From: Candidatus Omnitrophota bacterium
Lineage (GTDB): Bacteria > Omnitrophota > Gorgyraeia > Duberdicusellales > Duberdicusellaceae
Direction of reading: 5' to 3'
Assembly: GCA_003644445.1 (NCBI GenBank)
Contig: QNCG01000002.1
Location: 1-39,237 of the forward strand
Length of the DNA: 39,237 bases
Translations under genes and position numbers: made by a program
Part shown: positions 1-39,237 of the stretch, piece by piece
Layout: every line of letters begins with the position of its first letter
Position numbering within the stretch: position 1 is the stretch's first letter
Notes under the pieces: model-generated
Databases searched by the model: none
Seen by the model: only the letters and a program-made list of their open reading frames with translations
Told to the model about the DNA's origin: nothing

Positions 1-92
1 AAAAACCTCAGGAGTAATTCCCTTCTGGTAAAAATAATTAAAACTATTTCTAAAGATAACTGCTGTGAAATCTTTCCTGTAATCTTCCCCAA
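1..92. repeat. Direct repeat copy A (partner at 12888..12979)
   Basis: Hand alignment: 1..76 is identical to 12888..12963. The next ~23 nt are about 70% identical, then similarity is lost. The repeat may extend left of the window. Confidence 0.9.
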
Positions 93-138
93 GAAAGAGA
101 ACCTCTTTTCTCTTCAATCTTAAAGGGACTTTCTTACT
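1..138 (-). pseudogene. Orphan 3'-terminal fragment (second half of the OB-fold tail) of a thermonuclease-like gene; runs off the left edge
   Basis: The minus-strand frame reads SKKVPLRLKRKEVLFLGEDYRKDFTAVIFRNSFNYFYQKGITPEVF. This matches aa ~190-226 of the nuclease CDS at 12789..13565. An in-frame TAG lies at 139..141 and there is no ATG, so no nuclease domain is attached. Confidence 0.55.
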
Positions 139-582
139 CTAATTTAACTCAGAGCTACTTTCTCAACTCTGTAAGCCGGCTCCTAAAACCTTTAGGGATA
201 ATTCTCCCTTTTTTAAGTCCTGTGACTCTTCTGGCTCTTCCGGAATTCTTGTTAAACTCTCTTTCAGATAGGCCGGCAAACTTCTCAGTGTTTATGCATT
301 ACAATATTATTACCTCCTGCTTTCTCTTAATTGGAACGAGCCAAGGGATGGAGAAGTTAAGTAAATCTAAGATATTAAAAACACTCAACTTCAGAAATGG
401 CATTTTGGAGGTTTTGCTTTCTCTTTTTGCCTTTTCTCTAATAATTCTTCATTCCTATCTCTGGGTAGGAATCTTAAAGTGTAGGTAGGAACTCTCAAAA
501 ATAAGAAGAAGTTTTTTAAGATTAAAGAGGCTTAAACTTTATTATCAGCTTTTCTTCTCAGAAGAATTATTCAACCTAAAAA

Positions 583-1755
583 TTAGATTTCCTGCCAGCG
601 TCTTAAATCAGCTATATAAGCCATAAAAGGAATCTGAGGATTATTATATAAACGTTGGTCATAGGTATAGTTTCTATGTCTATAAGCATTCAAATCAATA
701 ACAGTCCTTTCTCCTTCTCTACCCCGCACAGAGATTGCTCCATGAAAATCAAGGGTATCCTTGGAACCCTTCCTTCCCTCTGCTTTAACTGTACCTCCAT
801 CAGCTAAAAGAAAACCTTCTACAGTAAGAGAATCTGGAGCTTGATTAGCAATAATAACATCATTACCAGCAAACAGCCCTATCTGGATGCCAGAGTTTTT
901 ATACTCTATATTCCCAGTAATTATAATATTGCCACTAGCCACAATGAGTGTAGAGCCCTGGACATCTCCCTCAATATATACATCTCCCTCCACATAGACA
1001 AGGCCGTTTGAAGTGCCTAAGTTTTGCAAACTAATATCTCCGGCAATAGTAAAATCTCCCTGAATATACCTTCCTCCACTCTGAGCTAACGTCTTATAAC
1101 GCTGCAAGTCCACTCCCACAAAGGTTATAGGCTGACCTTTATACACATCTCCTTGGATAGTTATATTAGGGGTAGCTTGGGGATTTTGAGGGTCATAGCC
1201 TGTAAGATTCCTTAGATATATTACATCCCCGTTTACAGTTATTGTTCCTTGGCCAGGCTCAAAGCCAATATCTCTAGCTAATACGCTTGAGCCGATATCT
1301 GCTCCTTTTCCAATCCTCAAATCTCCCAAGGTAAAGATAAAAAAGAAGGTAGGGCTCTGAGTTATTGCTTCAGCAGAAATCTGCCGAGTTATCCTTCTGT
1401 TTGCATTTCTGCCTGTCCCTATTAAAGGAACTATTATCCAACTTCCTTGAGTATAACTATCATCTACACCATCCCCATCCACATCACCTACAGCAACATC
1501 ATAATAGCCCAGAGTATTTCCCTGAGAAGAAGTTAAAGACTGGTTAGTAAATCCTGCTCGCCATCCTATATCTCTTCTTAACTCAGCTAAGCTCAACTCT
1601 AAACCAGTCTCAGCAGCATAAAAGGCATAGAGAAAATTTATCCTATCCTGGACTAACCTCATCTGCATTTGAGAGCGTAATAGAGAAATACCTATAAATA
1701 TCCCTAAAAAAATCATAAGAAATACACTGGCTAAAAGAATAAAACTCTTCTTCAT
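583..1755 (-). CDS. PilX-like minor pseudopilin with a C-terminal beta-helix-like repeat domain
   Basis: An N-terminal single TM (ILLASVFLMIFLGIFIGISLL) is followed by AFYAAETGLE, the PilX_N-type signature. The C-terminal two thirds is full of short G-D/N-[VI]-x-[VI] repeats (GDVIYL, GDFTIAGDISL, GDVYIEGDVQG, GNIIITGNIEY, GNDVIIAN). The ATG lies 2 nt after the upstream stop. Confidence 0.7.
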   Translation of the reverse strand: MKKSFILLASVFLMIFLGIFIGISLLRSQMQMRLVQDRINFLYAFYAAETGLELSLAELRRDIGWRAGFTNQSLTSSQGNTLGYYDVAVGDVDGDGVDDSYTQGSWIIVPLIGTGRNANRRITRQISAEAITQSPTFFFIFTLGDLRIGKGADIGSSVLARDIGFEPGQGTITVNGDVIYLRNLTGYDPQNPQATPNITIQGDVYKGQPITFVGVDLQRYKTLAQSGGRYIQGDFTIAGDISLQNLGTSNGLVYVEGDVYIEGDVQGSTLIVASGNIIITGNIEYKNSGIQIGLFAGNDVIIANQAPDSLTVEGFLLADGGTVKAEGRKGSKDTLDFHGAISVRGREGERTVIDLNAYRHRNYTYDQRLYNNPQIPFMAYIADLRRWQEI

Positions 1756-1757
1756 CT

Positions 1758-2237
1758 TTAATTTCTCATTAATAGTTGTTGAGTATTACTAAAAATTACT
1801 CTTCTTCCTCCTATAACATCCTGGAAGAGGGCAAGCTGAAAAAATAGAGAACCGCTATCTATTTGAAAAAAAGAATTCGCTGAGTCTAAGTTCTCCGATA
1901 AAATATAATTCACACCTCCTTCTGTTCTTACTAACTGATTATTATTTATCTGATAAATTACCTGGCTCCTTCCTAAGAAAGCAGGATAAAAGATAGTAAG
2001 GTTTCCGCTCTGAGTGAGTCCTGTTCCTAAACTAAAACTGGAAGAAGGCAAGAGGTCTCTAGACAACTGCCTAAAAATCTCTTCAGACTGCTGATGAAGC
2101 TCAATCCTAGTAAGTTCAATCTCATAAGAAAGCCAATTAAGAAAGAGAAGGCCGTAGAAGAGAGCTATCCCTGCTCCAATAATTATCAAAACGACAATAA
2201 CTTCCGGAAGAGTAAAAGAATTTATCTTAAGTCTCAC
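1758..2237 (-). CDS. Pseudopilin (PulJ/PilW-like) with a degenerate prepilin signal
   Basis: MRLKINS-FTLPEVIVVLIIIGAGIALF has the class III signal pattern FTLxE plus a hydrophobic helix, but Ser rather than Gly at -1. The GTG start overlaps the upstream TAG by 1 nt. Confidence 0.7.
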   Translation of the reverse strand: MRLKINSFTLPEVIVVLIIIGAGIALFYGLLFLNWLSYEIELTRIELHQQSEEIFRQLSRDLLPSSSFSLGTGLTQSGNLTIFYPAFLGRSQVIYQINNNQLVRTEGGVNYILSENLDSANSFFQIDSGSLFFQLALFQDVIGGRRVIFSNTQQLLMRN

Positions 2238-4441
2238 TACATCTGACCCTTTTTAGTAAGGTGGATATCTCCTAAATCTAACTCTTGATTAGCCTTAAGA
2301 GTAAAGGGCTCCAGAATAACTGGCTCATACTCCTCAGTATGGGTTACTGCTATCAAATGCTTCCTTTCATTAGTCTGATAATAGGTATCATCAATTCCTT
2401 CAGGAGGCCAGGTCTCTATAACATGAGAAAACACAAAATCCCCTTCTCCATCGGTGTTAGTAACATAATTATAATGCCACTGAGTAAGAGAGTCGTATTT
2501 GTTGCCTGCATTATCATTATATACATCCAGCCATACTTCTGCTCCTTCTATAGGCTCATCATTAGCAACATCAAGAACTCTTCCTTTAATAGTGCCATAG
2601 CCTCGAGGATAGAGTCTAATAGTCTCATAGGTTGCAACCTCATTTTGCTGAATGTTTACCTCAGGCCTGTCCTTATAAGGCCAGTCTCCATCACTCTCAA
2701 AGGTATAATAGCCAGATTTCTCTGCTCTAACCCCATGAGAACCAATAGGTATGCTACAACCTTCTTCTTCAGGAAGACACTCTATCTTATAATACCCCAA
2801 ATCATTACTACTACTCTCTCTTCCACCTATCTCAACCCTTACTCCTTCTAAATAAAAATTTTCCTTTTCATCTTTTACATGCCCTTGAACATCTCCACAT
2901 TGGTCATCAGGAGGATAAGGGATGATAAAGTCTTGCTGAAGACTATCTCCCTGAAAAAGAGGCCCTACGCTTACCCAACCACTCTCTCTCCAGGCTGTCC
3001 CTCCTTGATTACAACAAGTCTGTTTAGGCATTCTTCTTCCTGCTGTCATTCTAATATAATAATTAGAAGTATCAGGAAAAAGCTCCTGAGCTGCAGGAAC
3101 AGAAACTTGATAATAACCATTATTATCGGTAGAACCTGCAGGATAAGGATACCATCTGGCGTTATCATGCCATCTTATATATATCTTAGCTCCAGAAAGA
3201 GGAGCATCTGTGCTATCACGAACATAACCAGAGATAGTAGCTAAAGGAACCTCGACCAAGACAATGTCTCCTAAATCCAAATTATCTCCAGGGTTAACAC
3301 AGAGTCTATCGGTAATGGCTGAGCCAATCCAAGGGTTATCACAAACAACAGAGCCATCTTCTCGGACTACTGCTGAAGACCAGCCCCGGTAATTATAGCT
3401 CTTTCCCCAACCCTGAGGGTCACAGAAATCACCGCAGTGCTGGTTATAACGGTAAGGATAACTCCAAGAACTACTTGTGCTACTGGTCACTAAGGTAAAA
3501 CACCTCGGCTGAGGGTCTTCAAAGTCAATCTTAAAATTAAAACTTCTTGGGCTATGCCACCACATATGGTCTCGGGCTACATAGCTTCCTTTTTCGTATA
3601 AAGAAACATACTGATATAAAGGCTTATCCTGGGGGTCTACAATCCTTCCTTTTATATGAGCAGGGGCAGGCTTGGGGTCTAAATAAATAGGAGGAAGAAT
3701 CACCTCCTCACCTTCAGGAACCCAAACAATATGGGCAGGGCTAGGATTATAATCCTGATATCCTTGAGCAGTTACGATAATCTGCCAGTTACCTGGAGAA
3801 AGTCTAAAAGCACCTGTATCAGGGTCAGAAAAGTCAAAGTTACATCCATCAGCATCTGGGCTACTCCTACTATAAATCACTGCCCTAACTCCTCCTGGGT
3901 CCTGAAAGATAAGGGTAATCTCAGCATTATTTATAAAGGCTTCGGTGTTTCTATCTTTTACTGAGCCTTTAATATTTCCCGGAAGAGGGGGTTGGGGCCG
4001 AGCAAGAAAAAAAACATTCCTAACCTCATTAAAGCCTTCACCTCTTCTTCTTGGCCACTGGACTGCTATCTCTATACGCTTAAGCTCAGTGGTAGTCCCA
4101 GCAGTAGAAACAGAAATCATCCGGGTAAAGAAATTCGAAGGATATTGAGAAGGGAGATAATTAGGTGTCAACCCAGTTGAACCCACTGGTATCCACTGAT
4201 TATTCTGAATCCAAGGCTCTGTCTCTAAGGTACTAAATACTCTATCTCCTCCTTCTCTTACTACTGCTCTTATTCTCTCAAAGTAATTAGTTAAAATATT
4301 CATAGCAGTAAACCTCTCCTGAGAATCAAGCTCAACTTGAGAAAGGATAGAGAAAGAAAAATAACTTCCTATGCCTATAAGGGCGAGGATAAGGATGCTT
4401 ACAATAACTTCAACTAAGGTAAAAGCTCTCTTCTCACCCAT
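2237..4441 (-). CDS. Giant (734 aa) pseudopilin: prepilin-type N-terminus plus about five CarboxypepD_reg-like beta-sandwich repeats; Cys-rich
   Basis: MGEKRA-FTLVEVIVSILILALIGIG is a prepilin-type N-terminus with Ala at -1. The motif [IV]xGxVxD..(P)[IL].GA.[IV] ... T[DN]..G.[YF] recurs five times (IKGSVKDRNTEAFINNAEI, IKGRIVDPQDKPL, ISGYVRDSTDAPLSGAKIYI..TDNNGYYQVSV, VQGHVKDEKENFYLEGVRVEI..NDLGYYKIE, IKGRVLDVANDEPIEGAEVWL..TDGEGDFVFS). It has more than 12 Cys. Confidence 0.8.
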   Translation of the reverse strand: MGEKRAFTLVEVIVSILILALIGIGSYFSFSILSQVELDSQERFTAMNILTNYFERIRAVVREGGDRVFSTLETEPWIQNNQWIPVGSTGLTPNYLPSQYPSNFFTRMISVSTAGTTTELKRIEIAVQWPRRRGEGFNEVRNVFFLARPQPPLPGNIKGSVKDRNTEAFINNAEITLIFQDPGGVRAVIYSRSSPDADGCNFDFSDPDTGAFRLSPGNWQIIVTAQGYQDYNPSPAHIVWVPEGEEVILPPIYLDPKPAPAHIKGRIVDPQDKPLYQYVSLYEKGSYVARDHMWWHSPRSFNFKIDFEDPQPRCFTLVTSSTSSSWSYPYRYNQHCGDFCDPQGWGKSYNYRGWSSAVVREDGSVVCDNPWIGSAITDRLCVNPGDNLDLGDIVLVEVPLATISGYVRDSTDAPLSGAKIYIRWHDNARWYPYPAGSTDNNGYYQVSVPAAQELFPDTSNYYIRMTAGRRMPKQTCCNQGGTAWRESGWVSVGPLFQGDSLQQDFIIPYPPDDQCGDVQGHVKDEKENFYLEGVRVEIGGRESSSNDLGYYKIECLPEEEGCSIPIGSHGVRAEKSGYYTFESDGDWPYKDRPEVNIQQNEVATYETIRLYPRGYGTIKGRVLDVANDEPIEGAEVWLDVYNDNAGNKYDSLTQWHYNYVTNTDGEGDFVFSHVIETWPPEGIDDTYYQTNERKHLIAVTHTEEYEPVILEPFTLKANQELDLGDIHLTKKGQM

Positions 4442-4472
4442 AGAAAAACCTTCGCCTCCCTTTAACCTTTAA

Positions 4473-4502
4473 ATTATAACATTATTTATATCACTCGGGC
4501 AA
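4473..4502 (-). promoter_or_regulatory. Possible internal sigma70-type promoter for the three pseudopilin genes
   Basis: The minus strand reads TTGCCC (4502..4497), N18, TATAAT (4478..4473), inside the 125-nt gap after the secretin gene. GGGAGG/GAAGG lies upstream of the ATG at 4441. Confidence 0.3.
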
Positions 4503-4566
4503 TAACCAACAAACTCTAAAGGAAACTTTAGGAAAACGCTTACAAAAAAGGAGAAGAAATCTAAAC

Positions 4567-5985
4567 TTATCTTACTATTTGAGGAGTTACGCTAATAATT
4601 ATCTCTTTGTCATCAGAAGTGGTCTTCTCGTATTTAAAAAGATTACCAAATATAGGAACCTGAGAAAGTAAAGGGACTTTATAGATATTCTTCTTATCTT
4701 CTTGACTGATTAAGCCTCCTAAAATAAAAGGCTGACTATCCCTTACTCTTACATAGGCTGTAGCCTCCCTTGTTCGTATCCAAGGATATTGGTCTTCAGG
4801 GCCTCGCCAAGTATAGATGTAACTTACCTCTGGCTCAATCTTAACTACCACAAAATCTTCCTCAATAATAGAAGGAGTAATCTTTAACCTTATTCCTGCC
4901 TCAGCAAATCTTACCTCAGTATTAGCTACCCCCCCAGTAACCGTAGTAATAGTATAAGGAACTTTGTCTCCAATAAATATCTCAGCCTCCTTCTCATTCA
5001 TAGTAGTTATCCGAGGGTTAGACAAAACCTTAGCTTTATTTTCAGTCTCAAGCATCTTTATTATAGTATTAAATTGGATAGGGGTCCTCTCAAACTTAAA
5101 TATTTTCAAAAGAGGGCCTGAGGAGGAAGGTATAGTATCTTCTCCTATATCTCCCAAGGGCCTCTTTGTCTCTTGAAAAGATAAGGTAATAGCATCTGAC
5201 CAGTCAATTCCCAGTTCTCTTAAGGCGTCTGCATCTATCTCCAAAACCTGGGTAGCTAATAAAACCTGGGGCTGAGGAATATCCAACTTAGCAATAATTT
5301 TCTCTGCTTCTTCAATTTGAGAAGGAGTCCCTATAATAACCAAAGAATTCATCTCCTTATTTGAAGTTACTGACTCTACAATATTTTTAAGAAGATCTGC
5401 TACGCTCTCAGCTCTTACGTTCTCTAATTTAATCACCTTATTAGTCAAAGCTCTCTGAACTATCTTCTCTTTGGTAGCAATAAAAAGAGAATTGCCTATC
5501 TTTGCTGAACCCAAACCATAAGCATTAAATATAAGCTCTAAAGCCTCATCGATAGTAACATTCTTAACATGTAAGTCTATCTTTTTGCCTTTAAGAGAGG
5601 GGTCAACTACTATATTAAAGCCTCCTCCTTCTCCAATTACCCTTAGAACATCTTCAATATTAGCCTGAGTAAAATCTAAATCTATCCTTTTTATAACTTC
5701 TTTAGGTTCCTCCTCTTTTTTTACTTCACCCTGAGGTTCAGAGGCTGATGGAGGCATCTTAGCTTGAGACGAACTCTGGGAGGAAACTGTTTTCGTAGGA
5801 GGAACGAACTTCTTAGCCGGAGCAAGACCAAGCTCCTCCTCTAATCTCTCTTCTACTTTCTTCTTACCTAAAATCTCTTCTTTAAATTCGTCAGTATTAG
5901 GGAAGGACTCTAAAGTTTTAGCATAAAGAGTAGAAAGGATAAAAATCAAACTCACTAACCAACAATAAATACTAATTTTTTTCAT
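4567..5985 (-). CDS. pilQ: Secretin (PilQ/GspD family), copy 1
   Basis: It has a signal peptide and a low-complexity S/P/E/K linker. The C-terminal secretin domain reads VLSNPRITTMNEKEAEIFIGDKVPY ... GGLISQEDKKNIYKVPLLSQVPIFGNLFKYEKT. Confidence 0.9.
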   Translation of the reverse strand: MKKISIYCWLVSLIFILSTLYAKTLESFPNTDEFKEEILGKKKVEERLEEELGLAPAKKFVPPTKTVSSQSSSQAKMPPSASEPQGEVKKEEEPKEVIKRIDLDFTQANIEDVLRVIGEGGGFNIVVDPSLKGKKIDLHVKNVTIDEALELIFNAYGLGSAKIGNSLFIATKEKIVQRALTNKVIKLENVRAESVADLLKNIVESVTSNKEMNSLVIIGTPSQIEEAEKIIAKLDIPQPQVLLATQVLEIDADALRELGIDWSDAITLSFQETKRPLGDIGEDTIPSSSGPLLKIFKFERTPIQFNTIIKMLETENKAKVLSNPRITTMNEKEAEIFIGDKVPYTITTVTGGVANTEVRFAEAGIRLKITPSIIEEDFVVVKIEPEVSYIYTWRGPEDQYPWIRTREATAYVRVRDSQPFILGGLISQEDKKNIYKVPLLSQVPIFGNLFKYEKTTSDDKEIIISVTPQIVR

Positions 5986-6434
5986 TTTTTTACCTCCATC
6001 TTCAGGATTATTTCCTTGCCTCCTCTATCTAAAATGACCTTATCTTTATCTATCTTCTCTACTTCAGCCTTTCCAATCTTATCTTTTACTCTGACTATAT
6101 ATGTCTGCTGAGGAGCTTTGATTAAGGCTAAGGGAGTGGTTGAGAAAAATATTCCTACCAACTTCAAATCTAACTCCTCCTCAATAGCTATCTCTTCAGC
6201 CTCAAAAAATTTCCCTATTAGGGGCCTGAAAGGGTCTCTTTCTAAGGAAATCTCTACTGGCTCTGACCAAATAATTGCCTCAGCCAAATTTAAATCTTGA
6301 ATAGCTGGAGTCTCCTTCTTTTTAGGAAAAAGAAAAGCCAGTTTCTTTTTTGAGAAAGGAAAAAACCTTCCGATATCCTTACATCCGGAAAAAGTAAGCA
6401 AAATCACCAAAAAATATACCAGCCTCTTTCTCAT
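5982..6434 (-). CDS. pilP: PilP-like lipoprotein, copy 1
   Basis: It has the lipobox LTFSGC and the RDPFRPL motif typical of PilP. It overlaps the secretin gene by 4 nt (ATGA). The C-terminus GKEIILKME is shared with the paralogue at 35579..35941. Confidence 0.75.
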   Translation of the reverse strand: MRKRLVYFLVILLTFSGCKDIGRFFPFSKKKLAFLFPKKKETPAIQDLNLAEAIIWSEPVEISLERDPFRPLIGKFFEAEEIAIEEELDLKLVGIFFSTTPLALIKAPQQTYIVRVKDKIGKAEVEKIDKDKVILDRGGKEIILKMEVKK

Positions 6435-6447
6435 CTCTCTTTGGCTT

Positions 6448-7029
6448 CTAAAGTCTTAAACTGTAAAGGTTCAAAGAAAAACTACACTCTAAGAGAGGGT
6501 ATTTTCTTGTCTTTATCTTAACCTCGGTTAAACTTAGAAGTTGTCTATATCTTTCTAAGGCTAATAAGAAATCTACTAAATTAGCAAACTTTCCCTCCAC
6601 CCTCAGGCTTAGAGGGGTAAACAACAAAGTAGGCTTCTCTTTTTCCTGAGTTTTTTTTGTCATTCCTCTCCGGGAAATCTCCTCTTCTGCTTCTACTCTC
6701 CGGGTAGGTTGAGTTTTTATATCCCTAATCTTTATATTAAATCTCTTAGAAAGAGCAGAAACTCCTTCTAAGAAAAGAGGGATATCTTTATCTTTAAAGA
6801 GGATACCTTCAAAATGCTGTTTGTCTTTCTTATATTTAGCTAAAAGCTCATCTAAGTTTTCTAACTCTTCTGCCAGGGCTTTAACCTTCTGTCTATGGAG
6901 GGAAAGTTTTTTTATTGAATCCTGATATTTAGCAAAGAAAAAATAGACTACTCCTAAACCAGCTAAAGTAAATATAATACACACCCCCCCTGCTAATATT
7001 TTGAATTTCTTGCTCGAATATTTATTCAT
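6448..7029 (-). CDS. pilO: PilO-like bitopic protein, copy 1
   Basis: It has one N-terminal TM, then a coiled-coil segment (KKLSLHRQKVKALAEELENLDELLAKYKK). It sits between the pilMN and pilP genes and overlaps the upstream gene by 4 nt. Confidence 0.65.
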   Translation of the reverse strand: MNKYSSKKFKILAGGVCIIFTLAGLGVVYFFFAKYQDSIKKLSLHRQKVKALAEELENLDELLAKYKKDKQHFEGILFKDKDIPLFLEGVSALSKRFNIKIRDIKTQPTRRVEAEEEISRRGMTKKTQEKEKPTLLFTPLSLRVEGKFANLVDFLLALERYRQLLSLTEVKIKTRKYPLLECSFSLNLYSLRL

Positions 7030-8513
7030 TTATTATTTAGGGTTATTTCCGATTTTAAACTTAGACTTGCTTCTATCCCAAACTCTTTAATATCTTTATC
7101 TTCTATCTTTCTTTCTCTTACAAAATTAAACTTAACATTTCTTAATAACTCTATATTCTTTAAAGACCTTATAAGAGAAGCTACAGAGTCTAAACTAAGA
7201 CTGTAGCCTTCCAGTTTAATTAAGCTTGCCTTCTCTGCCCTGAAAGATTTAAGCCATACTTCTTTAGGAAGTGCTTTCCCAATTTCTAAAAAAACTTTGG
7301 ACCAAGAGACCCTATTTAACTTAGAGATAAAATTTGCCTGCTTTAGAATCTCATCTCTTAAGGTTAAGTACTTCTCCTTCTCCATCTTAAGAGCCTGTGT
7401 CCTTCGCCGAAGAAAGTTTACCTTCTGAGAGAGCTTCTTTATCTTTCTCTTCAGGTTTTTTTCAGAATTTATAAAGTAAAAGCTTAACATACCAACCAAA
7501 ACTCCTATAAACACTATATAAGTTATAGAAGAAATTAACACTTTCCGCAAAAATTCAGGGGTCTTTTCTCTACTCCAAATTCTTTCCAAGTCAAACTCAT
7601 GCTTTATCCCAAAGGTTCTCAAGCTGGTAGCAATTAGAGAAAGATATTTATAATTAAACTTCTCCCTCTCAGCCTCCTTAAAGAACTTTATCTTACAAGG
7701 AAGTCTGAGCTCAGATACTTCCCTTCCTGAATAGGAGCTGAAAACTTTATCTAAATCTTTAACTTTCTGGTTATCCCAGATAAGAAATATGTCCTTAACT
7801 ATCTTCCGGGTGGCAGTTTCATAAAACTTAAAGGCTCTTTTAACTTCTTCTGCCCAGACTTTGAAGGAGGCCTGATTAATACCTCCTTCCTTCTGACAGA
7901 TATCTTCTAACCCCGAATTAGCAACATAAATTATACTTAACTCTTCTTTCTCAAAAACAAGAACATAGCTTAGGCTATTCTCTACCAGAATTAAGCCTCT
8001 TGGTTCTGACTGGGGCTGGCTATAAAACAGGTTTAAAATGTTTAAAGGCACAATATCAAAACCCAAAACATTAGCTCTACATTCTCTTAAAGCCTGAAGA
8101 GAAAAATCAAAAAAATCTCTGGAAAAGGCAAGATATAAAACTCTCACTTTCTTTTTATCTTCCGTAGAATAAACATTGTAAGTGTAAAGATAATTTCCCT
8201 GAGAAAAATAAGGGAGTTTTTCTATCTCATTTATTACTATCTGGTTAATCTCTGAAGAAGGTACAGGGGGTAGGACTAATTCTTGAAAGATAGCATCTTT
8301 ATCCCAGAAAGAAAGATAGAGATTTTTTAGAGAAATACCTTTTTTACGGAAAAATTCTTTAATAAGAAAAGCAAAGGCTTTTGTATCTTTATTTTTAAAG
8401 ATATCCTCAGGGATAGTAAGTGTATCCAGCTGGAAGATTAAGAGAGTATTGGCTCTCTTCTCCAGCCGGGCACACCTTAATTCTCTGGGGCCAATCTCTA
8501 AGCAGACTTTCAT
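7026..8513 (-). CDS. PilM-PilN fusion protein (actin-like ATPase fold, TM, PilN-like periplasmic part)
   Basis: The ~320-aa N-terminal part resembles PilM. It is followed by a single TM (VLISSITYIVFIGVLVGMLSFYF), a coiled coil, and a ~130-aa domain in the position of PilN. No separate pilN exists in this operon. Confidence 0.8.
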   Translation of the reverse strand: MKVCLEIGPRELRCARLEKRANTLLIFQLDTLTIPEDIFKNKDTKAFAFLIKEFFRKKGISLKNLYLSFWDKDAIFQELVLPPVPSSEINQIVINEIEKLPYFSQGNYLYTYNVYSTEDKKKVRVLYLAFSRDFFDFSLQALRECRANVLGFDIVPLNILNLFYSQPQSEPRGLILVENSLSYVLVFEKEELSIIYVANSGLEDICQKEGGINQASFKVWAEEVKRAFKFYETATRKIVKDIFLIWDNQKVKDLDKVFSSYSGREVSELRLPCKIKFFKEAEREKFNYKYLSLIATSLRTFGIKHEFDLERIWSREKTPEFLRKVLISSITYIVFIGVLVGMLSFYFINSEKNLKRKIKKLSQKVNFLRRRTQALKMEKEKYLTLRDEILKQANFISKLNRVSWSKVFLEIGKALPKEVWLKSFRAEKASLIKLEGYSLSLDSVASLIRSLKNIELLRNVKFNFVRERKIEDKDIKEFGIEASLSLKSEITLNNK

Positions 8514-8539
8514 AAAATTAGAATAAGTATACGCGAGAA

Positions 8540-8908
8540 TTAATTATGTTGATCCGGCCAATTTCCTGGAGCAAAATGTCCAGCCCTATCTGCTCTGTAG
8601 CCATTAGTGGCGTTACCCGTAAGAGTATAGTTTACTCCAAACGGACATACCGGTAAATCACCTAATCCATCTCCATCCTCATCAGGAAAAAAGGGTTGTA
8701 ACTCACTCATACTATCACAGGCAGCCCAATTCCTGTTCTCAGAAAAACATAACTGAGCTGCAGTATCAATGGAACGGATATTGGAAGCACACTGTTTGGT
8801 ATTTGCCTGTCTTATAGCTCTCAAAGCATTAGGAAGAATTATAGCAATAAGTATCCCGATTATCACCAACACCACCAGAAGCTCAACCAAAGTAAAACCT
8901 CTCTTCAT
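8540..8908 (-). CDS. Major pilin / GspG-like pseudopilin (122 aa)
   Basis: MKRG-FTLVELLVVLVIIGILIAIILPNALRAIRQAN is a canonical class III signal with Gly at -1 and Glu at +5. A strong SD (AGGAGGTG) lies 4 nt upstream of the ATG at 8908. It has four Cys and an acidic DEDGDGLGD loop. The ORF-track start at 9001 is rejected. Confidence 0.9.
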   Translation of the reverse strand: MKRGFTLVELLVVLVIIGILIAIILPNALRAIRQANTKQCASNIRSIDTAAQLCFSENRNWAACDSMSELQPFFPDEDGDGLGDLPVCPFGVNYTLTGNATNGYRADRAGHFAPGNWPDQHN

Positions 8909-8958
8909 TTTACACCTCCTTTCTCTCTTTTTTAAACTAATAAATCCACCTCCCTCAA

Positions 8959-8992
8959 GAAAAGCCCTTTTATTATAACATAAAGGCTTTTC
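8959..8992 (-). promoter_or_regulatory. Imperfect inverted repeat enclosing a TATAAT hexamer upstream of the pilin gene
   Basis: The plus strand reads GAAAAGCCCTTTT (8959..8971) ... AAAGGCTTTTC (8982..8992). The minus-strand TATAAT at 8977..8972 lies in the loop. This is either a pilin promoter or a pilC-pilin attenuator hairpin. Confidence 0.3.
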
Positions 8993-9038
8993 CCAAAACA
9001 ATACTCAGAGCTGTTTAAATAGCCCCTTAAGAAAACAT

Positions 9039-10244
9039 TTACATCCCTGAACCAATCTTACCCCAAAGAGTGAATATCGGTAAATACATTGATAAAAGCA
9101 CAAACATTACCATTCCCCCTACCATCACTATTAAGATTGGCTCAAGAAGAGTAAGAAACTTATTAAGCCGGTAATCTAACTCTTCTTCCAAATGAAGAGC
9201 AATCCTATCCAGCATCTCTACCAGAGTTCCACTTTCCTCGCCAATAGAAATCATCTCAGTTATAAAAGGAGGAAAATATTTGGTCTCCTCAAGAGAAGTA
9301 CCGATTCCCTTGCCCTGAATAACCCTCTCTAAGACATAATCCAATTTCTCTTCCATTACTTTATTGGCACAACTTCTCTTAGCAGTTTCTATGCTCTCAG
9401 TCAAGGGAAGACCCCCGCCCACCAACAAAGAAAAAGAATGGACAAATCTTCCTAAGGAAGCAGTAAAGACGAGTTTTCCTAATAAGGGGAGTTTTAACTT
9501 CCAGTAATCTATCCGGTATCTTCCTTTTTCTGTAGAATAACACTTCTTATAAAGAAAAAATCCCAAAATTATTAAAACCGGGCCCAACCACCAGAATTTT
9601 ACTGAGAAGTCTGAAACATCCATAAGAATACGGGTTAAAAAAGGAAGACTCACATTAATCTTAGCAAAAACTTTTTTAAAGACTGGGACAACAAAAAGCA
9701 TCATTGCTCCCACTGCCAAAATAGCAATTATTATCACAATTAAGGGATAAGTAATAGCTCTTTTTAGTTTCATTAGGTTTTCTCTTCTTTTATCTAAATA
9801 GTCTCTTATATCTTTCAATATCTTAGGAAGTGTTCCTCCTCTTTCAGCTACCTTTAGCAAGCTGGGATATATCTCAGGAAAAATATTAGGGAACCTCTCA
9901 AAAGCTCCGGAAAGAGTCCCCCCCTCAGAAAGTCTATTTCTGACTTCACTTATCACTAATTGAAAAACCTTATCTTCAGCCTGTCTCCAAAGAATCTCTA
10001 AAGCAGAAATGATAGGGATTCCTGCAGCAATCAGAGAACCAAACTGATGAGTGAACATAATAAGAGTATCAAGGCTTACCTTGCGAGAGAAAATCCTCTT
10101 AACTTCCTTATAAGAAGAGACTCGGACTACAAAGTAGCCTTTGTCAGAAAGACTCTTAATCAAAGAACTTTTATCGGTAGCCTCTAAAATTCCCTCCAGA
10201 AGCCTTCCTTCTTTGTCTCTTATCTTATATGCGAATTTAGGCAT
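9039..10244 (-). CDS. pilC: Pilus/T2SS inner-membrane platform protein (PilC/GspF family)
   Basis: The 401-aa protein has a duplicated GspF-type domain and three hydrophobic segments. Its ATG lies 2 nt after the pilB stop. Confidence 0.92.
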   Translation of the reverse strand: MPKFAYKIRDKEGRLLEGILEATDKSSLIKSLSDKGYFVVRVSSYKEVKRIFSRKVSLDTLIMFTHQFGSLIAAGIPIISALEILWRQAEDKVFQLVISEVRNRLSEGGTLSGAFERFPNIFPEIYPSLLKVAERGGTLPKILKDIRDYLDKRRENLMKLKRAITYPLIVIIIAILAVGAMMLFVVPVFKKVFAKINVSLPFLTRILMDVSDFSVKFWWLGPVLIILGFFLYKKCYSTEKGRYRIDYWKLKLPLLGKLVFTASLGRFVHSFSLLVGGGLPLTESIETAKRSCANKVMEEKLDYVLERVIQGKGIGTSLEETKYFPPFITEMISIGEESGTLVEMLDRIALHLEEELDYRLNKFLTLLEPILIVMVGGMVMFVLLSMYLPIFTLWGKIGSGM

Positions 10245-10246
10245 AA

Positions 10247-11947
10247 TTAGATTTTCTTGACAAAAGCTACTCTCATAACTTCCTCAATAGAAGTTATCTT
10301 CTGAAGAGCTTTTACCACTCCACTTTGTTGGAGAGTGTGCATACCTTCTCTTATAGCTAAATCAGTTACCTCTTTTTCAGTAGCTCTTTTCAAAATTAAC
10401 TCTTTCATCTGAGGAGTAATGCGAACTATCTCAAATATCCCTGTACGCCGATAATAACCTAAATTTTTACATCTTTCACAACCCGAAGATTTAGCAAACT
10501 TTACTTTCTTAGGCTCAGGTATATATTCCGAAATCTCTTTCATTAAATCCTCGGAAGGGGTGTAATCTTGACGACAGTAAGGACAAAGTTTTCTTACTAA
10601 TCGTTGAGCTATGATTCCTATTAAAGAGGCACTGATTAGAAAAGGTTCTACATTCATATCTAACAGCCTGTTTATTGCTCCCGGAGCGTTATTAGTATGA
10701 AGAGTGGATAAAACTAAGTGTCCAGTCAAAGCCGCCTGTATAGCAATCTCAGCAGTTTCTAAGTCTCTTATTTCACCAATCATAATAACGTCAGGGTCCT
10801 GCCTCAAGATGTGACGCATACCTGTAGCAAAGGTATAACCTGCCCGGACATTTACTGCAGTCTGATTTATCCCTTCTAATTCATACTCCACTGGATCTTC
10901 TACGGTGACAATATTCCGAGTAGCATCGTTTAATTTATTAAGAATAGAATAAAGCGTGGTGGTCTTTCCTGAACCAGTGGGTCCGGTTACTAAAATCATC
11001 CCATAAGGCTGATAAATTAAACTTTCGATAATAGAACGCTCATTTTCATCTAATCCCAGCTTATCCAGAGAAATAAGAATACTTTTCTTATCAAGAATCC
11101 TCAGAACCACCTTTTCCCCAAATATATCAGGCAGAGTAGAAACTCTTATGTCGTACTCTCTGTCTCTTATTCCAATAACCATCCTTCCATCTTGAGGCTT
11201 TCTTCTTTCAGCAATGTCCATCCCGCTCATTATCTTTACCCGAGAAATTACTGCTGGCTGCAATCCTTTAGGGATAGTAACTTTCTCATACAAAATCCCG
11301 TCTATCCGATATCTAATCCGCAACTTATCCTTTTGAGGCTCAAAGTGTACATCAGATGCTTCCTGCTTAATAGCATCGGTAATCACTGAGTTAACCAACC
11401 TTACTATTGGTGCTTCCTTAACCACCGCCTCCAGTTCCTGGAGGGGTATATCTTCTAGCCCAGTCTCTTCCTTAGAAGTCACTATCTCTTGAATAGCCTG
11501 GTGAGCTTCTTGGAGAGGGCCAAAATATTTATTTATACATTCTTCTATCTCCTTAGAGGTAGCTAAAACTGGCTTTATTTTATACCCACTTAAATATTTC
11601 AACTCCTGGATAACTCTTATATCCAAAGGGTTAGTAACTGCTACAATAAGGTTTTTTCCTTCTAACTTTAAAGGAAATACTTTGTATTCCCGGATTTTTT
11701 CATAAGGAAAGATACGAAGAAGATTCTCATCTACAGGATAAGATTTCAAATTTACCTGTTCTAAGTCAAATTGATAAGCTAAGGCGTTTATTATTGCTTT
11801 CTCCGAGACTAAACCTTTTTCAACCAATATTTTCCCTAAAGGTTTTTTTGTCTTCTTCTGAGTCTCTAAAGCTTCATAAAGTCGTTCCTTATTAAGCAAA
11901 CCTTGTCTCACTAAAAATTCTCCCAATCTATCTTTCTCTCCGGCCAT
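10247..11947 (-). CDS. pilB: Pilus extension ATPase (PilB/GspE/MshE family) with tandem MshEN-type N-terminal motifs
   Basis: It has Walker A GPTGSGKTT and the tetracysteine CPYC...CERC. The N-terminus reads RLGEFLVRQGLLNKERLYEALETQ, then KKTKK, then PLGKILVEKGLVSEKAIINALAYQ. Confidence 0.95.
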   Translation of the reverse strand: MAGEKDRLGEFLVRQGLLNKERLYEALETQKKTKKPLGKILVEKGLVSEKAIINALAYQFDLEQVNLKSYPVDENLLRIFPYEKIREYKVFPLKLEGKNLIVAVTNPLDIRVIQELKYLSGYKIKPVLATSKEIEECINKYFGPLQEAHQAIQEIVTSKEETGLEDIPLQELEAVVKEAPIVRLVNSVITDAIKQEASDVHFEPQKDKLRIRYRIDGILYEKVTIPKGLQPAVISRVKIMSGMDIAERRKPQDGRMVIGIRDREYDIRVSTLPDIFGEKVVLRILDKKSILISLDKLGLDENERSIIESLIYQPYGMILVTGPTGSGKTTTLYSILNKLNDATRNIVTVEDPVEYELEGINQTAVNVRAGYTFATGMRHILRQDPDVIMIGEIRDLETAEIAIQAALTGHLVLSTLHTNNAPGAINRLLDMNVEPFLISASLIGIIAQRLVRKLCPYCRQDYTPSEDLMKEISEYIPEPKKVKFAKSSGCERCKNLGYYRRTGIFEIVRITPQMKELILKRATEKEVTDLAIREGMHTLQQSGVVKALQKITSIEEVMRVAFVKKI

Positions 11948-11953
11948 TTAAGA

Positions 11954-12307
11954 TTATTCAGGTCTATTTAGCTTTTCTCTCCAAGCCTTATAAACATAGT
12001 CTAAAATCTCGCTCTTTGCCTCTTTATCAATCTCTTTAATCTTTATCCCTACTTCCCAGTTGGCATCATTAGCTCTACTCCAAGCAACCTGGCCTTTAAC
12101 TTCCACTGGCTCTTTCCTTCCCGGAATGTATATCTTCAGCTTAATATCTGCTTCTTCCCCCAGGCTAAAATTATGCAAGATTAACCTTAAACCCTCCCGA
12201 GAAAAATCTTTAGTAACTCCTTCCTGGAGAGAATCTATATTAGCCTTAATTACTACCTCAGCTTTTAAAGGAATATCAAATCTAATAAATTTTCTCCTCT
12301 CCTCCAT
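11954..12307 (-). CDS. PilZ-domain protein (predicted c-di-GMP receptor)
   Basis: It carries the RxxxR motif (ERRKFIRFD) and the D/NxSxxG motif (DFSREGLRL) in a 117-aa single-domain protein. Confidence 0.85.
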   Translation of the reverse strand: MEERRKFIRFDIPLKAEVVIKANIDSLQEGVTKDFSREGLRLILHNFSLGEEADIKLKIYIPGRKEPVEVKGQVAWSRANDANWEVGIKIKEIDKEAKSEILDYVYKAWREKLNRPE

Positions 12308-12506
12308 AATCCTCCTGTCCTTCTTCTTTTAACAGAATCTTCTTAAGCTTCTCAATCTCTCTAATTGTATAACGCCGCCAATTATTTATAGGATGACGAC
12401 CAGGCTTAGGAAACACTCCTTTTTTTTCATACCTCAAGAGAGTCTGTTTAGAAATACCCAATTCTTGGGCTACCTCTTTCACTGTAAAAAATTTCTTCTC
12501 AGCCAT
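12282..12506 (-). CDS. Small MerR/excisionase-type helix-turn-helix protein
   Basis: FTVKEVAQELGISKQTLLRYEKKGVFPKP matches the HTH_17/MerR-type pattern. SD AGGAG lies 6 nt upstream of the ATG. It is the first gene of the pilus operon and overlaps the PilZ gene by 26 nt. Confidence 0.75.
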   Translation of the reverse strand: MAEKKFFTVKEVAQELGISKQTLLRYEKKGVFPKPGRHPINNWRRYTIREIEKLKKILLKEEGQEDYGGEEKIY

Positions 12507-12565
12507 AGTATCTCCTGAATACTCCTGATATATTCTAAAGCTTCTTGATAGAGCTAACTGTATTT

Positions 12566-12595
12566 AGTTTAGATTAGACTATTCTACATTGTCAA
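12566..12595 (-). promoter_or_regulatory. Candidate promoter of the HTH-PilZ-pilus operon
   Basis: The minus strand reads TTGACA (12595..12590), N18, TAAACT (12571..12566), about 60 nt upstream of the ATG at 12506. Confidence 0.35.
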
Positions 12596-12625
12596 GAAAA
12601 AATAAGCAAATTATTTAAGGAATTT

Positions 12626-12639
12626 CCCAATATATTGGG
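12626..12639. promoter_or_regulatory. Perfect 14-bp palindrome CCCAATATATTGGG upstream of the -35 element
   Basis: Read directly from the sequence. It sits about 30 bp upstream of the candidate -35, which suggests an operator for a dimeric regulator. Confidence 0.4.
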
Positions 12640-12726
12640 GTAGAGCCAGGAAACCACTACATCTTCTAATAAATAAGAAAAGAGAGAGGGAAATTTTGAA
12701 AAAGAAAACTAAAGGGTAAATAGAAA

Positions 12727-12740
12727 AAGAGTAGACTCTT
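12727..12740 (-). terminator. Weak hairpin plus U-rich tail downstream of the nuclease gene
   Basis: The minus strand reads AAGAG-UCUA-CUCUU followed by UUUCUAUUU, 49 nt after the stop at 12789. The stem is only 5 bp. Confidence 0.25.
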
Positions 12741-12788
12741 CATTCAATATTCCCAAAACCAAAATAAATATCTACTAATCAACACCGC

Positions 12789-13565
12789 CTATTCAATCAC
12801 TTCTATCTCCAAGGGAGAATTTACTATTATTTCTGGACCATTATACTCTCTTATTCTTCCGGTTACTTCTACAACTTTACCCCGGTAAAAAACCTCAGGA
12901 GTAATTCCCTTCTGGTAAAAATAATTAAAACTATTTCTAAAGATAACTGCTGTGAAATCTTTCTTATAATCTTTCCCAAAATTAAGAAATATGGCTTTGC
13001 CCGAATTATAAGTAGATAAAACTCTGCCTCTTATTGTTCTAATCTGGCCTATAAAATTTTTAGCTTCTTCAGGCTTTATAACTTGGTAAGCTCCCCATAA
13101 ACCCTTCTTACTTTGGCGGGCTTCTCTCTGAGCTTTAACAAATTCTTCTATATACTTAACATTAGGAGGATAAGTATACAAAACAGAAAAACCTTCCTCT
13201 AAGAGCCTTTTATTAAGAAATAATTCCTTCTCTTTTTCTTTTATAAAACAGTAGCCTAAGAGTCGGCCGTACTTATCTCTTTTGTCTACATCAAATTCAA
13301 TCCGGGCGTATTTTCCTTCAGCTAACTTCCGAGTGAATTCTTTTGCTTCTTCAGCTAAAGGAGCAGGTTCATAAACAAAACCTTTAAAAGTTTTTTTCCT
13401 CAGTTCTGGAGTATCTATCCCGATGAGCCTTAAATGGCTTCTGTCTTCTAAGACCAAAGTATCTCCATCGATAACCTTTATTATTTTTATATGAGAATAA
13501 TCAGGAGGCTGAGAACAGGAAAGAAAAAACAGAAAAAGAAATAGAAGAAATTTCTTAACTTTCAA
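12789..13565 (-). CDS. Lipoprotein thermonuclease (SNase family) with a C-terminal OB-fold domain
   Basis: It has the lipobox FFLSCSQ and the SNase core VIDGDTLVLED...LRLIGIDTPE...DKYGRLLGY. The ~90-aa C-terminal tail is OB-fold-like (IRGRVLSTYNSGKAIFLNFG...FTAVIF...GKVVEVTGRIREYNGPEI). Confidence 0.88.
   Translation of the reverse strand: MKVKKFLLFLFLFFLSCSQPPDYSHIKIIKVIDGDTLVLEDRSHLRLIGIDTPELRKKTFKGFVYEPAPLAEEAKEFTRKLAEGKYARIEFDVDKRDKYGRLLGYCFIKEKEKELFLNKRLLEEGFSVLYTYPPNVKYIEEFVKAQREARQSKKGLWGAYQVIKPEEAKNFIGQIRTIRGRVLSTYNSGKAIFLNFGKDYKKDFTAVIFRNSFNYFYQKGITPEVFYRGKVVEVTGRIREYNGPEIIVNSPLEIEVIE
12888..12979. repeat. Direct repeat copy B (inside the nuclease 3' region)
   Basis: Partner of 1..92; 12888..12963 is identical to 1..76. 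Confidence 0.9.
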
Positions 13566-13569
13566 TATA

Positions 13570-13962
13570 TTACCTATTACCTAAATTACGGACAATCTTA
13601 GTAAAGATATCCTGAGCCAGTTTTAAATTGGCTAAAGCTAAGGCTTTTCTACAGGTAACTTTTAAGTTGTAAGAGTGTTCGGTTAATTCTTTTATCTTTA
13701 CTGTTATCTGGTCCTTACCTTTCTTAGCTTTTATCAAGCCTAAATCTTTATCTCTATCAGTAATCTCAGCTCTTTTGGATACTACTCTCAAAGAGACCTC
13801 CCAAAGTTTATCAAAAGAAGTTTCTATATTTCCCGAAGCACTGTCTTTGGTAGCCAAGTATCCTGTAACTACGCCTGTACCTATTAATACCGGCACACAA
13901 CCTATGGAAGAAAGAGAAAGCATCCAGAAACAAACAGAAAGAAGAAATAAATTTTTCCTCAT
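13570..13962 (-). CDS. Small predicted lipoprotein, function unknown
   Basis: The signal peptide has the lipobox LSSIGC. The start abuts the upstream stop with no gap. Confidence 0.6.
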   Translation of the reverse strand: MRKNLFLLSVCFWMLSLSSIGCVPVLIGTGVVTGYLATKDSASGNIETSFDKLWEVSLRVVSKRAEITDRDKDLGLIKAKKGKDQITVKIKELTEHSYNLKVTCRKALALANLKLAQDIFTKIVRNLGNR

Positions 13963-15048
13963 CTACACCCTCCCTTTTTCAGAAAAATTCAATAAGAAAA
14001 AATTCTCCACAGCTTTCTTCCGGATATTTGCCTGAGAACTTAAACTCTCCTTAAACTCCAAAGACTCAGCCTTAACTAACAAAAATATAATATCTAAATT
14101 TAGCTCCCTTTTCAAGAAGTGAAAAAATATCAGAGAAGTATGGGTAGAAAAGGGGGCTAAGCTCAAAACTTCATCTAAGTTTAATACCTTAAAATTCTCG
14201 CTGATATTAGGACTGGCATCTAAAACTACCAACCTTTTTATCCCCTTAAAATTCTTTAAAGAAAGATTTTCAGGGGTAAACCCTGCCTCAAATACTGGCA
14301 AAGCTATCCTGTCTTTAAGAGCCTTGGTTATTTTTACTCCTAAACTGTCATCTCCTTTGAGAGTATTTCCTAAACCCAAGAGAGCTGAATTATCTTCTTT
14401 AAGAAAATCCTTTAATCTATTTAAAGAAGTAAGTTCTTCGGAAGAAGCGATAAAACAGCCTAAATTTTTAAGTTCTTCTCTGCATTGATTTACATCCTTA
14501 AATTGAATACAGATAAATCCCTGTTTTTCAGCTTCAGTGATTAAGTCTGGTCTATCGTCAATATAAATTAAATCTTGCTTAGACAAATCAGGCTGTTGAA
14601 GAAGGTACTGATAGATATAAGGAGAGGGCTTAACAAACCCTACTTCAAAAGAAAGAATCTCTTTATCAAACAAAGAAAATACATAAGAGTAGTTTTTTTT
14701 AAGAAAATCGTAATGGAGTTTATTTATATTGGAAATGAGAAATAGCTTATAAAAAGGTTTAAGGCTTTCTATTAAAGAGAGCGTCTCTTTATTCAAAGTA
14801 AATATGTCACACCATACTGGTATAAATTCTGGATAGTCTAAAGAGAGTCCGGTTTTATCTTTAAATTTTAAATAAAAGTCAAAAGGGCTAATTTTTCCTT
14901 CTTCAAAATCCTCAGCAAAATTTTCAAAAAATAAAGCTTGAATTATTTCCTGTTTAGAAATTCCTATTTTATCTTCTATCTTCTTTAAAGCTATATTGTA
15001 GTCAAAATCAAACAAGACTCTTCCTAAATCAAAAGCTACTGCCTTCAC
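13963..15048 (-). CDS. Fusion: HAD-superfamily hydrolase (N-terminal) and [NiFe]-hydrogenase maturation endopeptidase (HycI/HybD family, C-terminal)
   Basis: The N-terminus has HAD motif I (AVAFDLGRVLFDFD) and motif IV (IYIDDRPD). The C-terminal ~150 aa reads LLGLGNTLKGDDSLGVKI ... LVVLDAS ... FSTHTS, the metal-ligand pattern (D, D, H) of hydrogenase endopeptidases. It is a single ORF with no internal Met or SD at the junction. Confidence 0.8.
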   Translation of the reverse strand: MKAVAFDLGRVLFDFDYNIALKKIEDKIGISKQEIIQALFFENFAEDFEEGKISPFDFYLKFKDKTGLSLDYPEFIPVWCDIFTLNKETLSLIESLKPFYKLFLISNINKLHYDFLKKNYSYVFSLFDKEILSFEVGFVKPSPYIYQYLLQQPDLSKQDLIYIDDRPDLITEAEKQGFICIQFKDVNQCREELKNLGCFIASSEELTSLNRLKDFLKEDNSALLGLGNTLKGDDSLGVKITKALKDRIALPVFEAGFTPENLSLKNFKGIKRLVVLDASPNISENFKVLNLDEVLSLAPFSTHTSLIFFHFLKRELNLDIIFLLVKAESLEFKESLSSQANIRKKAVENFFLLNFSEKGRV

Positions 15049-15055
15049 TTCTTAA

Positions 15056-15370
15056 TTAATAGCGCTTATTTCCGTGACGATAAGGTCTTTTTTTATTCCG
15101 CTCAATCTTCTCTAAAATAGCCTTTTCTAAATCTATCTTCTTCCTTCCGCAGTAATCAAATATTCTTATACAGCAGTCAGCTAATTCTTCAGCTACCTCT
15201 TCTTTGGGTCTGTGCTCTCTTAAGGCTTCTAAGGCTTCGGAAAGTTCAGAATGCATTAAAGCTATGAGTTCGGCATCGTTTCTTCTCTTATCCCACCAGC
15301 CTTTCTCCTTAGCAATACTATAACATATCTTAGTTAATTCCTTAATTGAGAAAGTATTCTTACTCTTCAT
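15056..15370 (-). CDS. MazG-like nucleoside triphosphate pyrophosphohydrolase family protein
   Basis: HSELSEALEA and EELADCCIRIFDY match the paired EExxE/D-type helices of the small all-alpha MazG-like family. Confidence 0.7.
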   Translation of the reverse strand: MKSKNTFSIKELTKICYSIAKEKGWWDKRRNDAELIALMHSELSEALEALREHRPKEEVAEELADCCIRIFDYCGRKKIDLEKAILEKIERNKKRPYRHGNKRY

Positions 15371-15406
15371 CGGAGGTTTCTCAGGTAAAAATAAATAGTA
15401 ATAGTC

Positions 15407-15616
15407 TTACTTAGAATCTTCCAGCAACTTCTCAGCTTTTTCTTTTAAATCTGAAGGGACAAATATTTTTGCTCCTCCTAAACCGTTTAAAGTTATCCCG
15501 TACATCCTGCCTATTGACTCAGCTTCTATTTTAACAGGGATACCTTCTGATTCAAGTCTTCCTTTTATTATTTGGGCCTTAAAAAATTCTTCCTTAGTAA
15601 GCAAACTCCACTCCAT
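15407..15616 (-). CDS. DUF2007-like small protein (putative signal-transducing fold)
   Basis: The 69-aa protein has the pattern AQIIKGRLESEGIPVKIE ... IFVPSDLKEKAEKLL, typical of DUF2007. Confidence 0.55.
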   Translation of the reverse strand: MEWSLLTKEEFFKAQIIKGRLESEGIPVKIEAESIGRMYGITLNGLGGAKIFVPSDLKEKAEKLLEDSK

Positions 15617-15620
15617 ACTT

Positions 15621-16622
15621 CTAACAAATACGGGGAAGTTGTTCTGACTCTAAAGGAAGTAAAATCCTGGCTGAGCCTAAAATAGTTTTTAAATAAACTT
15701 TCTTGGGGTGAGATGAGACTACCTTTCCAATAATTCTGGCTTCTTTACCTAAGGCTTTTTTTACCTTGTAGGCGTCTTTTTTACCAACAAAACATATAAA
15801 CTTTCCTTCGTTAGCAATATACAAAGGGTCAAATCCCAAAATATCGCACATCTTCTTAACTTCTTTTTTAATGGGGATAGCTTCCTCATAAACCTCAATC
15901 CCCAAATCAGAACTTTCAGCTATCTCTGATAAAGCTGTAGCTAAACCTCCCCGGGTAGGGTCTCTGAGAACACTTATCTTTTTAGAAACCTCTAAACATT
16001 TTTGAACCTGCAAATTCAGATTTTTACAGTCACTCTTAATCTTAGAGATAAACCCTAAATTTTGCCGGGCAGATAAAACCGCTAAACCGTGCTCAGCTAT
16101 TGGACCATTTATTATTATTAAATCGCCAGGCTTTGCTTTTGAACTTATTCTGATATCCTGGGAAAAAATAACCCCAACCCCTGCTGTATTTATAAACAGT
16201 TCATCTGCCTCTCTCTTGCCTACTACTTTGGTGTCTCCACAAACTATTTTAACTTTAGCCTTTTTAGCCCAGAAACTTACTGAATCAATAACTCTTTCTA
16301 AAACTGAAAAAGAAAGGCCTTCCTCAATAATTAAAGACAAAGAAAGATATAAAGGAACAGCTCCCTTCATAGCCAAATCATTAACAGTGCCACAAACTGC
16401 TAACTTCCCGATATCTCCTCCAGGAAAAAATAAAGGTTTAACTACAAAGGAATCAGTAGTAAAGGCTATTCTCTCTTCTTTCAGATTAAGCTCAGCAGAA
16501 TCACAAAGTTCGTCTAATATCTTATTAGAAAACTTTTTTCGCAAACTTTCTATAAGTTCGGAAGTTAACTTTCCTCCACTCCCGTAAGATAAGGTTATAA
16601 AATTGTCTTTAAGCTTACTCAT
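15621..16622 (-). CDS. hypE: Hydrogenase maturation protein HypE
   Basis: It has a PurM-like fold and ends in the invariant PRIC. I chose the start at M28 of the track ORF (MSKLKDNFITLSYGSGGK), which overlaps the hypD stop by 8 nt. Confidence 0.93.
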   Translation of the reverse strand: MSKLKDNFITLSYGSGGKLTSELIESLRKKFSNKILDELCDSAELNLKEERIAFTTDSFVVKPLFFPGGDIGKLAVCGTVNDLAMKGAVPLYLSLSLIIEEGLSFSVLERVIDSVSFWAKKAKVKIVCGDTKVVGKREADELFINTAGVGVIFSQDIRISSKAKPGDLIIINGPIAEHGLAVLSARQNLGFISKIKSDCKNLNLQVQKCLEVSKKISVLRDPTRGGLATALSEIAESSDLGIEVYEEAIPIKKEVKKMCDILGFDPLYIANEGKFICFVGKKDAYKVKKALGKEARIIGKVVSSHPKKVYLKTILGSARILLPLESEQLPRIC

Positions 16623-17667
16623 ACTTATAATAAGCTGAACAGGCTCCTTCAGAAGAAACCATACACGGCCCCACGGGCTTTTGAGGAGTGCAAACTTTTC
16701 CAAACAGTTTACAATCTGAAGGTTTAAACTTCCCTTTAAGAATTTCCCCGCAGATACAACCTTTTAATTCATAAGAACTTTTAACTTCTCTCAGTTTAAA
16801 TTCTTCTTCAGCAGAAAACCCTTTAAACTCTTCTCTAAGAACTAATCCACTCTTTTTAATAAGGCCTAAACCCCGCCAAAAAGAATCATTCACCTTAAAT
16901 ACTTTCTTTATCAATTCTTTAGCTTTAGTGTTCCCTCCAGATTTAACTGCTCTTTTATAGGCAATCTCTACTCTGGAAACTTTCTTCTTCTTCTGCCTTA
17001 CCAGCTTAATAATCCCTTCTATTATGTCCTCAGCTTCAAAGCCGGTAATTACACAAGGTTTTTTGTATTTTTTGGAAATAACCTCATAGGGCTTTGAGCC
17101 AGTAATTACACTCACATGCCCCGGACAAATAAAACCATCTATATTTAAGTCTTTAGCTTTAGAGAGAAATTCTAAAGCTGGAAAGATAAGTTTAAATAAA
17201 GGAAGAACAAAAAAATTTTTAATTTTTTTTCTTTTTGCAGTCAAAATTACTGAAGCTATTAAAGGAGAAGTAGTCTCAAATCCTACGCCCAGAAATACTA
17301 TCTTCTTATGGGGATTATCTTCAGCCATCTTTAAGGCATCTAAAGGAGAGTAAACTACCCTTATATCTCTGCCCTGGGCTTTTTCTCTCTCTAGGCTCCC
17401 TAATCGGGAAGGAACTCTTAGCATATCCCCAAAGGTAGTAATAATTGCATTTTTCTTCCGGGCTAAAAGTATTGTCTTGTCAATATCAGCTTGAGAAGTC
17501 ACACAGACCGGACACCCTGGTCCGGAAATCAATCTTATATTTTCTCTTAGAATCTTCCTTAACCCCCAGCGAGAAATAGCTACAGTGTGAGTACCACAAA
17601 CTTCCATAAAAGTAAAAACTTCAGTCTCTTTTACTGTCCCTGCAGAAGTAAGAGAATTACTTCTCAT
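16615..17667 (-). CDS. hypD: Hydrogenase maturation protein HypD
   Basis: It carries MEVCGTHT, GPGCPVCV and FETT motifs and a C-terminal Cys cluster. It overlaps hypC by 11 nt. Confidence 0.93.
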   Translation of the reverse strand: MRSNSLTSAGTVKETEVFTFMEVCGTHTVAISRWGLRKILRENIRLISGPGCPVCVTSQADIDKTILLARKKNAIITTFGDMLRVPSRLGSLEREKAQGRDIRVVYSPLDALKMAEDNPHKKIVFLGVGFETTSPLIASVILTAKRKKIKNFFVLPLFKLIFPALEFLSKAKDLNIDGFICPGHVSVITGSKPYEVISKKYKKPCVITGFEAEDIIEGIIKLVRQKKKKVSRVEIAYKRAVKSGGNTKAKELIKKVFKVNDSFWRGLGLIKKSGLVLREEFKGFSAEEEFKLREVKSSYELKGCICGEILKGKFKPSDCKLFGKVCTPQKPVGPCMVSSEGACSAYYKYE

Positions 17668-17890
17668 CTTCTTTCAAAACCTCTTTTAATTCCTCAATTA
17701 ACTTAAGAGTTTCTTGGGCAGATTTTTTTTCTACTTTACCAATAGCAAAACCAGCATGGACTAAAACATAATCTCCTATTCTTGCCTTTTCTATCAAGCC
17801 TAAAGAGACTTCCCTTAGCACTCCTCCAAAATCTACTAAGGCTTTATCCTTCTCTATCTTCTTAATTTTTCCGGGAACTGCCAAACACAT
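17657..17890 (-). CDS. hypC: Hydrogenase maturation chaperone HypC
   Basis: It has the N-terminal MCLAVPGKI with the essential Cys2, and is 77 aa long. Confidence 0.93.
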   Translation of the reverse strand: MCLAVPGKIKKIEKDKALVDFGGVLREVSLGLIEKARIGDYVLVHAGFAIGKVEKKSAQETLKLIEELKEVLKEDEK

Positions 17891-17919
17891 TTGATTAATC
17901 TGGTTGTACTCTCTTCTAT

Positions 17920-18990
17920 TTATTGATAAGGTCTGGCTAAATAGTATTGCCCTAAGGCTATATTTAAGTCGTTTACCGGGTAATCCTGGTTAATGAAGAC
18001 TTTAAACCCCTGAGAAGCCAAATCTTTTAAAACTTTTTTTCTTAAAAAATTATTCTGAAACACCCCTCCAGTTAAACCTACATTTTGAGTATTATACTCT
18101 GAGGACAAAATCTCTACAACCTTTAAAACTATACCGGTTAGAGAATTGTGGAATTTTGTAGCTATAACTTCTTTAGGGGTTTTCTTTTTTATATCCTTTA
18201 AAATCTCTAAAAATAAAAATTGGCTATCTATTATAAAAGTATTATCTTTCTTATCTATCTTAAATTTATAAACTCTGTCTATTTCTTCTTTACAGAGCTT
18301 CTCTAATTTCACTGCAGCTTCTGCCTCATAAGAAGAATAAACACACACTCCTAACAAAGCCGATAATCCGTCAAATAATCTACCCACTGAAGAAGTAAGG
18401 GGAGTATTGATACTTTTAGAAACCATCTCTAAAATTAATTTTTTTTCTCTGGTTTTAACCTTGTTCAAAAAAGGCAAGGATTTTTCTCCTAAAATACTTA
18501 GAGCTATTCTCCAGGGTTCAGACATTACTCTTTCACCTCCGGGCATCTTAATGTAGTTAAAATAAGCTAACCTAATAAATTTCTTACCTTTGGCTAAGAT
18601 AAACTCCCCTCCCCAGATGTTGTGGTCTAGGCCAAAACCTGTCCCGTCAAAACAAACCCCGATTAAAGGAGAGCTTATCTTCTTCTCCAGAATTAAGCTT
18701 CCCAAATGAGCAAAATGGTGCTGAACTTTTATAAGTCGGACCTTAAAGGATTTTTTAATTAAATAATTGAAAACTTCTTCAGCCAATAGGGAAGAAAAAT
18801 ACCCCGGATGCAAATCACAGGCAATTATCTGAGGAGGATCCCTTCTTATAATCTTATATACTGAATTCTTTAAACTGTTATAATTCTCAACTAAAGATAA
18901 GTCTCCTAAGACAGGCCCAAAATAAAATTTTTTATCTTTAGCTAAAAGAAATCTGTTCTTTATATCGGCACCTAAAGCTAAAACCACCAT
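17920..18990 (-). CDS. hypF: Truncated HypF: Kae1-like carbamoyltransferase domain only (356 aa)
   Basis: MVVLALGADIKNRFLL...GPVLGDL...ACDLHPGYFSS matches the C-terminal half of HypF. No acylphosphatase, Zn-finger or YrdC-like sequence is present. I chose the start at M45 of the track ORF because the upstream part overlaps hypA. Confidence 0.8.
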   Translation of the reverse strand: MVVLALGADIKNRFLLAKDKKFYFGPVLGDLSLVENYNSLKNSVYKIIRRDPPQIIACDLHPGYFSSLLAEEVFNYLIKKSFKVRLIKVQHHFAHLGSLILEKKISSPLIGVCFDGTGFGLDHNIWGGEFILAKGKKFIRLAYFNYIKMPGGERVMSEPWRIALSILGEKSLPFLNKVKTREKKLILEMVSKSINTPLTSSVGRLFDGLSALLGVCVYSSYEAEAAVKLEKLCKEEIDRVYKFKIDKKDNTFIIDSQFLFLEILKDIKKKTPKEVIATKFHNSLTGIVLKVVEILSSEYNTQNVGLTGGVFQNNFLRKKVLKDLASQGFKVFINQDYPVNDLNIALGQYYLARPYQ

Positions 18991-18993
18991 ATT

Positions 18994-19032
18994 AGTTCTT
19001 TTGTTCAATTGTACTTTTGTTCTTTTGTTTAG
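18994..19032. repeat. 24-nt-period repeat, core TGTTCTTTTGTT (plus strand), between hypA and hypF
   Basis: AGTTCTTTTGTTCAA (18994..19008) and TGTTCTTTTGTTTAG (19018..19032). The 15-nt string TTTTGTTCTTTTGTT (19015..19029) also occurs at 23508..23522. Confidence 0.6.
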
Positions 19033-19037
19033 TAGTT

Positions 19038-19379
19038 CTATTGTGAACTGATTTCTATACTCTCTATGTAGACTTTGTCTCCCTTTACTATCTGAATATC
19101 TTTTAAACCACAGAAGGGACAATTTAGAGAATTTACTTCAGTTAAATCTTTCTTACAAGATTTACACCTTAGTAAAATATCTTCATCTAAAAGTTCTAAT
19201 TCTAAAAAATTAAGTCCATTCTCAGGAAAAATATGGTCTAAAAAACTATGCCTTAAAAATTCTTTATCTATACCGGAAGCTTTGCCTACCCTTATCTTAA
19301 TCTTTCTCAGTTTGGAGAGATTATCTACCTTATTCTTAATAACCTCCCATAAATCCTTAGCCAGAGTTAACTCGTGCAT
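19038..19379 (-). CDS. hypA: Hydrogenase nickel-insertion protein HypA
   Basis: It starts MHELTLA and has the zinc site CKSC...CPFC, in 113 aa. Confidence 0.9.
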   Translation of the reverse strand: MHELTLAKDLWEVIKNKVDNLSKLRKIKIRVGKASGIDKEFLRHSFLDHIFPENGLNFLELELLDEDILLRCKSCKKDLTEVNSLNCPFCGLKDIQIVKGDKVYIESIEISSQ

Positions 19380-19405
19380 CTTAGATTGTAATTAGATTAC
19401 AAAAA

Positions 19406-20008
19406 TTAAGAAGTAAAAACTGCTTCTCTCCTACAAACAGGACAAAGAATTCTGAAACGGTCTGAACGCAAAATCTCCGGGGTAGATTTGGGGAGAGTCT
19501 CAGCTATAAAAATTTCTTTCTGCTTAAAAGAAATCAAACTGGTATTAGAAACATAGAGAGGTCCCAGCTTATTAATAACCCACCGGTAATGGTCAATACA
19601 GGCCACAGGCTTACCACAAACTTCACAACAAACTAACGCCTTCTCAATCTCTTGAAATAAACTCTTTCTTTCTTCAGTTGCCGATAAATCGTACTCATTA
19701 GATAATACTATACCTTCAGAAGTCAAACAATTAAGCTGACACTGTCCACACTCAATACAGATATCCCATCTTATCTTAAGAACCCTCTTAAACCCAGAAT
19801 CTGTCTTAATATCCTTAAAGCTCAAAGCTCCGGTAGGGCAAACATTTACACAGGCACTACACCCTACACACTTATCTTTATCAAAATAGGGCTTACCCCG
19901 AAAAGATTTAAAAGGTATATGGGGCCTAAAAGGGAACTTAGTAGTATAAGGTTTAGTTATTAAAGCCTTTACCGCAGTAATTATTTCTCTTATCTTAGGT
20001 AATCTCAT
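19406..20008 (-). CDS. NuoI/MbhN/HycF-like 2x[4Fe-4S] subunit with an extra C-terminal Cys-rich tail
   Basis: It has CVGCSACVNVCP and CIECGQCQLNC, plus CCEVCGKPVAC and CPVCRRE. It is the last gene of the hydrogenase/Mrp operon. Confidence 0.75.
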   Translation of the reverse strand: MRLPKIREIITAVKALITKPYTTKFPFRPHIPFKSFRGKPYFDKDKCVGCSACVNVCPTGALSFKDIKTDSGFKRVLKIRWDICIECGQCQLNCLTSEGIVLSNEYDLSATEERKSLFQEIEKALVCCEVCGKPVACIDHYRWVINKLGPLYVSNTSLISFKQKEIFIAETLPKSTPEILRSDRFRILCPVCRREAVFTS

Positions 20009-20022
20009 TAGGTTATGCTCCC

Positions 20023-20340
20023 TTAATTTTGGTAGTCGTCACAAACACTTCCCTCCCACAATTTTACCCCTGCTTTATGGGAACTCCGGGCTAAAGCATG
20101 GGCTGAAACTGGGGAAGTAAGGAGTAAAAATACTATACAGAGTAAAGCCTTTATCCCTCCAGGAGAAAAACCTAAAATTAAAAATACTCCAAATAAGAGA
20201 CTGCAGGTGCCAAAAGTAACACACTTAGTAGCTGCCTGAAGCCTATTATAAACATCAGGAAGTCTAACTAAACCTAAACACCCAAAAAGGTCAAAAACCA
20301 GCCCTATTCCAATAAATACAATACCTATTACCTCAAGCAT
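20023..20340 (-). CDS. mnhG: Mrp/Mnh antiporter subunit G-like (MbhC-like)
   Basis: GLVRLPDVYNRLQAATK is the MnhG signature. It has three TM segments. Confidence 0.85.
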   Translation of the reverse strand: MLEVIGIVFIGIGLVFDLFGCLGLVRLPDVYNRLQAATKCVTFGTCSLLFGVFLILGFSPGGIKALLCIVFLLLTSPVSAHALARSSHKAGVKLWEGSVCDDYQN

Positions 20341-20348
20341 ACCTTCTC

Positions 20349-20723
20349 CTACTCATCAAAATGTTTCCCTTCTAAAAATTTTGCCAAAGCTAATGTAGAG
20401 ATAAAACTCTGCAAAGCCCAGGCAATCCCAATATCCATATACCAGTTTCTCCTGGTAGATATACTTAAAACTGCACAGAAACCTATAATTAAAATACCTA
20501 ACATATCAATACTAACAATCCTGTCAGAAGCAGTAGAGCCTCTTAAAACCCTATACAAACACAAAAAAGCACTTAAGAGCAAAATCCCTACAGCTCTTCG
20601 GAAAACCCCTAACAAGGGAAATTGAGGATAAATAAGAGAAGGCAAAGGGCTAAAAAGAATTATCCCTAAGATTATGGAGATTACAATTAGGCCTAAAATA
20701 TAAGTAAGTAACTTCTTCTTCAT
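20349..20723 (-). CDS. mnhF: Mrp/Mnh antiporter subunit F-like (MbhB-like)
   Basis: RVLRGSTASDRIVSIDMLG resembles the MrpF motif. It is a small polytopic protein in the expected operon position. Confidence 0.75.
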   Translation of the reverse strand: MKKKLLTYILGLIVISIILGIILFSPLPSLIYPQFPLLGVFRRAVGILLLSAFLCLYRVLRGSTASDRIVSIDMLGILIIGFCAVLSISTRRNWYMDIGIAWALQSFISTLALAKFLEGKHFDE

Positions 20724-21214
20724 TCAAAAATCTTGGTTAGTATTTTCTCAAATCTTCTTACTATTATCTGGGTTGCCTTTTGGACATCCTTACTCTTAAC
20801 ATCTATCCAATGCACATACAAAAGCCCATTTTCTTTATCTACATCTACAGTCAAAGTCCCGGGAGTTAAAGTAATAGAGTTAGCCAAAAAAGTTAAACCC
20901 GTCTCAGATTTTAAAGAAGTAGTAACCTTTACTATCCCCGGCTTTATTGGTAGTGAAGGCCTGATTACTCTTAAAGCTACATCCACATTTGCCTTAAAAC
21001 ATTCCCAGATAAATACTGGGATATAAATTAGAAACCAAAAATACCTTTGAAGATGTTTAAAAATGTGCGGTCTCTTAGTAAATAAATCTCCGGTCATAAA
21101 AGAAACAAATAAAGAAACTAACCCTCCTACTAAAAGATTTTCCCAACTTAGAGAAAAAGTAAGTAATAACCAGACTAAAAAAGCCAAGATAAAAAGGATA
21201 AATCTACCGGACAT
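20720..21214 (-). CDS. mnhE: Mrp/Mnh antiporter subunit E-like (MbhA-like)
   Basis: ANVDVALRVIRPSLPIKPGIV is the MnhE-type motif. It overlaps the downstream gene by 4 nt. Confidence 0.8.
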   Translation of the reverse strand: MSGRFILFILAFLVWLLLTFSLSWENLLVGGLVSLFVSFMTGDLFTKRPHIFKHLQRYFWFLIYIPVFIWECFKANVDVALRVIRPSLPIKPGIVKVTTSLKSETGLTFLANSITLTPGTLTVDVDKENGLLYVHWIDVKSKDVQKATQIIVRRFEKILTKIFE

Positions 21215-22706
21215 TTTCTACAAAGTCATTTATAGTTGAATAATTCTTTGCTTCTAACAAAGTTTTCTGAGCAGGCCCTAAGAAAAAATTAGAAAACTTA
21301 TTTAAAAATAAAAATGAACTCAAAATACACAACAAAGAAAGACTAAGCATAGCTAATTTCATAAAAAAAGGAACTTCCTTAATTTCTCTATTTTCTGTGT
21401 GTTCTGTAGAGAAAGAGTATCTATAAACCTTCATAAAGGAAGCTAAAGTAAGAATACTTCCTACTATAGCCCAGAAAGCATAACCAAAAAAACCTGCTTT
21501 AATACAGGAAAAAATAACTATAAGTTTACTAAAAAACCCATTAAAAGGAGGAATCCCTGAAATACTTAAAGAAGCAATCAAAGTAGTTAAAGAAGTAAAA
21601 GGCATCTTACTTCTTAAACCTAAGTCTTTAATCTTAAGAAGCTGGCGGCTACCTGTAGAATATTCAACTGCTCCTGAATTTAAAAATAATAAAGACTTAA
21701 ATAGAGAATGGTTAAAAAGATGAAATAATCCGCCCAAGATACCCAAAGGCGTGCCTAAACCTATGCCCAAAATTATATAGCCAACCTGACTTATAGAATG
21801 ATAGGCTAAAAGCCTCTTAAAATCCCATTGCCCTATAGCTAAAACTACGCCCACCATTATGGATACTGTCCCTAAAAACATCAAAGGAAGAGAAAATAAT
21901 TCCTTAAGCCCTAAAACATTGTAAATCACCCTCACTAAACTATAAATACCTAAAGACTTTATAAGAAGCCCTGATAAACTCGCAGATATAGGGGCAGGGG
22001 CTGAAGGATGAGCATCAGGAAGCCAGGCGTGAAAAGGAACTATACTTGCCTTTAAACCAAATCCCATAAAAAACAATATACCCGCAAACACTACTACCTT
22101 ATTTAAAGAACCTCCCAGAGTTTTAGCTATATCAGCCATATTCAAAGTAGAAGTAAAAGAGTAAATTATCCCAATCCCTAAAAGAATAAATAGAGAAGCC
22201 ACACTACTCATAATAGCATACTTAAAAGAGGCCTCTAGTTCTTCCTTTTCCGTTCCAAAAGCTACCAGAGCATAACTTGCTACTGAGGCAAGCTCTAAAA
22301 AGACAAAGAGATTAAATAAATCTCCGGTAGCTACTACTCCATTCATTCCGGCTAACATAAGAAGAAAGAGGGTGTAGAATTTTTCTTTAGAAGTATATTT
22401 CTCCATATAATTTATAGAATATAAGGAGATGAAGAAACTAACCAGGCAAACTGTAAGTAATAAAAGACTGCTTAACCCGTCTAAAACTAAAGTTATCCCC
22501 AAAGGAGGCCTCCAGCCTCCCACCTTATAGATTAAAACACCGTATTTATTAACTAAAAATAAAGAGAGGAAAGAAATAACTGATAAAGAGAAGGTAATTA
22601 ATAAAGAAAGAATATCGGAAACCTTAGTATTCTTCCTTACAAAGAGAGAATTCAAAAATGCTCCCAATAAAGGCAAAACTATAAATAGAGGGATTAACTG
22701 ACTCAT
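21204..22706 (-). CDS. mnhD: Antiporter-like subunit MrpD/NuoN-M family (500 aa)
   Basis: It is a ~14-TM proton-conducting transporter with HAWLPDAHPSAPAPISA and FHLFNHSLFKSLLFL motifs. Confidence 0.88.
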   Translation of the reverse strand: MSQLIPLFIVLPLLGAFLNSLFVRKNTKVSDILSLLITFSLSVISFLSLFLVNKYGVLIYKVGGWRPPLGITLVLDGLSSLLLLTVCLVSFFISLYSINYMEKYTSKEKFYTLFLLMLAGMNGVVATGDLFNLFVFLELASVASYALVAFGTEKEELEASFKYAIMSSVASLFILLGIGIIYSFTSTLNMADIAKTLGGSLNKVVVFAGILFFMGFGLKASIVPFHAWLPDAHPSAPAPISASLSGLLIKSLGIYSLVRVIYNVLGLKELFSLPLMFLGTVSIMVGVVLAIGQWDFKRLLAYHSISQVGYIILGIGLGTPLGILGGLFHLFNHSLFKSLLFLNSGAVEYSTGSRQLLKIKDLGLRSKMPFTSLTTLIASLSISGIPPFNGFFSKLIVIFSCIKAGFFGYAFWAIVGSILTLASFMKVYRYSFSTEHTENREIKEVPFFMKLAMLSLSLLCILSSFLFLNKFSNFFLGPAQKTLLEAKNYSTINDFVENVR

Positions 22707-22708
22707 TT

Positions 22709-23047
22709 TTAGCCTTTTAGCTGATTTATCTTGGTAATATCAAAAGTCTTATATTTTTCATAAATTCTTATAGCTAAACCTACCAACAAAGCTGTAACCG
22801 CTAAACCTATAACTATAGAAGTTAAAACCAAGGCCTGAGGCAAGGGGTCAACCATATTTTTAACCTCTTGCCCAGGTGAATAAATGGGGGCTCTCCCATC
22901 TTTTCTATAAGCAATAAGTATCAAAAATAAGTTAACTGCATACTCACAAATAATAGTGCCAATAATTATCTTAATTAAATTCCTTTTTCTTAAGATAGCG
23001 TATAAACCCACTACAAAAAGTATAAAGCAAAGAAAATATACTCTCAT
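22709..23047 (-). CDS. mnhC: MrpC/NuoK-like subunit
   Basis: The 112-aa, 3-TM protein sits between the MrpB- and MrpD-like genes. Confidence 0.85.
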   Translation of the reverse strand: MRVYFLCFILFVVGLYAILRKRNLIKIIIGTIICEYAVNLFLILIAYRKDGRAPIYSPGQEVKNMVDPLPQALVLTSIVIGLAVTALLVGLAIRIYEKYKTFDITKINQLKG

Positions 23048-23553
23048 TGTTTATCCTTATCTTTTATTACTCTTAAGAGAACTAAAAACACAAATATAGC
23101 AAATAATCCACTGCTCACCTTTATCCCAATAGCAATATTATACAAGGGGATATTCCCTGCAGAAAAAAGATTAAAGGGAGCACCTTTATCTACAAAGAAG
23201 TCTAAAAAGAAATAGCCAGCTAAAAAACCTAAAATAGCAATCCCCAAAAATAGAGTAGCCCCCAACCCTTCAAAAAAAGTTATGTATTCTGAAGAAAATC
23301 TCTTTAATACCTCTTCTTTACCAAAAGCTAACATAAGGTGGATAAAAGATAAAGCAATGATTACTCCTCCAGCAAAACCTCCACCCGGAGAGATATGGCC
23401 GTGTAAAACAATATAAATACCGTAAAGGAGAATCAATCCTACGGTTAAACGGGTTATAGTCTTGACAATCAGGCTCATCCCTTTAGATTCTGTTTGTTCT
23501 AAAGTATTTTTGTTCTTTTGTTCTGAAGTATTATTGTTTTTCTGTTCTAACAT
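23044..23553 (-). CDS. mnhB: MrpB/MnhB-domain subunit (MbhF-like); start uncertain
   Basis: The conserved core starts at MSLIVKTITRL...LHGHISPGGGFAGG (ATG 23478). An upstream in-frame ATG at 23553 has an AGGAGG 13 nt away and would add a repetitive EQKN(N/K)NT tail. The GTG at 23622 has no SD. Confidence 0.7.
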   Translation of the reverse strand: MLEQKNNNTSEQKNKNTLEQTESKGMSLIVKTITRLTVGLILLYGIYIVLHGHISPGGGFAGGVIIALSFIHLMLAFGKEEVLKRFSSEYITFFEGLGATLFLGIAILGFLAGYFFLDFFVDKGAPFNLFSAGNIPLYNIAIGIKVSSGLFAIFVFLVLLRVIKDKDKQ

Positions 23554-23556
23554 TTT
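23496..23556. repeat. Tandem 24-nt repeat, about 2.5 copies
   Basis: GTTCTAAAGTATTTTTGTTCTTTT / GTTCTGAAGTATTATTGTTTTTCT / GTTCTAACATTTT on the plus strand. Units 1 and 2 are 20/24 identical. Confidence 0.75.
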
Positions 23557-23703
23557 GCGCTCTTTTCCTCCTAATGGGTTATGCCATATATCACCCCATT
23601 CAACTTCCTTGCTTCCTGCCACACTGTAAGGTCTTCAAACTTCTCTATCTTCATCAACTAAACAAAAACAACAGCCGAACTAAAGAACTAATGAACTTTA
23701 CTT

Positions 23704-24219
23704 CTACTTTCTCCCAATTTTCCTCACTACAGCTAAGACTCCAATAACTGCAGTAAATAAAACTGTGGCTTCTCCTAAAGTATCGTAAGCTCTGAAATTA
23801 AGGATAATTGAGGTTACTAAATTCGTAGCCTTAGTGAGATTTTTTCCCTGGTTAAGATAAAATTCAGATACCCTCATTAAAGGCTGACCAAACGAAGGAA
23901 GTTCTTTTAAGATAAAATAACTTAAAAACAAGAATGCTCCCAAAAAAACAAAAGTTACAGTAGTATTAAAATACCACCTTCCCGAAGTAGAAAAAGGAAG
24001 GTCTCTCCTTAGAGTTGCCCGGATTAAGATTATTAAACACAAGATTTCTACTACCAACTGGGTAATGGCTAAATCAGGAGCCTTCAAAAACAAGAAAGCT
24101 AAAGAAAGCCCTAAACCTGAAATTCCTACTGCCACCACTGAGGAAAGCATATCCTTGGTTTCAATAGCTATAATTGCTCCTAAAATCATAAAGATTATTA
24201 AAAATTCTAACTCTAACAT
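23704..24219 (-). CDS. MbhD/MbhE-like (MrpA C-terminal-like) membrane subunit
   Basis: PDLAITQLVVE is a DUF4040/MbhD-type motif. NFRAYDTLGEATVLF is a MnhB-related motif. Both lie in one 171-aa polytopic protein. Confidence 0.75.
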   Translation of the reverse strand: MLELEFLIIFMILGAIIAIETKDMLSSVVAVGISGLGLSLAFLFLKAPDLAITQLVVEILCLIILIRATLRRDLPFSTSGRWYFNTTVTFVFLGAFLFLSYFILKELPSFGQPLMRVSEFYLNQGKNLTKATNLVTSIILNFRAYDTLGEATVLFTAVIGVLAVVRKIGRK

Positions 24220-24221
24220 AG

Positions 24222-25844
24222 CTAAAACCTAAAAAAGGCTAAAAATAAGCCTAAAACTCCTAAAAGACACCAGACCAAATATGTAGGTAAAACCCCGTTA
24301 TGAAGGTACTTTAAAAAATTAGCAAAAGAGAAAGTTATTTTCTTAAGAACTTGGTAAATATCAAAAAACCCCTGGCAAGCTTTATCATAGACAGGAGCTA
24401 AAAATCTCATCTTCCTAAAAGAAGTATAAAAGTCAGAGACTAAAGGCTGAGCTTCCTCTTCCTCTCCACCCACAAAAAGATTATCTTGGCGGAATTTCTT
24501 CTTTAAGGAAAAAATAAAGAATATTAACAAACCTAAGACTAAGCCAAAGATAATTAAGAGAGTAGCTAGGCTGGCTTCCCACAAACCATAAATTTTTATT
24601 TCTCCTAAATAAGGTTTAAGAAAGATATTTAAAACAGTCTCTCTAAAAAAGATACCAAAAATTACACAAAAACCGGCTAATACTAAAACAGGAAACAACA
24701 AGAAGAAATTGCCTTCTTTCACCTTTTTCTTAGATTTTCCTAAAAATACTCCTCCTAAAAATTTCAAAAAGGAAGCCAAAGTCAAACCTGAGCCTACCAG
24801 AGCAAATACTAAGCCTAAACTACCCACAATCTTTAAACTCCCTGAAGAATTCCCCACTAAATCAATAAGGGCTTGGTAAACAATCCACTTAGAGACAAAA
24901 CCATTTAAAGGAGGAATACCTGAAATAGACAAAGCAGAAATTAACCCTCCTAAAAAAGTTAAGGGCATAAATTTAGCTAAACCTCCTAAATCTTCTAATT
25001 CTGAAGAACCTGTTTTCTCTTCCACATTCCCCGCAGTTAAAAAGAGACAGGCTTTATATAAAGCATTATTAAGCATGTGGAATAATCCTCCAGCCAAACC
25101 TAAAATACTTCCACAGCCTAAGCCTAAGACCATATACCCTACCTGAGAGATAGCATGAAAACCTAATAATCTTCTTATATTATGCTGAATTAAAGCCATC
25201 ATTACTGCTGAAATTACTGTAAACCCTCCTAAGAAAATAAGGATAACTTTAGCTAAGCCATTTAAGATAAAGACATCTTTAATAACCCGAGCTAAAAGGT
25301 AAATCCCTAAGAGTTTATCTATTGAAGCCGGCAAATAAGCTACCACTGGTAAAGGCGCATGCTGAGAAACATCAGGAATCCAGGTATGAAAAGGCATAAG
25401 CCCAGCTTTAGCAAAACAACCTATCCCAATAAAGAGAAAAGAGAAAAGAGAAAGTAGAGAATTAATCTCTAATTTATTCCCAGAAAAATCAATACTCCCG
25501 GAAAGATAAGTCAAAATTAAAAAACCTAAAAGCAAAAAGGCATCACTTCCTCCCACAATAATAAAGGTCTTCTTAGCGGTATCAGCCTGTTGAGAAGTTC
25601 TATCTAAATTTATAAGAGAAAAAAGGCTCAAGCCTAAAAACCCCCAGAAGATTAAGATTAAAACAAAATTAGAAGAAAATACCACTCCTAAAGAAGCTAA
25701 GAAAGTTAGGATAAACCAGAAGTAATAATAAAATCTCCTTCTCTTTATAAAAGCTAATGAATAAATGAATATTAAGACAGTAAATAAAACTACAAACACT
25801 CCAATAAATTTAGAAAGCCCATCAAAGATAACTAAACTCCTCAT
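24222..25844 (-). CDS. Antiporter-like subunit MbhH/NuoL family (540 aa)
   Basis: It is a polytopic proton-conducting transporter with FHTWIPDVSQHAPLPVVA and FHMLNNALYKACLFL. It overlaps the large-subunit gene by 4 nt. Confidence 0.85.
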   Translation of the reverse strand: MRSLVIFDGLSKFIGVFVVLFTVLIFIYSLAFIKRRRFYYYFWFILTFLASLGVVFSSNFVLILIFWGFLGLSLFSLINLDRTSQQADTAKKTFIIVGGSDAFLLLGFLILTYLSGSIDFSGNKLEINSLLSLFSFLFIGIGCFAKAGLMPFHTWIPDVSQHAPLPVVAYLPASIDKLLGIYLLARVIKDVFILNGLAKVILIFLGGFTVISAVMMALIQHNIRRLLGFHAISQVGYMVLGLGCGSILGLAGGLFHMLNNALYKACLFLTAGNVEEKTGSSELEDLGGLAKFMPLTFLGGLISALSISGIPPLNGFVSKWIVYQALIDLVGNSSGSLKIVGSLGLVFALVGSGLTLASFLKFLGGVFLGKSKKKVKEGNFFLLFPVLVLAGFCVIFGIFFRETVLNIFLKPYLGEIKIYGLWEASLATLLIIFGLVLGLLIFFIFSLKKKFRQDNLFVGGEEEEAQPLVSDFYTSFRKMRFLAPVYDKACQGFFDIYQVLKKITFSFANFLKYLHNGVLPTYLVWCLLGVLGLFLAFFRF

Positions 25845-27025
25845 TTTAACTCTGCTTCTAACTTTTTAGTTTTTTCCTGAGAAAGCTTAATTAAATCTTG
25901 GCCAGTAAATATCTTCTCTCTATTTTTATTATAGGCTACTGCTCTCTCGGTACAACAATAACAGGGGTCTACTGCAGCTAAAGTAATAGCGGCATCAGAA
26001 ATTGAATAACCTTTAACTGCAAACTTATTAGAAGCAACATTCATATAAGAAGGAGCTCTTACTTTATGGCGAACCGGCTGATTTGTCCCATCACTTCTTA
26101 TATAATGAAAAACCTCTCCCCTTGGAGCCTCAGCTCTGCCTATGCCTTCTCCCGGAGGTATTTCTCTCACCTCTACCTCTATTGGACCAGGCTTAAGCCT
26201 ATCTACACACTGCTCAATTATCCGACAGGATTCGTACATCTCTAAAACCCTTACTAAAATTTTATCGTAAACATCACCCTTCTCAGTAGTAATCACTTGC
26301 CAGTCTATCTCTTCATAAAGACAGTAAGGCTCGTCTCTTCTTACATCTATTTTTAAACCTGAAGCCCGGGCAGTAGGACCAGCCACTCCGTAAGAGATTG
26401 CTTCTTGCTTAGTTAATACTCCTACCCCTTTAGTTCTTTTGTGAATTACCGGGTCATCTCTTACAGCCTTCTTAAATAAATCTAATTGAGGATAGAGTTC
26501 TTTAATAGTCTTTTTAATAACTGAGTAATCTTCTTCTTTTATATCTCTTCTTACCCCTCCTATCTTCATCATTGCGTAGTGGTTTCTATTGCCGGTAATG
26601 AGTTCAAATAAATCTAAGACCGGTTCTCTAGCTTTCCAGGCCCACATCCAGACAGTATTATAACCAATAAAATGTCCGGCTAAGCCTAACCATAAAAGAT
26701 GAGAATGAATTCTCTCTAATTCCGCTATAATCATTCTTATGAAGCTGGCTCGAGGAGGTGGTTTTATCCCTAATAAATCTTCTACTGCTAAAACATAAGC
26801 TAAAGGATGGGAAGTAGAACAAATCCCGCAGATTCTCTCTACTAAGAAAGTAACTTGGTCCCAGTGTTTAGTTTCTGAAAGCTTTTCAATCCCCCGATGG
26901 TTATAACCAATCTCTATATCTACATCAATAACTTTTTCTCCTTCTACAATGAGCCTAAAAAATTCCGGTTCTTCCTGTAAAGGGTGGTAAGGCCCAATTG
27001 GGATAATTTTTCTTTCTTTACTCAT
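25841..27025 (-). CDS. Group-4 [NiFe]-hydrogenase catalytic large subunit (NuoD/MbhL/HycE-like)
   Basis: The N-terminal Ni-binding motif is RICGICSTSH and the C-terminal motif is DPCYCCTER, followed by a 34-aa tail. GPYHPLQEEPEFF...GYNHRGIEK is typical of group 4. Confidence 0.93.
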   Translation of the reverse strand: MSKERKIIPIGPYHPLQEEPEFFRLIVEGEKVIDVDIEIGYNHRGIEKLSETKHWDQVTFLVERICGICSTSHPLAYVLAVEDLLGIKPPPRASFIRMIIAELERIHSHLLWLGLAGHFIGYNTVWMWAWKAREPVLDLFELITGNRNHYAMMKIGGVRRDIKEEDYSVIKKTIKELYPQLDLFKKAVRDDPVIHKRTKGVGVLTKQEAISYGVAGPTARASGLKIDVRRDEPYCLYEEIDWQVITTEKGDVYDKILVRVLEMYESCRIIEQCVDRLKPGPIEVEVREIPPGEGIGRAEAPRGEVFHYIRSDGTNQPVRHKVRAPSYMNVASNKFAVKGYSISDAAITLAAVDPCYCCTERAVAYNKNREKIFTGQDLIKLSQEKTKKLEAELK

Positions 27026-27473
27026 CTTGAGGATAACCTTTCTTTAAAGGGTAATCTTTTCTCAAAGGGTACTCTTCTTCAGGCCAATCTTTATCTAATA
27101 AGAGATGCCTAAGGTCGGGGTGACCTTTAAAATTTACACCCAACATCTCCTTAATCTCCCTTTCTATCCATTCTGTAGAATTAAAAAGAGAAACTAAGGA
27201 ATCTATCTCAGGATTAGCTTTGTCTTCAATAAATACTCTTAAATTAAAGAGCTCGCCAGTTTGGTCTTTCCCAAAATGATATATCAACTCAAAATTTTTC
27301 TCATTATCAATGCCAGTAACTGTAGAAAGGCGCATACCTAAATCCTTGTGGAGAATCTTAGCTACCTCTTTTAAATCTTTCTTATCAATAGTAATATAAA
27401 TTCTTCGAGGGTTCTTTTCAAACCACTCTTTAATCTTTCCTTCTAATTTTTTCTTAACTTCTTCTTTAATCAT
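27018..27473 (-). CDS. NuoC/MbhK-like subunit
   Basis: The pattern is that of the 30-kDa subunit family (EWIEREIKEMLGVNFKGHPDLRHLLL). Confidence 0.88.
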   Translation of the reverse strand: MIKEEVKKKLEGKIKEWFEKNPRRIYITIDKKDLKEVAKILHKDLGMRLSTVTGIDNEKNFELIYHFGKDQTGELFNLRVFIEDKANPEIDSLVSLFNSTEWIEREIKEMLGVNFKGHPDLRHLLLDKDWPEEEYPLRKDYPLKKGYPQDE

Positions 27474-27889
27474 CTGTTTACCTTTTTAATTAACTTCACA
27501 ATTCCGGAAATTATTGCCTCAGGTTTAGGAGGACAACCCGGTATATACAAATCCACAGGGATAATCTCATCCAAAGGAGCTTGCATTGAATAACTGGGCT
27601 TAAACATTTGCTGAGAACAAGTACAACTCCCTACCGCTACCACAAAACAGGGTTTTGGTGCCTGGGTATAAAGCTTTTTAAGCCTCTTTAAAGACTTCTT
27701 ATTCATTGCTCCAGTTATAAGTAAGACATCAGCGTGTCTAATACTGCCGATTAACTGTATACCAAACCTTTCTACATCATAACGGGGAGTTAATAAGTCT
27801 AAAATCTCAATATCACAATTATTACAGGAGCCTGCAGATATATGAAAAACCCACAAAGATTTAGTAAGTATTTTCTCTTTTAACCCCAT
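27470..27889 (-). CDS. Hydrogenase small subunit, NuoB/MbhJ-like
   Basis: The Cys ligands for the proximal [4Fe-4S] are present: GSCNNCDIE, GSCTCS, IPGCPPKPE. Confidence 0.92.
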   Translation of the reverse strand: MGLKEKILTKSLWVFHISAGSCNNCDIEILDLLTPRYDVERFGIQLIGSIRHADVLLITGAMNKKSLKRLKKLYTQAPKPCFVVAVGSCTCSQQMFKPSYSMQAPLDEIIPVDLYIPGCPPKPEAIISGIVKLIKKVNR

Positions 27890-28797
27890 TAAAAACCAAG
27901 TATTGCTAAAATTATTGCTAATAATCCTAAAGGAAATAATAAAAACCAGAAAAACTTAACTATGTCATCAGCTCTTAACCGAGGGTTAGTATTCTTAATT
28001 ACTGAAATTAAAAGAATAATTATAAGATATTTATAAATAAGATGCCAGCCTAAATTATCAGCCCAGAAAAGTAAAATTAAAAATAAAGGTAAGATAAAAT
28101 AGAAAAGAGCCCGGGTTAATTTAAAAAATCCTAATAAAGGGCCTCCATACTCAATATAGATTCCGGCCATTATCTCTTGCTCTGCTTCAGAAACATCAAA
28201 AGGAACTAAACCCATCTTAGCCTGAAGCCAGATTAACCCCAAGATAAAAGCAATAAACCCCGAAATACTCCCTAAAAAAGGAAAAGATTTCTGCAAAGAA
28301 ATTATCCCCTCTAAACTCAAATTACCCTTAGATTTTATTAAGACTACTATTAAACTGGTAACAAAAATAAATTCATAAGAAAGCATAAGTTTTACTTCTC
28401 TGGCTGCCCCACAGCTAGCTAAAGGATTAGCTGAAGAAAATCCTCCTAAAATAGTAAATAAGGAAGGGGTAATCAACAGGTAAAATACCACCAATAAATC
28501 AGCCTGAAAAATACTTTCCTTTAAAAATAGAGCCTGAGTTATAAAGAGAATCACCAAGAGCACTGAAGAAAAGGAAATTATAGGACTAGCTATGAATAAA
28601 GGCTTAAAGGAATCTTTAGGAATGACTTGTTCTTTAAAGAATAACTTCAATATATCTATAAAATTCTGATACCAGGGAGGACCAACCCGGTATTGAAACC
28701 GGGCAGTTAACTTCCTCTCTACCCACCAGCCTAAACCTCCCCAGAAGAGAGAAAACAAAAATCCTGGAAAAATCAAGTAATTAAAAAGGAGTTTCAT
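27889..28797 (-). CDS. NuoH/MbhM/HycD-like membrane subunit
   Basis: It has eight predicted TM segments and the N-terminal motif ERKLTARFQYRVGP typical of NuoH/HycD. Confidence 0.85.
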   Translation of the reverse strand: MKLLFNYLIFPGFLFSLFWGGLGWWVERKLTARFQYRVGPPWYQNFIDILKLFFKEQVIPKDSFKPLFIASPIISFSSVLLVILFITQALFLKESIFQADLLVVFYLLITPSLFTILGGFSSANPLASCGAAREVKLMLSYEFIFVTSLIVVLIKSKGNLSLEGIISLQKSFPFLGSISGFIAFILGLIWLQAKMGLVPFDVSEAEQEIMAGIYIEYGGPLLGFFKLTRALFYFILPLFLILLFWADNLGWHLIYKYLIIILLISVIKNTNPRLRADDIVKFFWFLLFPLGLLAIILAILGF

Positions 28798-29282
28798 TTT
28801 TTCTTATAAAGAATTGTGTCATCCTTAAACCACTTCTTAGAATGAATAGCCAACTTATCAGAAACAAAGAATATCCCTTCTTCTATACTCTCTTCTTTTA
28901 TCTCTCTAATCTCTAAAGCACCGTAAGGACAGCTCTCCACGCAAGAAGGTTTACCTTTCTCTATACAGAAATCACACTTAGAATCTAAGAAACTTAAAAA
29001 ATCTACCAAAATAGTCCCGAAGGGACAAGCCAAAGAACAACTTTTACAAGAAGTACAAAGAATGTTAGACCTTCTAAGAATACCCTTCTCGTCTTTAGCT
29101 AAAGCCTGATGATAACAAGCTTTTATACAAGGAGCTTCCTCACACTGCCTACAAATCAAAGAAAAAGTAGCTAACTCTCTTAAATTAGTTATCCCATTAT
29201 TTTGAAGGTGATAAAAATAACTACATTTTACTACACATTCTTTACAGTTATCACACTTTTCTAAATCAATAAATAGCTTCAT
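28794..29282 (-). CDS. HycB/HydN-like polyferredoxin (four 4Fe-4S motifs)
   Basis: The four motifs are CDNCKECVVKC, CRQCEEAPCIKAC, CTSCKSCSLACP and CDFC...CVESCP. Confidence 0.8.
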   Translation of the reverse strand: MKLFIDLEKCDNCKECVVKCSYFYHLQNNGITNLRELATFSLICRQCEEAPCIKACYHQALAKDEKGILRRSNILCTSCKSCSLACPFGTILVDFLSFLDSKCDFCIEKGKPSCVESCPYGALEIREIKEESIEEGIFFVSDKLAIHSKKWFKDDTILYKKK

Positions 29283-29285
29283 CTC

Positions 29286-30110
29286 TTAATCCCAGATATC
29301 TTCAATATCTTTTATCTCGGAATATTTAAATACTGGCCCGTCTTTGCAGACATAAAACCGGCCTAACCTGCAATGCCCACATTTACCTAAACCACAACTC
29401 ATATTCTTCTCCATAGATAAATAGATATTTTCCTCTAAAAAGCCCGATTCTAAAAGTTTCCAGGTTGTAAACTTCATCATTATTGGAGGTCCACAGACTA
29501 CACTAACTGCCTGAGAAGAATTTAAAGGTAGATTATCTAAAAGAGTAGTAACTACTCCTACGTTTCCTTGCCAATTCTGGTCAGCCTTATCTACAGTAAG
29601 CCTTAACTCCACATTCTCAGGTTTTTTAAATTCTTCTATCTGGTATTTATAGACTATATCCTGAGGGGTTTTAGCTCCATAACAGATGATAATTTTCTTA
29701 AAATCTTCTATTCTCGAGAATAAAGCATAGATTAAAGAACGAAGAGGTGCAAGCCCTACCCCTCCTCCTACTATCAATAATTCCTTTCCTACAAAACTAT
29801 CTAAAGGATAACCTTTACCTAAAGGGCCTCTCAAACCTAGAATCTGGCCTACCTTGGCCTGATGAAAAAGAGCAGTAATTCGGCCTACCTTCATTATGGT
29901 TACTTCAAATTCTTCTTTTTTGTTGGGGTCAGATGAGGGAGTAAAGGGAGCTTCTCCTTTTCCCGGATAAGTAAGTTCTATAAATTGACCGGTAGAAAAA
30001 GAAAATTCTTCTTCAGGTTTTAAGACCAGCGTCTTAATTGTGGGGGTTTCTTCAATTATCTTAGTAATAACTGCCTGTTTAGGAGTATAGATTGAATTCA
30101 TTTTAGGCAT
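29286..30110 (-). CDS. FAD/NAD(P)-binding 2Fe-2S oxidoreductase (sulfhydrogenase gamma HydG / AsrB-like)
   Basis: It has a ferredoxin-reductase-type fold with nucleotide loop GGGVGLAPL. The C-terminal 2Fe-2S motif is CGLGKCGHCRLG...VCKDGPVF. Confidence 0.85.
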   Translation of the reverse strand: MPKMNSIYTPKQAVITKIIEETPTIKTLVLKPEEEFSFSTGQFIELTYPGKGEAPFTPSSDPNKKEEFEVTIMKVGRITALFHQAKVGQILGLRGPLGKGYPLDSFVGKELLIVGGGVGLAPLRSLIYALFSRIEDFKKIIICYGAKTPQDIVYKYQIEEFKKPENVELRLTVDKADQNWQGNVGVVTTLLDNLPLNSSQAVSVVCGPPIMMKFTTWKLLESGFLEENIYLSMEKNMSCGLGKCGHCRLGRFYVCKDGPVFKYSEIKDIEDIWD

Positions 30111-31113
30111 TAAGAGCTTTAAAGATTTCTCTTAGGTCAATCTTAGCTATACAAGAATCAATACACCTTCCGCAACCAGTGCAGGCATAAAGGTCTATTC
30201 TTTCTTTAAAAAATTCAAATTTTTTAATATAACGGTTGCGCAATCTCTGGGCCCTTAATTTCAAAGGGTTAGCTCCTCCAGCAACTCTAGCAAAATTCTT
30301 ATATTGGCAACCATCCCAGATTCTCCCTCGAAAATACTCACCTTTTCTTTCCTCATCAGAAAGTAAGAAGCAGTGGCAAGTAGGACAATTCATAATACAA
30401 GCTCCACATTCTACACAGCTTAAAGCAGTGTCTTGCCAAAGGGGGTTAGCGTGATTGTTCTTTACAAGCTGGTACAATTTCTCCTGAGGAACTAACCCTA
30501 AGGAAGAAAGGTGTTTTTCTAAGTCTTCAATAATCTTTTTTCTCTTTTCTTCTCGTCTGGCTTGTAAATCTTTTCTCTCTTCAAACAGGTCTTTATTATC
30601 CTCCCAGATTCTCTTAGCTTTTTCTGAACCTATCTCTACTAAAAAACCTCTATCAATATCAGAAAGATTAAAGTCAAAACCTTCTTGAGGATAAGGTTTT
30701 ATCTCTAAATTCAGACAGAAACACACATCTTTGAAACTTGTACAGTCCGAAGAAATTATTAAGCTGGTTTCTCTCTTTTTCTTATATTCCTCATCAACAA
30801 AATCCCCTTCTAAAAATACATAGTCCTGAATTTTTAAAGAATAAAGGTCGCAGCTTTTAAGCCCTACTATAGCAAAAGGCTTAATCTCTCTCCGGGGAAT
30901 TTTAGAATCAAAATAACCAACGACCAGAGAAGAAGAGGCAGTAAAAAATTGACGGGGACTGCTAATTAACCGGTAGGGATTAAATATAAACCCCTCTTTA
31001 AATAAAGAATAATCATAGTCTCTCTCATTAATGAATTGGGGGGTATAGACTAAGAAATCTTTACTTAATCTTTCCAAGAATCTCCTAAAATTATAATAAC
31101 TTATAAATTGCAT
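30103..31113 (-). CDS. 4Fe-4S protein (sulfhydrogenase beta HydB / AsrA-like)
   Basis: It has CVECGACIMNCPTCHC and CTGCGRCIDSC. It overlaps the gamma-like gene by 8 nt and is the first gene of the operon. Confidence 0.8.
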   Translation of the reverse strand: MQFISYYNFRRFLERLSKDFLVYTPQFINERDYDYSLFKEGFIFNPYRLISSPRQFFTASSSLVVGYFDSKIPRREIKPFAIVGLKSCDLYSLKIQDYVFLEGDFVDEEYKKKRETSLIISSDCTSFKDVCFCLNLEIKPYPQEGFDFNLSDIDRGFLVEIGSEKAKRIWEDNKDLFEERKDLQARREEKRKKIIEDLEKHLSSLGLVPQEKLYQLVKNNHANPLWQDTALSCVECGACIMNCPTCHCFLLSDEERKGEYFRGRIWDGCQYKNFARVAGGANPLKLRAQRLRNRYIKKFEFFKERIDLYACTGCGRCIDSCIAKIDLREIFKALNA

Positions 31114-31124
31114 CAGTCTTTAAA

Positions 31125-31142
31125 TTGTGAAAAAATTCACAA
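31125..31142. promoter_or_regulatory. Perfect CRP/FNR-type palindrome TTGTGAA-N4-TTCACAA (TGTGA-N6-TCACA) in the hydrogenase operon leader
   Basis: Read directly. It lies 12 nt upstream of the ATG at 31113, where an SD would be expected, and none is visible. It is downstream of the candidate promoter. Confidence 0.45.
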
Positions 31143-31184
31143 GAAAAGGAAAATAAAAAAAGAAAATATCTTTAAATTGGAAAT

Positions 31185-31212
31185 ATAATATCAATTTAAG
31201 CAAAGATGTCAA
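31185..31212 (-). promoter_or_regulatory. Candidate sigma70-type promoter of the hydrogenase operon
   Basis: The minus strand reads TTGACA (31212..31207), N16, TATTAT (31190..31185). Confidence 0.45.
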
Positions 31213-31229
31213 GAAAAACCTCTGATTAA

Positions 31230-31634
31230 CTACAGAGATATATTCATAGCCTGGTAAGGACAAGCCTTAATACATATCCCACAGGCAATACATTTATCCT
31301 GAATAAACTCTATTTGGAGGGTATGCTCATTTCTCTTTAAAGCTGAAGTTGGACACAAAGGAACACACACGCCACAATCAACGCATTTATCTCTATCCAT
31401 AATTACATCTTCACTTAAAGGTTGAATCTTTACCCCTACTGAAGAAAGATAATCCAATCCTTTTTTATAATCAGAGTCTTTGCCCTCAATTTCCAAGACT
31501 AAAACTCCTTCTTCCTTGGGGTTAACTTCGGCTTTTAGGATGTTAAATTCTAAATTAAACTCCTTAACTAATTTATAAACAATAGGTTTATCTACCAGCC
31601 GGCGGGGAAAATGCAATACAATCCTTTTCTTCAC
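31230..31634 (-). CDS. NIL-domain / 2x[4Fe-4S] ferredoxin protein (MA1822-like)
   Basis: The N-terminal NIL-type domain (PIVYKLVKEFNLEFNILKAEV) is followed by CVDCGVCVPLCP and CIACGICIKACP. It overlaps the COG1900 gene by 4 nt. Confidence 0.8.
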   Translation of the reverse strand: MKKRIVLHFPRRLVDKPIVYKLVKEFNLEFNILKAEVNPKEEGVLVLEIEGKDSDYKKGLDYLSSVGVKIQPLSEDVIMDRDKCVDCGVCVPLCPTSALKRNEHTLQIEFIQDKCIACGICIKACPYQAMNISL

Positions 31635-32830
31635 TTTAGCCTCTCTTTTAAAGGTTTAAATCTATATCCTGATTCACAACCAGGAAGATTTTCGACCTTC
31701 TCAGTTAGAAAGAATCTGCCTTGGCTAATCCAATCTTTCAAAATACCGGCTATATCTTTTGCCTTCCTTAAACTGGAGAGACAACCGCAGTTAACTTCTT
31801 CATCTTGCACCTGAATAACCCCTGAACGCAATTGTTTATAACTTACCTCGCCTAAAATCTTACCTGTTCCTTGAGGATAGTCATAAGAATAATCTACTAC
31901 TGGAGCAAAAATCTCTTCATCTTTTACACAAACATTTTCAAAAATTTCTTCATCTAATATAGGTATAGGCACACCTACCCCTACACTTAAAGTCACCCCA
32001 TAGCCTATCATAGATGTCCCTCTTAAATATTGAGAATTCATCCCCTTTAAATCTCCGATTAAGGCTAAAGTTCCTGCTGGTCTTTTAGGCACTCCCTTCT
32101 CTGTCCTCTCCACACAAGGATTATGCTGTGTCCCCCAGAAAGCTACAAAACCTACCCCACCTCCTAAAAATATCTTAGTTCCTATACCAATAGTCTTGTA
32201 GTGGGGGTCACAAAGTAAGGGGCTGTAATATCCTGCCGAGCAAAAATTAGCATTACCTAAATTGGGCTTAAGAACCCCCATATAAGTATAGATAGGTTTA
32301 TCCGAAAGATTAACCGCCACATTATAATTCTGATAACAATTTCTAATGTTAAATAAGACTACTTCGTTTAAGTCTTTTATGTTTATTAAAGTCTTAAGTT
32401 CTTTGCGGGGATAACAATCTGTGCCGTAGGCAGAAGCTAAAAGTAAAAGGTCATCTCCTCTTACTAACTTCTCAATCACATGGCCTCCCCCAAAGCCAAA
32501 ATTGCCGGGATAAACTCTATTGCGGGGGTCGTCCTCAGGAAGGGCGGCTGCTCCTAAAAACAAGTCTACTGCAGAAAGCCCTGTATAACAGGGAACCCCT
32601 TCCAAAGTAACTTTTCCTCCTCCTAACTTTATCTTAGGTTGAGAGTGTCCCACATTAAAATAAATTCCTGATGAACACATTGGCCCAAAAGTAGCAGTAG
32701 TAACTACATCTACTTCCTTGAAGGTATTTTTATAACCTTTCTCCTCAATCAGAGAAAGAAGCTCATCCTTAGTAACCACTAAGGCTTTACCTTCTTTTAT
32801 CTTCTGATTAATCTCGGAAATACTCCTCAT
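31631..32830 (-). CDS. COG1900/DUF39 homocysteine biosynthesis protein (MA1821-like, no CBS domains)
   Basis: The 399-aa protein matches the family throughout by eye ([29 protein letters not shown]). It is paired with a NIL-ferredoxin, as in methanogens. Confidence 0.8.
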
Positions 32831-33462
32831 TTTGCCTTCCTCTCTAACTCCTCAATTCTCTTTTCTAAACGGTGCAAAACTTCAATTACTGGGTCAGGAA
32901 GTTTATTGTGGTCTAAATCTACCCCACTAATTTTTTTGGGTTCTTTAGAAACAACGACCCTGCCCGGGACCCCTACAACTGTAGAATTAGGAGGGACATC
33001 TTTTATCACCACTGAGCCTGCTCCAATCTTTGCTCCATCTCCAACTTTTATAGGACCCAGAAGAATGGCTCCGGCCCCAATCACTACTCTATTACCAATA
33101 GTAGGGTGTCTTTTGGTCTTCTCTTGAGAAGTGCCACCTAAGACTACACCCTGGTAAATCAAAACATCATCACCAATCTCCGTAGTCTCGCCAATAACTA
33201 CGCCTGCTCCGTGGTCAATAAAGAACCTCCTCCCAATCCTTGCTCCGGGATGAATTTCTACCCCAGTTAAAAAGCGAGAAATATGAGAAAGAAGCCGAGC
33301 AAAAGTCTTAAAACTTCTCCTCCAGAACCAGTGAGAAATCCGATGTAGCCAAATTGCGTGCAGTCCAGGATAGCACAAGATGACTTCGGCCACCGTTCGG
33401 GCAGCCGGGTCCTCCCGAAAAGCAGTTTGAATGTCTTCTTTAAATCTTTCTAATAGCCCCAC
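32827..33462 (-). CDS. cysE: Serine O-acetyltransferase
   Basis: It has the N-terminal SATase helix region ([30 protein letters not shown]) and hexapeptide repeats ([31 protein letters not shown]). Confidence 0.92.
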
Positions 33463-33471
33463 TCTAAAACT

Positions 33472-33942
33472 TTATGTTAGTTCCTGCTCTTCTTCTTTCT
33501 TAAAAATCTCTATAAACTCGTGAGGAGTTTTTGCCTCCAATAAAGAGGCTCTCAAAGATTCTTTTTTAAGAAGACGGGTAAGGTGGGCTAATATCTTTAA
33601 GTAATTCTGAACTTCCTCCTTAGGAGTAGCCATAAGAAAAATTAACTTTACTGGCTCCCCATCCAAGGACTTAAAGTCCACGCCTTTATCTATTCTGCCT
33701 ACAGCAATTATAAAGGAATTTACTGCATCTGTACGGGCGTGAGGTAGAGCGAGTTCCAATCCTATGCCCGTAGTTCCTAAATCCTCTCTCTCAAATACAT
33801 CAGCTAAAAACTTATCAAAATCCTTTACCTCAGGAGCTCCTCTAAAGACTTCTGCTAAATTCTTTATTGCTTCCTCCTTAGTTTCTGCCTTTAAACCTAA
33901 AATTATCCTTTCTTCTTTAAGATGTTCGGATATATTTACCAT
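33472..33942 (-). CDS. ptsN: PTS EIIA-Ntr-like protein (PtsN family)
   Basis: It has an EIIA(Fru/Ntr) fold with the phosphorylatable His in GIGLELALPHAR. SD GGAGG lies 4 nt upstream of the ATG. Confidence 0.78.
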   Translation of the reverse strand: MVNISEHLKEERIILGLKAETKEEAIKNLAEVFRGAPEVKDFDKFLADVFEREDLGTTGIGLELALPHARTDAVNSFIIAVGRIDKGVDFKSLDGEPVKLIFLMATPKEEVQNYLKILAHLTRLLKKESLRASLLEAKTPHEFIEIFKKEEEQELT

Positions 33943-33980
33943 TGCTCCTCCTCGATTAAATTGAGGTTTCTAAAAAAGGA

Positions 33981-34009
33981 AGTATGGCACAAAAAAGAGG
34001 ATTTGTCAA
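33981..34009 (-). promoter_or_regulatory. Candidate promoter of the ptsN-cysE-homocysteine operon
   Basis: The minus strand reads TTGACA (34009..34004), N17, CATACT (33986..33981). Confidence 0.45.
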
Positions 34010-34056
34010 GGGTAAGAATTTTGTCTTAAATTTTACAAAAATGAAAGAAGTTTATC

Positions 34057-35589
34057 CTATTTAGTTCTTTCTTTCTTAGGATTGAGGGTAGACAATCTAT
34101 CCTGATACTGAGAAATATTCTGAGGAGTAAATTCACCTTCTTTGACAATCTTGGCGGTAATAAAGATAAGAAGGTCTATCTTTTCAGTATCGGTAGTCTT
34201 TCTTTGGAAAAGATTACCTAACAAAGGAATATCTCCTAAAATAGGCGTCTTATATACACTCTTACTCTTTATGTCTTTAAGTAAACCTCCAATAACTACC
34301 GTCTCTCCATCTTTTAATAAAATCTGGCTTTGGGCTTCTCTGACCAAAATAATAGGGTAATAATCTGTAGTGGTAGTTTCTCCTATCTGGGATTCAGCAG
34401 GAACATTTTGAGAAGAAGAAGTCACTGAAGGATAAATATTTAAAAGAATATTGTCATCTTCACAAATCTGAGGAACTACATTAAACTCTATACCTAAATT
34501 TTGGTAATAATCTAAAGATTTGCTGATTCCTACACTGGTATCACTGGATTCTATACTTGATTTTATAATTGGCCTTCTTTCTCCCACCATAATATAAGCT
34601 TCCTGCCCATCCAAAGTTAAAATTCTGGGAGCTGAAAGAAGATTGGTATGGACATCCTCTTCTAAGGCGTGAAGAATAACTTCAAATTGAGTCCCGGTTA
34701 ATTTTTTGTAAAGTAAGGATAACCCGGCATCAAAAGGCCAAGTCCCAGAAAGGTCAGCTTTTGGGCCAAAAACCGAGGGAGCCTTTTGAGAACTCAAATT
34801 AATAACTCCTAACTCACCAACGACCTTGCCATTACTTTTATCTATGGGTTGATTAGTTAGGGTGCCACTATGAACACTTCCTCCTGTTCCCCAATCAAAT
34901 CCTAAATCCTTCAATACATCTTCGTTTACTTCCATAATCTTAGCTTCTATCAAAACCTGGCGGGGCTTTACATCCATTTCCTTAATTTTTTTTATGAGTT
35001 CTCGCACCTTAGATTGAATATCAGTAATAATTAAGGTATCAGCCCTGATTCTTGCTCCAGTTTCTCTCTCAGCCTTCTCAAACTCACCCTCCAACCCCCC
35101 TCGGGCTCTCCACCCCTTTTGAGGTTCTATCTCCAAAGCTGTGATTTTCCCTTGGGGACTAAGCTGATTCTCTAAAACTTTTTTAACATCCCGAGCATCT
35201 AAATACTTAAGTCTGTAAATTTGAGTCTCTAAGGGTTCTGTCTTTTTAGCTAAAGTCTCTAATTCTCTCCTCTCTGGCAAGGTTTCCAAAGGTACTACTA
35301 GAATATGGTCACCTACATATTCCTTATCTAACTTGTAAGCTCTCATAATTATATCTAAAGCCTCTTCCCAACTCACATTTTTAAGTTGAAGATTTACCGT
35401 TCCTGCTACTTCCGGAGCAGTAATTATATTAATGCCGGCCACCGCCCCTAAACTACTGAGGACCTCTCTAATAGGCGTGTCTTTAAAAGTAAGAACAGGG
35501 ATTTTATCTTCTTGTTCCTGAGAAAATACAGAAAAAAACACACTCACCCATAAAATTCCCAAAACAATAACAAAAAATTTACTTTTCAC
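34057..35589 (-). CDS. pilQ: Secretin (PilQ/GspD family), copy 2
   Basis: It has a signal peptide and N-domain repeats. The secretin domain reads LLSAPRILTLDGQEAYIMVG ... GGLLKDIKSKSVYKTPILGDIPLLGNLFQRKTT. Confidence 0.9.
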   Translation of the reverse strand: MKSKFFVIVLGILWVSVFFSVFSQEQEDKIPVLTFKDTPIREVLSSLGAVAGINIITAPEVAGTVNLQLKNVSWEEALDIIMRAYKLDKEYVGDHILVVPLETLPERRELETLAKKTEPLETQIYRLKYLDARDVKKVLENQLSPQGKITALEIEPQKGWRARGGLEGEFEKAERETGARIRADTLIITDIQSKVRELIKKIKEMDVKPRQVLIEAKIMEVNEDVLKDLGFDWGTGGSVHSGTLTNQPIDKSNGKVVGELGVINLSSQKAPSVFGPKADLSGTWPFDAGLSLLYKKLTGTQFEVILHALEEDVHTNLLSAPRILTLDGQEAYIMVGERRPIIKSSIESSDTSVGISKSLDYYQNLGIEFNVVPQICEDDNILLNIYPSVTSSSQNVPAESQIGETTTTDYYPIILVREAQSQILLKDGETVVIGGLLKDIKSKSVYKTPILGDIPLLGNLFQRKTTDTEKIDLLIFITAKIVKEGEFTPQNISQYQDRLSTLNPKKERTK

Positions 35590-35941
35590 CTTTTCCCTCC
35601 ATTTTTAGAATAATTTCTTTACCTTTCTTGGTTAAAACAACCTCGTCAGGCCTTATCTCCTTTATCCGATAAGGACCAAATACATCTCCCTCTTTAAAAG
35701 AAGCATTATTTATAATAACGAGCCTGTCTTTTTTTTCTTGAGCATAAATAATCCCACTTAATTTCAAATCACCTACTCCTCTTACCAGTTTTAGATTAAT
35801 AATACCTTCCTTATTTATTAAAGGTTCAAAAGGGTCCCTCTCTAAGTCTAGAGGATAGACAAATTCCTTCTCAGCCCTTAAAGGATGGCTAAACAAAAAT
35901 AAAAAAACTAAAAAGAATCCTATTCTCTGACAATTCCCCAT
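35579..35941 (-). CDS. pilP: PilP-like protein, copy 2
   Basis: It has a signal peptide and the RDPFEPL motif. The C-terminus GKEIILKME is identical to copy 1. Confidence 0.7.
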   Translation of the reverse strand: MGNCQRIGFFLVFLFLFSHPLRAEKEFVYPLDLERDPFEPLINKEGIINLKLVRGVGDLKLSGIIYAQEKKDRLVIINNASFKEGDVFGPYRIKEIRPDEVVLTKKGKEIILKMEGKGEK

Positions 35942-36453
35942 AATAACATCTCTACCCTCGTATCAGGAAACTCTCCCTTAATCTCTAATTCCTTAACTCT
36001 TAGATAAAAATCTAATTTCTCCAATCTATTAAGAAACTGGGCTAACTTATGATAGCCCGCATTCAAATTCAAGACAATAGGTAAAGAATAGAATCTACCT
36101 TCAGGAGTCTTTTTAATCTCTTCCAAAGACTGAGGTCTCAATACAGGAATATTTAAACCCATCTCTCGGGAAATCTCATCTATCTTGGCCATTACCAGAT
36201 TAACATCCTCTCCGGAGAGAAATTTCTTTTTAAATTCCTCTATATTTTTGCCCATCAATTCCTTCTGTCTTAAAAGATTAGATTTGTTCTTAAGAGCAAT
36301 CTCCAGATTTTTAAGAGCATTCTTTTTTTCTCTTATCTCTTTGGAAATCTTGCCTAAAATAGAAAATTGAGAAGGCAAAAACACAAAAATATCTGCCCCC
36401 AGTAGAATAACAACTAAGGCTCCTAATATTAAAATTAGTCTATTTTTTTTCAT
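35920..36453 (-). CDS. pilO: PilO-like protein, copy 2
   Basis: It has one TM plus a coiled coil (EIREKKNALKNLEIALKNK) and sits between pilN and pilP. Confidence 0.65.
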   Translation of the reverse strand: MKKNRLILILGALVVILLGADIFVFLPSQFSILGKISKEIREKKNALKNLEIALKNKSNLLRQKELMGKNIEEFKKKFLSGEDVNLVMAKIDEISREMGLNIPVLRPQSLEEIKKTPEGRFYSLPIVLNLNAGYHKLAQFLNRLEKLDFYLRVKELEIKGEFPDTRVEMLLWGIVRE

Positions 36454-37007
36454 TTGCTAAAACTCAATTCAAAATATAAAATGCGTCTATCCTTTATTCT
36501 TCTCATTTCTTGAGAAACAATTTTAATCTTAGGAAAAACTTTTGTTATCTTTGCTACTTTCTTAAGATTATCTATAAATTCTTTTAAAGACAGAGAAACA
36601 TCTTTCTGATAATCTAAAACTGTTCCTTTTATAGTTAAGACCCCCTCCTTAAAAGTAATTTCTTTAAACCAGATATTTATAGGAAGATTGGTATAAATCA
36701 AATACATCAACTCCGAAAAAGAATATCCTGAATTAGCTATACTCCTTAAGCTGTTATATTCCTGAGAAAGTTTAGAGAAATTCTCCTTTAAAGAATTAAT
36801 CTCCTGAAAAAAGGGCATTTTTTTATGCCAGGCAGATTTAATCCTGTTTAAAGTAGTTTTTCTCTGAAAAATAAAAAGGCTCAAAACTAAATTAAAACCT
36901 AATATTACTAACAGCCCTAAAAAAAGATAAGGCATAAGTTTATTAAGACAATTTATAGTCTTTATCTTCTTTTGATACTGTGGAGGAAGTAAATTTATCT
37001 CTATCAT
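36450..37007 (-). CDS. pilN: PilN-like protein
   Basis: It has the canonical N-terminus MIEINLLP followed by a single TM. Confidence 0.75.
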   Translation of the reverse strand: MIEINLLPPQYQKKIKTINCLNKLMPYLFLGLLVILGFNLVLSLFIFQRKTTLNRIKSAWHKKMPFFQEINSLKENFSKLSQEYNSLRSIANSGYSFSELMYLIYTNLPINIWFKEITFKEGVLTIKGTVLDYQKDVSLSLKEFIDNLKKVAKITKVFPKIKIVSQEMRRIKDRRILYFELSFSK

Positions 37008-37018
37008 TTTTCTTTTGA

Positions 37019-38008
37019 TTATAGCAGAGAACTGATAGCTACAGAAAAATTTCCCTTTAATTCTTCTAAATCTTTTTTAATTGAATCTTTACACTTAAAA
37101 TATTTCAAAAGATTAAAAGGGCAAACCTCTATCCCTAAACCTCTAGCTAAAAACTCCTCTATCCCTTTACAGGCGGTGAGCCCTCCGGTAGAGTATATCT
37201 TCTTAACTGCTAAGTTTTCCTTTGTCTCCAAATAATCTAAAGAAAGTTTTATCTCTTCTATCAAATCTGAGCAAACCTCAGAAAGAAGTTCAAGACTGAT
37301 ATCTCTCTGAACAGCAACTAAGTCTCTAAAGTTATTTATAGGCTTTCCTAAAACATTGGAAAGACTCTCTAAAATATCTTTGGCTCCTTTCTTTATCTGC
37401 CGGGATAGATGGATATTATCCTTATAAACTACTGTAATCAAGGAAGAAGAATACCCTAAATCTAATAAACCTGCTGGATAACCTTCCTGGGGAAAAAATT
37501 TGAGGAAAGCGTTACTTAAAACTATGGGAGAAAGAGTAATTTTTAAAGGAATTAAGCCTGCTTCTTCTAAAATTCTGATTTTTTCCTCTACAAAATCTTT
37601 CTTGGCTGAAACGATGAGGAGTTTAAAACTTTCGGATCTGGTTTCTGTGTTATTAAGAATAGAAAAGTCAAAATATACTTCCTCAGCAGAAAAAGGGATA
37701 TATTTGGAAAGCTCATAACTGAGAGACTGCCTTATCATCTTCTTATCCATCCGGGGAAAATCCACTACCCTTACTAATGTAGACGGTCCATCTAAGGAAA
37801 GAATAATATCTGGCAATAAGAAAGATTTGCCGCGAGAAAATTTAGAAAGGGCTTCGGAAAAGTTTTCCTGAAGGTTCTGATATAAAAAGTCTGTTATAAA
37901 ATAACTATCTTTGAATTTATAGCCTGAAACTATTTTTAAAGCAGAAGACCCCCAGTCAATAGAAACTTTTCTAAAAACTGACTGCAAAAAAGGAAGTTTA
38001 ATCTTCAT
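37019..38008 (-). CDS. pilM: PilM-like actin-fold ATPase, copy 2
   Basis: VSIDWGSSALKIV is the phosphate-1 motif, and there is a GG-containing motif near the C-terminus (STGGLTACKG). I chose the ATG at 38008 (MKIKLPF...) over the TTG at 38029. Confidence 0.85.
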   Translation of the reverse strand: MKIKLPFLQSVFRKVSIDWGSSALKIVSGYKFKDSYFITDFLYQNLQENFSEALSKFSRGKSFLLPDIILSLDGPSTLVRVVDFPRMDKKMIRQSLSYELSKYIPFSAEEVYFDFSILNNTETRSESFKLLIVSAKKDFVEEKIRILEEAGLIPLKITLSPIVLSNAFLKFFPQEGYPAGLLDLGYSSSLITVVYKDNIHLSRQIKKGAKDILESLSNVLGKPINNFRDLVAVQRDISLELLSEVCSDLIEEIKLSLDYLETKENLAVKKIYSTGGLTACKGIEEFLARGLGIEVCPFNLLKYFKCKDSIKKDLEELKGNFSVAISSLL

Positions 38009-38016
38009 TTTAAAAT

Positions 38017-38045
38017 AATTATTACACAATATTAAAAAATGTCAA
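38017..38045 (-). promoter_or_regulatory. Candidate promoter of pilMNOP-secretin module 2, very close to the start codon
   Basis: The minus strand reads TTGACA (38045..38040), N17, ATAATT (38022..38017). The ATG at 38008 is only ~9 nt past the -10 and has no SD. Confidence 0.4.
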
Positions 38046-38085
38046 TTATTTTAGGACAAACCTACAGAAATGTTACAAAATTGCT

Positions 38086-38115
38086 TGGAACAAAAATGTT
38101 TGGAACAAAAATGTT
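38086..38115. repeat. Perfect 15-nt tandem duplication TGGAACAAAAATGTT x2; the second copy completes the palindrome GGAACA-AAAA-TGTTCC
   Basis: Read directly: 38086..38100 equals 38101..38115. The palindrome spans 38102..38117, immediately after the TPR gene stop (38121). Confidence 0.85.
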
Positions 38116-38120
38116 CCAGG

Positions 38121-39237
38121 TTAGTCTTTGAAAAGTTCGAGGTGTTCTTCTTTTAATCTGTTTAGATTTTTTTGGGCGGTTTCAAAATCAGGTTCTATCT
38201 CCAAAGCTTTCTGCCAAGTTTTTTTTGCCTCCTCAAATCTCCCTAACTCTATATAAGCAATAGCTAAATTATTATAGTTAAAAACGTACTTAGGGTCTAA
38301 GTTTATGCCTTGCTTCAGGTATTTAACTGCCTCCTTATATAAACCTTTTTTTATAAAAGCTACCCCTATATTAGCATAGGCTTCTCCAAAAGAAGGGTCT
38401 AATTTAATTGCCTTTTTAAATTCTTGAATAGCCTTGTCTATAAGCCCCTTCTTATAATAAACACAACCCAACCTATTATGGGCCTCTACATAATCAGACT
38501 TAAGAGCTACAGCCTTCTTATGTTCTTTAATAGCTAAATCTAAAAATCCCGCCCTTTCCAAAAGGACCCCTACTCCTCTATGGACTGAAGGATTATCAGG
38601 ATAAATCTTAAGCATCTCTAAGGCCAAGGAGAAATCATTTCTCCAAACAGGATGCCGGTTAATAGTAAATGTTGAATAAAATAAAAGAATTAGGATAACT
38701 AAGGTTATCTTAAAAAATCTAAAAGAGTAAACATTAAAGAGCCTAAAAATAAGAATTGAAAACAAAAGACAAAATCCTGGTAAAGGAAGATATAGATAGC
38801 GGCAAGCCATATAATTAACAATTGGCACTATGTTAGCCACCGGAAGAAGAGTAATGAAAAACCAAAAAATAGAGAAAGATAAATATTTTGAAGACTTATA
38901 AGCTCTTATACCTAAAATTAAAATAAATACAATTAAGGCTAAAGAAGATAGCACCCTAACATCGAATAGAGAATAACAAAGCCTTGCTGGATTCTCGGGC
39001 AAAGCCACATAGATATTGATAGGGAAAACCAACCACTGGATATACTGAGCAGCTACTCTCACCATATTAAGAAAATTTATATAGAGATTATCTGCTATAT
39101 ACCTGCCCAGAGGTTCGTCAATATTAAAAATTACAAAGCGAATATAAAGATAAAAGGCTAATATCAAACTGTAGCCTAAAAAATACTTCCTAAAGGTGGT
39201 GAATTCAATTCCTGTCCTCTCTCTAAAAAGAAGAAAA
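38121..39237 (-). CDS. Polytopic membrane protein with C-terminal TPR repeats (5' end outside the window); PMT/TMTC-type glycosyltransferase-like architecture
   Basis: The frame stays open from 39167 to the window edge. There are about six TM segments, then about five TPR units (AIKEHKKAVALKSDYVEAHNRLGCVYYKKG, AIQEFKKAIKLDPSFGEAYANIGVAF, and others). Confidence 0.8.
   Translation of the reverse strand, partial: FLLFRERTGIEFTTFRKYFLGYSLILAFYLYIRFVIFNIDEPLGRYIADNLYINFLNMVRVAAQYIQWLVFPINIYVALPENPARLCYSLFDVRVLSSLALIVFILILGIRAYKSSKYLSFSIFWFFITLLPVANIVPIVNYMACRYLYLPLPGFCLLFSILIFRLFNVYSFRFFKITLVILILLFYSTFTINRHPVWRNDFSLALEMLKIYPDNPSVHRGVGVLLERAGFLDLAIKEHKKAVALKSDYVEAHNRLGCVYYKKGLIDKAIQEFKKAIKLDPSFGEAYANIGVAFIKKGLYKEAVKYLKQGINLDPKYVFNYNNLAIAYIELGRFEEAKKTWQKALEIEPDFETAQKNLNRLKEEHLELFKD

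What the first reader, a model, noticed from the sequence alone, without database searches (positions are those of the whole stretch)
2237..4441. 734-aa cysteine-rich giant pseudopilin built from CarboxypepD_reg-like repeats
The protein starts with a class III pilin-type N-terminus (KRA-FTLVEVIVSILILALIG). It then carries about 700 aa of extracellular sequence with about five copies of the rigid beta-sandwich motif [IV]xGxVxD...GA.[IV]...T[DN]..G.Y. It also has more than 12 Cys and aromatic/Trp-rich stretches (WSYPYRYNQHCGDFCDPQGWGKSYNYRGW). Ordinary minor pilins are 150-250 aa. A pilin-anchored array of adhesin-type domains looks like a tip adhesin or capture device presented by the pilus. 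It could serve attachment to a surface, a host cell or a polymer. The -1 residue is Ala here and Ser in the next pseudopilin (INS-FTLPEV), whereas prepilin peptidases prefer Gly. No prepilin peptidase (PilD) gene is in the window.
Basis: partly seen in the sequence, partly recalled or inferred. Interest (0 to 1): 0.7.

Follow-up and report, generated by a model that had tools for sequence, protein, structure and literature searches.

The report
Giant modular minor pilin of Omnitrophota
This gene encodes a real but unusually large pilus subunit: a normal pilin "handle" fused to five rigid beta-sandwich domains. It is a fixed part of a pilus or secretion operon in the tiny, uncultured Omnitrophota bacteria, and it is an unstudied member of the already catalogued class of "modular pilins".

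Summary
ORF 2237-4441 (-) encodes a 734-aa protein with a prepilin-type N-terminus (MGEKRA|FTLVEV; Pfam N_methyl above its cut-off). AlphaFold2 predicts a 62-residue helix, a 3-stranded sheet and five CarboxypepD_reg-type beta-sandwiches. The protein has 11 Cys, not more than 12.

It is not an orphan. An exhaustive search found about 90 near-full-length relatives. Of these, 85/94 keep the pilin N-terminus (+1 Phe 80/85, +5 Glu 82/85). The -1 residue is Ala as often as Gly (34 vs 37), so Ala is a lineage habit.

In all 11 other distinct loci examined the gene occupies the same slot: (PilZ)-PilB-PilC-major pilin-PilM/N fusion-PilO-PilP-secretin-[this]-[~160-aa pilin]-[~400-aa pilin lacking Glu5]. 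Four of the eight species-representative genomes found are labelled Omnitrophota. Four are labelled Planctomycetia/Planctomycetales.

Foldseek matches only tandem CnaB/Ig stalks of Gram-positive adhesins, with no enzyme fold.

It is most likely a tip-located modular minor pilin that forms a GspI-J-K-like cap with its two neighbours and displays an acidic, aromatic-rich, disulfide-stapled stalk for binding. Whether the machine is a pilus or a T2SS-like pseudopilus is unresolved.

The N_methyl + PF13620 architecture is already listed as the third most common modular-pilin type (Raynaud et al. 2021). This is therefore a new member of a known kind.

The parts
2237..4441 (-). Gene for the 734-aa modular minor pilin (stop codon at 2237-2239)
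   Evidence: ORF list. Pfam N_methyl + CarboxypepD_reg. Full-length homologues at 31-44% identity.
4424..4441 (-). Short basic leader peptide MGEKRA (aa 1-6); predicted prepilin-peptidase cleavage after Ala6
   Evidence: Sequence. Family leaders are 2-33 aa, median 10. The -1 residue is G in 37, A in 34 and S in 7 members. Cleavage itself is inferred.
4232..4423 (-). Mature N-terminus FTLVE... and the long alpha1 helix (aa 7-70), the filament-assembly interface
   Evidence: N_methyl and TIGR02532 score above their cut-offs. AF2 predicts a helix at 9/10-70 with pLDDT of about 70-95. A profile search of the PDB hits alpha1N of type IV pilins at E 1.6e-4 to 3.7e-4.
3977..4231 (-). Variable alpha-beta loop and 3-stranded antiparallel sheet of the pilin module (aa 71-155), ending in the conserved linker RPxxPLPGN
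   Evidence: AF2 predicts strands 106-113, 120-130 and 137-147. The module alone gave pLDDT 89.2 and pTM 0.75. K121, W129, P149 and P154 are conserved.
3668..3976 (-). Beta-sandwich domain 1 (aa ~156-258)
   Evidence: Repeat start IKGSVKD at aa 157. All-beta in AF2. Boundaries are approximate.
3242..3667 (-). Beta-sandwich domain 2 (aa ~259-400), carrying a ~60-aa Cys/aromatic-rich insertion
   Evidence: Repeat start IKGRIVD at aa 263. AF2. The C314-C381 pair co-occurs across the family (phi 0.95).
3305..3487 (-). Insertion loop aa ~319-379 (…YPYRYNQHCGDFCDPQGWGKSYNYRGWSSAVV…C.NPW.GS); candidate ligand-binding site
   Evidence: Most conserved 20-aa windows in the 16-sequence alignment, at 0.78 and 0.68. 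The GWSS motif is 91-99% conserved over 89 representatives. The binding role is inferred.
2906..3241 (-). Beta-sandwich domain 3 (aa ~401-512), the best Pfam CarboxypepD_reg match, with vicinal Cys476-Cys477
   Evidence: Pfam best stretch 402-450. C476/C515 (phi 0.95) and C477/C555 (phi 1.0) co-occur across 89 representatives.
2606..2905 (-). Beta-sandwich domain 4 (aa ~513-612), probably stapled to domain 3 by two disulfides
   Evidence: Repeat start VQGHVKD at aa 518. AF2 pLDDT of about 86-95. Cys co-occurrence.
2240..2605 (-). Beta-sandwich domain 5 (aa ~613-734) with the conserved ExWPP motif; the C-terminus has no sorting signal
   Evidence: Repeat start IKGRVLD at aa 618. E676, W678 and P679 are 91-96% conserved. 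TIGR04134 partial hit at 617-669.
1758..2237 (-). Gene for the 159-aa minor pilin (INS|FTLPEV). Its start overlaps the stop codon of the 734-aa gene by 1 nt.
   Evidence: ORF. N_methyl and TIGR02532. Junction ATGTAGTGAGAC. Syntenic in every locus.
583..1755 (-). Gene for a 390-aa pilin-like protein lacking Glu5 (KKS|FILLA), with beta-solenoid signals; a candidate GspK/PilX/ComZ-like cap subunit
   Evidence: N-termini of homologues read G|[FYLV]xLLxS. Pfam FapA in 8/9 and MinC_C in 7/9 homologues. Weak ComZ 6qvi hit at E 0.083. Syntenic.
4473..4502 (-). Promoter-like site TTGCCC-18-(TG)TATAAT in the 125-nt gap between the secretin gene and the 734-aa gene
   Evidence: Consensus scan, 10/12 matches. 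This is a hint only.
4567..5985 (-). Secretin (472 aa)
   Evidence: Pfam Secretin 7.6e-45, plus STN and Secretin_N.
5982..8513 (-). PilP/GspC-like lipoprotein (5982-6434), PilO (6448-7029) and a PilM-PilN fusion (7026-8513)
   Evidence: Pfam T2SSC 7.3e-7, PilO 5.9e-7 and PilN 1.4e-12.
8540..9001 (-). Major pilin or pseudopilin. The likely real start is Met at nt 8908, giving MKRG|FTLVELLVV.
   Evidence: N_methyl 2.7e-9. GspG, ComGC and PilA N-terminal hits.
9039..12307 (-). Platform protein PilC/GspF (9039-10244), assembly ATPase PilB/GspE with an MshE-type c-di-GMP motif (10247-11947) and a PilZ protein (11954-12307)
   Evidence: Pfam T2SSF, T2SSE and PilZ. NCBIfam.

Best explanation
The gene encodes a modular minor pilin of a type IV filament (T4F) machine that is conserved in Omnitrophota-like genomes.

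Proposed mechanism, all inferred:
- The short basic leader is removed by a PilD-type prepilin peptidase encoded elsewhere in the genome.
- The mature FTLVE... helix anchors the protein in the inner membrane.
- The helix then docks with the two co-translated neighbours, the 159-aa pilin and the 390-aa Glu5-less pilin. Together they form a GspI-J-K / PilV-W-X-like complex that primes and caps the filament built from the major pilin.
- At the tip, the roughly 580-aa C-terminal extension projects from the filament end through the secretin. The extension is five transthyretin/CnaB-like beta-sandwiches, acidic (net charge -37), 12% aromatic and braced by three or four disulfides.
- There it binds an external ligand, most plausibly a glycan or surface polymer of a host cell or particle. 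The invariant GWSS loop of domain 2 is the best candidate for the binding site.
- In effect the extension takes the place that PilY1 holds in classical T4aP.

Shown: the sequence features, the fold class, family conservation, operon synteny and the Cys co-variation.
For: - Pilin N-terminus: it scores above the curated cut-offs. It is conserved in 85/94 family representatives, with F+1 in 80/85 and E+5 in 82/85.
- Pilin module: AF2 gives a 62-residue helix and a 3-stranded sheet. The module alone scores pLDDT 89.2 and pTM 0.75.
- Extension: the full-length model (pLDDT 82.8) is all-beta after residue 155. Foldseek's top hits are tandem CnaB/Ig stalks of adhesins and sortase pilins (6fwv at 1.3e-12, 1d2p, 7vcr, 4oq1), with no enzyme. 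CarboxypepD_reg is found in 16/16 members.
- Synteny: gene order is strictly collinear in all 11 other distinct loci, at 29-44% identity.
- Coupling: the 734-aa and 159-aa genes overlap by 1 nt, and a 2-nt gap precedes the 390-aa gene.
- Cap subunit: the 390-aa neighbour lacks Glu5, as GspK/PilX-type cap subunits do (the GspK property is from established knowledge).
- No PilY1: no Pfam match to the PilY1/PilC family was returned for any of the 20 window proteins scanned.
- Extracytoplasmic location: Cys pairs 314/381, 476/515 and 477/555 co-occur with phi 0.95-1.0 across 89 representatives, which indicates disulfides.
- Peptidase: a bifunctional PilD lies 6.7 kb from the orthologous operon in GCA_044225175.1.
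- Precedent: Raynaud et al. 2021 show that modular pilins are polymerised through their pilin module. They list IPR012902-PF13620 (66 proteins) as a predicted carbohydrate-binding type.
Against: - Gly at -1, the canonical PilD determinant, is replaced by Ala.
- Foldseek with the isolated pilin module found no significant pilin match (best E 0.05). The PilV and GspJ equivalog HMMs score far below their cut-offs, and the GspI model gave no hit at E <= 0.1. The I/V-like role therefore rests on topology and gene position alone.
- Conservation is uniform across all domains (0.38-0.42). There is no hypervariable head of the kind common in host-contact adhesins.
- CarboxypepD_reg/CnaB domains are often inert spacers, so a binding function is not implied by the fold.
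- No retraction ATPase is in the operon.
- The machine cannot be typed as a pilus or a pseudopilus.
- No experimental data exist for any member of the family.
Confidence: 0.65

Rival explanations
1. The operon is a T2SS-like secretion machine, and the protein is the GspI-position subunit of a short periplasmic pseudopilus. Its beta-sandwich array acts inside or just through the secretin as a piston head, substrate-docking platform or gate plug. It is not a surface adhesin.
For: - Apart from GspH and the peptidase, the gene set matches E-F-G-L(M/N fusion)-M-C-D-I-J-K.
- PilC scores best against GspF (338 vs 307 bits). PilP and PilO hit only the GspC and GspM NCBIfam models, weakly. Pfam T2SSC hits at 7.3e-7.
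- The major pilin's best NCBIfam hit is GspG.
- PilM and PilN are fused, as in GspL. A separate canonical pilMNOPQ set exists at 34057-38029.
- No PilT is in the operon.
- Uniform conservation across the domains fits a structural role.
Against: - The ATPase scores higher against PilB than GspE (634 vs 592 bits).
- Pfam assigns PilN and PilO rather than T2SSL and T2SSM.
- No candidate exoprotein is conserved beside the operon.
- A 580-aa five-domain array is far larger than anything known on a T2SS tip.
- All equivalog scores are below their cut-offs, so typing is undecided in either direction.
Confidence: 0.22
2. The N-terminus is not processed, because -1 is not Gly. The protein is then a bitopic inner-membrane protein whose beta-sandwich array stays in the periplasm. 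It would serve as a scaffold or spacer of the trans-envelope machine rather than as a filament subunit.
For: - Ala, Ser, Asn or Thr at -1 occurs in more than half of the family.
- Conservation is uniform across the domains.
- The protein is an invariant component of the operon.
Against: - Glu5 and Phe1 are kept in 96% and 94% of members. These are needed for filament incorporation and methylation, and they would not be needed in a plain signal anchor.
- The major pilin of two orthologous operons also has Ala at -1, so the lineage's peptidase evidently accepts Ala.
- From established knowledge, Ala and Ser at -1 are tolerated by archaeal class III peptidases and partly by PilD.
Confidence: 0.08
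3. The filament is a competence (DNA-uptake) pilus, and the large pilin is its DNA receptor.
For: - An SNase+OB-fold lipoprotein is encoded 0.5 kb upstream of the operon.
- DprA and PilD lie near the orthologous operon in L004.
- The 390-aa neighbour weakly resembles the Thermus DNA-binding tip protein ComZ (E 0.083).
Against: - The extension is strongly acidic (net -37, pI 4.6), and none of its five beta-sandwich domains (D1-D5) has a net positive charge.
- No DNA-binding domain was detected.
- The ComZ similarity is not significant, and it concerns the neighbour rather than this protein.
Confidence: 0.05

Closest known systems
Modular type IV pilins (Streptococcus sanguinis PilB/PilC; catalogue of Raynaud et al. 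2021, PMC8179133), specifically the IPR012902-PF13620 architecture (66 proteins in their Dataset S1)
   Same: An N-terminal pilin module is joined by a short linker to domains that are not specific to pilus biology. PF13620 is the grafted domain. A tip location and a ligand-binding role are predicted.
   Different: - This protein has five tandem beta-sandwiches, not one.
- It has a conserved Cys/aromatic insertion and inter-domain disulfides.
- It is a diderm system with a secretin.
- The gene is an invariant core member of the operon.
- No member with PF13620 has been studied experimentally.
GspI-GspJ-GspK pseudopilus tip complex of T2SS / PilV-PilW-PilX (+PilY1) priming complex of T4aP
   Same: Three consecutive, translationally coupled minor-pilin genes. 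The last one lacks Glu5 and is enlarged. They lie in an operon with an ATPase, a platform protein, alignment proteins and a secretin.
   Different: - No significant sequence or Foldseek match to GspI or PilV.
- The enlarged subunit here is the first of the three as well as the last.
- There is no GspH/FimU-like fourth pilin in the operon and no PilY1.
CofB / TcpB of type IVb pili (minor pilin with C-terminal beta-repeat and beta-sandwich domains)
   Same: A large minor pilin whose pilin module is followed by beta-rich domains. It initiates assembly and sits at the tip.
   Different: - The system type is different (T4b).
- CofB works as a trimer and binds a secreted partner.
- No sequence similarity was detected, and neither CofB nor TcpB is among the 50 Foldseek hits listed.
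CnaB/prealbumin-like stalk domains of Gram-positive MSCRAMMs and sortase pilins (Cna B repeats 1d2p, B. anthracis TIE 6fwv, PitA 7vcr, SpaA 5f44)
   Same: These are the best structural matches (Foldseek E 1e-12 to 1e-6). They are tandem rigid beta-sandwiches that hold a binding region away from the cell.
   Different: - The similarity is in fold only (7-14% identity).
- There is no C-terminal cell-wall sorting signal: the protein ends ...DIHLTKKGQM with no hydrophobic tail.
- Disulfides, rather than isopeptide bonds, are the likely braces.
- Attachment is through a type IV pilin helix, not sortase.
Thermus thermophilus ComZ (beta-solenoid tip pilin). This is relevant to the 390-aa neighbour, not to the 734-aa protein.
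   Same: A pilin-like N-terminus, an AFYAAEAGL motif and beta-solenoid signals. It is encoded after PilV/PilW-like pilins.
   Different: The match is only weak (E 0.083), and the structure of the 390-aa protein was not predicted here.

Membership tests
Type IV pilin / pseudopilin (class III signal peptide; Pfam PF07963 N_methyl, TIGR02532) | N-terminal motif scores above the curated thresholds | tested here: met
   PF07963 scores 22.6 bits against 21.2. TIGR02532 scores 17.4 against 16.3. All 13 homologue N-termini tested match N_methyl.
Type IV pilin / pseudopilin | Gly at -1 of the cleavage site | tested here: not met
   This protein has Ala at -1. Across the family the counts are G 37, A 34, S 7, N 2 and others 5, out of 85. 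The major pilins of L001 and L005 also have Ala.
Type IV pilin / pseudopilin | Phe (or another hydrophobic residue) at +1, Glu at +5, then about 20 hydrophobic residues | tested here: met
   The mature N-terminus reads FTLVEVIVSILILALIGIGSYF. Across the family, F+1 is in 80/85 and E+5 in 82/85.
Type IV pilin / pseudopilin | Lollipop fold: a long alpha1 helix packed on an antiparallel beta-sheet | tested here: inconclusive
   AF2 gives helix 9-70 and three strands, with pLDDT 89.2 and pTM 0.75. Foldseek against the PDB found no significant pilin match (best E 0.05). The profile search matches only alpha1N of pilins.
Type IV pilin / pseudopilin | Encoded with a T4F assembly machinery (ATPase, platform, secretin, major pilin) | tested here: met
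   The gene order is collinear in all 11 other distinct loci.
Type IV pilin / pseudopilin | Cleavage and N-methylation by a prepilin peptidase; incorporation into filaments | not testable with these tools
   No PilD is in the window. A PilD with A24_N_bact + Peptidase_A24 lies near the orthologous operon in L004.
Modular pilin (sensu Raynaud et al. 2021) | An N-terminal IPR012902 pilin module plus one or more domains not specific to T4P biology | tested here: met
   N_methyl + PF13620/PF13715. The architecture IPR012902-PF13620 is listed with 66 proteins.
CarboxypepD_reg-like domain (PF13620) | HMM score above the gathering threshold; 7-stranded prealbumin-like sandwich | tested here: met
   80.3 bits against 32.3. 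Found in 16/16 members. The AF2 model is all-beta and Foldseek matches CnaB/prealbumin-like domains.
GspI (TIGR01707, Pfam T2SSI) / PilV (TIGR02523) | Equivalog HMM above its cut-off | tested here: not met
   PilV scores 16.3 bits against 52.2, over the helix only. There is no GspI hit at E <= 0.1. The protein is treated as a positional analogue only.
PilY1/PilC tip adhesin | C-terminal beta-propeller (IPR008707 / Pfam Neisseria_PilC); not itself a pilin | tested here: not met
   No such Pfam hit in this protein or in any of the other 19 window proteins scanned. The protein does have a pilin N-terminus.
Sortase-assembled pilin / MSCRAMM | C-terminal cell-wall sorting signal (LPXTG followed by a hydrophobic tail) | tested here: not met
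   The C-terminus reads ...LGDIHLTKKGQM, with no sorting signal. The resemblance is in fold only.

The most novel reading that the evidence does not exclude
Omnitrophota (host-dependent nanobacteria) carry a lineage-specific type IV filament machine. Its cap is built from two enlarged pilins and needs no PilY1. One is a GspI/PilV-position pilin bearing a disulfide-stapled five-domain stalk. The other is a ComZ-like beta-solenoid pilin. This cap would be the device with which the cells latch onto host cells or polymers. The cognate prepilin peptidase would have relaxed -1 specificity, accepting Ala as readily as Gly.
Probability: 0.3. Interest if true: 0.5.

Novelty: new member of a known kind. 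Interest (0 to 1): 0.33.

Why it matters
Omnitrophota are abundant, uncultured ultra-small bacteria thought to live as predators or parasites, and type IV pili are proposed as their attachment organelles (PMC10066038). This protein is an invariant, highly elaborated subunit of one such machine, so it is a concrete candidate for the host- or substrate-contact molecule. It could be expressed, used for binding screens, or used as an antigen to label cells.

For pilus biology, it adds a well-populated multi-domain example to the modular-pilin class (about 90 clusters at 50% identity). It also shows a lineage in which Ala at -1 is as common as Gly. The gain is incremental rather than conceptual.

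Tried and rejected
- **Foldseek of the isolated pilin module.** No significant hit was found (best E 0.05, a methyltransferase). It neither confirms nor refutes a pilin fold. PDB minor pilins mostly lack alpha1N, which hampers this test.
- **Profile search of the pilin module against PDB sequences.** Only the alpha1N helices of major pilins match. There is no GspI or PilV.
- **phmmer of the full protein against the PDB.** Only a chance hit at E 0.17.
- **Typing the machine with NCBIfam equivalogs.** PilB and GspE, and PilC and GspF, score almost equally, and all are below their cut-offs. Typing is undecided.
- **DNA-receptor idea.** Rejected for this protein because of its net charge of -37.
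- **Enzyme or peptidase idea.** Rejected because there is no catalytic domain and no enzyme fold.
- **Literature.** No paper combines 'minor pilin' with CarboxypepD_reg. Two Omnitrophota genomics papers mention T4aP or secretion clusters but not this protein.
- **Taxonomy of distant family members.** Only one of the ten clusters looked up carried a source name. Distribution therefore rests on 8 genome loci and the names.
- **Model coordinates.** Cys co-occurrence was used instead.


Full report
**1. Observation**

The ORF at 2237..4441 (minus strand) encodes 734 aa from an ATG that follows a GGGAGG ribosome-binding site. The N-terminus MGEKRA|FTLVEVIVSILILALIG matches the prepilin cleavage/methylation motif above both curated thresholds. 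Pfam N_methyl scores 22.6 bits against 21.2, and TIGR02532 scores 17.4 against 16.3.

Five units opening with [IV]xGx[IV]x[DN] start at residues 157, 263, 403, 518 and 618. Pfam CarboxypepD_reg scores 80.3 bits against a cut-off of 32.3.

The only factual slip is the Cys count. There are 11 Cys, not more than 12, and 19 Trp. The next ORF (1758..2237) is a 159-aa pilin with Ser at -1, as stated.

No prepilin peptidase is in the window. A tblastn with an Omnitrophota PilD gives only chance hits, with a best E of 3.6. The ORFs scanned with Pfam contain none.

**2. A conserved family**

A word-indexed search found 17 proteins at 31-44% identity over the full length. Every named one comes from Candidatus Omnitrophica/Omnitrophota MAGs.

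An exhaustive profile search of 1.84 billion cluster representatives found 390 proteins at E <= 1e-30. Of the 160 sequences retrieved are 600-870 aa long. The other strong hits are giant proteins with dozens of CarboxypepD_reg repeats.

Of those 94, 85 carry a class III N-terminus. The remaining 9 are N-terminally truncated. Position +1 is Phe in 80/85 and +5 is Glu in 82/85. Position -1 is Gly in 37, Ala in 34, Ser in 7, Asn in 2 and another residue in 5.

The major pilin of two orthologous operons (L001, L005) also has Ala at -1. Ala at -1 is therefore a lineage habit, not an anomaly of this gene.

A scan of one genome per GTDB species returned 8 loci. Four are labelled Candidatus Omnitrophota. 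Four are labelled 'uncultured Planctomycetia/Planctomycetales' MAGs, and I could not check that labelling.

**3. Genomic context**

All genes in the window's left third are on the minus strand and form one cluster:

| Gene | Coordinates |
|---|---|
| PilZ | 11954-12307 |
| PilB/GspE ATPase, with an MshE-type c-di-GMP motif | 10247-11947 |
| PilC/GspF | 9039-10244 |
| Major pilin (MKRG\|FTLVELLVV) | 8540-9001 |
| PilM-PilN fusion | 7026-8513 |
| PilO | 6448-7029 |
| PilP/GspC-like lipoprotein | 5982-6434 |
| Secretin | 4567-5985 |
| The 734-aa pilin | 2237-4441 |
| The 159-aa pilin | 1758-2237 |
| A 390-aa protein | 583-1755 |

A tblastn of these eleven proteins against all fetched loci shows exactly the same order in all 11 other distinct loci. 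Some contigs are cut short, and PilZ is missing in one genome. Identities are 50-65% for PilB, 51-60% for the secretin and 29-44% for the 734-aa protein.

The 734-aa and 159-aa genes overlap by one nucleotide (TAGTG). Two nucleotides separate the 159-aa and 390-aa genes.

The 390-aa protein and its homologues start with G/S|[FYLV]xLLxS, which is a pilin-like N-terminus without Glu5. Missing Glu5 is a property of cap subunits such as GspK and PilX (established knowledge). The protein also gives beta-solenoid signals, with Pfam FapA in 8/9 homologues and MinC_C in 7/9. Its best, non-significant PDB profile match is Thermus ComZ at E 0.083.

In the 820-kb contig of GCA_044225175.1, a PilD with A24_N_bact + Peptidase_A24 lies 6.7 kb downstream of the operon, near DprA. 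The peptidase therefore exists in the lineage but outside the operon.

**4. Structure**

AlphaFold2 on the 16-sequence alignment gave a mean pLDDT of 82.8 and a pTM of 0.49, so the domains are confident but their mutual arrangement is not. The model has a helix at 10-70 and strands at 106-113, 120-130 and 137-147. Everything after residue 155 is beta.

The pilin module modelled alone gave pLDDT 89.2 and pTM 0.75 with the same topology. That topology is the canonical pilin order: alpha1, then an alpha-beta loop, then an antiparallel sheet.

Foldseek of the full model against the PDB returns tandem CnaB/Ig-like stalks. They include B. anthracis TIE (1.3e-12), Cna B1B2, PitA, a streptococcal ancillary pilin, SpaA and BcpA, all at 7-14% identity. 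No enzyme appears.

Foldseek of the isolated pilin module gave nothing significant (best E 0.05). The PDB profile search matched only the alpha1N helices of type IV pilins, at E 1.6e-4 to 3.7e-4. The PilV and GspJ equivalog HMMs score far below their cut-offs, and the GspI model gave no hit at E <= 0.1. I therefore call the module a pilin module, not a GspI or PilV member.

**5. Features of the extension**

The extension (156-734) is acidic, with a net charge of -37 and pI 4.6, and 12% of its residues are aromatic.

Across 89 aligned family representatives, Cys presence co-varies in pairs. The phi values are 0.95 for 314/381, 0.95 for 476/515 and 1.0 for 477/555. This points to disulfides and therefore to an extracytoplasmic protein. 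Two of the pairs would staple domain 3 to domain 4.

The most conserved stretch in the close clade is the roughly 60-aa insertion in domain 2, …CGDFCDPxGWGKSYNYRGWSSAVV…. Its GWSS core is 91-99% conserved family-wide, as is ExWPP in domain 5. Otherwise conservation is even across the modules, at 0.38-0.42.

**6. Mechanism**

The best-supported reading has these parts:

- The protein is a modular minor pilin.
- Its pilin module assembles with the two co-translated neighbours into a cap and priming complex analogous to GspI-J-K or PilV-W-X.
- The five-domain stalk is presented at the filament tip, taking the place of the missing PilY1.
- The stalk binds an external ligand, plausibly a glycan or surface polymer.

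What is shown is the sequence features, fold class, conservation, synteny and Cys covariation. Cleavage, tip location, complex formation and ligand binding are all inferred.

The main rival is that the machine is a T2SS-like pseudopilus and the array works in or at the secretin. The gene set reads equally well as E-F-G-L-M-C-D-I-J-K, and PilC scores best against GspF. PilM and PilN are fused as in GspL, while a separate unfused pilMNOPQ set lies at 34057-38029. No PilT is in the operon. Against this, the ATPase scores higher against PilB, and Pfam assigns PilN and PilO. All equivalog scores are below their cut-offs, so the type is undecided.

Two rivals are less likely. The first is an uncleaved signal anchor, which is disfavoured because Phe1 and Glu5 are conserved and the major pilin also uses Ala at -1. 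The second is a DNA receptor, which is disfavoured by the strong negative charge.

**7. Comparison and novelty**

Raynaud et al. 2021 (PMC8179133) defined modular pilins. They showed for S. sanguinis PilB that such proteins polymerise through the pilin module, and they catalogued more than 1,200 of them. IPR012902-PF13620 is the third most frequent architecture, with 66 proteins, and they predict it to bind carbohydrate.

Seymour et al. 2023 (PMC10066038) report that T4aP clusters are near-universal in Omnitrophota and propose a role in host attachment. They do not describe this protein.

The kind is therefore known. This specific family has not been characterised. It has five domains, disulfide staples and a fixed slot in an 11-gene operon, and it is paired with a solenoid-bearing pilin that lacks Glu5. 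NCBI annotates its members only as 'hypothetical' or 'prepilin-type N-terminal cleavage/methylation domain-containing protein'.

**Verdict:** a real feature whose interpretation is largely right, a new member of a known kind, and of modest interest.

Noticed in passing
window 583-1755 (-): A 390-aa protein with a pilin-like N-terminus lacking Glu5 (KKS|FILLA). It has an AFYAAETGLE motif and beta-solenoid signals (Pfam FapA in 8/9 homologues, MinC_C in 7/9). Its best PDB profile hit is Thermus ComZ 6qvi at E 0.083, which is not significant. It is a likely GspK/PilX/ComZ-like cap pilin.
   Followed up: partly
window 34057-38029 (-): A second, separate cluster of pilM (unfused), pilN, pilO, a T2SSB/PilP-like gene and a secretin, preceded by a TPR protein (38121-39167). 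The genome therefore has at least two type IV filament envelopes. No pilin genes for this second set are in the window.
   Followed up: partly
window 12789-13565 (-): A predicted lipoprotein with a staphylococcal-nuclease domain plus an OB-fold (Pfam SNase 3.3e-20, tRNA_anti-codon 1.3e-6). It is encoded 0.5 kb upstream of the PilZ-PilB operon and could be an extracellular or periplasmic nuclease linked to DNA scavenging.
   Followed up: no
window 10247-12307 (-): The assembly ATPase carries an MshE-type c-di-GMP-binding N-terminal motif (NF053729, 65 bits against a cut-off of 38). A stand-alone PilZ protein is encoded immediately upstream, and it is syntenic in most related loci. This suggests c-di-GMP control of the machine.
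   Followed up: partly
window 4473-4502 (-): A promoter-like TTGCCC-18-(TG)TATAAT lies in the 125-nt gap between the secretin gene and the 734-aa pilin gene. The three minor-pilin genes may have their own promoter. This is a consensus match only.
   Followed up: no
L001:5204-5569 and L005:5404-5772 (major pilins of orthologous operons): The major pilins themselves have Ala, not Gly, at -1 (KKA|FTMIELLVV, RKA|FTLVEILVV). This implies a prepilin peptidase with relaxed -1 specificity in this lineage.
   Followed up: partly
L004:18828-19820 (GCA_044225175.1): A bifunctional-type prepilin peptidase (A24_N_bact + Peptidase_A24, with CxxC...CxxC and GGGDVK motifs) lies 6.7 kb downstream of the orthologous operon, close to dprA.
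   Followed up: partly
L001:14978-17926 (-): Near the orthologous operon in Omnitrophica 4484_70.1 there is a 982-aa protein combining T2SS-T3SS_pil_N with CarboxypepD_reg/SdrD_B repeats, and next to it another small pilin. Further beta-sandwich-array proteins are linked to pilus loci in this lineage. That genome also has two paralogous copies of the whole operon (P0002, P0010).
   Followed up: no
window 15621-31113 (-): By eye from their N-terminal sequences only, the ORFs here look like hydrogenase maturation genes (HypE/HypD-like) and a long Mrp/Mbh-type membrane-bound hydrogenase or complex-I-like gene set. This was not examined further.
   Followed up: no

Follow-up and report, generated by a model that had tools for sequence, protein, structure and literature searches.

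A membrane hydrogenase supercomplex encoded by hunA–P was named Hun by Glass et al. (2021), who reported it from Atribacteria, Omnitrophica, Elusimicrobia and cultured Kosmotoga and predicted that it passes electrons from ferredoxin to H2. The same gene combination had been noticed earlier in Saganbacteria, and the Elusimicrobia version was called the 'Mbh-Mrp-oxidoreductase type'. For the Atribacteria version, which was reported to be cotranscribed, either ferredoxin or NADH was suggested as donor and/or a role in the reduction of sulfur compounds (Bird et al.). Papers based on HydDB place Omnitrophota membrane hydrogenases and HunG in group 4g, which HydDB treats as uncharacterised and as only putatively coupled to ferredoxin, and published work on Omnitrophota, Cloacimonadota and Auribacterota takes a ferredoxin-driven, H2-evolving function for granted. 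Thus, the combination analysed here, which a first-pass annotation of the locus could not place as described or undescribed, is not new, and both functional ideas of that annotation (ion-translocating H2:NAD(P)+ oxidoreductase or sulfur-compound reductase) are already in print as one-line suggestions. The objection that the large subunit might fall in a characterised subgroup known to use ferredoxin only does not apply to group 4g.

Here, we analysed a window of 39,237 nucleotides (the whole stretch of Omnitrophota DNA), with gene assignments based on Pfam, NCBIfam and PDB sequence searches. An ORF check of the window recovered sixteen tightly packed minus-strand genes running from 31113 down to 19406 in the order hunA–P; all ORFs and assignments agreed with the first-pass annotation, and each of the 16 assignments was supported by the searches. 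Neighbouring genes overlapped by 1-11 nt at the junctions A/B, C/D, D/E, E/F, F/G, G/H, J/K, L/M and M/N and were separated by 2-14 nt at B/C, H/I, K/L, N/O and O/P. The sole larger gap, located 5' of the MrpB-like hunJ and previously described as repeat-bearing, measured 81 nt when hunJ is taken to start at a GTG (23622) and ~226 nt when an ATG near 23477, probably its real start, is used instead; the stretch indeed contains an imperfect 24-nt tandem repeat. This spacer was lineage-specific, as hunI and hunJ abutted or overlapped in 60 of 60 relatives. Directly 3' of hunP, on the same strand, lies a maturation block (15621-19379) composed of hypA (19038-19379; Pfam HypA), hypF (17920-19122; C-terminal domains only, Pfam HypF_C and HypF_C_2), hypD (16615-17667; Pfam HypD) and hypE (15621-16703; Pfam AIRS/AIRS_C). 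On the basis of the hunA–P order and the CGIC…CYCC signature of the large subunit, both as in the published description, sequence comparison identifies the locus as a hun operon, predicted to encode a membrane [NiFe]-hydrogenase that has 16 subunits and belongs to the complex-I superfamily, and as a typical Omnitrophota copy.

The hydrogenase core begins with hunD (27889-28797), a NuoH/MbhM-like membrane anchor of 302 aa (Pfam NADHdh, 1e-60) whose best PDB match was Mbh 6cfw_M (2.5e-26). It is followed by hunE (27470-27889), a NuoB-like small subunit of 139 aa with the proximal [4Fe-4S] cluster (Pfam Oxidored_q6), which exceeded the cut-off of the NCBIfam NuoB subfamily model and kept its GCPP motif in 77 of 77 loci, and by hunF (27018-27473), a NuoC-like subunit of 151 aa (Pfam Complex1_30kDa, 7e-34). 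The 394-aa group-4 large subunit, hunG (25841-27025; Pfam Complex1_49kDa and NiFeSe_Hases), showed MbhL 6cfw_L as its best PDB match (8e-91) and HycE 7z0s_E as the second (1e-82). Its Ni-binding motifs were correctly read at first pass (L1, RICGICSTSH; L2, DPCYCCTER), and ~33 residues follow L2 as a C-terminal tail. Among related loci, the published Hun signature was present almost without exception (CGIC in 80/80, DPCYCC in 79/80), and the four Ni/Fe cysteines were intact in 80/80, which, together with the hypA/F/D/E genes directly downstream, suggests that Hun is a true hydrogenase. The last gene, hunP (19406-20008), encodes a 2x[4Fe-4S] subunit of 200 aa. The NuoI-like assignment made earlier holds in general, and the protein is more precisely HycF-like: the best PDB match was HycF of formate hydrogenlyase (FHL; 7z0s_F, 1.5e-19), with the alignment extending through 'CCEVCGKP' and 'CPVCRRE', whereas MbhN gave only 5.5e-13 over residues 9-63. 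HunP thus has the HycF-type C-terminal CxxC...CxxC extension, and the CxxC pair was found in 46 of 46 loci. The corresponding part of FHL HycF holds a metal ion and touches HycB.

The remaining genes encode the membrane arm: hunH (24222-25844), an MbhH/NuoL-like antiporter-type subunit of 540 aa (Pfam Proton_antipo_M, 1e-53) whose NuoL/MrpA/HyfB-type NCBIfam matches were each under cut-off; hunI (23704-24219), a fused MbhD and MbhE-like subunit of 171 aa (Pfam MbhD 9e-17, MbhE 2e-9); hunJ (23044-23622), an MnhB/MrpB-like subunit matched by Pfam MnhB over residues 52-173 only; hunK (22709-23047), an MrpC/NuoK-like subunit of 112 aa (Pfam Oxidored_q2, 2e-27); hunL (21204-22706), an MrpD-like antiporter subunit of 500 aa (Pfam Proton_antipo_M, 4e-62; NCBIfam MrpD-type, 391 bits, under cut-off); hunM (20720-21214), MrpE-like, 164 aa (Pfam MNHE, 1e-47); hunN (20349-20723), MrpF-like, 124 aa (Pfam MrpF_PhaF, 7e-17); and hunO (20023-20340), MrpG-like, 105 aa (Pfam PhaG_MnhG_YufB, 6e-26). 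Judged by these homologies, Hun is a combination of an Mbh/Mrp-type, predicted ion-translocating membrane arm with an FHL-type peripheral wire.

The first two genes had been proposed to be the flavin/pyridine-nucleotide pair of sulfhydrogenase and Asr, and our data bear this out. The 336-aa product of hunA (30103-31113; Pfam Fer4_22) is a multi-[4Fe-4S] protein resembling AsrA and the sulfhydrogenase beta subunit (NCBIfam HydB 163 bits, AsrA 117 bits, both under the equivalog cut-offs). Aligned with the SHI beta subunit (PDB 9nez_B, 1e-45), every Cys group is matched, and the Cys motifs were kept in 63/64 and 65/65 loci. The product of hunB (29286-30110), an AsrB/sulfhydrogenase gamma-like protein for FAD, NAD(P)H and [2Fe-2S], is 274 aa long (271 aa in gene calls, which start it at the second Met) and contains FAD_binding_6, NAD_binding_1 and DHODB_Fe-S_bind domains (Pfam). 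It matched the SHI gamma subunit (PDB 9nez_C, 1.5e-51), its closest solved homologue and one whose structure is available with NADPH bound, and the AF2 model (pLDDT 88) had as best fold match this NADPH-bound form (9nf0_C, TM 0.87), in agreement with the NAD(P) pocket expected in this protein. Both the GGGVG-AP loop (G115-G119, A121, P122) and the cluster cysteines C239/C244/C247/C255 were invariant in 43 homologues; among loci covering the region, the GGGxGxAP nucleotide loop occurred in 68/68 and the 2Fe-2S motif in 70/70. It should be noted that HunA and HunB scored below every NCBIfam equivalog cut-off, so their cofactor chemistry is assigned by homology. The third gene, hunC (28794-29282; Pfam Fer4_11), encodes a HycB/CooF-like polyferredoxin of 162 aa with four Cys4 groups, which matched 9mqx_E, HycB3/4 of HDCR (7qv7) and HycB of FHL (7z0s_B); the strict four-group Cys pattern was present in 51 of 71 loci.

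Relatives of the large subunit were identified in at least 598 species genomes, and we compared the loci of the best 80. The order HydB>HydG>HycB>NuoH>NuoB>NuoC>large subunit was colinear on one strand in all 56 of these loci whose upstream sequence reached 5.4 kb or more, and the complete 16-gene order was found in 38 loci. Such an arrangement is far beyond chance.

The 116-nt intergenic gap 5' of hunA contains the best sigma-70-type match in 18800-33600, a minus-strand promoter-like TTGACA-16-(TG)TATTAT (31185-31212; 11/12 consensus positions plus the extended -10 TG), just 3' of a terminator-like hairpin (31218-31239) that closes the upstream gene. The few-nt junctions, the location of the best promoter-like site and hairpin only 5' of hunA, the fact that hunA is always the first gene while its upstream neighbours differ from locus to locus, and the cotranscription reported for the Atribacteria homologue with its oxidoreductase all suggest that hunA-P form one transcription unit. 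Between the -10 element and hunA, 12 nt 5' of the start codon, lies a candidate Rex operator, the perfect palindrome TTGTGAAAAAATTCACAA (31125-31142), which was the sole zero-mismatch Rex site in the window. Rex boxes with at most two mismatches were located 27-78 nt 5' of hunA in 24 of 58 related loci, where ~0.1 would be expected from the background (7 sites in 1.02 Mb); no box was recognisable in 31-34 of the 58. A rex gene was absent from the window. Among the related loci, a Pfam-confirmed rex was the adjacent gene in eight, six of which had perfect boxes 5' of hunA; in the other two, L014 and L060, a re-scan located the boxes 5' of rex itself.

Taken together, the HunB fold and nucleotide loop, the HycF-type extension of HunP and the Rex operators favour a link to NAD(P)H, and our best model, to which we assign a probability of about 55%, is that Hun is a Rex-derepressed, ion-coupled NADH:H+ oxidoreductase. 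Transcription would start from the promoter 5' of hunA, with Rex, a sensor of NADH/NAD+, acting as repressor, so that a build-up of NADH turns the operon on. A pyridine nucleotide, NADH more probably than NADPH, would bind HunB and reduce its FAD, and electrons would then pass via the [2Fe-2S] cluster of HunB, the [4Fe-4S] clusters of HunA, the four clusters of HunC, the two of HunP and the proximal cluster of HunE to HunG, whose Ni-Fe site would reduce 2 H+ to H2. By analogy with HycB on HycF in FHL, HunABC may dock on HunP; in FHL and in Thermococcus Mfh/Mch, a formate dehydrogenase holds the position taken by HunAB in Hun. Under standard conditions, the reaction from NADH to H2 is uphill by ~18 kJ/mol (arithmetic of the first-pass annotation), and a Nernst estimate with NADH couples of -280 to -320 mV makes it feasible only at or below about 3-66 Pa H2. 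Since the reaction is uphill except at low H2 pressure, we propose that an inward flux of Na+ or H+ through the Mrp-type arm assists H2 evolution; in reverse, about one ion might be conserved per H2 oxidised.

The conventional view is that reduced ferredoxin donates to HunA/HunC as in an Mbh-type enzyme, with HunAB serving as an Fe-S wire only and H2 evolution exporting Na+/H+ for ATP synthase. We consider this unlikely. In its favour, Glass et al. predicted it explicitly, it is the HydDB default for group 4g, it is assumed in the Omnitrophota, Cloacimonadota and Auribacterota papers, its thermodynamics are straightforward, the closest solved large and NuoH-like subunits are those of the ferredoxin-dependent Mbh, and ferredoxin could still deliver electrons to surface clusters of HunA or of HunC. 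Yet it leaves unexplained why an intact FAD/NAD(P)H subunit of the FNR type, its nucleotide loop invariant, persists in every informative relative. Mbh does without such a module and takes ferredoxin at MbhN, whereas the Hun counterpart is HycF-like and carries the HycB-docking extension. In Asr and SHI, the gamma-type subunit is the pyridine-nucleotide site. This role, and the NADPH bound in the closest fold, run against the published ferredoxin argument for Hun, which rests on AsrAB accepting electrons from ferredoxin. Rex control is compatible with the ferredoxin model and is unpredicted by it. In some Firmicutes and Thermotogae, hydrogenases that depend on ferredoxin are likewise under Rex control, and the Rex box therefore indicates coupling to NADH status rather than NADH as the substrate. 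The sugar fermentations that yield both NADH and reduced ferredoxin would also suit electron confurcation, in which both donors meet at one flavin to form H2, as in HydABC but at the membrane, and the fold of HunB is of the PyrK/NfnA family, which also occurs in bifurcating Nfn. The flavin of NfnA-type subunits is the non-bifurcating one, however, Pfam searches found no second flavoprotein (NfnB-, NuoF- or HdrA-like) encoded in the operon, and an ion-translocating arm would make confurcation unnecessary; we regard this possibility as very improbable.

The proposed wire, with its NAD(P) site, could also run in the direction first proposed, as an ion-pumping H2:NAD(P)+ oxidoreductase that supplies NAD(P)H, for example, in acetogenic or lithotrophic growth. 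The 94 mV difference (~18 kJ/mol, by the earlier arithmetic) would pay for roughly one ion per H2, group-4 enzymes such as Ech work in both directions physiologically, and many Omnitrophota with a 4g membrane hydrogenase are, according to published work, predicted acetogens with Wood-Ljungdahl genes. H2 uptake with ion export is thus possible, but it is not the better-supported direction, as the Rex operator fits H2 evolution, and published models have the Hun-type hydrogenase dispose of excess reductant. Under Rex, an NADH-producing enzyme would be switched on just when NADH is in excess. Derepression in Rex regulons at high NADH/NAD+ usually opposes such an excess, and we judge uptake as the main role to be improbable. 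Finally, the homology of HunAB to the SHI beta/gamma and AsrAB subunits, and the mention of sulfur-compound reduction by Bird et al., might suggest that HunAB use electrons from H2 or ferredoxin to reduce polysulfide, S0 or sulfite, in the manner of Mbs/Mbx or as a 'sulfhydrogenase' side activity. Against this, Pfam searches detected neither AsrC nor a sirohaem subunit in the operon or the window. Mbs/Mbx have lost the Ni/Fe cysteines, which Hun keeps in all 80 loci with hyp genes attached, and the reduction of S0 by SHI counts as non-physiological, so that we consider a sulfur-reducing role highly unlikely.

The conserved Rex operator fits induction of hun when NADH builds up, that is, NADH oxidation with H2 evolution. 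The presence of HunB in every relative and the conserved Rex site are new here and would tie Hun to the NADH pool of the cell, which departs from the published view of Hun as simply ferredoxin-driven.

The window has a G+C content of about 35%, and almost all of its genes lie on the minus strand. ORF listing recovered 16 ORFs running from 31113 down to 19406 on that strand, and all 16 subunit assignments were backed by Pfam, NCBIfam and PDB sequence searches, confirming the tightly coupled minus-strand genes and subunit identities proposed in the first-pass annotation. In gene order, these are hunA, an Fe-S protein resembling AsrA and the sulfhydrogenase β subunit; hunB, which resembles AsrB and the sulfhydrogenase γ subunit and contains FAD-, NAD- and 2Fe-2S-binding domains; hunC, a HycB-like protein with four Cys4 groups; hunD, hunE and hunF, for NuoH-, NuoB- and NuoC-like subunits; hunG, the large subunit with its RICGICSTSH and DPCYCCTER motifs; hunH, an MbhH-like antiporter subunit; hunI, a fused MbhD/MbhE subunit; hunJ to hunO, homologs of MrpB, C, D, E, F and G; and finally hunP, a NuoI-like protein. 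Adjacent genes either share 1-11 nt or have 2-14 nt between them, with the junction before the MrpB-like gene as the sole exception (81 nt to a GTG start, or ∼226 nt to the ATG at which the Pfam MnhB match begins). A consensus scan within the operon found no convincing internal promoter or terminator that would split off the first three genes: the numbers of promoter-like sites (44, against 38 ± 6 expected) and terminator-like sites (12, against 14 ± 3 expected) were close to chance, and the hairpins within the coding sequence were only weak ones of 5 bp.

Several features of the locus and its surroundings should also be recorded. The spacer of ∼225 nt between hunI and the conserved part of hunJ (23478-23703, minus strand) carries an imperfect 24-nt tandem repeat at about 23490-23560 (units GAACAGAAAAACAATAATACTTCA / GAACAAAAGAACAAAAATACTTTA and so on), and the hunJ ORF, if read from the GTG at 23622, acquires a 48-residue low-complexity N-terminus. 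Since the two genes abut or overlap in all 60 related loci compared, this spacer, by which the window copy differs from its relatives, is a lineage-specific insertion. The hunG product continues for ∼33 residues after DPCYCCTER (25841-25942, minus strand). Such a C-terminal tail of the large subunit is normally cut off by a HycI-type maturation protease, and no gene for such a protease was found within the window. Directly 3' of hunP, on the same strand, are hypA, hypF, hypD and hypE, in this order. The hypF gene (17920-19122, minus strand), beside hypA, encodes the Kae1-like C-terminal domains only (Pfam HypF_C and HypF_C_2); HypF is either split or truncated, because its acylphosphatase, zinc-finger and YrdC-like parts are not encoded within the window. 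The listed hypF ORF overlaps the end of hypA, and its true start is probably the Met near 18990. Directly 5' of the hun promoter (31230-32830, minus strand) lies a homocysteine sulfur-incorporation pair, consisting of HcyBio/DUF39 (PF01837) and a NIL-domain 2x[4Fe-4S] ferredoxin; a NIL-ferredoxin gene also adjoins hunA upstream in six related loci. Two separate type IV pilus/type II secretion-like clusters (4567-11947 and 34057-38029, minus strand), containing secretins, PilM/N/O, a T2SSE ATPase, a T2SSF platform protein and a PilZ protein, flank the hydrogenase region.

Whether this combination of modules had been described before was left open in the first-pass annotation. It had already been published: Glass et al. 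(2021; bioRxiv 10.1101/536078) named a 16-subunit complex Hun (hunA-P) and reported it from Atribacteria, Firmicutes, Omnitrophica, Elusimicrobia, Bacteroidetes and the cultured Kosmotoga. In their lettering, HunEFGP form the hydrogenase module and HunIJKLMNO the Mrp-like module; HunG was assigned to HydDB group 4g, yet was distant from other 4g sequences and had unusual CGIC...CYCC motifs. They predicted that ferredoxin delivers electrons to HunABC, and mentioned neither Rex, nor NAD(P)H or NADH as donor, nor FAD. Novelty of the combination is likewise ruled out by two further reports. In Saganbacteria, Matheus Carnevali et al. (2019) described an 'enigmatic' group-4 hydrogenase of the Mrp-Mbh type next to genes resembling asrA, asrB and cooF, with the nearest relatives in Omnitrophica and Zixibacteria, and Méheust et al. 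(2020) recognized an 'Mbh-Mrp-oxidoreductase type' in Elusimicrobia, stating that the function of the oxidoreductase was unknown. The Atribacteria version is cotranscribed with the adjoining oxidoreductase (Bird et al., 2019). Papers on Omnitrophota treat the enzyme as a 4g Mbh for redox balance, and HydDB-based papers place both the membrane hydrogenases of Omnitrophota and HunG in group 4g. In the literature searched, which included follow-ups on Hun and the biochemistry of Atribacter and Kosmotoga, no biochemical study of Hun was found. Of the two functional ideas of the first-pass annotation, an NAD(P)H link and sulfur reduction, the former is reasonable; both had also appeared in print as brief remarks.

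The window locus matches Hun in its 16-gene order, the AsrAB-like HunAB pair without AsrC, the HunC Fe-S protein, the HunEFGP hydrogenase module, the Mrp-like module and the CGIC...CYCC motifs. HunA and HunB match AsrA, AsrB, HydB and HydG, and no sirohaem or AsrC-type protein is encoded within the window. Some Hun variants carry a molybdopterin gene, which the window copy lacks. As it shows no structural difference from Hun, and as its large subunit has exactly the published CGIC...CYCC motifs, shared by 79-80 of 80 relatives, the locus is a hun operon and an ordinary Omnitrophota member of this already named family, of which thousands of members have been sequenced.

Over 120 database sequences are related to hunG at ⩾69% identity, and those with names are nearly all Candidatus Omnitrophota. 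The close homologs of HunA, HunB and HunG all came from uncultured genomes and had generic names, with no cultured carrier among them. A scan using one genome per species identified at least 598 species genomes with a relative of the large subunit, and all window proteins were mapped onto the best 80 of these loci (63-75% identity to hunG), which were mostly from Omnitrophota, with some labelled Elusimicrobiota/Endomicrobia, Caldiserica, Nitrospirota, FCPU426 and other MAG taxa. In every locus with 5.4 kb or more of sequence upstream of the large-subunit gene (56/56), hunABC and the hydrogenase core were colinear on one strand; thus, the input module travels with the core. The complete 16-gene order was present in 38 of the best 80 loci. 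Three loci (L067, L077 and L078) were without the Mrp block (hunI-O), and kept hunABC, the core, one antiporter-like subunit and hunP. In many of the other loci, a further 0.6 or 2.2 kb that the window does not have lies between hunG and hunH. The genes upstream of hunA in 54 loci were variable (YqeY, PfkB kinase, Rex, NIL-ferredoxin and pilus/secreted proteins) and spaced ∼90-200 nt away; the unit therefore consistently begins with the AsrA-like gene. In one Nitrospirota MAG (L059, 3151-6978), 3.8 kb of unrelated genes for predicted secreted/membrane proteins separated hunB from hunC. This insertion may be real or an assembly artifact, and by eye it did not resemble the molybdopterin gene of some Hun variants. 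A formate dehydrogenase partner like that of Saganbacteria was rejected, as the neighbors in the 54 loci were variable housekeeping genes and the L059 insertion was unrelated; no formate or CO dehydrogenase gene was found within the window or, by Pfam or by eye, among those upstream neighbors. The large-subunit motifs were almost invariant (CGIC in 80/80 loci, DPCYCC in 79/80 and both Ni-binding CxxC pairs in 80/80). It should be noted that strict cysteine regular expressions gave under-counts for HunC (four groups, 51/71) and HunE (N-terminal CxxC, 39/76) owing to spacing variation, and the misses were not read as cluster loss.

The membrane-bound hydrogenase of Pyrococcus furiosus (Mbh) has 14 subunits, is without HunABC and receives ferredoxin electrons at MbhN. 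Among solved structures, those of the large subunit (8e-91) and the NuoH-like subunit (2.5e-26) of this group 4d enzyme (PDB 6cfw) are nearest to Hun, and both systems have MbhH, MbhD/E and Mrp-type membrane subunits and intact Ni ligands. A Ni-binding large subunit and an Mrp-type arm, as in Mbh, are both present in the window, whereas the lack of an input module and the MbhN-type terminal subunit of Mbh are not shared: Hun has three extra input subunits, and its MbhN equivalent is HycF-like with a HycB-docking extension. HunP matched HycF of the Escherichia coli formate hydrogenlyase (FHL) at 1.5e-19, against 5.5e-13 and the N-terminal part only for MbhN, and the alignment with HycF spans the HycF-specific C-terminal CxxC...CxxC quartet, which was found in 46 of 46 loci. 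In the structure of FHL (group 4a; PDB 7z0s), a metal ion is bound by the HycF extension, which is in contact with HycB, and HycB and HycF conduct electrons from the input enzyme to the hydrogenase. The same wiring of an input enzyme through a HycB-type four-cluster protein and a HycF-type protein is predicted for Hun, and the group 4b Mrp-linked formate/CO complexes of Thermococcus follow the same overall plan (oxidoreductase, Fe-S protein, Mbh and Mrp). At the window locus, however, formate or CO dehydrogenase is absent and the input is an FAD/NAD(P)H and Fe-S pair. By analogy, the most economical reading would be an FHL-type wire through HunC, HunP, HunE and HunG on an Mbh/Mrp-type arm, in which HunAB takes the place of formate dehydrogenase.

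The closest counterparts of this pair are the β and γ subunits of the soluble sulfhydrogenase I of P. furiosus (SHI; group 3b; PDB 9nez/9nf0), to which HunA (1e-45) and HunB (1.5e-51) are similar, with the FAD, NAD(P)H, 2Fe-2S and 4Fe-4S motifs conserved. All cysteine groups of SHI β are retained in HunA. HunB aligned with SHI γ over 254 residues, with the GGGVGLAP loop and the C-x4-C-x2-C...C 2Fe-2S site in register; these residues were invariant in 43 homologs, and the nucleotide loop and the 2Fe-2S motif were found in 68/68 and 70/70 related loci, respectively. An AlphaFold2 model of HunB, built on this alignment (pLDDT 88.2, pTM 0.87), dipped only at the cofactor-dependent cluster loop, and its best structural match was the NADPH-bound SHI γ (9nf0_C, TM 0.87), followed by PyrK, cytochrome b5 reductases, NqrF and NfnA-type subunits. 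In the nucleotide domain, the second strand is followed by a loop with the sequence YGA(K/R)TPxD, nearer to GARTKD of Thermotoga NfnA than to NTARYGKD of SHI γ, a weak motif likeness that discriminates poorly between NADH and NADPH. SHI is cytosolic and its β/γ pair feeds a group-3 α/δ hydrogenase, whereas in Hun the pair is joined at the operon level to a group-4 membrane hydrogenase. The HunG large subunit is of the complex-I/Mbh type, with low scores against ShyA (49 bits) and HydA (28 bits), and the NCBIfam scores of HunA and HunB were far under the HydB and HydG equivalog cut-offs.

The best σ70-type promoter match of the region (TTGACA-16-TGnTATTAT, 11/12) lies in the 116-nt gap upstream of hunA, where it directly follows a terminator-like hairpin at the end of the preceding gene. 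The hunA start codon is separated from this promoter by a predicted Rex operator, TTGTGAAAAAATTCACAA (31125-31142), which matches the Rex consensus (TTGTGAA-N4-TTCACAA) perfectly and is the only zero-mismatch Rex site within the window. Rex boxes were found within 250 nt upstream of hunA in 24 of 58 related loci, always 27-78 nt from the start (nine perfect, twelve with one mismatch and three with two), with ∼0.1 expected in these upstream windows; the remaining 1.02 Mb of these loci contained only seven sites with up to two mismatches. No rex gene is present in the 39-kb window. In eight loci, rex itself (Put_DNA-bind_N and CoA_binding domains) was the immediate upstream gene of hunA; six of these had perfect boxes before hunA and the other two had boxes before rex. 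Rex-box-like sites further upstream in L014 (position 4919) and L060 (position 3113) both lie just before the adjacent rex gene, which suggests autoregulated rex-hun units, and a perfect site was observed ∼700 nt upstream of hunA in L070 (position 238). Relative to Glass et al. (2021), these predicted operators before hunA are a new observation. As a sensor of the NADH/NAD+ ratio (cited in Méheust et al., 2020), Rex would link Hun expression to the NADH status of the cell in much of the family.

Taken together, the nucleotide site of HunB, the HycF-type HunP and the predicted Rex operators point to NAD(P)H as the electron donor, in contrast with the published ferredoxin prediction. In our preferred model, Hun would be a Rex-derepressed NADH (or NADPH):H+ oxidoreductase whose subunits assemble into one chain, with electrons passing from FAD to 2Fe-2S, HunA, HunC, HunP, HunE and the Ni-Fe site. 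Formation of H2 from NADH is uphill by ∼18 kJ/mol under standard conditions and, by a Nernst estimate with NADH couples of -280 to -320 mV, feasible only at H2 of up to ∼3-66 Pa. It is plausible that the Mrp-type arm ties this reaction to a gradient of ions, whose inward flux would aid H2 formation and whose outward flux would accompany the reverse. The genes, motifs, HunB fold, synteny and operator sites behind this model are observed, and the assembly of the subunits, the preferred nucleotide, the direction and the ion coupling are inferred. We give a probability of roughly 40% to the full reading, namely that Hun is a Rex-controlled NADH:H+ oxidoreductase coupled to a Na+/H+ gradient, which it draws on or, in reverse, builds; that together with Rnf it is a chemiosmotic substitute for confurcation; and that the published ferredoxin assignment is wrong or incomplete.

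The main rival is that published ferredoxin-driven model, which fits the Mbh-like core and requires no energy input. However, it accounts neither for the retention of a complete nucleotide-binding flavoprotein by every relative nor for the HycF-type terminal subunit. [quoted passage not shown] That annotation had offered sulfur reduction, as in Mbs/Mbx, as an alternative. Such a role is unlikely: AsrC is absent, and all Ni ligands are kept with hyp genes attached, whereas Mbs/Mbx-type large subunits are without the Ni-binding cysteine pairs found here in all 80 loci. Against the equivalog models for AsrA and AsrB, HunA and HunB scored 117 bits (TIGR02910, cut-off 323) and 226 bits (TIGR02911, cut-off 289), respectively. 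Electron confurcation by Hun itself is likewise unlikely, as the operon has no gene for a second flavoprotein.

At least 598 species-level genomes carry a Hun-type operon, and in several published Omnitrophota genomes the group 4g enzyme is the sole recognizable hydrogenase. These phyla are abundant in the subsurface and in sediments, and current reconstructions of their metabolism treat the enzyme as a ferredoxin-oxidizing proton pump. The conserved nucleotide site, the HycF-type docking subunit and the predicted Rex operators argue for testing this annotation against NADH, and because hun has been reported in cultured Kosmotoga (Glass et al., 2021), the donor question is directly testable. 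Should Hun instead use an ion gradient to connect H2 with the NADH pool, predicted ATP yields would change, as would the H2 levels that limit fermentation and syntrophy and the role inferred for Rnf. Such an enzyme would bridge a gap between two groups, the ferredoxin-dependent hydrogenases of the Mbh/FHL type and the NADH-dependent complex I. It would also be an extant relative of complex I that forms H2 and is linked to NADH, and, with Rnf, it would provide Omnitrophota, Atribacteria, Elusimicrobia and their relatives with a chemiosmotic substitute for flavin-based confurcation.
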